64,000 nucleotides of DNA from Gekko japonicus (lineage: Eukaryota), in NCBI RefSeq assembly GCF_001447785.1, contig NW_015165859.1:328664-392663 (forward strand). Direction: 5' to 3'. Positions 1 to 64,000 of this stretch are shown in pieces (the first letter of the stretch is position 1; each line of letters begins with the position of its first letter). The position numbers were made by a program, and so were the translations under genes. A model generated the notes under the pieces. The model was not told the origin of the DNA and did not search any database. It was given only the letters and a program-made list of their open reading frames with translations.

Positions 1-359
1 CAGCGCTTACCATCCCGAGACCGATGGCCAAACGGAACGGGTTAATCAGACTTTGGAGCAATACCTACGCTGTTTTACTAATTATCAGCAATCTGATTGG
101 TGTGATTTGTTACCTTTGGCTGAGTATTGTTATAATAACACTTTTCACAATTCGGTTGGAATGTCCCCTTTTAAGGCAAAGCAGCGCTTACCATCCCGAG
201 ACCGATGGCCAAACGGAACAGGTTAATCAGACTTTGGAACAATACCTACGCTGTTTTACTAATTATCAGCAATCTGATTGGTGTGATTTGTTACCTTTGG
301 CTGAGTATTGTTATAATAACACTTTTCACAATTCGGTTGGAATGTCCCCTTTTAAGGCA
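1..359 (+). repeat. Tandem duplication of integrase sequence, period 181 bp
   Basis: cagcgcttaccatcccgagacc starts at 1 and again at 182; the copies differ at about 2 positions. Confidence 0.9.
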
Positions 360-1050
360 GTGTTTGGATATGATAGCCCCCCTCTCCCTTTTTTGGTAGG
401 GGACTCTCGTATTCAACCTACCGACACGGGTTCCTGGTGTGAATCTTTACGTGAAGCATGGCCTTTGTTATGCCAGACGTTGGACTCTGCGAAAAATAAA
501 TACAAAACTCAGGCTGACAAAAGCCGATCCAGGGAATGGGATCTACATCCTGGTGACTATGTCTATGTCTCCACAAAAAACATTAAACTGTTACGTCCCA
601 GTAAAAAGTTGGGTTGGAAATATATTGGGCCTTTCAGAGTCCGCAGAATCTTGAATGATGTTGCTGTTGATGTTGACTTGCCAAAGAACCTTAAGTCATT
701 GCATTCTGTGTTTCACTTCAGTCTCTTAAAAAAGGATACTGGCCAATGTAAATGGCGGGACACACATGTTCAGGCCCCCCCCATCCTCATTGAGGGGCAA
801 GAACATTTTGAAATTTCGGCCATCTTGGATTCCAAGTATAAATGTGGTAAACTTTGGTATCTTGTGGAATGGGTTGATTTCGGACCCCAGCACCGGGGAT
901 GGGTGGAAGAAGGGGATATTCGGGCCCCTTATCTTGTTCGTACATTTCACAAGCCGTTCCCGGACAAACCGGGAGGCCTCCCGGGGAACCCGGGAGATCT
1001 CCCGCCGGGGCCGGGAGGGGGGGGTAAGTTGTATTTTCAGGTGGGCAGTA
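1..1050 (+). mobile_element. Ty3/Gypsy chromovirus-type element, 3' part of pol: integrase core C-terminal half, GPY/F module and chromodomain
   Basis: ORF 24..1130 contains [25 protein letters not shown] (integrase core), YIGPFRV (GPY/F) and FEISAILDSKYKCGKLWYLVEWVDFGPQHRGWVEE (chromodomain); a purine-rich stretch precedes the LTR. Confidence 0.92.
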
Positions 1051-1277
1051 TGTCAGCGTTGCTGTTCTCAGGCCGCTTCGCGCCTTTTCTAATTTGTAAC
1101 CTAACGAGGGAAATGAGCTCATTGGTCTAAACCTTGTTTGAAGTTCCTTTAATACACCTTCCCTGGTTATTGTAGTTATTCCTAACAATCTCTGTATGTT
1201 CATGATCAACCATGCTTTGGAAATAAATCTTGCTTCTTTTTGAACGTGGATCTATTCTCCTGATTTGGGATCTAACA
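1051..1277 (+). repeat. 3' LTR of the chromovirus element
   Basis: Begins TGTCAG and ends CTAACA (imperfect terminal inverted repeat); AATAAA at about 1222; follows pol. Confidence 0.65.
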
Positions 1278-1654
1278 CCTGATAGCAACCCTCTGAGAGT
1301 GTCCTTGGAGGAATGAGGAAAACCAACTAAGGACAGCACCCCTCACTCCAAGGCAGTCAATCAGTTAAATCAGAGGTGTCGAACTCATTTGCTACAAGGG
1401 CCGGATCTGACATAAGTGTCACTTTGTTGTTCTGGGCCATGCATGCCATAATATGTAACATGAGGTACCAGAGATATGTACTTTATAAAGGTGATTTCAG
1501 ATGTTGAATGGCAATAGCAGGGGAATAACAATAGCAGGCTTGATTGGATTAGGTGTGATATGCAGATGGGTAGTAGGTGTGGAGATACCAGCTTTGGTAA
1601 TGAGACAGGAAGCCTAAGTCTCAATTCCTTCCAGGAGGATTCAATCCAGGAGGA

Positions 1655-1856
1655 CGCAAAAAATAAATGGACATACGTCTGACATTAGAAACCAGAACAT
1701 TCAGTTGCTGCCCTAAGAGTAGCGGTCCTCTTAGAAAGGGATTTCAGAGGGAGATTAGAAAGAGAGCCTGCTGAATTGCAATTGATAATGAAGCTCAAGA
1801 AAATGCATCCTCCTGGACTGAATTGAGATCTAGTTTTCCTGTCTCATTACCAATGT
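1655..1856 (+). mobile_element. Penelope-like element, GIY-YIG endonuclease C-terminal remnant
   Basis: Degenerate translation KINGHTSDIRN...LRVAVLLERDFRGRLEREPAELQLIMKLKKMHPPGLN*DL..LSHYQC resembles the ends of vertebrate Penelope elements. Confidence 0.65.
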
Positions 1857-1857
1857 G

Positions 1858-2250
1858 CAGGGCTTTTTTTCTGGGGGAATGCATTGGAATGGAGTTCCGA
1901 AAACTCTTCAACAAAATTCTTTTTTTTCAAAAGCCCGGGCGCCTAGCAACCGGAAGTGGCGCTGCAACTTCGGACTGCTCCGGGAACGGCTCCCGTGTAG
2001 CAGCTGAATCGCCGGTCTTTTTAGGGAGGTCCGGGACTGCCTGGACCCATTGAGCTTTCCTGTAGGGGAGCTCAAGCAGGGGGGCTTAAACTGGGCACTC
2101 CCGTTTGCAGCAGCAGGCGGGTAGACCCCAGATCGCCCCAATGCAAAAGACCTGGTGAGCGCATCTAATGGCAGCCATTAGTGCACAGCCGTGCACACCG
2201 GGACGATCAGGAGACCTGATACTCCGTACAACTTGAAAAAGAAAAGGTCT
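1858..2250. mobile_element. Probable hAT-type non-autonomous element (CAGGGCTTTTTT end)
   Basis: Starts CAGGGCTTTTTTT and ends AAAAAGAAAAGGTCT; GC-rich core; no clean TSD. Confidence 0.4.
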
Positions 2251-2268
2251 TCGTACTGTGAGTAAAGG

Positions 2269-2618
2269 TAAAGGTAAAGGTTCCCTTGCTCGAAAGCCAG
2301 TCGAATCCGACTCTAGGGTTGCGGTGCTCATCTCCATGTCAAAGCCAAAGAGCCAGCGCTGTCCAAAGACGTTTCCGTGGTCATGTGGCCGGCATGACTA
2401 AACACCAAGGTGCACAGAACGCTGTTACCTTCCCACCGAAGTGGTCCCTATTTATCTACTTGCAATTTCTTGCTTTCGAACTGCTAGGTTGGCAGGAGCT
2501 GGAACTAGAGACAGGAGCTCACCCTGTCTTGCGGCACCCGGGTCTTGAACTGCTGAACTACTGACCTTCCACAGCCTGCAGTTCAGCGTCTTAACCACTT
2601 GAGCCACCGCAGCTCCGC
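2269..2618 (-). mobile_element. Sauria SINE, full length
   Basis: tRNA-derived head GGAGCTGCGGTGGCTCAAGTGGTTAAG on minus, (ACCTTT)n tail, 14-bp TSD ACTGTGAGTAAAGG at 2255-2268 and 2619-2632. Confidence 0.92.
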
Positions 2619-2649
2619 ACTGTGAGTAAAGGAGAGCACAATATCTGAA

Positions 2650-3798
2650 AAGCCATTGTGGGTTGAAAGCGCCTTTAAACTTTAAAACCCTGACTAGAAG
2701 AAAAAGAAGAGGTGGATATTCCACCCCTCCTTTCTTTTAGCAGCTTGGGAAAGTGTGGAACAGTGAGACAGAAAATATTTGGCGCTATAAAGAGACTTGG
2801 TTGATACTTGACAACAAACTCTTTAATAGAATACATTAAAACATTGACCACAGTTTGGATTATAACAATTATAAATAACTTCAAAAAGTGAACCCTTTTT
2901 GTTTTCCTTGGTTGGCATGGACTAGTATATTTGATATAAGAACTCCTACTTCCTTCCTCTTCTCCCTAGTTTGGGTGGGGTTTTTTTGTTTTGTTTTATT
3001 TTTTGGTTTTATTTTGGATTTCTTTTCTCAAGAATTTCTATTAGATTGCATTTCTACAATATTTACTGTATTTGGATTTTATTCTCTTTCCTTTTGTAAC
3101 TTGGATACCTGGGATTTATCCGTTTGAATTACAATTAAGAATTTCTTCTCTGATATTTTGGATTTATAAGTGTTTTTTTCCTTTTCTTGTGGAATACTTG
3201 GAGTTATTGCTATCTTGTGAAGATTTTCTATTGGATAACAAAGATGGCTATTCTTCACAAGTGGATTACAAATGGAGACATTTAAGCCCCACTGGAAGAA
3301 AGAAGAAAGTGGACAGTACTCTTAGAACATTGTTTCCGAGGGACTTGGTATTGTTTGGTCTATTCAGATAGTAACCACAAAATATAAAGTGTTCCTTTAG
3401 TAATGTAAATAACTTCATAAGGTGTTTTTTATTGCATAGTCTGGGAAAGGTTATTGTATTACTGTGACAGGGAGTGTAAACAAAATACGGGCTTTGTTTT
3501 TGAAAGGGAGGAGTGAGTGATTCTTTGTTCTTAATAGAAGGTTTAAAATATGGCTAGTGGCATGAGGAAAGGTCCTGGAGGACCACCTCCAGGACAAATG
3601 AAATTTGTGGCCACCAATTTAGCTCAAATTTCAATAAAGGACTTACAAAGCCTGATTCAGGAGGTGGTAGCTGCAGCTGTGGATCCTATTCAAGTAAAAC
3701 TAGATTCACTTGCCCAGCAAGTTACTACGCAAACTAAAGAGATTAAGAAACAGATTGCAGGGAACTTCTGGTGGCAGGAAAACAGAATGGCAGCTTGA
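2650..3798 (+). mobile_element. L1-like 5'UTR and ORF1 N-terminal remnant, truncated
   Basis: ORF 3550..3798 is coiled-coil-like (SIKDLQSLIQEVV...LDSLAQQV) and resembles the ORF1 remnant at about 56135. Confidence 0.5.
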
Positions 3799-3799
3799 G

Positions 3800-6700
3800 C
3801 CTCTCGCTCTGCTCACCCTGATCCGCACCTAGCCCCCCAAATCGATCATACTTGAGTCTTCAACTCCTAATTTATGGGGATAGAAACCGGAGAAATTCAA
3901 CATCCGTATCAGAAAAAACAAAAGAAACTGCAACTCTTAGATTTGAAGCTACAGACAGAATTGTCTAACAGCCCTCAAGCAACACCGAACGACAAAATGG
4001 CGTCGGGCATCAACGCAGCTGCCAAAGATTTGTCATCTATAACAGCCACAGACTTATCAAATGCGCTTATAAACATGGAAAAAACATTATTTGAACACGT
4101 CACCGGGATGTTTAAACCTCTTTATGAGAAATTTGTAGTTATGCAAAACAATCTGTCTGACACACGGAACATGGCTGAAGGAGCATTACAGAGAAGTATA
4201 CACAACCAAAACGAAATCCAACAGATCCAAAGACTGAAGAACTTCTAGCAGAAAAATCTTTACGTCTCGACTTAACAATGTGACAAAACAATCTCAAATT
4301 ACATGGACTAGGAGAAAAAAAATTTTTAAATGGCAATCTCGCCAACCATATTTCGGCATGGCTATCTCAAAACATTAAAATGGAGGGAGAGTACTCTAAA
4401 GCCATCACTAAAGCATTCCGCTTGGGTCCCACGGCTCCCACGGCTCTCCTCTGAAATTCTAATCACCCTCCTGGACGCTAAATATAGGAAAGCTATCTTG
4501 GCTGATGCTAGAAAGAAGGGCCATATACTTTACCAAGGAGAAAAAATAGAAATCTTCCCCGACTTGCCACGCGAAGCAATGCTCAAACGTTGAGAACTGA
4601 AGCCAATTACAAGTTGCTTAATCGAAGCAGACATCAGGTATTCATGGGTGACCCCGTTAGTACTACAATTATCCTACCGGGGGAAACAGCATAAGTTTTT
4701 GACACTCGAGGAGGGCTACAAGGTACTGAGAATGCTGAATTTAGAAATCCCTATGGAGCTCACCAGACGACAAAATAAATGGCGCCACTCCTCTTCTTCA
4801 TCATCTCCGCCACCAGTTCCATCACCAAGAGGCTTCTCTTCTTCGGAGGGATAAGTAGACACACACAGACAATGTTTTGTTTCTATACCCGTTATTACTG
4901 TAAGTAGCTTAAAATGCTGTTATACGTGTACAAGCCTGATACGCCCGACTCATTGATTACACCAAGGCAGTTAAAACAATTCTGATCAGGTTGCATTACC
5001 AGTTTGTAATCAACACAATGCCCACTCTGTACACTACAGTTTATTTTAAAATGTTCTTATTGTTCCAGTTTCGTCTAATTTCACTTGTTGCTTACTGTTG
5101 ATGCACTTTGTATGCTTTATATTCTACTATTGGGGGTGGGGGGGAAGGGGGGGCTTTTTCAGTATTTTAATTTGCGTTGTGCTCGTTAGATAGGATAGAC
5201 TCGCTCACTCTCTAATCCTGAATACTGGGTGGTGTAGTGATCAAGAGATCAACTCAGCATCCCGTCTATTGCTTTATAGACGGGAGATCTGAGAGTGAAG
5301 CTTATGGGAGACAGAGCTGAATAGCGGTAACTCCTATTTATAGTTTAACGTCTCCACATTCAGCATTGTACTTAGATTTTCTTTAACCTGTTAAAACTTA
5401 CACAAGGATCTTCCTCAATTGCACATTATTTGACTTGCATAGTTACAATTTAGAATAACCTGTTGACTGTATTACTGACAAAAATAAACATATTGTTCTT
5501 TTTTATAAAATAAAAAGTAATAATCTACAGCCAGTTTACATGTCCCACTGCTTGATCTATATATATTTATCAGTAACAGCTTGAGTCACAAGTGCTGTAT
5601 TGTTAACACATACTTTAACAATTTGTCCCACTACAATTTTGGCACGTAGTGACCCACAGTAATACCTTTGAATTAATTATATTATCTCCCAAATTTATCA
5701 CCTTTTGGCATTTATAAAGTGCTAAGTGCCTTAATCATCTGCTTAATCAATTTATCTACTGCTGATTATATAATTTAAAAAATATATTAACTTCCTAACC
5801 TATTTTACTGTTTTTAAATATAAAAGGGAATTAATCAACTATCCTCTTTTACTCACCTAATCAATTTTCTATGTGATTATAACATTTTATTATCTTTAAG
5901 GATTGGGTGATTCAACGTAATACCTCAGGAATTCTAATATTGCTGTATGTACTGATTAGACTTTATTGCTTAGGGACACGGCCTAATCTTATTAACTTAT
6001 TATTTTTTCCATCTAAACTTTCACTGTGCTCAATAGTGTATTAGCAGGCCACAATTTATTGGGACTTTATCCTATTTTAGGTCAATTCTCACTACTTCCA
6101 CTCATAAGTTCTGCTGTATTGTATTTCTAGCAGCTTTAATAATTAATACTTACCTAATTCAACAAAACCTCCAGATCACCTTAAACCACATTAAGGAACC
6201 ACTTACGCTTTACAATTAATACCAAGGGGATTGGCTTTGTATATCCTCACTCTTGAGGCCCATTTAACACTAACACTCTCTGATTCTCTTGCAGCATCCC
6301 GGTACTATATCCTAACAGCATCTTTATATTTCCTAAAGCTTCATTACAATGCAAGCTAATATACGGGTCATTTCATCAAATGTCCGTGGGTTGAACAACC
6401 CCATTAAAAGACACAGAATTTTGAACAATTTGTTAAAACTGAATCCAAGCATAATTATGCTGCAGGAGACTGATCTAAAGAAAGATGAACAATTTGTATT
6501 TCAATCAAGAAAATTTCAAACCCAATACATGGCCCCTGGATCATCAAAATCTAGAGGGGTAGCCATCCTTCTTGCCCAAAATTTACGTTTTACATTGAGT
6601 GCCCAAAAGAAAGATACACTAGGCAGGTTTTTATTTTTAAAAGGGCAATTGGACAATAGACTGGTAACAATAGCCACTTTATATGCTCCGAACAGTGGAC

Positions 6701-7240
6701 AACTAGACTTCCTTTCAGGTGTATTAAACGAGCTAAAACACTTTGCCGAAGGAGACATCATTCTCGGGGGGGGGGGACTTTAACATGATAACAGATACAC
6801 ACATGGACAAATTGTACCACTCTCAATCCACATTGAAACCCAAAAAACGATATACTAAACTGGACGATCTTTTGAAACAACATGATTTAATTGACATTTG
6901 GCGTTTGACGCATATGGGAGAGAAATATTACACATACTTTTCTTCTCATTACAATGTACACACCCGTATAGATCTCATACTCTTAACTCCATCATTAATA
7001 CATGATGTAGTTTCCACCAATATAGAACCATCACGTTGATCCGACCACGCTTGGTTGGAATGTAATCTGTCCCCATTTGACCAAAGCACTCCACACAAAC
7101 AGTGGACACTGAACTCCTCTCTGTTGAACAATCAGATCTTCAGAGAGGAAACTGTGAAAGAACTGGACAAATACTTTGAAACTAACACTCAGGACGAAGT
7201 CACTAATGGTTTGGGATACCATGAAACCGGTAATGTGGGG
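3800..7240 (+). mobile_element. Decayed L1 LINE: ORF1, ~1.5 kb inter-ORF spacer, ORF2 endonuclease; 3'-truncated
   Basis: ORF1 fragments 3874-4854 (coiled coil; YQGEKIEIFPDL); APE endonuclease from 6349 (SSNVRGLNNPIKR, LQETDL, LYAPN, GGDFN, DIWR, TRIDL, SDH) with a frameshift and stops. Confidence 0.9.
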
Positions 7241-7260
7241 GATTACCATTTCAAAGTCCT

Positions 7261-8145
7261 CTACCAGGGATTGAATGCAGTGTCTTCGACCAATGCTTAT
7301 CCCATGCCTTTGATCAAAGATCTACTGGCTGAAGTGGCAAAAAGGGAAAATTTTCTTGAAGTTGGATCTCTGCGACGCTTACTTTCAGGTTCGCATCAGG
7401 GAGGGGGACGAACACAAGACTGCCTTTAATACGCCCCTGGGTCAGTTTGAGTACCGTGTGATGCCGTTCAGTCTTCAGGGGGCGCTGGGGGTCTTCATGA
7501 ATCTGATCAATGAGGTGTTGCACAAGCACCTGTTCAAGGGGGCGCTTGTTTACCGAGATGATATTTTGCTGTACTCCCCCAACCTACCTTCCCATGTGAA
7601 ATTGGTGAGGGAAGTTCTGACCACGTCGCACAAGATCTCTGACAAGGGCTTGGAGATGGACCCGGGGAAAGTACGGGATGTGTTGGGCTGGGGAGTCCTT
7701 CGCACCAGGTGCCAGTTACAATCCTTCCTCGGGTTCGCGAACTTTTACAGAAATTTCCTGCCCAACTTTGCCCAGGTCAGTTTGCCACTGACCGACTTGT
7801 TGAAAACTAAGGGAAAGGGGCTGGAAGCAACCAAGCCAGGGGCAGCATTGGCTTGGAGTCGGGAGTGCCAGGAGGCTTTTGAATGCCTCATGACTTTGTT
7901 CACCTCAGAACCAGTCTTAGCTCACTCGGATGAAATGAAAAAGTTTATTGTTCAAACTGACGAGTTCGATGTGGCCATGGGGGGGGCATTCTCCAAGAAG
8001 GGGAGGATGGGTTACTGCACCCCTTGGCATACGTGTCAAGGAAGTTTAATGCCACGGAACGCAATTGGTCAGTTGGGGAGAAGGAGGCAGGGGCCATAGA
8101 ACTCGCCCTGGCCACCTGGAGACACTGGTTGGAGGGAGCGAGAGT
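7261..8145 (+). mobile_element. Ty3/Gypsy RT-RNase H fragment, decayed
   Basis: YQGLNAV..YPMPLI, KLDLCDAYFQVRI, KTAFNTPLGQFEYRVMPF, VYRDDILLYS, QSFLGFANFYR, AYVSRKFNATERNW. Confidence 0.9.
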
Positions 8146-8816
8146 TGCTGTATACCTTAAGAATCCAAAAAGCAAAAAGTTAAAACGGAGGTCGCTGTTA
8201 TGCAAGGCATGGTGGCCATGCCTTGCTCCGCCTGTTCCTGCAGCTTCAGGGCAGTAATCGCCACACCTCCACATTTGCCATATGCGGGGGGGAGAAACAA
8301 GCCCCCTGCAACTCATTCCCCCTCCAGGGGAACAAGCGGAGCCCACCCCAAATTCGAGGGGCTCCAAAAGAGCAGAGGAGAAGAGTGCAGCTCTGGAGCG
8401 ATCCGAAAAGCTGCACCGCATCACAGCGCCATTACCGCAGCACAGAGATCTCTTGAAAGCTCGCTCACTCACAACTTTAATATCAGTAGCTCACAGAGTA
8501 GAATTTTTGCTCACAAGTCTCCACAGCTTAGAGGGAGCATTGATGGCCACCACCCCGCCAGTCCTTATGAGGAAATGGCCTGACCATGACCACTTTGCCC
8601 ATGGTCCCCCATGGTCCCAGGTAAGTCTTTTAGTATATGTGCTACAGAAGCGAGCGCATCCCAGTTGAATCGAGCGTGGGTCTTCTGGAGCATTTCTTTG
8701 CTTAATAAAGGAGATGAAGCTAAGCACAGAAGTGTCTATTTGATGTGCCACACTCACAGTACAATACCTCCCAGACCCCAAAAGGACCAGGGTCCCTTTG
8801 CAGCACTAGGGCTTAC

Positions 8817-8907
8817 CTTGGAAGCTAACTTCCGTATTGTCCTGGGTTTAGGGGATTCTGTAGAATGTGTCACACACACTGAGCTCTCCACCTCCTCCAC
8901 TCTTGCC
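8817..8907 (-). CDS. Candidate coding exon (91 nt, phase 2 to 0) of an unidentified gene; ARVEEVESSVCVTHSTESPKPRTIRKLASK
   Basis: Acceptor ccttctcgttctttcattgcag, donor AAG|gtaagc, open frame, phase matches exon 11267-11060; no repeat recognised at this position. Confidence 0.6.
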
Positions 8908-9038
8908 CTGCAATGAAAGAACGAGAAGGAAGACTAGACACAAAGTCACAAGTTTCTCCTAACCAAACAAACTCGGTCCTGGTTCACAGATGCAGAAGAA
9001 TGAGGAAGGAATGGACTGCAGCACTTCAGGAGGTTCCA

Positions 9039-9256
9039 TAGAATTGCCAGCTTCTGGGTGGGGCCTGGAGTTCTCCTGGAATTACAACTGATATCCGAAA
9101 AACAAAGACTGTTCCCCTAGAGAAAACGGCTGTTTTGGAGGGTAGAATCTATGGCATCAAATCTCTGCTAAGTTCCCTTCCATCTCCAAACTTCTCCCTC
9201 CCCAGGTCCCATCCCCAAATCTTCAGGAATTTCCCAATGTGGAGCAGACAAGTCTA
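9039..9256 (+). mobile_element. Diverged hAT (TAGGGTTGCCA-TIR family) MITE
   Basis: Similar to the copy at 60166-60384; degenerate TIRs. Confidence 0.6.
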
Positions 9257-10329
9257 AGACCAGGTTTTGCACATTCTGTTGCCTCCCCCGCCCAATGCTT
9301 CCTGTGACTAGAAAAGTAGCAGAATGCTCATACCCCCTGCTTGCTGAGCAAGTTTACATGCATTTTTTTAACACACATGACAGCATTCAAAATGTTCTGA
9401 TCCCCAACTCTTCCATGTGTGAACCAGGCTTTAGTTCAGGGGTCCCCAACATGGTGTCACAGGTGCTATGAAGCCAGCTGACATCATTCCGGATGCCCAC
9501 CAGGTATTTTTAGAAAGTGGGTGGGGCCAGGTGGAGCATTTGCCTCACAGGACTCCTGATTGGGGGGGGGGGGCAAGTATGTCAAACTCAGAGTTTCGTT
9601 TGCCATTATATTCTTTGTTCTCGGGTTCAGGGATGCTTTGTATGACCCGAAGGAGGGGGAGGGGCATGTGTCTGAGTGAATGTGTGGGAATGTGCTTTGC
9701 TAGATGCCTGTAACGTTTTTCTAAGGAGCCTCCCAAGAAAGGAAGAGAAATGTGTCCTTGAAGCCTTTACTGCCAGGAGCGCTGTCATAGATAAAGTAGT
9801 GTGAATTCACAGGTGGGAGGAGGGATGAACACACAATGGCTTGGAGGGACGAATGACTGGGATGATTGGAAGGGGCACTGGAAATGATCTATGTCACTTC
9901 TGGTTTTCAGGGGAAGTCACATCAGCACACTGTCATGATGCTAGCATGGCAGTCCCTGCCCCCAAAATGCTCCCAGGGGTCACCAGCTGGGGCCAGGGAG
10001 TCCTACCCCAGGCCTCCTACCTGCCTCCTCATCAGACAGTCCAGAGTGGCAAGCTGCCAGCTAAGCCCATCTCAGCCTTGGCTTTGTTTAGCTCAGTACT
10101 GGAAAACAAGCGCCTCCCTACAAAGACAGAGGGCATTTCTCCCCCCTCTAAGCCATGTCCATCTGCATCTGGACTGTAATTCATAGGTGTGGAAGCCAAT
10201 CGGTCCTTCTCAATACCATAAGACTCCATTGAACAGGACTGTCAATCATTCTTCTTTGCCAGGGAAGACATAAGAAAAAGATAAAAATGACTAAACAGGG
10301 AATCTTGGCTAGAGAAATTTGATGGCTGT

Positions 10330-11033
10330 TAAGAGTTGCCAACTCCAGCTTGGGAAATTCCTGGAGAAATGGGAGTGGTGCCAGGGAAAGATGGAGTCTG
10401 GGAAGGGGAGGGAGCTCACAGGAGATGTGGTGTCTCTATAGGACCTCTTTCTACTAGACTATATGGTATACAATAGAGTCTGTCCTCAGAAGCTGTCATT
10501 TCCTCCAGGGGAAGTAGGTTTGCCAACCTCCAGGTGGGGCCTGAAGCTCTCTCAGAATTACAGCCTATCTCCAGACTACAGAGGTCAGTTCGCTGGGAGA
10601 AAATGGTTGTTTTGGAGGGTGGACTCTGTCAGATTATACCATGTGGAGGCCCCTCCCCTATCCAAACCCTGCTGCCCTCCATAGGCTCCACCCTCCAAAT
10701 TTCAGGAATTTCTCAGCCCAAAAAGTAGTCAGCCCTCGGGGAAGTGACCTATGTAGCCTGGAGGCAAGCTGTAATTCCAGGAGAACTCTGGGCCCTACCC
10801 TGAAGGTCAGTAATCCTAAATGTTACTTCTGATGAAGGGAGCTGTGTAGAGTTGTGAATCTCCAGGTAGTGGCTGGAGATGTCCCAGGATTACAACTAAT
10901 CTCCAGGCAATGGAGATCAGTTCACCTGGAGAAAATAGCCGCTTTGGAAGGTGGACTCCCCAAACCCCACCCTCCTCAGGCCGCAGCACCAAAATCTCCA
11001 GGTATTTTCCCCAACCTGGAGCTGGCAGCCCTA
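10330..11033. mobile_element. Cluster of three TAGGGTTGCCA-family MITEs (10330-10818 with a nested opposite-orientation copy 10515-10735; 10847-11033)
   Basis: Shared internal sequence (ctccaggtggggcctg..., ggagaaaatgg..gctttggag) and degenerate TAGGGTTGCCA/TGGCAACCCTA ends. Confidence 0.6.
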
Positions 11034-11059
11034 GAACTTTGACTCTCCCAAGTTTATAC

Positions 11060-11267
11060 CTTGGGAATCTTGTTGGTCCTTCAGGTGTGACTGGACTCAA
11101 ATCGTGCTGTCCTGTGTGTGCTACTGCCTCTTTAAAGCTTCCATTTCCCCTTTTATTCGCATTCAGGCCTAATGAATCCAAGGTGTGTGTTTGTTTAACA
11201 CATGCCCATTTTTCATTCAACAAGTCCTGCCTTGCAAATGCTGCCCTTTGCAAATGGTGTCTGTTTT
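11060..11267 (-). CDS. Candidate coding exon (208 nt, phase 1 to 2) of the unidentified gene; NRHHLQRAAFARQDLLNEKWACVKQTHTLDSLGLNANKRGNGSFKEAVAHTGQHDLSPVTPEGPTRFP
   Basis: Acceptor ggctttctccctcttactaacag, donor AAG|gtataa, open frame (part of ORF 10816..11253), phases match both neighbouring candidate exons. Confidence 0.55.
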
Positions 11268-12979
11268 CTGTTAGTAAGAGGGAGAAAGCCAGCAGAACAG
11301 ATTCAAATGTTATGTCTCACACAATGACATTTTGCTGTTGCAGGCAACTACTCTCTTAGTGTGAGGGGGAAGCTATTGCCCTTCAGCCGTTCATCTGGCT
11401 CTGAGTAGGGTGTTTGAAGAAGTTCCTATAGTAACTCAGCTGCTGAACAGAAAGCTGAAGCTTCCCCTCTCCCCTCTCTTCAGGTATAAACTTCCTTTGC
11501 CCAAAGAAAACCAAACCTTTTTCAGTCTCCCTAAGCTTCTTGGAGGAAAACAGATGTGCACAGCCTGAGGACTTTTGCTGCACTCCACTCACCTGCCGTA
11601 TTGCTCCATCCCTTAGCTCCCAAAGGGTTACCAGACCTGTGCCTGATAATGCTGGGTGCTTGGGGGGGGGGGCACTGATGCGACAGTGTGATATCACATT
11701 GCTCTAGGATTCCGCAAAACTCTATTTTCCAACCAAATCCTAGAGCAGCATGACATCATTTTTTGGTTCGACCCAGAATGATGTTGCGCCATCATGTTGA
11801 CAGTGATTTTTCCTCCTTATTTCCCCCATACTGGCCTAGCAAGCACCAGTGGGGCTCAAGGGGTTTGCCAACAGGAGGTCTCCCACCATAGCACAAGACC
11901 TGGCAATCCTAGCTCCCAGAATCTGACACATAGGTTTTATTGTAAAATAGTCAAAAGTGTTTAATACTATCTTGCTCTATTGGAAAGAAGAGATTTCTTT
12001 GCTTTAAAAAACCTTTATTTCTAAGGTACACGGGATTACTACAAATAAACATAACACTAACAGCTACATTTTCTAAGCTGTCTATAGTCAAACACTAGCA
12101 CAGATAATGGAGAATCTGTCCTTCTTCTCAACCCCTAGAAAGGAAGTCACCTGAAAACAAACAGCCAATCTGTATCACAGTAGAAGCTATTTTTCCCGGG
12201 CTAATTCCCCATTGGCTTACTGCCAGGTATCCCTTCCAGGTCAGTCTAAACAATAGCAATACTAGGCAAACAAGTTAACCCTATAATGACTGGATTGTCA
12301 GACCTTGTAAACACATACATTTCCAACAGGTTTCAGGGTCTGAGCTTTGAGAAGCATGGAGATTGGAGTTACCAACCTCAAGGTGACCTCCAAACTACAG
12401 AGATGGAGGAAATGGCAGCTTTGGAGGGTGGAATCCATGATATAACATACCGTCTAGGAGAAAATGAAGTCCTCAGGTAACATCACATCCCAGCTGAGCT
12501 CCCTTCCTTCTAAAATTCTGCCTTCCTCAGATAGCATCCCCAAATCACAAAGTATTTCCCAAATCTGAGTTGGCAGTCCTTGTGGAGATCCCTTCTAGCA
12601 GGCCCTTGTTGTACAAATCCTGTAGATATAGCTGGTCTAATACACTCCAACAAGGTTCACTTTCACACATATTGGGAGTGACACAAGAGCCACTTCCACA
12701 GGATGCAACTATATACATTCTGTCAAGATGGTAAACAAAGGCCCCGGTCACACGGGGTCGCACGGCCAAAGCGCGGCTTTTCTGAGCCACATCATAATAG
12801 ACGTGTGGTGGCAGGATCAGACAGATCCCCGAGCTGCTGCGCAGTTGCTCCCTGGCACGATCAGATGCCGGGGGGGGGGGGGAGTCACGGAACGGAGAGC
12901 GAGGCAGCCAGCTGCGCATGTGCGCGCGTGCGCAGTTTGGCCAGGAGCCTCAAATGCTGCAGGAGACGGGCGTGCCGGT

Positions 12980-13039
12980 GATGGGCTTTGTGAAGGTGTA
13001 TTCCTGTTCTGTTTGCATTTAAAACAAGCTGTTTCAGGA
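12980..13039. repeat. 60-bp segment that is an exact inverted copy of 15874-15933
   Basis: gatgggctttgtgaagg...gctgtttcagga is the reverse complement of tcctgaaacagc...cacaaagcccatc; the left copy is flanked by direct repeat AGGAGACGGGC (12961-12971, 13040-13050). Confidence 0.9.
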
Positions 13040-13054
13040 AGGAGACGGGCTGCC

Positions 13055-15270
13055 TGTTATGTACGTGGACCGCCTCCAGGGATCCGCGGACAGGCCAGAG
13101 CTTGGATCCGAAAACAAAGGAAACTTCGGATCCTGGATTCCCCAGCCCCAACCAATAGCCACCTTGGCTGGACATTTAAACCCTCCAATGGGAGTGGGGG
13201 GGTTGCTGGTGGATATGTATATAGTTGGCCCTGTTGGCCGTTAGAGTTAGTCTTTGTCTGTGTTAAGTACAATAAACGTATGCTACAGTATGTCGTCGTC
13301 CGAGTCCTCCATGCGGCGAACCCAGTACTTTTCAGTGGCGACGAAGGTGGGATCCCGCTGAGCCAGGCCTGGCTCGCATCCCAGTCCAGCACCGAGCAAC
13401 GTTCCAGCCAATGCGCCCGCCCCGCGAGTGCACGGCCTCAAGGAACCCCGCTCCTCGCTAATGCTGCGCTATGGCCTCTGCTCGGGGAAACTTGGAGACC
13501 TATGATCCAGCCCATCCTGAGCTCTGGGACTCGTGGACCGACCAATTGACGTGCCATTTAGCCTACAATGATGTATCCGATCTGGGTAAGAGACGGAACC
13601 TCCTCCTAAGCACATGTGGGGTGAATACCATCCGCCTCGCAAAGAGCCTCCTCGCACCTCGGTCAATCCTCGAGTGCTCGTACGAGGAGATCATCGACAC
13701 GCTAACCAGCTACCTCACACCCAGGCCAACCACCCTCGCCAAGCGCATCGAGTTCCAGACCCGGATCCAGAATACGGGAGAGACGGCAGCGGCTTTTCTG
13801 GCAGCCCTGCGGCAACTGGCCATGGGTTGCTCCTTCACGAAGGTAGAAGAGAATCTTCTGACGCAATTAGCGTGGGGCATCAGCGACCAGAAGCTGCGAA
13901 GAAGGTTGATCGGGACGGCCGACATCACGCTCGATGTTGCCCTCCAACTCTCATAAGAACATAAGAACATAAGAGATGCCAATGTTGGATCAGGCCAAAG
14001 GCCCATCCAGCCCAACACTCTGTATCCCACAGTGGCCAGAAATACCAGTGCCATCAGGAGGTCCACCAGTGGGGCCAGGACATTAGAAGCCCTCCCACTG
14101 TTGACCCCCCCCCCAAGCACCAAGATGACAGAGCATCACTTGCCCCAGAGTCCCTATCTATACCTTGTGGCTAATAGCCACTGATGGACCTCTGCTCCAT
14201 ATGCTTATCTAATTCCCTTTTGAAGCCGTCCATGCTTGTAGCCGCCACCACTTCCTGTGGCAGTGAATTCCATGTGTTAATCACTCTTTGGGTGAAGAAG
14301 TACTTCCTTTTATCCGTTCTAACCCGACCGCTCAGCAATTTTATGGAGTGCCCACGGGTTCTTGTATTGTGATCGCCCATCGCCCACGAGGCCTCGCACC
14401 GAGAGCGTCAGCCAGCGACAGCTCGCCTCGTACTCCCCGACTCAGGCCCTGAGAACTCGGAAGAGGAGGACATCCAGCTTGTCCGTCAGCCATCGCGTCG
14501 GAGGCCACTGGGTTCCGAGGCATCAGGATCAACCGGAAAATACACTGGGCAGCCCTTGTGCGCCAGCTGCGGCGAGGCAAACGAGCGCAAGTCTTGCCGG
14601 TTCTGCGATGCAACGTGCCACACCTGTGGGAAACAAGGCCATCTCGCTCGTGTCTGCTGGTCAAAGAGAAGCAGGTACCAGCAGCCTTCCACGCAGCCAC
14701 ACCGCCTGGCCACCAAATCCCATGAGATGGATGCAGAGACGTCCGACCTCTGCCTCCTCACGGACCGGCCATCACTGTAGGTACTCCGCCTCCCGAAAGT
14801 AGAGCCTACCCCGAAGATCCAACTAACCGTACGGATCGAAGGGTCCCCCTGCACAATGGAAGTGGACTCGGGGTCTGCAGTGTCCATTATTTCCGTGGAC
14901 ATGCTACGCAGACTTTGCCCAAATGGGGGACCCTGCTTGCGCCCGCCCCACTTGAACTTGGTAGACTTCCAAAGGAACCTGGTTCCTATACGGGGAGTTG
15001 GGTCGTTCCGGGTACAGTTCCAGGGGTTCGAGGGACTGTTGGACTTGATTGTAGTCGAGGGAAATCTGGTCAGTCTGCTGGGAAGGGCCTGGTTCGCACC
15101 GCTGGGCATCACAGTCGGGGTCGGGGGAGTGCTTAAATGCGGGGTGAGAGACTTTGCAGAGATTTGCGGAGAGTTCCCGGCCGTTTTCGATGGGGCTTTG
15201 GGTTGCTACAAGGGCCCCCCAGTTTCCTTACAGTTAGACCCCAAGGTGGCCCCAATCCGAGTTTCAGGTA
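13055..15270 (+). mobile_element. Ty3/Gypsy element (K02A2.6/Mag-like): 5' LTR, PBS, gag with zinc knuckles, protease; truncated before RT
   Basis: LTR 13055-13334 (TGTT...TTCA); PBS TGGCGACGAAGGTGGGAT at 13336-13353; gag ORF 13471..13956; CASCGE and CHTCGKQGHLARVC knuckles; protease MEVDSGSAVSI. Confidence 0.9.
13952..14372 (-). mobile_element. 5'-truncated CR1 LINE inserted into Gypsy gag
   Basis: CR1 ORF2 C-terminus TRGHSIKL..RTDKRKYFFTQRVINTWNSLP..FKRELDKHM; (TTCTTATG)n 3' tail. Confidence 0.9.
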
Positions 15271-18200
15271 GGTAGTACTCTTTTCTAGGTTTTTTTTAAT
15301 GCGCTGTTTCACCCGGAAAAGACGGATTGGGGATGGGTGCGCTCCGCTTCCCAGATGTTGCGGTGTGCTTGCGCCCATTTGATGCGCCCCCGATCCGTCC
15401 CTCTTGCGGGGCAAAACCTCCCGTGTGACCGGGGCCCCAGTAACCACAGAGTGGGCCAATCACATGGCACTCTCTGGGAGGGAAGGAAGTGATCAAGTCT
15501 GCAAGAGTCATGTGGATAGAGACATCTGGGTGGATAGATACATCAGTCACATGTGCTCTGCTGTGATGTAGGAGCAAGGTTCCCCCCCCCCCCATTGTCG
15601 AAGGTGCATGTGAAGTGATTCTGATCAGAAAATCGGGAGATCGAATATGTAGGTCCCCCATTCACATGGCCACCACAGCAAGGGAGCAAGATGGATTTCT
15701 GTGGGGTCATCCATCTAAGAAGGGAGGGAGGTCTCAGGTAAAGCCAGCTCTGAGTTGAGAGGCAGCAAAGCAGAAACATTGGAGGTGGAGATGAAAACAG
15801 AACCCGACACTAATTGTTCACTGAAAGATGATTCCTCTTGAACTCCCTGAGGCTAACTCAGCTGAGGCCTGCGTCCTGAAACAGCTTGTTTTAAATGCAA
15901 ACAGAACAGGAATACACCTTCACAAAGCCCATCGGCATGTTACAGAAGAGAAGGGGGAAATGCTCACAAACAGGCAATGTCTGATTTAGAGATTCTGACT
16001 CACTCATACACTTGTCAAAATGCATGAATTTGGATAGAGCTATCAAAGTTGTGTGTGTGTGTGTGAATCCCAGGCCTAAGAAATCAGCACTGGATGCGAC
16101 AAAGGAGGGACAGGTCTTAACTACGTTTGTTCAGCAGTGTGCTTTACAGCAGCATCACAGCAATTTTATAACACTGGGATTCAGCAAGACATGGGGGTTT
16201 TCCCACACCTAGATGATCTCATGTGGTTTCCCCTGTTGCTGCTGTGGCTGCTGATTCAGTGAAGCAGCAATGAGGCTTCTACATGGTGGCTTTCACCATG
16301 TTTTCCCTGCCTTAGTTCCCCACAACCACAATTTTCTACCACGTTATAACATAATGCTATAGCAATTTATTGCCAGTCTTCCGTCCCCAGTTTTCATTTT
16401 TTGCAAGTTAGTCTCTAGACATTATGTAGTTATAAAAGGAAAGGTGCGAACTACTTTTACCTTCACAATAAAAAAAGTGATACAGACTTGCTTTAAAAAC
16501 AAAAACAAAATGTTGGGAATTAGTATATTGTTGCAGAAGATATTTATAATGCTATAGCAATTTAGCAATCCCATTTACAAGGAAAGCCCTTCTGTGGGGT
16601 GGAATGGTTTTGATGTGAGTGGGACCACAAAAACTCTGTAGTTTCTCATCTGTTTCAATCCTTTTGGGGGGGGAACCAGAATAAAGCAAATTTTGAAAAG
16701 AACGCAGAAAAACTTGGGAAAGTGCAGGAAGTATACAAAAGCACCATGATACTACAGGGAAGCAAGAGGAAAGAACATGTTTCTCAATAGCATCCATGCT
16801 GGGGCAAAGAACCGGTGTGTAAGACCCCATGTGCTGCTTTCAGGGAGGAGCCAGTTGCAGTGCTCCATCTGCTAAGACACAGTAGGAGTTTACAAGTTGG
16901 AATAAAGTAAGGCTGCCTTCACATCCAACAGTTGCACATCATTTCTCTAGCACAGTGTCCAAGATGGATGCAACCCAAGCGTTTTTGTTGTTTGATTAAG
17001 CCAGTATAAATTTTGTCCTGGATCTTCAAGGTCGCTTTTTGTACATAAATTGTTCCATATGCATCTCTAAAATTCTGTCCACTTTTGCCACAACACAGTA
17101 GGATATACAAAAGGTATACCTTCATTTAAGGTATACCCTAAATAAGGGTACACAAAGTTCAGGGCAAGAGGTGGATTTTAACACTTTCTCAAGTATATTT
17201 TCCAAAGAGGATGGTGCCCATCTGTGCCCCACCAGGCACACATTCTAGGCATACAGCATGTATACAGCCCTCATACATGACAAAATATGCCCAACATAAC
17301 TCTTTCACACAAACATGTTTGAATGCAGGAAATAACCTCTAATGTCAAACTCCCACATATCTAGCCTCATACACTCAGTCCTGCTCCATAATAACACTTA
17401 GCATTTCTGTAGTGTTTTAGAAGATCTAGAGTACTTTATATGCATTATCTTGCAATCCTTACAACAGTCTTGCAAGGTAGGACGAGATTCAGTGTGGTGT
17501 AGTAGTTAGAACATGAGGACTCAACTATGTGAAACACAAGAGCTCCCATGCACAGAGCTTCCTATGGCTTTTTCCTGTAAAATTCAGGTGCACAGGGGCC
17601 TAGTTCCAATCAGGAAAACTGTTTGGTTATGGGGGTTAAGCCTCGCCCTCTTGCTGCTTTCCCATCTGGAAATGGCCCCAAGGAACCAGCAGGGCAAAGC
17701 AGTGGCTTTTCAAGGCTGTTTAAGGTCACAAAAAATTCTGCAAGTGGAAGGCTTAACTCCTCCTCCCTACGCCACAGTTTCACTCTGAATTAGGCCTCTT
17801 GTGTACCTGATTTTTAGAGAAAAAACACAGAGAGCTCCTTTCACAGAACTTCTGCCAGCCCTTGGAGTTCAACCTTTAAGAATAGGAGGGGGAGAGACCC
17901 AGGTTTAAATCCCGTGCTGCCGTGAAGCTTACAAGGTGACCTGTCATGCTCTCTCTATGTAACATCCCTCACAAGGCTGTTGTGAAGACAAAAGGGAGAA
18001 CCCATTTGCTGCCTGAATTTGATGGAAGGAACAGTGGGATAGAAACCTGACAAGTGATACTTGGGTTTACACCAATTCAGACCATACTACATTCACGTAC
18101 TGACCTTTGAGAGCATCCCTTATTGGAACAGCCAAGCACCTAAAGACAAATCATTTTCAGTTCTGTACTTGAAGGTCTAGTCCCTGCCCCTAGAGATGAT

Positions 18201-18285
18201 GACATCGCATGCTACAGCCTGCTGGGCGGGGGTGGGTGGGAAGACTTCCATTCCAGGGTCTGGCCCTGATGGTGCACTACCTAAA

Positions 18286-18866
18286 TCTATATATCTAATT
18301 CCCAACATGCCCCCTCTGTGCGGATATCTAAATCCACACATCGGGGGCACTTGGGGGGGCAGGGAGATTTCCCTGCACATTTGGGGCAATACCAAGATGT
18401 GCAGAAAAATCTGAAAACTTGGGAAAAAATATACGGGGGATATTTAAATATTAAAATCCCCCCCAAAAGTACAGCTGCCACCGCCATGGAGGGATAGGGG
18501 GTGGGAGAAGGCTTGGGCGACCGGCTGGCGGCTGTAAGCTGCTCAGCCCTCACCACCGCTGGGGGGGGGGAAAGTTTAGCGGGCTGAGCTCAGGCCTCAC
18601 TGCCGCCGCCGCCGCCACTGGGGGGAAGGGGGAGCGGGAGAAAGCTTGGCGGGCCGGCCAGTCCTCGCCACTGCCACCGTGGGGGGGGGAGGGAGAAAGT
18701 TCGGCGGGCCAAGTTCAGGCCTCACCACCAGTGCTGGGGGGGGAGGGAGAAGGCTTGGAGGGGCGCGGGCCTCACTGTGGGTGCCGGGGTCGGGGGGAGG
18801 GGAGAAGGCTCACCTGCGGCTGCTTCCTTCTCCCCCCCCCGCGTGTATCGCAGGTCCCCTTTCTTG
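18286..18866 (+). mobile_element. Non-autonomous Helitron-like element
   Basis: 5' TCTATATA, 3' CCCGCG-N5-CGCAGG hairpin followed by TCCCCTTTCTTG; inserted between A and T with no TSD; related to 58193-58598. Confidence 0.7.
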
Positions 18867-19098
18867 TTAATCCTAATTACTACTGTCATAGTCTCCTGCT
18901 ATACGCACATGCTAAATTCACACAGAAATACATCCCGACCCCATGCATGTGCAACTTACGCAAGAATGTGCGGATACTCTTAAACACACACAAGGGCATC
19001 ACTGCACACCCTTTTTAAAGGGGGGGGAAGCCATCTAGCGGAATGCAAGCATGGGGTGCCAACTGTCCAGCCTCCCCAGGCCGTCCCCCTGGACTCAC

Positions 19099-19195
19099 CT
19101 TCTACGGACTTTTTGCTCTTGGCTCCTCTTCTTTCTCTCGCCACATCCATCCTGGGGGTCTCTCGTGCCCACCACACTTGGCCCATCCTCTCCAT
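19099..19195 (-). CDS. Candidate first coding exon (ATG to phase 1) of the unidentified gene; MERMGQVWWARETPRMDVARERRGAKSKKSVE
   Basis: ATG in strong Kozak context (acaATGG), donor AAG|gtgagt; the frame stays open upstream to 19621 (possible acceptor ctgtctctctag), so the true start is uncertain. Confidence 0.45.
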
Positions 19196-19797
19196 TGTCT
19201 TGCCGCCCGAGGCTTCCTTTGTTCTTAGAGAAAAGGCGAGAAAGTCTCCTCCCGAGTCCCTCTTTCTGTGGACAGCGTACCTGACCTTCAGTCCTGAGGG
19301 CCATTTCGAATGGCAGGGGAAAGAGCCACCAGAGGAGGGTGAGCTGAAACGGTTGTTCTTTGCACATCCACCTGGCAAGCAAACCTCATTCCTTTCTTTC
19401 CATGGCCAGAAGCACATTAGTTTTATCTGCACTTTCCTTGGCCTCAGAGCTCCCACGGCTGCCTGGGAGGATCCGGGTGTGGAGGGTGCGGCACCCGCCT
19501 GACAGATCTCAACCTGACACTTTGGGAAAGGCGAAACAGCAAAGTGACCGGTTGGAGAACTAGCTAGTGAGGGATTGGCTGATAGTCTGGAGGCTTGGCT
19601 CCAGGAGTGCACACCTAGGGCCTAGAGAGACAGGTGGGTATTGTAGCTGCAACGGACTTTGGCGTTCAGGTAATCGTAGGGATAGGAAATGGGGATGAGG
19701 TAACTGGCACGCTCCAGCAAAAGCTGCTGGGCACCTGAGAGCAAATCAAAACAGACCTGGCAACCTGAGCCTCAGAAGGGGGAGTGTCTGGGACTTG

Positions 19798-20055
19798 TTT
19801 AAATAGCAGGGAGAGGTGTGGGGCTGAAATCAGCAGAGCACAACTACCAGACAGACAGCGGTTTGCCAACCCTAACCCTGGTCATAGGTCTGGTTTCCCC
19901 CCTTTATCATGCACTGCAGCTGTTTTTTTTTCCCCTGGTCAAGGAGAAACATGGGGGCAAGAAGCTTTTTGTTGTGAACAGGCAGGGGTCATTTCCTGCA
20001 GGAGTGCACAGGGAAGGAGCTCTGGCAGTAAAGAGCCCAGGGGGCGGGCACGTGC
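19798..20055 (-). promoter_or_regulatory. Candidate promoter of the unidentified gene
   Basis: TATTTAAA on minus at 19805-19798; GC box plus E-box GGGGCGGGCACGTG at about 20041-20054. Confidence 0.25.
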
Positions 20056-21211
20056 AACAAGTCCCACCCCCTGCTCCCAGCAGCCCTCAGTCAGAGCAAG
20101 AAGCAGCCAGGTAAGCTGCAGAGCTCCCCCCGGCCCCCCGGTTCAAAACAGTCCAGTGGCACCTTTAAGACCAAGTTTTATTCAGGTACAAGCTCTCCCT
20201 CCTCTGTGAGGACAGATCTGCACGTCCCCCCCCCCCCCAATAGCTAGCAATCCAAAACAGTCCAGTGGAGCCTGAGCGGTGGGTGTTGCCTTCTGACACA
20301 CTTCCGGTGATGTCAGGGGGTGTGACATAGGCAAATGAGTTATGCAAATGAGCTCCTGCACCTCTTTTTCTACAAAACGACCCCTGGTAAACAACCACCA
20401 ATAATTGGGACAGAGCTCTTTTAACCCTTGCCTAGCTCCAAATACACCCAGTGCTAAAAATTGTAAAAGTTGCTAACTTCTGTAATTTGAGTATGTATAT
20501 CTCACTTATTCATAAGAGCACCCTCCGATTTCATACTTTCTTATTTCCTAAGAAAATAGGGATTGCATTCTGCAACTGTAAATATGTTCCAGGCTGCCAC
20601 CAGTAGCCACCCCCACCCCCAATTGGGAAGAAGTGTGTGAAAGGGGAAAGTTACTGGCCCCAGCCTAGCATTTATTTTGTCATCTAATTTATGTTCTATT
20701 TACTATTTTGAACTATTTCGGCTGAGAGGTTGTTTTACAGAGCAATCCTAAGGGGCAGGCAGAATCAGAACAGGGACCCAACTGACCCCCATGCCAGTCT
20801 AACTCAAAGTTATGCTGGCATAAGGGCTGTTTACTGGGGTGAAGGGCACGAGTGGTACTGCAGTGCTCAGTTCCACCAGGGCAGGTGCACTGCAGCCACA
20901 CGCCAGAGGAGTGATGGCACAAACCCCGCCACCAGCGTAGATGTGGGGGTTCCATGGAGTGCGGCACCAGTCAGGCAGCTTCCAAAGTGGTTTCAATATG
21001 GGAATGGCCCCCAGAACAGGCACAAAGCTTCCCTGGCAAAAAGGCTGGCATTGCCCATTGGTGGCCATAGAAACTGCAAATTCACTATCCCCCGACACAG
21101 CTGCAGCCATGCCCACAGGAATCCAAGCACTTCAGGATACCAACTAAGTGTGCACCCAATCCTCCTCAGCACCCAATCACAGTTCCAGGATGTTGTCCCA
21201 CAACTCCAGAC

Positions 21212-21417
21212 CAATGTTCCCTCTAAGCTGTAGAGTCTTGTGAGCAAATATTCTACTTCGTGAGCTACTGGCATTAAAGTTGTGAGCGAGCAGTTTGGCT
21301 ACTGCATAAATTACTTTGCTCTGGAGCCATCCTTCCTGAGCTAAGACAAAAATGTGTGAGCCATAGGCTAAAAAACAGTGAGCTAGCTCACACTAACTCA
21401 GCTTACAGGGAACCCTG
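21212..21417. mobile_element. hAT MITE (~205 bp, CAGTGTTCCCTCTAAGCTG-TIR family)
   Basis: TIRs and perfect 8-bp TSD CTCCAGAC (21204-21211, 21418-21425). Confidence 0.85.
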
Positions 21418-22037
21418 CTCCAGACGTAGGGCGTGTGGCACGGAATGCTGTCTGACAACTCCCTGCAATGTGGGCTTAGAGTGAGGACATGTGTACCTGA
21501 GTGGCAGGCAAAACACAGATAGGGCATCTAGCACTGCTGGGCGAGCACTTGGGGGGAACACACCACAGGGAGAGCAAAGTCCACACTCTGTGTCTGACTT
21601 CTCCCAATTTTAGTCCGCACAGGTACATCAGGTCCTCTGCTGGTATCCCAAGGGGCAGCCATGTATGAACAAGTAAGCAAGGTTCCCATCACCCAATCCC
21701 CATGCCTCCCCAGTGGCAATGGGCTGCACTGAACACAATGTCTCCCCCCCCCCGAACTCAGCAGCAGAGGGGGTGAGCAACAGGGCCCCAGGTGCACATG
21801 GATCCCACGCACCAGGCGGTTAGGTGTCTCGAGGCCCACCTGAGGCAGCTGCTGGGGTAGGGGGTGGTAGTGACACCTGTGGCTGCTCACCTCACTAGTT
21901 GGTAACACCCTCCCTGCACAAAACCCAGTGACAAGCGGTGAGCCCTCCAAGCTATGTGTTGTGCGATTCCATATGATGGCCAAACCCTTTCCCTTCTAGT
22001 ACCAGAATGTCCTAACATTGCTGGCTAACTGAGAGAT

Positions 22038-22664
22038 TGGTTCATGAACCGAACCAGTTATTATAAGTTTGTGAGCCATTTAAAGTTTAGATCCTTGCTT
22101 TCTGCTCCCCAAGAAAAACAGCAGGAAGCAGGGGTTTAAATGGCTCCAAGCCAATTTAATCACTGCTTTCTGTTCCCTGTAAAAAGCTAGGCTTTCTTTC
22201 TGCTCACCATAGCTTTTGGTGACAAGCAAAAGGGAGGGGGGTGAAATGTCTGGGAGACAGTTCATCCCCTGCTTTCTGCTGGCTGGGAAAAGCCGTGGCC
22301 AGCAGAAAGCTGGGGGTGAAATGGCTCCAAGCCATTTAAACTCCTACTTTCTGCTCCCCCCAGCTTTTCATAAACAGCAGAAAGCAGTAGTTAAAAAGGC
22401 TCCAAGCCATTCAAACCAAGCAGCTGAGTGGCGGGGATTTTCCACTGCTCAGCTGTTTCTTGTGAAGAGTGGATAGCAGGGGTTTAAATGGCTCAGAGCC
22501 ACTTAAACCCCTGCTTTCTGGTCTTCATTAACCGTCATCAACTGCATCAAAATCCATGGAAGCTAGTGGCAGCTCTTCAGTTCACAAACATGGGTTCACA
22601 AACCATGAACCAGCCAAAATTCGTGACGATCTTTAGTTTGTGCGTCTGTTTGTGCCCATCCCTA
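22038..22664. mobile_element. Non-autonomous DNA transposon (TAGGGATGGGC end) with internal repeats
   Basis: Ends GTGCCCATCCCTA; repeated AGCAGGGGTTTAAATGGCTC units; related copy at about 52920-53244. Confidence 0.5.
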
Positions 22665-24083
22665 CTGATGGGTGCCAGGTCCCCCTCCTCGGTGGAGAAG
22701 TACACATGCTCCTGAAGGTGTGCCAGCCTGGCATCCAGAAAGCTGTGCAGGCAGCAGCTAGCCGAGGACCAGGACACCTCGAGGACATCCACCACACACC
22801 CCTAGAAGGAGACAGTGGCCAGGAACTTCATGGAGAGCAGGATCTTCTGCATGGCGTGGGGAGCAGGAGCTTGGCCCTGGAGGGCTGGCCAAAGTTCCTC
22901 ACACAGGGCCTGGATGGTGGCTCTGTCTAGGCAAAACCAATTGAGGCGGGTGCTGTCCAACAGACAGAGAGCGCTGATGCAAGAGTGCTGATGCAAGTTC
23001 GGTACCAGCAGGCCCGGTGCCTGTTCTGCCGCTGCCGTGCCACCAAGACCTACAGTGCTGGTAGCAAGTGAATGTGGTGAACCACTATCATGGGTGACAA
23101 GCGCAGGAGGAGGCACCATCCCGTCTGTGGCTGGCTGGGCCCTGCGGAAAGAGGGGACAATGTTCACGAAGGTGAAGGGCAGCCAGAGCCACAGTCATTC
23201 GTTCAGCTGGCACCCTTCCCACCCACCCCAGACACTACATATTCCCTCTCTCAGCAGCTCAGTGCCCGATTCCTGCAGCTCCCTCCTGTCGGGTGAAGGC
23301 CATGGTGGGAGCATGGGGGTGGGTTGGTGTCTTCCCATGGTGAGGTGGCCCACCTCTGCATTCCCCTCTGTGTGGGTGGTGTGGCTGCTCCAACATCTCA
23401 TGGTGGGGAAGGCCACCCCCAGCCTAACTGAACCAAGGCTGAGAAGGCACCGCTGTACAAGTCGGTGATGGAGCATGCGAGCGTTGTCCTTGCCACCACC
23501 AGGTGCAGCTCCACCACCTCCTGGTGATGTGCCTTCTGGTGCATGGCCACAGAATGAGAGTCTTCCCTGGAACATGTCATCCGGGTGGAGATGTTCACTC
23601 TGAAGTGCTGGAACGATGCCTTCGGTCCTGCTTGGAAGCACATCCAAGCCCTCATGGGCAAAGGTGTCCATTACAAGCAGACGGTGGAGGAGGATCTGCC
23701 CAGAGCAGAGGCTGTCATGCGGGTAGTGATACCCCCGTGGTGGTGGGTGGCTGTGGCATTGAAGTCCTGTGCACTGATTGCAATGCTTCTCTCCCCCCCC
23801 CCCCCCGGTCCCTATTCCCTGACGTTCACATGGACCACCTACGCACCCTGACCCGATGGAAGTGTACAGCAAAAGCAGTCTCCCTGGTCCTACAGCCCCT
23901 GGGCAACACGGGGTCCCCATACCTGGCAGACTCAATGTCTTTGGATGGCAGTGGCCCTGCCCTGGCAGACAGAGGGCAAGGCAGGGGTGGTGGTCACAAG
24001 GCAGGAGCCCTTAAGCCAGGCATTGTGGCTGCTGGTGGCCTGGTGCAGGGAGAGGACTCGGGCCCATGGTCAGCATAGCCCAT

Positions 24084-24628
24084 CATAAGAACATAAGAGA
24101 TGCTAATGTTGGATCAGGCCAAAGGCCCATCCAGTCCAACACTCTGTATCACACAGTGGCCAGAAATACCAGGTGCCATCAGGAGGTCCACCAGTGGGGC
24201 CAGGACATTAGAAGCCCTCCGTCTGTTGACCCCCCCCCCCCAGCACCAAAAAGACAGAGAATCACTTGCCCCAGAGCCCCTAGCTATACCTTGTGGCTAA
24301 TAGCCACTGATGGACCTCTGCTCCATATGCTTATCTAATTCCCTTTTGAAGCCGTCCATGCTTGTAGCCGCCACCACTTCATGTGGCAGTGAATTCCATG
24401 TGTGAATCACTCTTTGGGTGAGGAAGTACTTCCTTTTATCCGTTCTAACCCGACCGCTCAGCAATTTCATGGAGTGCCCACGAGTTCTTGTATTGTGAGA
24501 AAGGGAGAAAAGCACCTCTTTCTCTACCTGCTCTTCCCCATGCATAATCTTATAAACCTCAATCATGTCACCCCTCAGTCGTCATTTCTCCAAGCTAAAG
24601 AGCCCTAAGCGCCTTAACCTTTCCTCAT
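24084..24628 (-). mobile_element. 5'-truncated CR1 LINE
   Basis: EERLRRLGLFSLEK, MIEVYKIMHG..TRGHSMKL..WNSLP; same family as 13952-14372. Confidence 0.9.
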
Positions 24629-25544
24629 CCCACCCACCCTTTCTTCCCTGTGACTGGCAATTGAGTGGGAGCAGCTGGAGAGCTTTCATGAGTGGCAGGA
24701 AGCCTTTGCCAGGGGGCAGCAATAGATGGGAGGGACTGGCAGCATCTGTCACAGCAGCTGCCAGGGCTTCTTGCCACAGCAACAGAGGGGCATGGGAGTG
24801 GGGCAGGGGTGCATCAAGAGGCTGCTGGGGGACCTGAGTCTATTAGGGGGCCACACCCCCCATCCCCTCCTGCTGGGCCTCCAGCAGGGGTGGCATGGGG
24901 GCACCCTTGACAGTGTGGGCACCCTGCTGCATGGTGTGGTTGCTGGTGAGTGGGGGGGGCACCCACACAATCACGTTCTTTTCCATCGTGGCCCCTGGGG
25001 GGGGGCAGAGCACCACCATGGGGGTGCCCGTGGGCCAAATGAGTGACGCTCCCCTCTTCATTGACAGGTGGCCAGGGCATCTGACAGGAGCTGGTCTCTT
25101 TAGGGGGGGGGTATGCTGCAGAGAAGTGTGGCTCTTGTGCCCCCTCCTCCGCCCCCTGCCAGTGACAGACACTTGGCTCAGTCCCCTCAACTTATGGCTC
25201 TCATTGTTCCTGCCTGCCCTGTCTGTCACGCCGCCCCCACCTGGTAACAATGCCAGGACAGAGACGTTGTGGACGGACACCACTGCAGCAGCTCCCAGCA
25301 ACACTGACCGGGCACCTTCCCCCCCCCCCCATTCGGCTGCCACATAACTTTCCCCTTAGGGAGGTGACACAGGATTGCTCTGCCCATGTCTCATACAGTT
25401 TTAAACTGTATATAATGTTTTTATAACGCAGATATATTGTTATTTTTGTATTGTTGTCTATATCTTGCCCTGTAAGCCGCCCTGAGCCCTACGGGGGAGG
25501 GCGGGGTACAAATCTGAATAATAAATAAATAAATAAATAGTCTT

Positions 25545-25768
25545 TACGTATTTTAGTCACTTCATTTATGTCTCACCTTTCTCCCCAATGCGACCCAAAG
25601 CAGCTTTACATTATTCTCCTTTCCTTTTATTATCCTCAGAACAACCCTGTGAGGAAAGTTAGGCTGAGCGTGCGACTGGCACAAAAGTCACCTGGTGGGC
25701 TTCCATGGTGGAGTGGGGATTCGAACCTGGGTCTCCCAGATCCTGGACTGACACTCTATCTACACCAC
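25545..25768 (-). mobile_element. tRNA-derived SINE (Squam-like)
   Basis: A/B-box head (GTGGTGTAG..., GGTTCGAATCCC on minus); family also at 28971-29202, 52230-52430, 55855-56133, 60442-61020 (split) and 62041-62300. Confidence 0.7.
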
Positions 25769-25784
25769 AAAAGTGTTAGTTCAT

Positions 25785-28300
25785 TTGACTTCCAGTTTTC
25801 GGCAACTTGCGAACGAACACCATCGAGCTCCGATGGGTGCGATTCGGATCGAGGCGGCAGGGAGGGGGTTCGGAAGTTTTTGACAACCCCCCCCCACAAA
25901 GCTCTTGAAGGGAGCTTCTAGCCTGGAGCGTGGAGAAAATGCTCCCGAAGCCAGGGCTGAAGGATTGAGGCTCTTTTTTGCTCCTTAAGGTCCCACTGCC
26001 CCGAAGCCAGCAATGGTGCCCAGAGACGTTACCGGACCAGAGCGCACAAGGAATTAAGCAAAGGACTCTCCCTATGGGATGATATCCAGTGAAAAAAACA
26101 GTGAGTTAATGAGTTTCAAAAGAAAGACAAAAGTAAAGAGGGTGGAGGACCTGACAGTGAGACAGAAAAGCCCCATAGAGAAGGGGGGGGGACTCTCGGG
26201 AGCAAGAACCCTACCCTATAGTGCAAAAAGCAGTGAAATGGGAAGCAAGCCGACAACAAGCTGTTAGAAACCCACCCAATCAAAGCAGATCGCAGTGGGG
26301 CTCGTTATTCAGTCCAGAGAAAAATCTTAGAACTTTTAAGAACTTTTAACTTAATATAAACAATATCGCAACATGGGGGGGAAATGGCGTCCAGAGGCCA
26401 CAGGATGTGGCAGCACAGCATCCACCAGTCACAAGACTGGAAACTACTACCGATTTAGCTGGTACGATTTCTGAAGCCTTGCACCCCCTGCTGGATCAGC
26501 TGACGAATCAACAAAAAGTTTGATGATTTGCAGAAGGAGTTGAAGGAGACCAAAGATAAATTGAAGAAGATGGTCAAAAAGCTAATACTGGTTGAAACTA
26601 ATACAGGTTGAATGGGCCAAATGGGAAAAAATGTGGCAAAATATGAGGAGGATGAAGGCAACAGCGATGAAAGAAAATCTTTTTAAAATGTTTCACCGAT
26701 GGCATTTTACTCCAGAGGTGTTAGCTAGATGTTACCCCAATCTATCAGACAGATGTTGGAAGTGCAAAACAGAAAAAGGGACTTACTTTCACGTTTGGTG
26801 GTCATGTAGAATAGCACAAAGATATTGGAAAGAAATTTATGAAATTATTGTTCAGATGATTATGTTGAGAATCCCATATGAGCCAGAGATATTTTTGTTA
26901 AATATTATGCCTGATAATTAAAAAAAGACAGAAGTACACCTAACTACGCATCTGCTCACGGCAGCCAGGATCTTATTTGCAAAGTACTGGAAACAGGAAA
27001 ATATACCGGCTAGAGAGGAATTTGTAATTAAAGTAACAGAAGTGGCCGAATTGGACAATCTTACTATGAAGCTCCGAGGGAAAGATGATACATTTCATAA
27101 TATTTTGCTTACGTTTTACAGCTGGTTACAGAAAAATGTATAGCTGGTGATTGACATATAAATGGAGGTGAAGGCACTATATATATATTAGTGAAGGCAC
27201 TAACGTATACAGTATTATGCCAGGGAATTCAAGTTTTTGTTTATGTATGTTATGTCTTGTATGTTGTGTTCAGTGTTATTTTTGTTTGAGACACTAATAA
27301 AGAACTATTAAAAAAAAAAGGTTGAAACTAAGACCAAAGAGATGGATCAAAGAATGGACATTGCTGAGAGAGAAAGAGCTTCTGAAAAACAACAGTTATT
27401 GCAATTGCAACTGGAAAGATCCTTATATGTTTTAAGATTTCAAGGGGTACAGGAGAAAAAAGAGAAATCTTAAGTGACGCATTTGCCCCCTTGATTAAAA
27501 GCAAACCTGAAATATTGCAAGCGGACATAGACATGATTTATAGAACTTATTCAGAGTTTGTGAAGAAAAATAATCTTCCAGGGGAAATATTTGTTAAATT
27601 TGCAAAAAGATCAACAAGAGACTCAATACTTAAAATATCTACTGCCACAACATTAAAAATCCAAGAGGAAGATATAAAAGTACTGAAAGATGTACCATAT
27701 GAAATACGTAAGAGGAAGCAATACAAAAATATTACAGCATTCCTTCAAAAGAACAATGTCCAATACTGATGGCTTTTACCAGAAGTCCTTCTTTCAACTA
27801 CAAAGAGAAGAAGGAAAAGATTGACTTTCTCTCTAAAGCAGAAGCATTCCTGAAACAGCACCAAACTCTGACCAAAAGAAAAAGAAATGAAGCAGAGGAA
27901 AAGAAGGTGACAGAAGAAAATAATGCCCATTAGGCGTCAGCCACTGACAGCTCTTCATCTACTTCGGTGTCCCTGGGTGAAATCCTTGACTCTGACTTTG
28001 ATTCTGATTTGGGAGATGCTGCACCCAGATCTTATAAGGTTAAAATCCCCTGGCAGAAGAAGAAGCGTAAAGACAAGAAGACATCTAAATGAAGATCTAA
28101 GATTTCTCTATGTCAGAACTTAAAGAATTTATAATATTGCTCATATGCGATACTAAAATTAAGAAATTTTTTGTTCTTTCTACTTGAATATTTATTACTT
28201 AGTAATTAAATGGTTTATTGTAAACTTGATTATATAGGGAAATACCCAAAGCGTAAGATAGATCATTATTGTACCTTGCTACTCTGAATTTGTAATGTGT
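25785..28300 (+). mobile_element. Decayed L1-like element (5'UTR and ORF1 remnant)
   Basis: ORF1-like remnant (IDMIYRTYSEFVKKNNLPGEIFVKFAKRSTRDSILK..IKVLKDVP) interrupted by another L1 fragment. Confidence 0.6.
26602..27319 (+). mobile_element. 5'-truncated L1 3' end with poly(A) tail
   Basis: ORF2 C-terminal zinc motif (FKMFHRWHFTP..CWKCKTEKGTYFHVWWSC), AATAAA, A-tail, TSD GGTTGAAACTAA (26590-26601, 27320-27331). Confidence 0.85.
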
Positions 28301-28310
28301 AGTTTTTGTA

Positions 28311-28656
28311 GTTGCAGTGGGTCAAGTGGTTAAGACGCTGAACTGCAGGCTGTGGAAGGTCAGTAGTTCAGCAGTTCGAGACCCGAGTGTGCCGCATGAC
28401 AGAGTGAGCTCCCGTCTCTAGTTCTAGCTCCTACCAACCTAGCAGTTTGAAAGCAAGAAATTGCAAGTAGTTAAATAGGTACCACTTCAATGGGAAGGTA
28501 ACAGTGTTCCGTGCGCCTCGGTGTCTAGTCATGCCGGCCACATGACCACGGAAATGTCTTCGGACAGCGCTGGCTCTTCGGCTTTGAAACGGAGATGAGC
28601 ACTGCAACCCTAGAGTCGGATTCGACTGGCTTTCGAGCAAAGGAACCTTTACCTTT
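28311..28656 (+). mobile_element. Sauria SINE
   Basis: Closely similar to the other copies; ACCTTT tail; flanking direct repeat of about 34 bp. Confidence 0.9.
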
Positions 28657-29400
28657 ACTCTGAATTTGTAATGTGTAGTTTTTGTAGTTTATAGTGAAAA
28701 GCAATAAAAAATTCTATATATAAAGAAAAGTGTTCGTTCATTTGTGGCTTCTGCCAGTTGGTCCTTCTGATTTTATTGTCGCCGGTCTCCATGGCAATTG
28801 GATTGGTAGGCAGCTGTTTGGCTTTTTGATATTGTTTGAATGTTCTGTTTGTATTGTACAGCTCTTCTGGCAGCTTTGAACTGGAAAGGCGTTAATAGAA
28901 TCACAGAAAACAAAATGATAGAAAGGCATTAATAAAATAACCAGCAAAGACTGGCACGGTAGTGCAAAAAGACAGCCAGTGTCGTGTAGTGGTTAGAGTG
29001 CCAGATTAGGATCTGATACTCCGGTTCGAATGCACACCCTGTCGTGGAAGCTCACTGGGTGGTCTTGGAGCAGTCACACACACTGTCTCTTAGTCTAACT
29101 TACCTCACAGGGTGGTTATTGTGAAGATAAAATGAAGACGGGGAGAACAACGTTGTAAGCCGTTTTGAATCACTCTTGGAGAGAAAAGCAGGACACAAAT
29201 AAGCAAAGGAGAACCCATTTTGAGGTCACAGTCTGCTATCCAGGCTTACAACATTTATCCCACCTCTGTCTCTCTTTAGCCCAGTGTGGTCCAAGAGCTG
29301 AAGCCCTAGGGAACTAAAAGGAAGGATAGCCCCAGTGATTTGAGTCATTAACTAATTTGGACTTTCATTCTCCATCTATTGCAAAAAGACCCATTCCCAT

Positions 29401-32400
29401 TATAAAGTACTGAGACTGATGCATGGAGAAGTGATTTCAGCTCATACTTTATTATGTACAGGATACCTTGAGAAACTTAGTCTGGCCCGACGCCGGCTTA
29501 TATCCACATAGCAAACCACGCCCCAAACACACAGCCACAACCGTGATAGGCTATTTACAGTGTCCCCCAGTCCCATAGGTCCCTCCTTGGATCCTAGCCG
29601 TCCGATAGGAGCGCACTAGGATCTTTTGGGCTATTGTCTTTGGAAGCGAAGCTTGGGCCCTTCGCATGGCCACGTGTGCGGCCCAACCACATGTGCGGTC
29701 TCACTGGGTACACAACACCCCTCCCCCCTTGGTCCAGGTTACCCTGACAGACATAATCCTTTAGGCACGTGGGCCTCCTTCGCTCCCTAGTGGAGCGGTG
29801 GATGTCCAGAGCCAGGGCTGGTGTCTCAGGCGTGGTTCCTGTCGGTTCCGGGGACGGGATCTCTGCCACTGGGGCCGTTGTCGGGGTTGGTGTGCTACTG
29901 GGCTCCAGGTCGCTGGTTGGTTCCGTGTTGCCACTGTCCTCCCCTCTGGGTAGAGCGCTTGCCCCTGGATGCGGAGGATCCGTGGCCTCTGGTTCCGGGA
30001 GATAATGATCGTCATCGTCTGTTGCGTCTGGGGGCGTGGGTCAGACGTGGTGGCACAGTTGATTGATGTGTCACCTCCACAGTTGGCCGTCTTCACAGGA
30101 GACTTCATATGAGAGGGGCCCGGTCACCTGAACAACTCTTGCCAGAACCCAGGGGGGACCTCGGCCGTAGTTCTGGGCATGCACGGGGGCCTCTGGAAAG
30201 AACCCTCGCGAGGCCTCCTGGTCTTCTGAGCTTGCGCTGTGTTCTGGTGTGTGGTCTGGATGGAGGTGGTCCAGATGGGTTGTCAGGTGGCGGCCCATGA
30301 GTAGTTCCGCAGGACTGCGGCCGGTAGTAGAGTGAGGGGTTCTGCGCTGGCTAAACAGGAAGGTGGCCAGCTTGTAGTCCCAGTCTCCCTGGTCCATGTG
30401 GCGCAGCACCTCTTTTGTCATCTGGACTATGCACTCCGCCTGACCGTTGTTGGCAGGGTGGAAGGGAGCAGAGCGAATGTGCCTAATGCACGAACTCCTG
30501 AAACTCCGTGGAGGTAAAGGCTGTGCCATTGCCCATCACTAATGAGTCAGGTATGCCATGGGAGCTGAAGATCCGCCATATTGCATGGATGGCGGATCGG
30601 GATGAGGTCTCCAGAACTGGTGTCACCTCCAGCCACTTAGTGTAGGTGTCGACCAGAATAAAGAAGACCTTGCCCTGGAAGGGCCCAGCAAAATCCAGGT
30701 GGAGTCTTGCCCATGGCTTGTGGGACGACTCCCATGGTCTCACTGATGCTTTTGGGGGCTCGGGTCGTGTCTCCTGACATTTATGACAGTGTTTAATCAT
30801 ATCCTCAACCTCGTTGTCTAGCCCTGGCCACCACACATAGCCCAGGGCCAGAGCTTTCATTCGGACTATCCCTGGGTGGTGTTTGTGCAGGGTGGAGAGT
30901 ACTTGTCTATGCAGGGGTGGTGGTATCACCACCCGGCTTCCCCACAACAAGCACCCCTTGTGGGAAGATAACTTGTCATGGTGGGCTGCGAATGCTGAGA
31001 ACTCAGGACCCACTGGGCTGGCAGGCCAACCCCTCCCCACCCAGTCAAGGACCCAGGAGAGGACTGAGCAATCGGGTAGGTCCTCCAGCAAGGCAACAAG
31101 GTGGGCCGGAGCGGGGTCAGGGTCAGAGGAGGGCAGTGGGAGGCGGCTCAGGCTATCAGCGTACCCTATCGCTTTACTGGGACAGTGGATCAATGAATAC
31201 TGCTAGCCCTCAAGGAAGATGGACCAGCAGAGCACACTGGGAGAAAAAATCAGGGGGGTCTGGTGGTCCGGGGCAAGGAGGCCCAAGAGGGGTTTGTGGT
31301 CAGACACAATTGTGAAAGCCCAGCCATAAAGGGAATTGTGAAATTTTTTCATGCTGGCCACGATTGCAAGGGCTTCCTTATCAATTTGCATGTAGTTGCG
31401 CTCTGCGGCCAACAGAGTGCGAGAATAATAAGCCATGGGAACCTCGAACCTCGTGGTGACCCAGGACTGCCCCCACCCGGTAAGGAGATGCACCGCACGC
31501 TAACACCACGGGCAGGGACTCGTCGAAGTGGGTGAGGACATCGTTCAAGACTAATAGGGCCTTGACTGCCCGGAAGGCTTCGTCATGAGCTGAACCCCAG
31601 ACCCACGGAGCATGCTTATCTAAGAGTCTGTGCAGCAGTTCAGCGATGGTGGCCTTGTGGGGGAGGAAGGAATGATAAAAGCCTGTAACTCTGCCTTCGA
31701 AGAGGGTGTGGGCGCTTGACTGATGGCGCGTATCTTGTCCTCCGTGGGGTGAATCCCTTGGGCGTCTACTGCAAACCCCAAGAATTCCACCCGTGGCACC
31801 CCCAGAATGCATTTCTCCCACTTCACCTTGAGGCCGGCGGCAGCGAAGCGTTCAAGCACAGTCCGGAGCTGGGCTGCAAAGGTCTCGGAGTCCGGGGCTG
31901 CGATCAAAACATCATCAAAGAACGACTGGACTCCCGAGATGCCTTTGAGGAGACAGTCCATCAGATTTTGAATAATCCCTGGGGCCACGCTCACCCCAAA
32001 CTGCAGGTGCCACACCCTGAAAGCCCCCCTGTGGGTCACTATGGTTTGAGCCTTGGCAGAGGCGTCGTTCACCAGCAGCTGCTGATATGCCTGGGCCAAG
32101 TCCAGCTTGCCTGGCTTTCATCTAGATGGGATGCACTGCTGGGTCAAGTTCAAGGGAAACCGGGGTTCCGGAGTAGCGGCCAAGCGTGCCATGGAAAACG
32201 CCCTGGGAAGTCCCCATGGACTGAGTTAAAGTTCTGTTCACAGAGTTTGTCCATGAAGGTGGAGGCTATTTTGCTGGGCTTCTAGAGGCACTTGGAAGTC
32301 CATGACCTTGGCCATCATGGTGGGCTTCGGCGTGTAGTACTTCGTGAGGACCTCTACGATCTCATCATATGAGTTCTCTGTTAGCTTCTTCGGTTCTTCT

Positions 32401-33054
32401 TGGCAAGGCAGATGGTGGCCACCCCACATGTGCTGAGGAGTAAGGCCCATTTCTTGTCTTCGTCAGTGACCTCATGGTAGGAGAAGAAGCTGGTGAGCTG
32501 GTCCACCCACAATTCCCAAAACCCGGGGTGTGTGGGGTCGAAGACTTTGAGGTGTCCCGGAGTGACAGCCATGACTTTTGAGCGAAGTGGGGAGTGGTGT
32601 CCTGGGGAGTGGTGCACGTTGCGGTGCTACTCGGGAGCGATGTGGGAAGCGGCGGCAGCTTCCACTGGATTGGTGCTGGGTGCTGTGCTGGATGAAAAGT
32701 CAGGCTCGCTCATCGGGATCCCACCTTCATCGCCAGCATCAAGTACTGAGACTGATGCATGGAGAAGTGATTTCAGCTCATACTTTATTATGTACAGGAT
32801 AACTTGAGATACTTATTCTGGCCTGAGTCCGGTTTATATCCACATAGCAAACCACACCCCAAACACACAGCCACAACCGTGATAGGCTATTTACAGTGTC
32901 CCCCAGTCCCATAGGTCCCTCCTTGGATCCTAGCTGTCCGATAGGTGCGTGCTAGGATCCGTTTGGTCTATTGTCTTTGGAAGCGAAGCTTGGGCCCTTC
33001 ACATGGCCACGTGTGTGGCCCGACCACATGTGCTGTCTCGCTGGGTACACAACA
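29401..33054 (-). mobile_element. Ty3/Gypsy element with both LTRs, internally deleted and decayed
   Basis: LTRs 29401-29717 and ~32738-33054; 5-bp TSD CCCAT; PBS TGGCGATGAAGGTGGGAT; PPT at 29718-29730; RT (AQAYQQL..FFDDVLI), RNase H (AYYSRTL..ERNY), integrase (HPGIVRMKALA..WWP, LHLDFAGPF, APFHPANNGQAE). Confidence 0.93.
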
Positions 33055-34345
33055 CCCATGCTCTTATACGCAGATGACACAGCTATTTTGTCATATACTG
33101 AAGTAGGCCTGAGAAGAGCCCTCTGTGCGCTCTCACAGTACTGTAAAGAGGAGCATCTAACTATAAATTTTATCAAAATATTTGGTTTTGCTAAAAGGCC
33201 TATGATGCATAGATGGCAGTTAGATGGTCACATGATCGAGCAAGTTAAGTATTCAGGTGTTTGGGAGTTGCATTTCAATCTTCAGGCTCGTGAGCAGCTC
33301 ATCTTTCTCAGGTCATGCATTCTGCCCAGAAATCAGCATTTGCAACCCTGAGATTTTTTCACACCAAAGGAGGAGCTTACATTCCTTATGCTTTGAAGGC
33401 TCTTTGGGTAAGACAATACCTCAACTAATGTATGGTGCACAGGTATCCCTGTATAAGAAATACACCAAACTTGAAACAATTCAATCAAAAAATTTTGAGA
33501 TCTTTATTTGGAGTACCAAAATGTGTTCCCAACGCTTTGCTTAGGCTTGAGGCTGGCCTAGTTACATTAGAAACCCGGGCTTGGTTTTATGACATATGTT
33601 TTCGGCTTAAATTAAAACTTCTTTCGTCAGGGCTGACCCCCCCTTAATCCTTTCAGATAGTTTTTGCTCAAGCTGGGTTTCTGTAATAGAACACAAACTG
33701 GCAGTTCTAGGCTTCTCTAGTACTGCCCTTTTGCACCTTGGATTTCAAGCAGCCAAAGCTATTGTTAAACAAAGATTATGGGATACTTCTCTCCAAATGG
33801 ACAGAGCACGAGCCTCACACTTCTTAGTGGCGAGAAATAAAAACCTAAATTTTGCTCCATCCAGCTACCTTTATTCGTTAGAACTCCCTAAGCACTGCAG
33901 AGCTTTTACTCAATCACCATTAAATGTTCTCCCATCTGCCCTCCTGCAAGGGAGATATGCTAATATCCCATACACAAGCTGACTCTGTCCTTGTAATTCT
34001 GGACAGGTCAAGACAATTGAACACGTTCTTTTATCTTGTCGGTTTTATCACGAGATTCGTTCTAAATATATTACTCCAATAATCGCCGTCTACCCAGGCA
34101 GGTCTAATCAGTTTTATTCTACTCTTCTTTTAGCGGACACCTGTAATGAAACTACTGGTAAGGTGGCCAGATTTTGTGCTATGGCTATCCTAACCAGACA
34201 GAAGACTCTTACTTCTTAGGAAATTTTAAAATTCACTTTGTCTTATTCACTAAAAATTTTATCTGTGTCAACTGTCTGGCTGTATTACTGCTGTTAACTA
34301 TATGTAACATTTTAAGGGATTTGCTGATCTTTGATTGTAATAAAT
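33055..34345 (+). mobile_element. RTE/RTE-X-like LINE 3' portion (its upstream part continues at 29345-29400)
   Basis: LLYADDTAILS..GLRRAL..YC..LTINF; C-terminal CPCNSG..TIEHVLLSC motif; AATAAA near the end. Confidence 0.75.
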
Positions 34346-34988
34346 CAGCTTAGGGAAACCCTGCCAATATCCCTCTTTAGGAGGGAGTACCTGATTCAAC
34401 ACAAGCATGTTTGCTAGCATAGCTCTCAACTGGGTTTGTAAAGTTCATCCTGTTGGTGTTCGATGTGAATTCACAATTCGTCACCGATGCAAAATGCTGC
34501 CTTTATCTATGAACATTGCTCTTCACATAGACCACAGCTTCAAGAAAAATTCAGAACAAAACTGACTCAAACAGGAAAACCCCACTAGAGTCCTTCAGAG
34601 TGGTTTGCCTAATGTCTAGAGATGACCCTAAAGAAATCCTGGCTTGGAAATAGTTCGGATTCTGGAACTCAGGGACGATACCAAAACATGGACTGGATTT
34701 TCTGAAGTGACAGGGATCTGCAATAGAGGAATGGATTGGGGCCAGAGCAAAAGTGGGGGAATGGGTACACTATCCCTGGCCACAAACATATTTCTCTCTT
34801 TTTAGAAATAAAGCAGAATAAGAGGGGGACACACACAAGAAATCACTGGGGAGAAAACATTGTTTCCTCCTTCCATATCACCATCTAGCTCCTTCCCCAT
34901 CTCCTTCTCCTGTGAGATGCCTCCCCCTTGTGCCAAACTCGAGTCCTCGTTTTATTTTATTTATGTTGTTCTCTTTTCCTTACCTGTA

Positions 34989-35330
34989 GGAGCTGCGGTT
35001 AAGACGCTGAACTGCAGGCTGTGGAAGGTCAGTAGTTCAGCAGTTTGAGACCCGGGTGCTGCATGATGGAGTGAGCTCCCATCTCTCGTTCCAGCTCCTG
35101 CCAACCTAGCAGTTCGAAAGCAAGAAATTGCAAGTAGATAAATAGGGACCACTTCGGTGGGAAGGTAACAGCGTTCCGTGCACCTTGGTGTTTAGTCATG
35201 CCGGCCACTTGACCACGGAAACGTCTTCGGACAGCGCTCGTTCTTCGGCTTTGAAACGGAGATGATCACCGCAACTCTAGAGTCGGATTTGACAGGCTTT
35301 CGAGCAAGGGAACCTTTAGCTTTACCTTTA
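34989..35330 (+). mobile_element. Sauria SINE
   Basis: Same family, short deletion in the head, ACCTTT tail. Confidence 0.9.
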
Positions 35331-36585
35331 ATCATCCTGTATCAGGGCCATGGGGGGGTGGGAGATGGTGAGTGCATGTGAGTGTGTGGGAATTGTTTTG
35401 CTTAGCTGCTTTGCGACTACTTTCTCAAGAGGCCTCCAGACTGGGAAGAATGTGAATGACCTTGGACGCTTGTCTCTGCTAGCCAGCCTGTCATAGATAA
35501 TGAAACTGTAGGTTCACAGGTGGTGAGGAAAGAAGCATGTGCTTGGTTTAGGCAGGCAGCATGGATGGCTTGATTAAATGGGTAATGGGGGGGGGGCTGT
35601 TTTAATGAAATATAACAGGACTGGCACCAAACCCATTAGTTCTGACACAGACGAGCTCAGCTTGACACATCTTCATATCTCAATAAACAAATCACTACAG
35701 AGAGTGTTGTTGAGAGTGAGTTTGTTCAAGAGTCTGGCACCTTGCCTCATTCTGGTGGCCACCTTCTCACCACCAGCAGTTTTCACACTGCATTATGGAT
35801 TACTATGGCAATCTAAAATGGCACCCACCCAACCTCTAGCAGTTTGCTTTTGGGGCAAATCGTACTTTTAAATTTGGGGGGCGGTATCCCCAAATTAGTA
35901 ATTTTTTAAAAGGAAGGCAGATGTTGCTCCAAAACCTGGAGGATCTGCCAGGTTTGCAAAACCCTACATTCTAGTTATGGCTGGCTACTCTTTGTGGATT
36001 TCATTAACCTCATGGGGCTGCAACACTGATATTTTGCTTTCAAGTTCTGTGAGTTTCTTTCAGAAATGTGTGGTTTCCAGCTTTGTTGTGTCAGGTCAGA
36101 GAAACTAATTTTGGACCCTAGGATGCTCTTTCGATAGACTTCACACAGATAGGCATTCTACTAGGAAACTAAACAACAGACCATTCCCCCCCCTTTCAAA
36201 TGGTATAACTGCAATGTATGACCAGAGTGCTTCATCTTGCCTAATGGTTGGATCAGCCTTGCATTCCTCTTTGACTCCACCGACTTTAATGGTTTGCACA
36301 ACTTGATCTCTAAAGCTATCAAATCAGTTCATGACAGAACAAAAGTCCAAGACCATGGCTTGGATTCTGCCTAGCAGAGGGGCCATTCTTTTTTTTGCCA
36401 GTTCTCCCCTCCCATGGCAGCCCATAATGCCTGCTGAAAATCTGCTCCCAGAGGGAAAGGACACCTGTGTGTAGCTTGGGGGGGGGGGGGAATCAGAGGT
36501 CTTCCATGGAAAGGGGAAAGCCACAAAAATCACTGCTTCCTCCCTGCACCCATGGAAATGCTAGGCAGGGCTCCAGACCAGAGCC

Positions 36586-36791
36586 CAATGCTCCCTCTAA
36601 GCTGTGGAGTCTTGTGAGCAAAAATTCTACTTTGTGAGCTACTAGCCTTAAAGTTGTGAGTAAGCAATTTGGCTACTGCATAAATTAGTTTGCTCTGGAG
36701 CCAGCCTTTCTGAGCGAAGGCGAAAATGTGTGAGCCAGGGGCTAAAAAACTGTGAGCTTTCTCACACTAACTCAGCTTAGAGGGAACACTG
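36586..36791. mobile_element. hAT MITE (same family as 21212 and 38519)
   Basis: TIRs CAATGCTCCCTCTAAGCTG / CAGCTTAGAGGGAACACTG. Confidence 0.85.
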
Positions 36792-36891
36792 GAGCCCAAC
36801 CCTTGATCTGGTGGCCCCCCACATGTACTCTTGGCCTCAAGGAACACTTTGATAAAGAAAGGAGAGGCATAGGAAGCCATGATTCATCATC

Positions 36892-36897
36892 TTTATT
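36892..36897 (-). terminator. LIN28A: Candidate distal poly(A) signal of LIN28A (AATAAA); an alternative lies at 37379-37384
   Basis: AATAAA on minus followed by a pyrimidine/U-rich downstream tract; these are the first canonical hexamers I found after the stop codon. Confidence 0.5.
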
Positions 36898-36954
36898 ACG
36901 TTCCATCGTTTTCCATAATGGGTACAAGAATGAAATCAGGAGGGGGGAGAGAGA

Positions 36955-37012
36955 NNNNNNNNNNNNNNNNNNNNNNNNNNNNNNNNNNNNNNNNNNNNNN
37001 NNNNNNNNNNNN
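36955..37012. other. Assembly gap (N run, next to a GA repeat)
   Basis: Run of n. Confidence 1.
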
Positions 37013-37997
37013 CAAACAAGAGTCCAGCAGCCCAGACAAGACCCCTTTTATCCCCCCCATACACACAGAGCACCATACAGACACTCTATTATTCACCCAC
37101 CCACCCACTTCATTAAAAAAATCAAGAGTTTGACACAAAATCAAGCTTTGGTTGCTAGCAGTAAACATGGAGTTACATTCGTTTTGTCTCCTAATACACA
37201 ATCACACGGCCACTCAAGAAGTCCTTGCCCCCCTCCCCCCCCAATACATTCAGTGCTTCCTAGCAGTCTACAGTGACCCTGAGTGCAAGTGGGCTTTTAA
37301 CCTGCCTGCGATTCACACTGTTTACCCTTAATGCATAGTGTCCATTGCTGGCTAAACACTGCCTGTTCCAAGCAGTGATTTATTTGCAAGACCAAGTGGG
37401 CAGGAATTCTAGGCACCTTTTACAATCCCTGGAATTACTGACCTAACATGCCCCAAGCTTAGAGAGGCTGCAGTCAATCCACCCTCACCCCTATTGCAAG
37501 AGAGCTAGGGAAAACAACCCTCCTGCATGCAATGTTGACTTGCCAATCTTGAGCTGTTGTTTCAAAAGCCCAACGATCCCCTTGGTCCTAGGAAGAGATG
37601 GGAAGGGGGCTTTTGAGAACATCACCAGTTTTCACATGGCAAAGCTGCAAAGAGGTGAGGGACAGAGGATCCCCCACCCTGTGCAAATGCCTTATAATGA
37701 GCTTTGGCTATTTTCCCCCTTAAATTTTGTAAACAATCATCAACAGGAAACTGAAAAGGAAGCAGAAAGATTTATGCTAGGATATTTGCACATACTATGC
37801 CCACAAGAAAGGGACCAGGGTATGGGGGGAAATTCTACTTGAGTCTTTAAAAGAGAGACAAAATTAGAAGGGACAGTATTTTTAACTTTTGATTCACACC
37901 CTGGGGGAAATCAACCTACCTACAGTCAACCCAGTGAAAGGTATGTTTGTGAATGCATTCTATTGCATTTGGCCCCACTGACACAGAGAAGTTATCC

Positions 37998-38005
37998 TGA
38001 GGTAG
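37998..38005 (-). promoter_or_regulatory. let-7 8mer target site (CTACCTCA)
   Basis: Plus strand TGAGGTAGATAGG; mRNA CCTATCTACCTCA. Confidence 0.5.
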
Positions 38006-38518
38006 ATAGGCAAAGAATCCTACAGCAGTTTCAGAACTAATGCCCTGGATACGTCATCACCTGAATTTACTTTCTCCTTCAAGGCAGGAAACATGAGAGG
38101 GAGAAACAGCGCTCCCAACAAGAGAAATGAGAATATCTGGTATATCTTAATATCTCAGATTTGATTGCTTGGCTCTGTGACTAACAATAATATTAAATCC
38201 CGAGCCTGCAATCAAAAGCATTTCTTCCTTAGCAAAGCATTAATAGTCAGCACAGCAAGGAAAAGCACAAGGAACTATGATGGGAGCTAGGAAATCTGTG
38301 TAACTGTGCATATAGAAATGAAAATCACTAGATATTCAAAGTGGCTTGACCTTTCAGGGGGACATTGGGCCATGTGGCAGTTGGCTAATGCATCAGAGAT
38401 CAAAGATGCATGTGTCCCACTTTTTAAAACCTTCTTCTCAAGATCTTTTACTCAGATCCACATGAACAGTTAGGACAATGCTTGTGCTCCAAATTGCAAG
38501 ATCTTACTCTATCCTAAC

Positions 38519-38724
38519 CAATGTTCCCTCTAAGCTGTGGAGTCTTGTGAGCAAAAATTCTACCTTGTGAGCTACTGGCATTACAGTTGTGAGCGAGCAA
38601 TTTGGCTCCTACATAACTTCGTTTGCTCTGGAGCCGTCCTTCCTGAGCTAAGACAAAAATGTGTGAGCCGGAGGCTAAAAAACTGTGAGCTGGCTCACAC
38701 TCACTCAGCTTAGAGGGAACACTG
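38519..38724. mobile_element. hAT MITE within the putative LIN28A 3'UTR
   Basis: 19-bp TIRs; perfect 8-bp TSD ATCCTAAC. Confidence 0.9.
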
Positions 38725-39831
38725 ATCCTAACCTCAGTTCTTGCCTCAGGTTTGGGGAAACCAGCTTTACCTGTATCCTGTCCACTGCAACACTTTTCAG
38801 ACATTGTGACACCAGGAGCCAACCAGCCACTCACAACAGGCATATATACAATCTGTGATCCTCCTGATAAGACTCAAGTCACAATGTTGTATGAAGAGGA
38901 CAACATGCATATTTACCTTGTGCATACAGCCTCATCAAGGGTCAACATGGTCCCCGAAAACTCCAGGTCAGTTCGCACATTCCAAGGTTGTACACACATG
39001 GTAAATATGCATGTTGCCCATTGTTCACACAACATGGTAACCATGCATACTGAAAGGACCCGGCTAGTGGGTTCCTGGCATGTGTTATTGTAACATCTGA
39101 AAAGCCCTAATGTTAACTATCATTTCCTACCCTAAACAAAAGTCACCCTGCATGCTGAAGGGAACTCCTGAAACACTGGCTCCTCGGTCCCTTCCTGTTG
39201 GGGACTTTGCGTGGCTCCACACCTCAGAAGTACCACTCATTGCCAGAGGCATCCAATGGTTCCTTCTTATTTTTTGAAAAAGGAGGCACTATGCTGTTCC
39301 TTTCTCAACTCCTAGGATCCCGAGGAGAAGGGAAGCTGCCAAGCATGACATGTTATTTCTACTATGGGTCACTTAAAGGTAGCTGTAATGGCAGCTCACT
39401 TTGGCTTCAGTTTCACAATGCACCTGGTAGAAGTGGTGGACCCAAGTGTCAGCATGTCAAGGCAACATTTTTGCATTACCACTTGAAGGTTCTGTTTGGG
39501 GGGAACAACTCACCTGGGTACGAACAACAAAACAGCAAGTCCTGACTATCAATTCCTAGCCATAGTGGTGAGAATGAAAAGGAATTAACAGAAGAGATAC
39601 ACCCGAAGCAGCTTGAGATTTGGAGGAACCATTCATTGGTACGTCTTTGGCTACAACAATTCACTCCACTTGAGACATTATTAATGAGGCTTCACTACAA
39701 GAAGACGCTCCAGAAACCTGGGATTTCTCAGTAACATGGGCACAGAAGAATGAGAGACAGTGGGGATGATACAGAAAGGCAGTCCAAAACATTCTGGATG
39801 CTGAAGGTGGAAATTCAAATTGCACCCTAGC

Positions 39832-40103
39832 TAGGGTTGCCAAGTGGTTTTTGAGCCGCAGCGGGGGACTCCCGGCTGGCGGCTGGAGTGCGCGCGCACC
39901 GCACGCACGTCACCTGGAAGTGACATGACGCCGCTGGGCATGCTGGGGGCGGGGCCACGACCATAGAGTTTCCCCTCGGATGACCTTGGCCCCGCCCCCA
40001 GCGTGCCAGGCGTGGTCACGTCACTTCCAGGTGACGTACACATCGGGGAACGGGCCTCTGGGGCAGGGGTTTCCCCGCCCCCCGGGGGGACTTGGCAAGC
40101 CTA
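39832..40103. mobile_element. CpG-rich hAT MITE within the putative LIN28A 3'UTR
   Basis: TIR TAGGGTTGCCAAGT / ACTTGGCAAGCCTA; perfect 8-bp TSD ACCCTAGC. Confidence 0.9.
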
Positions 40104-40904
40104 ACCCTAGCAAAAATAGGACACCTACAAATTCTCCAGTGCAAACCTCATTGAAAGGAAATAGTTGAAAAATACCCTAGCAGATATCTTTAATGAGGCA
40201 TGTGCCAGAGAATTTCCCTGACAGAGTGGGCATCCAATGTCTAAGAGGCCTTGTTTCTCACTCTGCCACCCTCCGATGGTGGCTCAGATCTGTTGCCCCA
40301 CCTTGCCTGACAGAAGGATCACCCTTGAGAAGAACCACCAGCAACCCTTTCAAGTTTTCACAAGGGTGGAAGAACTGGATTATGGCATGGAAAGAGATGA
40401 GATGAAAATGTGCCTAGCCAGTGAAGAGACAGCAAGAGAGATGTTGAAAGTCTTAAGAATGGATGGATGTTTAGGAGGAGACACTGTCAAGGAACAAACT
40501 CTGGTGGAACATGGATGTCCAACCTTCAGGCCTCTTTGCCGTGCCTTTCCCTCAGCAACCAGACTTAATTTTTATCCAGGGAATAGTCCAAGCACACAAT
40601 TCAGCAGAGAGAAAAAAAACTCTTTTAAAATGGATGAGGATTTGAAATGACCATGCAGGGCAAAATTCTTACTGGATCCAGCCCTGCCTCAGCTCTTCTG
40701 TCTCCATGCAAACACAATGGGGGGGGGGGGGCAGAAGATTCTGTTTAAAATACAGTGTCTAAAAACATCAAACAGATGTCAAGATGGAGCTACAGTTTTA
40801 AAAACACAGACTTCTTCTTTGTGCTGTACAATTAACAATGCCCCAAATTTAAAAACTGTACGATTCCACTCTGTCCAGCCCCAGAAGCTACCGAGGTTCT
40901 TCCA

Positions 40905-40912
40905 TCCCTGAG
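40905..40912 (-). promoter_or_regulatory. miR-125/lin-4 8mer site (CTCAGGGA) in the conserved UTR block
   Basis: mRNA TTCTCAGGTATTCTCAAACATCTCAGGGAT; miR-125/lin-4 regulation of lin-28 is established. Confidence 0.75.
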
Positions 40913-42334
40913 ATGTTTGAGAATACCTGAGAATACATTGCAGTAATGTCCTTTTTTTTTCTTTTTTTTTCTTCCTTTTTTTAAACTCTTAAAGATTAAA
41001 ATATACAAAAATACAAAACAGAATATTTATATTTTTTAAAAATCCAACAAACATGGACGATAAAGAAGAACGAACCCACAGATACGTCATTCGCACACAT
41101 CGTAGTGCAGGTTTTTACATCACGTTGGCTTCAGAGCAGGTGGGGATCCCCTCCCGTGTCTCGCACGGCAAGTCCAGCTGTCCGCAGGAGCAAAATAAAT
41201 TAAAGGCAGAGGCGGGGAAAGCAGGTAAGGGACGGGAGCAGCAGCTCTTTTTTTTTTTTTTACTTAATGGGTTAGAATTTAAACACAATACCAGGAAAGA
41301 CTCAAAACTCACAGCCCTTGTGCTTGAAATTGGTATTGTGGGCTGTGCAGACTGGAGACTTTTGGGAAACAAACAGTGCCAAAGATAAACTGAGTTGGTC
41401 AGTAGACATTTGTCTGCTTGTTTTTAAATTATCACCTCAGAGGAAAGGGGCAACACTAAAAACGAGGACAGTCTAGGGACACATCCTCAGGTCTGCTTGG
41501 GCAGTAAGCCTGTTAAAGAAGTAGTGACTGGCCTGATGCGCGAATGAGTTTCTGAGAGACTATTTTCTCAGCATACACTCAAAAAAGCAACCAGCATTTC
41601 CTCAAAAGCCTCAGACCTGACATGGGCAAGATGAAGCCCAATTCAGGTACAGGAGGAAGAGAGTTTAACTGATCTCTGTCACCTGGAGATCAAGTCTAAT
41701 TTCCCAGAGAACTCCAGGCCCCAGCTGGAAGCTAGCAAACCTACACTTGGATGGAAAATTGATGAGTCCCAATATGGCTTGTGGTCCCTAGAAATGTGAA
41801 CTTTTAGATAGGGTCCCAGTGGTTGGGTCCCCCAAACCCTTTAATTCCTCAGGGCCTGAGATTTCATAAAGCCTTCCCAACTGTTTGAGTGAGTCAAAAA
41901 GAGTATTAACATTAAAAAAAAAAAATCCTTCCCCCCACCAGCCTCCCAAACCAAGTGTGGCTTTGCATATTTCCATTTGAAATGCAGCCCCGAAGGGCAG
42001 GATGGTCCAGATTTGTTCAGCTTTGGCATTTGTTCTTGGAACAGTCTTCGGGTTAGTCAAGAAAGCAAAGATGCCACCACCTCCCTCTTTCTTGGCTCTG
42101 AACATTTTCTGAAGCAGAAAACAGGCTGTGGACCAACATAACAGTTTTTTCTGGACTTCCTGACCTTTTCCCCTTTGTGCCAAACTCTTAAAGAGATTCA
42201 AAAGCTGCTGCCCCCTTGTCCAGTACCTGCCCCCACAAAACCTGGAGGCAGAAGCTGTTCACTGCTCCCCCTTCTTTGCTGACTTGATGCCCTGAAGCCC
42301 CAGTGATCCAGTAGCTCCAACTGATTTCCCAGCA

Positions 42335-42548
42335 TCATTCCCTGGTTTCGGGAAGAAGGGGTGAGCTGTGCATATCTTCATCCTCCCGGAAGTAGGCGGG
42401 CTTTCCCTGAGAACTGGGGGATTGCTGTATTTTGACAGGGCAGTTGGCAACCATGTGGGTGATGCTTTGGCAGAAGTGGCATTTCTTTGGCTGAGGTGGA
42501 AGCTTGCATTCTTTGGCATGATGATCCAGACCACCGCAGTTGTAACAT
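42335..42548 (-). CDS. LIN28A: LIN28A last coding exon: two CCHC zinc knuckles and C-terminus
   Basis: Acceptor ttctag|A; (R)CYNCGGLDHHAKECKLPPQPKKCHFCQSITHMVANCP...REDEDMHSSPLLPETRE*; the short tail is typical of LIN28A. Confidence 0.97.
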
Positions 42549-44650
42549 CTAGAAGGGCAACAACAGAAGAGGAAAAAGTTAAGACTGCAGAACCCTATAA
42601 CCACCTCTTTTCTAAAACATGGGGGGGGGGGGAATCACAATAAATTGTGGAACAAAATTTCACTTTGTGTTTCAGATTGTTGTTATACATACATACATAC
42701 GTTATATGCATACATACATACGAATGTATTCTTCTATTGATTTATGATTGTGATTTAGAATACTGATGTCTGTTTACATGTGGTTGTAATGATCCTATAT
42801 TTCAATTAGATAGTATTTTCTTGCATAGGTGAAATTTGACTTTTTGTCTCTGGGGAGTTTTTCCAGTTTTCTGCCAGTTGATTCCTCCTTGCTTTGTTTA
42901 ATTATTATTTACAAGGAGCAGGTCTTGTGGGATAATAGCACTCTCTATATGGAACCTCCTGCCAAAACTGCTAGTTTCCTCTTCTCAAAGGCATAATCAA
43001 TTGTTCAGGAGGGCCTCTGAAAAGGAGTTGGCATAGCCCTCTAAGAGCTCTCCCTGCGTCAACCAACTAAACAGCTTGGGACCAGGATACTTGAAGGACT
43101 GTATTCTCCCATATTAATCAGCCCTTCAGTTAAAATTGGCATCTGGCCCTCATCTTTCAAATCAAGCAGAAGGTCAGACACAGAGACGTCTCTGTGTTAG
43201 TACCTCAGCCGATGAATATTCCCCCCTACCCTCACTGGTTTGTTTGCACCTAGTTTTTAAAGTTTTATTTGCCCAGATTTTTGGATGATTCCATGTTGTG
43301 TCTATGGTGTTTTTGCCCTTTGTATTCAGATAGTCTGAATAATAGCTATTGAATTTAGTGTAATGGATGCTTGCTTTTTCCTGCTGGTAAAGCAGCCTAA
43401 TTTATTCATTTCAACCTACTGTCGGCTTACGTGTTTTTAAGCATGACTTTCTGCTTTCTTAATTTTATTACCTAGCTGGGTTTAATTTTTTTTTGTGTGT
43501 GCACCATATGCCGCTTTGGATACTTGTTTTGGAGATTCTATCTTAATGTAGGTAAATTGATTGATAAAGCAAATCTGGGAGCAGCTCATGCGTGCATGCA
43601 TAAATGCAGTTTTCTCCCCCATTCTAGAAGCTTGTAAAAATCAACTGAATGCTTTTATAGCAAGTGGAAAGTACACAGCTACACCACCAGAGGGCAACTG
43701 TGCTCTTCCACCATACTGTGAACTGTTTAAAACAGGAGAGATCCTGCCTATTAGAATCTGCTAAAGAAAGGCAAAACCTGAACTTGTTTACTCTCTCGCA
43801 CCAGGGCCCTCTCCTTGTGAGGAAGGATCACGGCCCAAGAGCAGAGTGCAGGTTTACATGCACAAGTCCCAAGCTGAATTCCATGACATATGCATGATTT
43901 TGGATAGCAAATTTAGCTAATGATCATAGACAGCCACTGGTAGTCAGAGGAGACAATACTAAGCTAGGTTGGACCAGTGTGTCACTCTGCTGAAGGCATA
44001 CATCTCTCTAAGACACACGGCTGTTGGAAGAGTCTCTTCCCGAGCAGCACAATCTAACTGCACAAAGGGATTTTTTTTTTTTTTGCTAGAGAAAAGCTAC
44101 CAACCAGCCATGCGGCTCCACCCTGCAGACACATGGCTCACAGAATGGGAGTATTGGTCCATGCTATTCAGCCCCCAGGGTGTTTCCGACCTCTGACCTT
44201 TTCCTCTTGAGTTTTGGGCTCTTTTCCTGGAAATTTGCCTCTGCTGCTTATTTTATAAAAGGGAGAGGGAAGCCTCTTATGCAAAGGAAGGGCCACTGAC
44301 CAACGACCACCCAGAGGAGGGAGCTGTGGCAAATCTTGGAGTATGATAACCAAACTGAAGCAGAGTCAGTCATCTCTGGTCTTAAGAGTAAGAAGCCAGG
44401 GGACACTCTTCCTGCCTGGGAGCATGTAGGTTCTAACTACAGAACTGCCAGGGTTCTGTTTGTGCCTGTGTGTGAATTCCATCAGCCCAGCAAGAAATGT
44501 CAACTGTAGTACTGGGTGCCACATCTTCAGAATCTTCTTCCTTAGCCAGCAGTCCAGCCCGAAGTCAAAGGTGGTGTAATGTATCCTATCATTTCAGCAT
44601 ACTGCCACATCTTTCTTCTGCACATGTGAACCAGGTCTAAATCTCTTCCC

Positions 44651-44986
44651 TAGGTTTGCCAGGTCCTTACCTCGTGCTAGCGGGAAGTGGGAGGGAGCTT
44701 TCGGGGAGTGGGGGGCAGGGTGATGTCGCCACATGCGACGTCCCCAATGTGATAATGTCATGCGGCGATGCTCTGGTTTTTGGGCAACCTCTATGGTAAA
44801 ACTGAGCTCAAACCATAGAGTTTTCCCAAAAACCAGAGCGTCGCTGTGTGACACCCCCGCCGTGACATCATCAAGTCAGGGACATCACTGTTGGGGGCTG
44901 AGCTTCCCCCCCCCGCTGGCCAGCGATGGGCAGGAGCCCACAAAATTAGGGGATCCCCCACTTCCACCTGGGGACTGGCAACCCTA
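44651..44986. mobile_element. hAT MITE in LIN28A intron 3
   Basis: TAGGTTTGCCAG / CTGGCAACCCTA; TSD CTCTTCCC / CTCTCCCC. Confidence 0.8.
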
Positions 44987-45179
44987 CTCTCCCCTGACAA
45001 AGCAGGAGTCTTACCCGCAATGGCCTAGTGCAGTAATTCCCAGTGTGGTGCTTCTGGGTGCCATGGAGCCCACCAATGTGTTTCCTAGCACCCACTGGCT
45101 TCTCCCACAAAGCATCTCAAAAAGGGGGGGAACCTTTGTGCCTGCAAGGAGCTTCAGAAGAACCTGGGTGGCACACTTA

Positions 45180-45803
45180 GGGTGCGTTCAGACGGGGCAT
45201 TTGCAACGGAATAGGTGCCGGTTGGAATCGGTGTACTTACTGGCGTTCACATGGCGAACATCTGCCTTCGTCCCTAACCGTTGCAAAGAGCTTTACACCG
45301 TTGTATTCTGCCACTAGGTCCCCAAGTGGTGGTATCCTGAATGCAACGGTTGTAATCGCTTTACCCCCGTCTGATCGCTCTCCAGTGTTGCAGAGCCACT
45401 TCCGTTCAGAAGCCTGAGGCTTCCGATTTTCGCCCACCATTTTTTTTTAAAGGTCGGCGATATGCGCTTGGGCGAAGCTTCACCCTGGCGTTTGTTTTTT
45501 TAAAAAAGAAAAGGTCCTTAGTTTAACGTTTCAGAGGAGTCCGGGACTTCAGGGAGGCCAGTTTAAATGTAAGATGGGGGTTTTGCGCATGCGCAAAGAT
45601 CGCCATTCTGGGGATGGCTGCCTATGCGCATGCTCAAACTGAGTTTTTAAAAAAAACGCCGACGCCCTCTGCATGTGAACGGGCATACAGCAATGGGCTC
45701 CGCAGACAGGAGGTAAGTGTGATCACGTTTCAGCCGGCATAAACTGCACCGGTTCCAACCGGTACAGTTTATGCCCGCTGAAACGCCCCGTCTGAACGCA
45801 CCC
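45180..45803. mobile_element. PIF/Harbinger MITE in LIN28A intron 3
   Basis: Perfect 19-bp TIR GGGTGCGTTCAGACGGGGC; TTA TSD. Confidence 0.88.
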
Positions 45804-46105
45804 TTAGTGTGTTCAGGGAACACTCACTCAGAAACAGCTGCCTCCATCGTAGGAGGATGCTTGGCTTGGAACTGTCCAAGATTTTGTGAATGCTTATCTT
45901 GTGAATGCTTTCAATGTTTTGTGATTCGTCTCTCCCACTCCATTGAAGCCATTTTCTTGTGGCATTCAATCTGTTCCCAAAATTCCAAGAGTGCCCTACG
46001 GGTTCTATGAGGCTGGGGGCTTCTGGCCTAATGCAGGTGATTCTCCACCTAAAAAACATGACGCAGCTGTCTCCCTACTTACTAACTACCTGGCTGAAGT
46101 CTCAC

Positions 46106-46290
46106 CTGTCTCCTTTTGACCGGCGTTTCTGGAGGTTCTTGCCCTTCGGCCTCCTCTCACTGCCAATACAGAACACTCCCCCTGGACCAGTCACTCGGAT
46201 GGACTCCAAACCCTTGGAAGATTTCTTGAAGGTGAACTCAACAGCTTCTCCTTCCTTCAGGCTGCGAAAACCTTCCATGTGCAGCTTGCT
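46106..46290 (-). CDS. LIN28A: LIN28A exon 3 (185 nt): C-terminal half of the cold-shock domain and basic linker
   Basis: ccccag|AGC...GACAG|gtgag; SKLHMEGFRSLKEGEAVEFTFKKSSKGLESIRVTGPGGVFCIGSERRPKGKNLQKRRSKGD(R); splices in frame to exon 4; missed by the ORF track. Confidence 0.97.
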
Positions 46291-46824
46291 CTGGGGCCCA
46301 GAAAATAAGAGGGGGGGTTAACTGTAGCAGAAGTTATGAAGGAAGACAGAAAGGTGTGTGGGGGGGGGGAAGCAACACAGTCTTGCCAGGACAAAGAGGA
46401 CAACTTCCAATGGTTATCTAGGGGCCACCAGAGAGGAAAAAAGGAAGTAGCCAGAGACCCCTGCATCAAGCCCAGAGTCAACTCTAATGATGGAAGTGGC
46501 TAATATTTGCTCTTAGAAGCTGGAAGACCCTCAGGACTGCAGAGTGGATACTGAAGCAATATCTGTTTGCCGGCACATTATTACTTTTGTGCATTTGGTG
46601 GGGGGGGGGGATTTTGTAAGCTGCCTTGAAATCAATATATAGCAAATGAGGGGGACTCTTGGGAACATCTCCACAAGCTACATAAGATCTGAGCTGAGCT
46701 TGTGTTTCTCTTCTTGCTACAGGTATTTAAGCCTGTGCATGGTCAGAGGCATGAGCTTTTTGGTAACAGTCTGAAGGGCTCCTCTTAGTCCATGGCTCGC
46801 ACTCTGTTACTTAGAGAGGTGATA

Positions 46825-47240
46825 ATGTTTATTGTTTACAGCCAAATGCTGTTACAATCAATCACAAAAGAGCATAAAAGATAAGTCATAAATAACATTA
46901 AAATAACCAGATCTGAAAGTGCTTATCACGTTAAAACTTTTCACAGTTCAGATACTATTTTAGCCCGTCCTTTCTTGGCTGCCAAGGCTAAGGACGACAC
47001 TCCAGGTAAGAGAAGAAAGATCAGCTTCTCTGCCTCCAAGGAAGGGTTTAAGTCCTTCAAGAGCACTGTGAGAAATTTAATTCTAGGCTCCGTATAAAGG
47101 GGGCAAGGCAGAACATAAAGTGGCAGATCCTCCCAAACTGGAGCTCCACAAATGCAGTCTCTTTCTGGGAGCAGTGACTAGCGTGACCCAGTCCAGTGGA
47201 TCCAGAACCAGTCCCAGCTGTTGTTTATTTGTACTTTTGT
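46825..47240 (-). mobile_element. RTE-X-like LINE 3' remnant
   Basis: CICGAPVWEDLPLYVLPCPLY zinc-knuckle-like C-terminus; AATAAA near the end. Confidence 0.5.
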
Positions 47241-48053
47241 AAGATCCTTTGGGTCCCCTTGGGACCCTAATTAGCTATATAAATAAATACATGGTGGGAA
47301 AGCAGGGCAGAGTAAAAAAAAATGTTGATAGAAGACAGAGTCATGCTTTTTCCTGGATTCTGCTATGGAAGCATGACAGCCACACTTTTGAACCCTGAGA
47401 CAAGAATAAGATGTGGCATCTCAGTGGCACACCACACATGCATAAGAACCCAGGTGCCTGCAATAACCTCCATTGAGTCTGAAACACATTATTTTTCACT
47501 GTCCACAGCAAGCAAGTGCACTTTTAAAGAAGGAATTTTGGAGCCAGGAAAGGGTCATGGGCTGGGGGGGAGGGGGGAAGAGAGAGAACCAGTCTTCTCA
47601 TGCCCTTTACCGAAGTTCTGCTTACGGGTTATACAAGCTAAACTTGATTTGAGAGGCAGCCATAATGTGCCTCTAACTGGGAATTCAAATTACCATTTTT
47701 GTAGATTCCCCTGCCTTGTAAAAAGGCTCTCTTGCAAGAAATGTCAAAGGAATTTTACTGCCTAATGCAGAATATCCCAATTGCCCCACTGCTGAATCAC
47801 AGGGCCACAATAAAACTCTGAAAAACATGACATTAAAAAAATATATCAATGCATGCCCTATGAATGAAGTGGAGAATCTATTCTGCCAGAGATACAGAAC
47901 GGCAGGGGAGGAATACAGCTGGTCACAGAGATCTCATCCATGGTCCTGATTCCACAAACATGCTTCTTGAAACTTTATGGTTTTGGTTGTGAAATAATTG
48001 TTTTTTAATTGCTGTTTAAATTTCCAGTGGCCCAACATGGTTTAGATTGACAC

Positions 48054-48456
48054 CAGGGCTTTTTTTGTAGGAAAAGCCCAGCAGGAACTCATTAGCATAA
48101 TAGGCCACACCCAACAGCAGAAACTCATTCGCCTATTCGGCCACACCCCTGACAGCACAGCTCATTGGCATATTAGGCCACACCCCCATGTTACCAGAAG
48201 TGTGCTCATCCAGTCACACCCACCTTTTGCTTCTTATTCTGTTTACCTTGTTTGTTGTCAAAACCCAGGGCCTTTTTTGTAGCAGGAACTCCTTTGCATA
48301 TTAGGCCACACACCCCTAATGTAGCCAATCCAAATGAGTTTCTGCTGTTGGGTGTGGCCTATTATGCTAATGAGTTCCTGCTGGGCGTGGCCAACTCGGG
48401 AGCCAGCCGGAACTCCGTTCCTGTGCATTCCTGCCTCCTGCCCCAAAATAGCCCTG
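48054..48456. mobile_element. Two hAT-type MITE pieces with repeated ATTAGCAT/TTTGCAT units
   Basis: CAGGGCTTTTTTGTAG ends and an AAAATAGCCCTG end; related to 20285-20386 and 53429-53520. Confidence 0.6.
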
Positions 48457-49173
48457 ATTGACACCATCAAGGCTCTTACAGGAGAGTGAATATCTTGCAT
48501 AACATATAGAGTATTTACATAGAGACCACCCTGCCTTTCCTTTCCCTGGTACAATTCCAAACAGCAGAAACGAGAGCACAGTTTTGCTCAGCTACAAAAT
48601 CCAAAGGGAACCTGCAGCGTATGGAGAGTGGAGCCCATCTCAGTGGCGTGCCTGTTGTAGACTCCTCTGGGCTGGTTTGTGTGTGAATGTCAAGCTGCCC
48701 TTATAGATTCCTCCCATATTGGTCCATCTAGCTAAATACTCTTTTCCTTGACTGGCAGTGGCTCCAAAGGGTATTTTTTGGCAGAGGTGCCTTGCTGCCC
48801 CAGATCCTTTTTTTAGAGAATGTCAGGAAAAGAATTCTCAACTTGCAGCATGCAAGGCATGAACTACAGCTCCCTCCTAGCATGGAATACCAAGAAACAA
48901 CACTCAGTGAGCCATCCCTGATTAAAACTATGGGAAGAATTCTCATATTATTGAACATCATCTTAAATGCAATACTTTGCAGCCAAGTTAATTCAAACAT
49001 ACAATGAGAGGTCAAGCAATGGAAATATATGCCAGAACCCCTTAACTCTATTATACACACCCATGTGGTGGGGGGGGGGGGAGTTGTCCCAAGAGGCTAT
49101 TGAACTGGAACACATTTGCAAATCTGACAGTTTCATCAGGCCTTAATCATGAAGATTATAAACAGTAATCACG

Positions 49174-49188
49174 CATTGTCATGCAAAT
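49174..49188 (+). promoter_or_regulatory. SOX-OCT composite motif (candidate LIN28A intronic enhancer)
   Basis: CATTGTCATGCAAAT matches the canonical SOX2-POU5F1 composite consensus; CCCCACCC at 49233-49240. Confidence 0.55.
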
Positions 49189-50684
49189 CTTCCCTCAGCT
49201 AGAGATGTGGGGGGGAGGGGAGGGGGAGAGATCCCCACCCAAATCTCCACCCCAGGAATTGTTTCTGTTTTTTCAAAGGAAAAATTGCAAAATTTGGGAG
49301 AGCACTGGGGGGAAACCTCCAATGAAATAGTGTAGAGTGTCGAAGTTTATAGCTCTTACTTTAGCACTGGGTGTATTTTCAATTTTTGCTTATAGAAAAC
49401 TAAGGCATTTATAACTTTAAATTCTATAAATACCTCAATACATACAATTTTATGCTATCTTATTTATACATTTTGCATTTTATGGTGTTAAAAGCAGCAA
49501 AAGAGGCTTAGGTTTGATATGAAAGTATTGCAGAAATCAAAATTGCCCTTTGGGGGGGGGGATGCTTTTCCCCTTTGTCTTCAAAATTTGCAGCTCTCTA
49601 GCTCCAGCTAACAATGATTGGGAATGGATTGTAATTCAGTCTTTGACTTCAGCTGACCAATGCATTTATGATGTCTCGTAATACAGAATGTACTCACTCT
49701 TCTTTATATATCTCATCTCCCAAAACAGTGTCTCCCCCATACTGGACCCATATTAAATCACACACACACCTTTACTGTCTACTATATGCATCAGATCAAC
49801 GAGGTTCTTGCCCCAAACAGATTGTCATGTCATAACAAATTGGTTTTATCTTTCAGGTACCACAAGATTCCTTGCTGTCAATAAGCCACTAACAGACACT
49901 CTTCCAGAACTCAAGAGAGAGTGACTCAAGATTCTGTTACAGAGTGCATTTACACAACACTAGCAGAACAGCATCACACGCACACACACTTTAACTAATT
50001 AAAACTCAGTAGGCTTCATTGAACATCCCCATTGAACAACCATATCTGCTGCAGTGTCCAGATCAGGTCTCCAAGGGCCATTCCCTAACACTTCCTCCAA
50101 TCCATTTCTAAGCGATAAAAATAGATCAATGAATTTTTGCCCCTGTAGGGCATTCAGTCCATGAGAGTGACCTAGTCTGCCCTTTGATTCTTTTTTTCTT
50201 TTCTTCCTTAGTTCCACAACAGTTTCACCTATGCTGTTCACACACTAATTTTGCAAAACAGAAAAACTTGCAGGCCAAAAAAATAATAATCCAAATTGTA
50301 TCTAAACTTTGTTACCTATACAACTCAAATATTAGAGCCTAAATTAACATTTAAACCTCTCTCTATGATCATTGCAACTCTGCTCTTAGGAAAACGTTAC
50401 TGTCAATGTTCGGCTGGTCTCCCGATGGTTATCCTTGGGCCGCCACAGCGTAGGCCCAGAGGTACCTTCCCTAGTACTGGCACGCCGGGTAACGAAGGGG
50501 TGAAAAGGGCCAGGAACAGGGAGATAAGGAGAGGGAGTCGCCTCAGACACAGAATAAGCAGCAAGAAAGGGGGGGGAGTTCCGTCACTCCCTACCCCCAC
50601 TCAGACACCTTCCAAACACCCTCTCTGTGGTCCTCTCTTGGTCCACCGCCACTGCTCTGCTTCTCCTCATCGGCTGGCTCCCCT

Positions 50685-51446
50685 TGTCACGGCTCCTGCT
50701 GACTACAAGCAAACGGCTCCCACTGAGTGCGAACAAGCGGCCCCAGCAGAGGATCTAAGTGCTGCTGGGGATGAGCTCTCAGTGCCAGAAACTCCTGCAC
50801 CTGACAGGGCTGAGATTCTAGAGACTACCCCAGCATCAGCTCAGGCAGAAGCATGCCCAGACAGTTCTCCTCTTGATTCGCCTCCACCGGTATCCCGCTT
50901 GAGAGAACAGTGCCGACAGGATATGACAGCCAGGCGGCAAGAGATACACATGCGTGGCAGGCGCTCATTCAGCCCCGAGTATTAGCAGGAGCCAGGACTC
51001 GCTTGAGGCACGCTAATTGCAAGCAGGCTTATGGGCTATTTAACCCACGCCCTCACACCGACAAGACAAATTGTGCCAGCAACTAGTCTCTTCGGACGAG
51101 GTTCTGCACCTCCTCGCTCGTGATCCTAACTCCTGGTTCCTGTCTGGATTTCCTCGTCTCCTTGATCTCGACTTGAACAACTATGCTTTGACTCTGCACC
51201 CGAACTTTTGACTCTCTGGCTCTTGACTCTTTTGGACGCTGGTTTCCTGATGACTCTAACGGTTTGTGCTTTGAACTTGGTTTCCCGGTTGGTTTGCTTG
51301 CCTGGCTCTTGACTTTGGACTGTACCTTGACCACCCCACTCTTGCTTTGTGTATTGGACTTGTTTTCCGGCTAACTGGTGTGACTGGCTCTTGACCTCGG
51401 ACTGTATCCTGACTGCCTCGCCCCTGCCTAGCCCTGCATTGTGACA
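50685..51446 (+). mobile_element. Solo LTR (Gypsy-like), 762 bp
   Basis: TGTCAC...GTGACA termini; 5-bp TSD CCCCT; TATTTAA at about 51037; arrays of TGACT/TGGACT units. Confidence 0.85.
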
Positions 51447-52454
51447 CCCCTCTCCTTATATGCTACCGGCCTGCTAGCCCCTCCCCTCTCCCCATGGAGG
51501 CGCTGAGGCCTGCTTGCTTCCGGACGTGGTGCCCAACGTGAGCCCTGACGCTGCCTCCGTGCCAACCCGCCCGGTGCCAGCGCCTCCGCCCCGCTGCCCC
51601 CAGGTTCCCTTGACTGACTGCAGGCGCTCTCCCCATGGCAGCAGCCAAGCATGCCCGACCACATCACCACCAGTGTCCACTTGCCCTGTGGTAGTCTGCA
51701 AGCCTGCCGACCCTGCCACTGCCAGGTGCTCCCCGTCATCGCCAGTCGCTGTCGCTGTGAGCCGGGGCTCCATGGGGGGCTTTCCCCCCATGCCCTTCTC
51801 TCTCTCCTGTTCTGGACCAGGACACAGCCAAGATCCCTAGACAGAAATTCTTTAACTTTCCCCCCAGTTATTAGGAGGCAAAGCTCACTGTGCTAGTTTG
51901 TAACATCTTAGTTACCTACTTTCTGACAGCAGTAAGGAGATGAGACTGGAAGCAGCTGACTTTGGTATGGGCATCTGCAAGATGCTAAACAGAGCAGATG
52001 CGTGATATTCCATGTTTCAAAAATGATTGGTATTTATGTTATATGTTTATATGTTTTTGGAAGGCTTTTTTAACTGTATTTTTATGATATGTTTGTAAGC
52101 TGCCCTGAGCCCACCTTGGCGGGGAGGGCAGGGTATAAATTGAATAAAAATAAATAAATATATTTCTATTATATTTCATTTCTATTGTATCTATTATTGT
52201 AGCCTATGGAGAAACAAAGAAATCTGGGGAACCAATATTGTGCAGGGATGGACTAGGCTTTGAGAGATCCAAGTCTGCACATCCAGTTCTGCCAGGGAAG
52301 CTCTTTGGACCAGTCATTCTTTCTCAGCCTAATCAACTTCATAGGGTTATTGTTGTGAGGATAGCATGGAGGACAGCAGAGCGATGCTGCAGTTTTGGGT
52401 CCCCATTGGGGAGAAAAGTGGTATATTAAATATCTTACACAAAATAAACAAAAA

Positions 52455-53430
52455 CTAGACATTGGGAAAGACCATCTGGAGATTTGGAGTAAGGTGCTAT
52501 CGATATGGGGATGACATCCAGCTCTAGTTTTCCTGTGCTGATCAGGTCTGTGGAAGTCCTCAACAGACACCTGGAGAAGATAACAGGATGGATGAGGACC
52601 AATAAACTAAAGCTCAATCCGGATAAGACTGGGGGTACTGGTGGTCCATAACAAAGCTACTCATCGATTGAGGAGTCAACCTGTCCTGGAAGGGGTTGCA
52701 TTCCCCTGAAGGAACCGGTCTATAACTTAAGGGTACTGCTGGATCCTGGCCCATGTTCAGAGGCTCAGGTCTCTTTAGTCAGCGCCAGAAATTTCAAGTG
52801 GTTCAAAACATTGCTGTGGGCTGGATACAGGGATAATATTGCCCCTGTGCTGAAAGATCGGCAGTAGCAGCCCTTCTGTTTCCAGGCGTAATATGAAGTA
52901 CATGTGTTCTCCATTAAAGCTGGAAATGGGCATGAACCTCAAAATTTCTGTTCATTTCTGCTTGTGGCCAAACCATGAACCAAACATGAACCAACATGAA
53001 CTGGGAGGTTGGTTCATAACAGTTCATGACCCCTGCTTTTGGCAGGGAGCAGAAAGCAGGGAGGTTACATGGTCAGAGCCATTTAAACCCCTACTTTCTG
53101 CTCTTCGTGAAGTGCCATGAATTGCCTTAAAATGTATGGAAGTTCGTGGCAGCTCTTCAGTTTGCAAACTTCAGTTCATGAACCACAAAACAGCCAAAAA
53201 GTCTCATGAACTTACATTCGTAAGCTGTTTTGTGCCCATCCCTAATTAAAGCTCTAAATAGTTTGCAACCAGAGTACTTGTAGGTCCATCTCTACCTTTT
53301 TTATCCACCCTACCAGTTTAGATCTTTTCCTGAAGCCCTGCTCTCAGTGCCCCTTCCTGCAGGGCTACTTGCCACGTGAGCCCCTAAACAGGGTTTTTTC
53401 AGTGGTGGCTTCTCACCTTTGGAATGCACA
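52455..53430 (+). mobile_element. Old L2 LINE fragments interrupted by a DNA transposon
   Basis: GDDIQL, WMRTNKLKLNPDKT, NLRVLLDP remnants. Confidence 0.6.
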
Positions 53431-53894
53431 GGGGTCATTTCGTAGAAAAAGAGCTAGGGGGACTCATTAGCATAACTCATTAGCATATGCCACACCCCCT
53501 GACATCACCGGAAGTGTGTCCTCCCCACAGCCGGCGGCGACCTCCAGCAGGCACCAGCAGGGAGCTCCAGGCCCCGCCCTCCCGCACCTCACCCGGGGGG
53601 ATGGCGTCCCCCCGCATCCCCCCCCCCGAATGCACCTGTCTAGAGGCTCACTTGGCAAGTAGCTTGCATGACTTTAGGTGCCAGGAGAAAACATTCTTTT
53701 TTACCCAGGCTTTTAACTGAGGGGCTTTATGATCTGCTTCTGGCCTGAGGATTATTCTATCAGCACCATTTTAGGCATGTTTTAATGGCTTTGGTTTATT
53801 TTTAGCAGCTTTGTTTTGTTTTCTAATGACTGCATTTGTATGAGTTTGTTTTACTGTTTTAGTTGTAAACTCCTTCAGATAGGTCTCTGGAGAA

Positions 53895-54815
53895 CTGATT
53901 GATTGAGTGATTTGATTTATTAGACTTCTATCCCACCCTCCAAGCCGAAGCCAGCTCAGGGCGACTTATAATACACATAAAATAGAATTAAGAACAACAT
54001 GTAACAATTAAACAATGCTAAAACCATAATATAATAAAGTGCTAGTAGCATAATTTTGTAATTTCACAGTGGTAGTTGTTACACAGTTCACAGTCAACCC
54101 TCTAGTCTTCTTAGGCTGTCTTAGGCGGCTGGCTCAGACTATATTTAAAGATCCGGGGGGGGGGGGGGAGCTATCCAATCCAATCTGTTTGTCGCTAATG
54201 GTGGGGGCAGCTCCAAAAGCCTGGTGGAAGAGCTCCATTTTACAGGCCCTGCAGAACTGTAAAAGGTCCTGCAGGGCCCTGATCTCTTCTGGGAGCTCAT
54301 TCCACTAGAGTGGAGCCACCACTGAGAAAGTCCTGGCTCTGGTTGTTACTAATCTGGCCTCCTTGAGACTCGGAACGGCCAGCCAGTTCTGAACCCCTGC
54401 TCGCAGTGTTCTTTGGGGTATATGTGGGGAAAGGCAGTCCCTCAGGTAAATCAGGTCCCTGGCCCTAAAGAGCTTTAAAGGTGACAACCAGCACCTTGAA
54501 TGAATCTGGTATTCTATAGGCAGCCAGTGCAATGCCTTTAGCACAGGCTGGATGTGCTCCCAAATATTGAGTCCCATCAATAGCCTGGTCGCGGCATTTT
54601 GCACCAGCTGCAGCTTCCAGATTTGAGACAAGGGCAGCCCCATGTAGAGGGCATTACAGTAATCTAATCGTGAGGTGACCATCGCGTGGATCACTGTTGC
54701 CAAATCGTTGCATTCGAGAAAGGGAACCAACTGCCTGATCAACCATAGATGGTAAAAGGCTGATTTGGCAGTGGCTGCTACCTGAGCCTCCATTGTTAAG
54801 GAGGCGTCTAGGAGT
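53895..54815 (-). mobile_element. L2 LINE 3' portion
   Basis: LTMEAQVAATAKSAFYHL..IHAMVTSRLDYCNALYMGLP..KLQLVQNAATRLL..LHWLPI; 3' stem-loop and short-repeat tail. Confidence 0.88.
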
Positions 54816-54819
54816 CCGG

Positions 54820-57800
54820 TTCTGGGCTCGTTGACAGTGGGTGTGAGTTCAAGCTTCTCTGCTTTGATACTCTCAAACGCTGTTCCTCCAGACCCTCCCA
54901 CGGTGGTTTTTTCACCCCAGCACCGATGAATTCTCTTGAAGGGAGAATCCAGGCAGGGAGCTTACTCTGGTGACAGAAGATGAGCGGCGGCTCACCTCAA
55001 CTATCGGGGAAGAGAGCTCCAAGGTGGGAGACTGGTTAGGATGCTTGTCTGATTTCGCTGAGCTCAAGACCAGCACAGAGGACCTATGAAAGTGAACAAG
55101 CAGATATGCTCTTGACCAGCCAAAGATAAATATTGACTTTTGAAGGTAAGAGCTAGAAAATACTCCTATCTTTAAAGGACCGCCCTTTAAATCCAATGTA
55201 CTGAGCTATAGTGGGGTATTCCCCTTTAAGGTGGCTACGAAAAGTGACTCAAGGAAGCGACAAAAGTTGGAACTGGATTAAAGATTTGAAGGGGGTCTGA
55301 GAGGTCTTAGAAGAGCCAAATTCTGATGAAAGAGAGTACTTTTCCTTCCTACCTTTTGTCTCTTTGTGTTTCTGAGACTCATTGTGTTTTGTTTCTGTGC
55401 GGTGACTAGCGAAAAGAGGAGAGGAGAGACGACATTGCGGCATGATGAGGATTCAGCTGAAACTTCTGGAACTCATCCGATGAGCCAAAACTACTACAAA
55501 ACTGTGGATTTTCAGGAATAGTGGAACATGGAGTCTCCCCCCTCCCCGTTTTTTCCTTTTTTGTTTTGTTTGATGCAAAGGGAATTGCTAGGGAATTGTT
55601 AGATTAGAAACAAAAAGGAGTGAAGGGTTATAGAAATAGAAAGGGTACTAGATAAGATTGTAGTTTAATTGATAGACTAGTAGATAGAGTAGATAAGAAT
55701 AGGCAAGCATAGGCAGGGAAAATAGGTAGGTAGAATAAGGTGAGGTATATGGCCTCTTTGATTTAGTGGAACTACTGGGGTGAGGAAACCCTCCCTCACT
55801 TCTCCAGGACAAACAGTCCAATTGAAAACAGTAACAATGACCTTTGCACAAATGAAGAAGAAGAAGAAGAAGAGATTGGATTTATATCCTGCTCTTCACT
55901 TGGAGTCTCAGAGCGGCTTACAAACTCCTTTCCCTTCCCCTCCCCACAACAGACACCCTGTGAGGTGGGTGGGGCTGAGAGAACTCTGACACAAACTGCT
56001 CTTTTCAAGGACAGCTGTGCCAGAGCTTGTGACTGACCCAAGGTCACATCAGCAGGTGCAAGTGGAGGAGTGGGAAATCAAACCCGGTTCTCCCAGATGA
56101 GAGTCCACCCACTTAACCACTACACCAAACTGAATATGAAAGATCTGAAAAATCTTATTCAAGAAAGTGTGGCACAAGCAATGAAAGTGACAATCGAAAC
56201 AACCTTTTAGTCACTAGTCAAGAAAGAAATTGAGCCATTACAAACAAAAATGGATGCATTAACACAGCAGATTTCAAAGGAAACAGATGAGATTAAAAAA
56301 CAAATCATAGAAAATAAACAAAAAATATTGAAAATTACTGTCTCTAATATGAAATACAAGAACTAAAATTAAAAAATTACAAGATGGAAGAAACAGTGAT
56401 AAATCTAGATATGGATAAAGCAACTCTAGTTTTAAGATTTCAGAATGTACCAGAAATTATAGAGAAATTTAAAAGAAGAGATGATACAAAATATAACTGA
56501 ACAATTGAAAATAGGTACAGAGGAGGAGGTAACAGAGGAGATCGAGGCAGTCTATAGAAGAAACTCTGCCCATGCGAGACATAATAAAATCCCAAGAGAA
56601 GTTCACATAAAATTTAATAGGAGAATTATGTGAGACAAGATCTTGAAGACAGCCAGCGAAACAACTATGACTATACAAACAAGAGGCTGAAATTAGGATT
56701 CTTAAAGAAGTACTGTGGTGAATTAGAGAAAAATGCCAGAACTATGCAATTCTAGCAAACTTACCAAGAGCCAATAAAATAACATACAGATGGCTAATAC
56801 CAGAGGGGATGTTATTTTCATATGAAGGCAGAAGGCAAAAAATTGACTCTATATTTAATCTATATATATACCCTAACCCTAACTATGTTTAAAATAGAGG
56901 ATTTCCTGGATAGACATGGGAGAGACCTTGGATTTCAAGAAGAAGAGTTTAGTGAGATGGAAAAAGAAAATCAAGAACAAGAAACAGAGAGAATTAAAAA
57001 CAAACAAGAAAGAAGGGGAAGAATGAGAACAGGAAGTATTCATCTTCGGATAACTACAAGTTACCAACAGAGGAATAGGACAAGAGAGAATAAGAATAAA
57101 GAATATGGAGAGTAAGAAAATGAAAATTCTCTCAATAAACGTAAATGGACTTAATGGTCCACAAAAGAGAAAAAGAATCTTCCACCAAATTAAAAAACTG
57201 CATACACATATAACATGTCTCCAGGAGACCCACATTAAAAAGGACGATGTAAAGTATTTATCATGTAAAAATTTAGGGAAACATTTTGTAGCAGCGGATA
57301 GTAAAAATAAAAGAGTGGTTATATACGTGAAAGAATACCTGCATCCTGAACTAATATATGTCTGAAGATGGTAGAATATTGATCATAACAATTCAGAGAC
57401 AAACAAAAAGGACATTAATAGCAAATATATGTGCGCCAAATCAAAATCAGGATAGTTTTTATGCTTCTTTACGAGAAAAAATTTCGACACAAAGGTTTAT
57501 ACAACTATGTATAATAGGAGACTATAATGCAGTTTTTGATCAAAAAATGGACAGGAAAACACAAACAAACAAACAAACAGAAAACAGGAAATTTACTATC
57601 AAAATTTTTTCTTCAAATAGCAGAGGAATTTAATATTATTGATTCATGGAGAGTTAGAAACACAGATACAAGAAATTTCACATATTACTCCGCAAGACAT
57701 CGATTGTGGTCCAGAATTGGTATGGCATGGATTTCAGCGACCATGGTGAATGATCTTTTAGAAATGGAAATATTACCAAATACCTTTGCAGACCATAATC

Positions 57801-59490
57801 CTTTGGTTCTGACTCTGCAGGATGATCAAAGAAAGAATAGATGAACTATGAATACCTGGCTATTAAAAGATGATAAATTTATAAGTAAAATCAAAATCAA
57901 AATTCAAGATGTTTTCAAATGGAATATTCAACCTGAGACACTGATTGAGATAGTCTGGGATAAATTTAAAACATATATGCATGGTTGGTTCATTAACTAT
58001 GAAGCTTGGAAGAAAAAAACAAAAAAAAATGCAGTATGAAAATTTGAGAAAACAAATCCAAAAAGAGGAAGATAAAATGAAAAGAAATTTTGACACGGAA
58101 GAAGTGAAAATTAACATAAAAATTTTGCAACACCAATTGAATATGTTGTTGATGCAGGAATTAGAGAGAAAATTAGAATTTACTAAGCAATATCTATATA
58201 CTAATAGCGAAAGTCGCCCCCTGCGTGCGGATATCTAAATCCGCACATCGGGGGCACCTGGGGGGCAGGCAGATTTTCCTGCACACTTGGGGCAGTCCCC
58301 AGCTGTGCACAAAAATCTGAAAAGTGTAAAAAAATATCGGGGGGATATTTAAATCCCCCCAAAAGTAAAAGAGCATCCCCTGCGCATGCGCAGGGTACAC
58401 TCTGCGAACTGCCTTGCTTTGGAGTGGGGGGGATGGGGGAGAGACCAGCGAGGCCCGGTGGCTGCAAGCCACAGGCCTCACTTTGGAGGCGAGGGGGGGA
58501 GAGACTGGCAAGGCCCGGCGGCTGCAAGCCACGCGGGCCTCGCTTTGGAGCCGGGGGGAGAGAGAGAGACTGGTGGTTTTCGCGGGTCCCCTTTCTTGTT
58601 ACTTCAATAATGTGAATAAACCCACCAGATGGTTGACATATAAGTTAAGAAAAGAAGGAGAAAAACAATATATAAAATCATTAAAAGATGATATAAGAGA
58701 GTATATTCAAAAGTGGAACACCAAGAAATTTGATGAAAAGCAGAAAGCGATACTAAATGAACCAATCATGTTCTGTGAGATAACTGAATCTATTAAAAAG
58801 CTAAAGAAGAAGAAAACACCCGGGCCAGATGGTCTCCCTGCAGAAGAATAACAATTCTTTGAAGAACAAATAATCTTCCCATTAAAATCTGTAATTCAGA
58901 ATATAGCTCAAAGAATCAAACTTTAACTACATTGATTTACAAACAAGAAACAGATGAATAACAAATTAGCAATTATAGACCCATTTCATTACTAAATGTA
59001 GACTACAAAATATTTGCAAGTATACTAGCCACTAGGTTAAAAAGAGTATTGATTCAAGTGATTCATCAAGACCAAGTGGGATTTCTGCCGAAACGTCAAA
59101 TTAAAAATAATGTACAAACTATTATTAATTTTTTGGAATATTATGAGATACATTCTGAGAAACAAATGACCTTAGTCTTCCTTGACACTGAAAAGGCTTT
59201 TGATAATGTAGACTGGGAATTTCTGTTACAAAAATTATCAGTATGGGACTGTGGCACTCAATTCCTCACTATTATTAGAGCCATATATGGCAAACAAATG
59301 GCCAGGATTCTTTTGAATGGAGATCTTACCCAACCTATTGATCCCCTTTGTCCCCTTTACTTTTTATTTTCATTTTGGAAATTCTAAACAACTTGGTAGG
59401 AGAAGATGACAAGATATGAGGTCTTAAAGTTAAAGGGGAAGAATTCAAATTACAAGCTTTCACCGATGATTTAATTTTTATTTTAGAAGT
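54820..59490 (+). mobile_element. Decayed L1 (ORF1, endonuclease, RT up to FTDD), antisense in LIN28A intron 2; hosts a SINE and a Helitron-like element
   Basis: SINVNGLNGPQKR, CLQETH, GDYN, ADHNP, KTPGPDGL, YRPISLLNVDYK, DQVGFLPKR, LDTEKAFD, AFTDD; many stops and frameshifts; 5' boundary approximate. Confidence 0.88.
58193..58598 (+). mobile_element. Non-autonomous Helitron-like element inserted in L1 ORF2
   Basis: TCTATATA...CGCGGGTCCCCTTTCTTG; removing it restores the L1 codons AAG CAA TA|T TAC TTC with no TSD. Confidence 0.78.
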
Positions 59491-60165
59491 CCTAACCTCC
59501 GGTACTGGCACCAATGGCACCCCATCGACATATTTAGTTATTTATATTTATGTTCTTTGTAGTCCATCTTTCTCACAGACTCAATGTGGATTACATACTA
59601 TAAATAAATATAGTCAACAGGATGGGATTTACAATAAGCAGTAGTATTAGGACGGCAGAAATCTGAAATCAAACAAATCTAAAACAAAACTAAAACAAAG
59701 CATATTTTCTTCTAAATAATTAGAATGGAACGCAGCTAGGAACCAACTCATCAAGGAAGCAGCTGCCATGATTGCAACAAGCATCATGTACAGTTTGGCA
59801 GATCTGAATTAGTCTAGGCTTTATGCACACATTAGAGTCAATTGCAATGCAGTCCCTAGAGTTACACTGTTCTGACACTGTTCCCATTATTCCAATCGAG
59901 TTTGCACACACACAAAACACTTCCTAGAGGTTCCTGCCCCTTGTGATTCAATTCTCAATACTATGTAATCTGACTGAAACAGGTAATCTCTGTATATAAC
60001 TGGGAACATTCATTACGGAGTGCAGTTCTTAGCAAGATCATCTTCCAGCCGTAGGAAGAAAGTCCTCACATACCATAAATGTAGCATAACTATTTGTTTT
60101 CAGATACACTATAAACTTTTTTGGACTACCTTGTTGGTGTAACTGCACAGGCTTTCAAGTTACAG

Positions 60166-60384
60166 TAGGGTTGCCAGCCTTCAGGTGGGGCCAGGAGATC
60201 TCCCGCTTTTACAACTAAATCTCCAGCTGACAAAGAGCAGTTCCCCTGGAGAAAATGGCTGCTTTGAAGGGCGGACTCTATGGCATTATACCCCATTGAG
60301 GTCCCTCTCTCCCCAAATTCCTCCCTCTCCCAGATCCACCCCCAAAGTCTTCAGGTATTTTCTAACCCAGACCTGGCAACCCTA
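60166..60384 (+). mobile_element. hAT MITE (TAGGGTTGCCA family)
   Basis: TAGGGTTGCCAG / CTGGCAACCCTA. Confidence 0.8.
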
Positions 60385-60481
60385 TCATCATCATCACCAT
60401 CATCATCAATGTGGATGGAAAAAATCACCACCATATTTCAAAGCCAGCATGGTCTAGTGGTTAGAGACTAGGATCAATGAG

Positions 60482-60836
60482 TAAAGGTAAAGGTAAAGGT
60501 TCCCTTGCTCGAAAGCCAGTCGAATCCGACTCTAGGGTTGCGGTGCTCATCTCCGTTACAAAGCCGAAGAGCCAGCGCTGTCCGAAGACGTTTCCGTGGT
60601 CATGTGGCCGGCATGACTAAACACCAAGGCGCCCGGAACGCTGTTACCTTCCCACCGAAGTGGTCCCTATTTATCTACTTGCAATTTCTTGCTTTCGAAC
60701 TGCTAGGTTGGCAGGAGCTGGAACTAGAGACAGGAGCTCACCCTGTCTTGCGGCACCCGGGTCTTGAACCACTGAACTACTGACCTTCCACAGCCTGCAG
60801 TTCAGCGTCTTAACCACTTGAGCCACCGCAGCTCCA
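60482..60836 (-). mobile_element. Sauria SINE nested in an older tRNA SINE
   Basis: Near-identical to 2269-2618; 13-bp TSD TAGGATCAATGAG. Confidence 0.92.
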
Positions 60837-63762
60837 TAGGATCAATGAGACTCAGGTTCAAATCCCCACTCTGACTTGGAAGCGTGCTGCATGATCTTGG
60901 ACCAGTCACACACTCTTAGTCCAACATAATGGACAAGGTTGTTGTGAGACAAGATGGAGAAGGGAAGAATGTTGTAGTCTCCACTGCTTTTGGTCCCCAC
61001 TGGGGTGAAAAGTGGGGTGTAAATGAAATTCTGCTGGATTAGATTCTGAAAGAGAATTTCTACTGATAGAGGGAGGGTGAAATTTGTAAACTTCCTCCTC
61101 TTGTGGCAGATCGCTGACCCCCTACTCATGCCATTCCTGAGGGGTCTTTTGACACCCCATAGCAGCATTTCAGGGATCATTTTGAGGCCTAGCAGGAAGG
61201 TATGCTGGTTAGGAAGTCCTGTTCCACTAGTGGAGATCCTTTCCATCAGTAGAGACTTACTGCAGAACCCATGCCAACTGATTAAGCCACCAATTCCTTA
61301 AAGCGAGGGTTCCCAACCTCTGTGAACCAGCAGGCAACTTTTATGTTTTTTATTTATTTGATTTAATTTATTTGTGGGTACCACCACAAAATGGCTGCCA
61401 ACAGAGGTGGAACCAAGCATACATGCACACAATAGTGGAAGGGAGATGTGGAATATAAACACAACACAAACAAGAACACCCAAGGGGGATAATATGCACT
61501 CAGAAGATGACCAACTGGGAGAAAGGGAGGATAAGAAAACAGGGGGGGGGGGTGTTCCACTGTATGTGGTGTTCCCTTGGCTCTACCACCTCATAGCTGA
61601 CCTATGGATCTTGTTTATAGAATCCTGGATCCCTTTCCATGAAGGGTGGTGGAGCCTTTATGTGTATGAAGGCACTGATTCTGCCCTCACAATGGCCCTG
61701 CCTACTTTCCTGAAACACCTGGGGCAGTGCCTGCGGGCCTTATGCCACCCACAGGTGCCTCTTTGGAGAAATGTGTCTTCAAGCTTCCACTCAGTTTTCC
61801 AGATGAAAGTATGCAGTAGATTTGGAGGTACTGAACTGATCCTGTGAATGCCCTGAAACTCATTCCTGATTATAACTCACAGTTAAGGGTGGAAAACCTG
61901 CAAGAAGCTGTACCAAGTTCCTATCTTGCCCATACCTCTAACCATCTGTCAAAAACAATTTCAACGCCATGCAAACATTTCAGTCTGAGTCAGATTTGCC
62001 ATATAATGCAACAACAAGGTTGTGCAAAGTATACAACAGAGAACTAGTGTGGTGCAGTGGTTAAGAATGTCAGACTAGTATCTGGAGACCCAGATTCAAA
62101 TCCTACTCATGCCATGGAAGCTTGCTGGGTGAACTTGGGCCAGTCACACTCTCTCAGCCTCACCTACCTCACAGAGTTGTTGTAAGGATAAAGTAAGGAT
62201 AAAATGGAGGAGAGGAGAATAATGTAAGCTGCTTTGGGTTCCCCCCACTGGGGACAAAAGCAGGGTATAAATGAATAAAATTAGAATATATAAATAAATA
62301 ATTGCACTGCTTGTTTTAGAAACCTCCCAGGTGTTTTAGAAAAGGAACAGTTGGTTTGTAGAGGTTTCAGCTTGGCAAATGAAATATAAAAAATAACACT
62401 CATTATCATTATCACCACTGCATTTAGCACTTGTACTAATAGCCAGTAAATAATAATGCTAGCATTTATATGGCACTATCTCAGCAATCGGTACAAAACA
62501 ATCCTATAAAATTGGGTTCACTTACTATTTCCCCACATTAAAGATGGGTTTGAAACAAAGGGACAGAACACTGACACCCGGTGAATCTGTGACTGAAATT
62601 ATATTTAAATGGGGGGGCAGAGCCCCATTAAAAAAAATTGACACCCAACTCTACAAAAACTGCAGTCAGCTCCTCTAGGAGCTAAAAATAATGTTCTAAT
62701 CAGATTATTGACTGGAGGAGTGACAGAATGCTGTTAAAATGAAGCTTGTAGTCACTCTTAATCTGATTTGGAACTGCAGGAGGAATATATTTCTCCATCT
62801 TCTGGGTTAACAATTTCCAAACTCTGATCAAACAGTTCGTCCTATCACTTCCTTTGCTCAGCCAGGCCATCTGCTGTAACACAACAGTTCCTTAGAACAG
62901 AATACTCTTTTTTATGAATGGAACATGCCCACCATTCATGAGTTACTCAGTAACATGAGTCATGTGACCACTCTTCAGTTCCCTCTAATGCAACTGTGGG
63001 GAATGCCATTTTAAAAACTGCAAAGAGTAATTGTGCTGTCTATACTTTCCTAGTACTGCAATTCTGTGTTAACCTCTTCCATGCTCTCTACCAGGACTGA
63101 CACTATCCCCCAAATGCTACTCAAGTAGGAAAGCAGATACCAACTATAGGTTTTTTGTTTTGTTTCCAAATTAAAGTAAAATGTAGTTTTATGAACATAG
63201 CTGCAACAAATGTAGGCTCCTTCCAAGCACAGAAAATGTGGCATATATTCATGAAAAGGATACATATCCCCAAACCCAGCTCAGCTTTAGAATGTGAGAC
63301 GGGTACTTCGATTCCATGCCAATTAAAAAGCCCCCCGCCCCCCCATATTAAAATTAAAAGAAATCAACTGATAATGTCAGTTTAACGTCAGGAAAAAATT
63401 AAGAGCTGCTACACTCAAGGATGCTGTAACATTTTGTCCATAAATCATCCAGACTAATCAAACTCTTCAGATTACAACTGAGAGAGCAAATCTTTTTCTC
63501 CAATTGAATTGTTTAATTCAAGCACTTACAAAAACCATGGCAGGCCATCTTTAAAGAAACGTACAAAAGAAACCACTGAGGCCATGCCTGCTGTGATCAT
63601 CCACTCAAACCAAAGTGTGTTTGTTTTTTTTAATTTTACAAGTATTGTGTGGTCACTTGATTTAAATCAGCCAAGCAACTAAACCCTGTCTACTAAGCTT
63701 TCTTTAGTCGAATGAAAGTTTCTAGCCGTTATGATTGCAAAGATGAGCTTGGAAATGCATAG

Positions 63763-63811
63763 NNNNNNNNNNNNNNNNNNNNNNNNNNNNNNNNNNNNNN
63801 NNNNNNNNNNN
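63763..63811. other. Assembly gap (N run)
   Basis: Run of n. Confidence 1.
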
Positions 63812-64000
63812 GTAATCTGAAGGGCAGGTCATCAATGTCCCATTTATTCTGGAAAGTAAAATCAACTACCCAAATCAAAGAGACATGACCGCACACTTTA
63901 TGCAGGTTTTTCTTGGTGCAAAGTCCCCCCCCCCCCCCCCCGCCATAGCCTCACTTCTTAAAGTCACCAGACTCAGCAAAGCCCACTGATAGCAGCACAA

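Follow-up and report, generated by a model that had tools for sequence, protein, structure and literature searches.

We examined a 64-kb stretch of a Gekko japonicus contig (contig positions 328664-392663), hereafter the window, and also read 200 kb on either side of it. Positions are those of the window unless given as contig positions. On its minus strand the window contains the last coding exon (42334..42549, ends approximate; two CCHC knuckles) of a gene extending to ~447 kb of the contig, which we take to be LIN28A from its motifs and from an earlier annotation of this DNA (the original prediction). LIN28A is the upstream neighbor of the 5′ exons of CRYBG2 and shares their strand, in agreement with the original prediction, which had placed its minus-strand gene downstream of LIN28A. 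A C2H2 zinc-finger gene lies on the plus strand at contig 499-509 kb, ~150 kb away and between LIN28A and DHDDS. Its exon returned generic C2H2 clusters and fingers only from ESM Atlas and PDB searches, and by resemblance the gene is presumably ZNF683. DHDDS itself occupies contig 533331-549425 on the plus strand, ~85 kb past the 5′ side of LIN28A and beyond the ZNF683-like gene. No DHDDS match was present within the 64-kb window, as had been noted previously. An HMGN-like exon at contig 579 kb is presumably HMGN2, judging from its motif. Left of the window, the minus strand carries a 428-aa frame (contig 299732-298449), a 1,296-aa frame (241752-237865), and beta/gamma-crystallin exons (229383-204562), the latter lying outside the window and assigned by mapping of orthologues in which Pfam Crystall is seen. 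The introns of the predicted CRYBG2 locus are partly N.

The original prediction consisted of three minus-strand islands joined into a 132-aa peptide of an unrecognized gene. The island lengths (97, 208, and 91 nt), their GT-AG ends, and their phases (1, 1 to 2, and 2 to 0) are all correct, the spliced islands do form an open frame, and the ATG at 19195 stands in a strong context. Scored with approximate matrices, the splice sites reach 12.3 bits for the donor at 19099, 11.6 bits for the acceptor at 8907, and 11.2 bits for the donor at 8817. The middle island has an acceptor of 7.9 bits and a donor (gtataa) of just 4.1 bits. The first and third islands hold up as likely exons, the first in a different frame, whereas the middle one is likely a pseudo-exon.

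The first coding exon of a long CRYBG2 was located at 19099..19304 (minus) by tblastn, an orthologue profile, and translation. It opens at ATG 19304 and runs for 68 codons plus 2 nt (206 nt) to a phase-2 donor, gtgagt, at 19098. It encodes a basic, predicted amphipathic motif, GLGRRLSRLFSK. Residues 1-77 of turtle CRYBG2 match the window at 19304-19113 (tblastn, E 6e-4), and the N-termini of caecilian and frog proteins match the same spot more weakly. When 14,628 open segments from 464 kb were scored with a profile of 11 orthologous N-termini, the 19304 frame ranked best with an E value of 6.9e-7, the runner-up having 2.1. Scored alone against this profile, the 19304 frame gives 31.1 bits versus 1.7 bits for the frame from ATG 19195. 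The exon of the original prediction (19099..19195, minus) thus begins at an internal ATG in a shifted, unconserved frame, which without the middle island meets a stop after 44 aa. The context of ATG 19304, 109 nt upstream of ATG 19195, is also strong. It was this misreading of the frame that prevented the gene from being named. A TATA-like GATAAAA (19421..19427, minus) lies 123 nt upstream of ATG 19304 and is a putative promoter element; among the upstream boxes claimed before, this word at 19427 and the E-box and GC-box words are present, and TATAWA is absent. In a weak search based on shared words and covering proteins of 120-2000 aa, none of 27 candidate homologues of the corrected exon-1 peptide scored, and no database protein with gecko exon 1 was found among these word-limited candidates. 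The turtle N-terminus gave no usable match in the ESM Atlas.

The second coding exon of the long CRYBG2 is the third island, at 8817..8907 (minus; 91 nt, phase 2 to 0). Since its acceptor is in phase 2, it follows exon 1 directly. Aligned ungapped to eight turtle and alligator proteins, its 30 residues show 7-11 identities, at a score matched by 0 of 10,000 shuffles. Of the 625 GT sites open in phase 0 across the 48 kb from exon 1 to the following exon, it takes first place when the test is anchored on the acceptor of that following exon and run with the turtle and alligator proteins only. Predicted intron 1 (8908..19098, minus; 10,191 nt) has matching phases (2/2), is rich in repeats, and holds a gypsy-like element near 13400-15300 recognized by its ORFs and self-matches. 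Predicted intron 2 (minus) measures 37.8 kb overall, with its first part at 1..8816; the third exon begins at contig 299657, ~29 kb left of the window.

The suggestion that the gene continues left of the window is likely right, as further CRYBG2 exons are present there. The third exon comprises 1,139 nt (contig 299657-298519), and the large exon starts at contig 241660. The third-exon donor (9.3 bits) and the large-exon acceptor (13.5 bits) agree in phase, and this phase-2 join is used in the RefSeq model of Heteronotia binoei. Exon 1, exon 2, the 1,139-nt exon, and the large exon read together without a stop for 1,743 codons, and crystallin and lectin exons run on to contig 192369. We infer a single transcript of ~155 kb that would encode a protein of ~2,400 aa. 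The model with two exons in the window aligns to turtle CRYBG2 from residue 1 (E 4e-76, ~500 aa), whereas the three-island model aligns only from residue 106. An LSYSE motif is preceded by 100-113 residues in 11 orthologues and by 101 in the gecko two-exon model, and the combination of a basic N-terminal motif with LSYSE ~100 aa further on occurs in the gecko for the ATG-19304 frame only. On this evidence it is very likely that 19304-19099 and 8907-8817 are directly spliced exons 1 and 2 of the long CRYBG2 and that 11267-11060 is an unused pseudo-exon, all of these being predictions from sequence. Further short exons could be proposed between exon 2 and the large exon, but the model does without them, as the orthologues are collinear across both joins.

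The identity of the gene was approached from the third exon as well. The 428-aa frame, taken from its acceptor (403 aa), matched 14 proteins among 1.84 billion representatives: three full-length CRYBG2 proteins (a turtle and two frogs), five pieces labeled “uncharacterized” that come from four lizards and a caecilian, five proteins with no name, and one unrelated repeat protein. The best matches were from geckos, at 80% and 74%. The full-length proteins match this query from residue 100-114 onward, so ~100 residues must be encoded further upstream. Turtle residues 1-200 in turn gave eight matches, all CRYBG2-type (seven turtles and one alligator), and of the five genomic matches below E 1 to the caecilian protein, one is significant and lies at the CRYBG2 locus. 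Six Pfam Crystall stretches are found in all three full-length orthologues. Pfam Ricin_B_lectin was identified in orthologues P0012, P0015, and P0025 and is not listed for P0008. Residues 1339-2024 of P0008 and 1501-2186 of P0025 can be placed, one exon after another, on contig 230556-192369 (minus strand), and the last gecko exons match the orthologue C-terminus at 55-78%. Pfam at E 0.1 returned nothing for five of five queries (the 1,296-aa and 403-aa frames and the small exons), and the gecko has a long, low-complexity N-terminal region without known domains. UBXN11 and ZNF683 were also considered as identities of the islands from synteny and were rejected, as no UBX, SEP, or SET motif was found there.

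Compared with turtle (e.g., XP_067399469.1, 2,024 aa), Alligator mississippiensis (XP_059586303.1, 2,186 aa), and frog (XP_063810797.1, XP_077151835.1) proteins, all of which are RefSeq gene predictions, the gecko has the N-terminal motif in common, an equal spacing of ~100-113 aa to LSYSE, a collinear third exon, and a large low-complexity exon, and its crystallin and lectin exons are 58-91% identical. The gecko N-terminus is ~12 aa shorter than that of the turtle and 30-36% identical to it. By sequence homology, the gene is the gecko orthologue of the known gene CRYBG2, whose 5′ exons have already been modeled in turtles, alligator, and frogs. The gene is thus not an unrecognized one, and this match to a well-known gene removes the novelty that had been claimed.

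None of the lizard models that we found includes exons 1 and 2, unlike our gecko prediction. Four named lizard models have the third exon as their starting point and carry unrelated N-termini, and the 505-aa caecilian model ends past the third exon. It is conceivable that the three upstream exons form a separate short transcript of ~500 aa without crystallin domains, and that CRYBG2 proper begins at the large exon, which is where human CRYBG2 starts. The third-exon frame continues 23 codons beyond its donor to a stop, with an AATAAA ~620 nt further on. The annotation treats the caecilian model as a locus of its own, six more matches read through the donor, and an ATG within the large exon itself occurs 34 codons past the acceptor. 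However, the turtle, alligator, and frog models join the upstream exons to the crystallin part, and both the donor and the acceptor of the gecko join are strong, in phase, and used in a gecko model. We also read the lizard read-through tails, which drift in frame, as resembling ab initio calls on DNA. We therefore regard a separate short gene as quite improbable in place of the long CRYBG2, although a short form might exist alongside it as a minor isoform.

The middle island (11060..11267, minus) is a probable pseudo-exon in intron 1. If it is included in the 19304 frame, a stop appears at codon 87; it serves only to bring the 19195 frame back in phase. Its description as free of recognizable repeats does not stand, as its last 44-60 nt, including the donor, fall within a dispersed repeat. 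The end of this repeat, at 11040..11119, overlaps the 3′ end and donor of the island. It has at least 40 genomic matches including its own, with 81-87% identity in seven aligned loci, occurs as inverted pairs at three other loci, and may be a MITE-like terminus. The remaining 5′ three quarters of the island are single-copy. As a control for chance, we divided the opposite strand into 34 tiles of 10.2 kb, dropped eight for N, and used 26. An open phase 1-to-2 pseudo-exon of equal or better score was found in 4/26 tiles at a length of at least 200 nt, in 5/26 at 150 nt or more, and in 20/26 at 45 nt or more. Chance is sufficient to account for the middle island, contrary to the original prediction. 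Its peptide scored against none of 12 candidate homologues in the same weak search (shared words, proteins of 120-2000 aa only), and its three frames reach at most 1.7 bits against the orthologue N-terminal profile.

The island could instead be a genuine, repeat-assisted cassette exon, acting either as a poison exon after ATG 19304 or as part of an alternative 132-aa N-terminus, read from ATG 19195, on an unchanged CRYBG2 body. Under such a cassette, a transcript starting at ATG 19304 would stop at codon 87 and enter nonsense-mediated decay, and one starting at 19195 would make exon 1 dual-coding. The 19195 frame stays open across all downstream exons tested (1,776 codons) from an ATG in a strong context. 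Furthermore, intron 1 holds three open phase 1-to-2 candidates of at least 45 nt, of which this largely single-copy island is the sole one of at least 150 nt. On the other side, the donor is weak and sits inside a repeat, the control tiles yield such exons at the chance rate given above, no homologue was found, Pfam is blank, and the orthologue alignment leaves no room for the exon; moreover, ATG 19304 precedes ATG 19195 and has a context just as strong. We judge a functional cassette highly improbable. The 132-aa peptide is doubtful because its first 102 residues combine the wrong exon-1 frame with a pseudo-exon that merely restores phase, and it is probably not made. Finally, there is next to no chance that the islands form a three-exon orphan gene that is lineage-specific and has no relation to CRYBG2, as first proposed: the middle peptide is without a database match, but two of the three exons have homologous counterparts in turtle and alligator CRYBG2, and exon 1 in that of amphibians as well, giving homologues in turtles, alligator, caecilian, and frogs, and both matches (E 7e-7; 0/10,000 shuffles) would have to be accidental.

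We also looked at RNA data. Depth was zero over 8600-8976 in all four sets, one of them a contig set and the other three raw RNA runs of which 3-12% was read, and within this small read fraction no RNA read was seen at any predicted junction. Coverage in these sets falls on repeats only, and with tissues unspecified and no control on the CRYBG2 body, the result is uninformative either way.

Human CRYBG2 (AIM1L) has six crystallin domains in an AIM1-like exon layout and spans 32 kb, according to PMC3554465. The gecko gene, by contrast, is ~155 kb long, with 49 kb from the large exon to the end, and has three upstream coding exons unlike the 32-kb human gene. Within the limited sensitivity of the searches, the named matches to the upstream exons included no mammal, bird, or fish. 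The human gene order is CRYBG2(-), ZNF683(-), LIN28A(+), DHDDS(+), and the gecko order is CRYBG2, LIN28A, ZNF683-like, DHDDS. A single inversion of the ZNF683-LIN28A block relative to the human order fits the gecko arrangement. This inversion relative to human would explain both the gap before DHDDS and the position of the CRYBG2 5′ end downstream of LIN28A. PMC7662092 places crybg2 next to znf683/prdm1b in the species studied there. The original prediction had offered a lineage-specific gene, a fast-evolving gene, or a local rearrangement; fast evolution and a rearrangement relative to human both apply, and lineage specificity does not.

The predicted protein would begin with a basic amphipathic segment, continue as a long disordered linker, and end in six crystallin domains followed by a trefoil lectin. 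Of the 470 windows in the first 480 aa, none exceeds the hydrophobic moment of the N-terminal motif (0.92). In seven orthologues the value is 0.62-0.88, modest in some, and in six of these it falls on the same motif. The crystallin domains of AIM1/CRYBG1 are needed for beta-actin binding, as stated in PMC5529512. By analogy with this actin-binding paralogue, we lean toward CRYBG2 being a scaffold that would tie the actin cytoskeleton to a membrane or a partner. More tentatively, the N-terminal helix might act at the membrane.

Among the papers listed by our literature searches, none described an N-terminal extension of CRYBG2 and one dealt with the synteny of this region. As a discovery the locus carries little weight; its value lies in a corrected gene model. 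The lizard CRYBG2 models examined either have no exons 1 and 2 or stand apart as “uncharacterized” loci. The locus also illustrates cleanly how a frame error in a GC-rich exon was “rescued” by a chance pseudo-exon. Its evolutionary interest is a conserved N-terminal extension of CRYBG2, not seen among mammalian matches, beside an inversion breakpoint at LIN28A. It is possible, though rather unlikely, that the gecko order is ancestral and that the inversion yielding the human order broke within the long CRYBG2 gene. If true, the inversion would have removed three upstream coding exons (~480 aa) and left mammals with a truncated CRYBG2 and a rearranged LIN28A adjoining it, and the lost residues would have included a membrane-type amphipathic helix retained in amphibians, turtles, crocodilians, and lizards alike.

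Broken copies of gypsy-like retrotransposons, with pieces of a gag zinc knuckle, protease, reverse transcriptase and integrase, occupy window positions 13400-15300 and 29600-32300. A repeat at window 13960-14372 was present at very high abundance in the RNA runs, reaching a depth of about 4,000 in one of them (X1). The donor of the middle island, a likely pseudo-exon within CRYBG2 intron 1, is provided by a short repeat at window 11040-11119. At three other loci (L003, L005 and L008) this repeat forms inverted pairs with a spacing of 70-150 nt, an arrangement resembling the termini of a non-autonomous DNA transposon of small size.

Immediately beyond the donor of the third CRYBG2 exon lies L052:4446-4519 (minus strand; L052 is the DNA carrying that exon). 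About eight codons' worth of DNA past the donor is similar across six lizard-like database matches, and in gecko this stretch is followed by a stop and, about 620 nt further, by an AATAAA. The similarity may reflect an element conserved within the intron, or else a short isoform that terminates here. Elsewhere in L052, positions 4030-4070 (minus strand) appear to resemble the 5' end of U6 snRNA, and a reversed, degraded look-alike is seen near window 8640-8680. Within the large CRYBG2 exon, serine/proline-rich units, each about 12 amino acids long, are repeated in a degenerate tandem array (L053:6490-7290, minus strand).

Across the window and its flanks (G000:C6149, about 192-593 kb; L009-L028 and L032-L051), the gene order is CRYBG2(-), LIN28A(-), ZNF683-like(+), DHDDS(+) and HMGN-like(+). 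Relative to the human order, this corresponds to one inversion of the ZNF683-LIN28A block. An intron of ~72 kb separates two cold-shock-domain exons of LIN28A (window 46080-46340 and G000:C6149 at about 447 kb). The ZNF683-like gene, which matched generic C2H2 fingers only, is found at the gecko locus, in contrast to chicken and Xenopus, where one study describes znf683 as apparently absent (PMC7662092).
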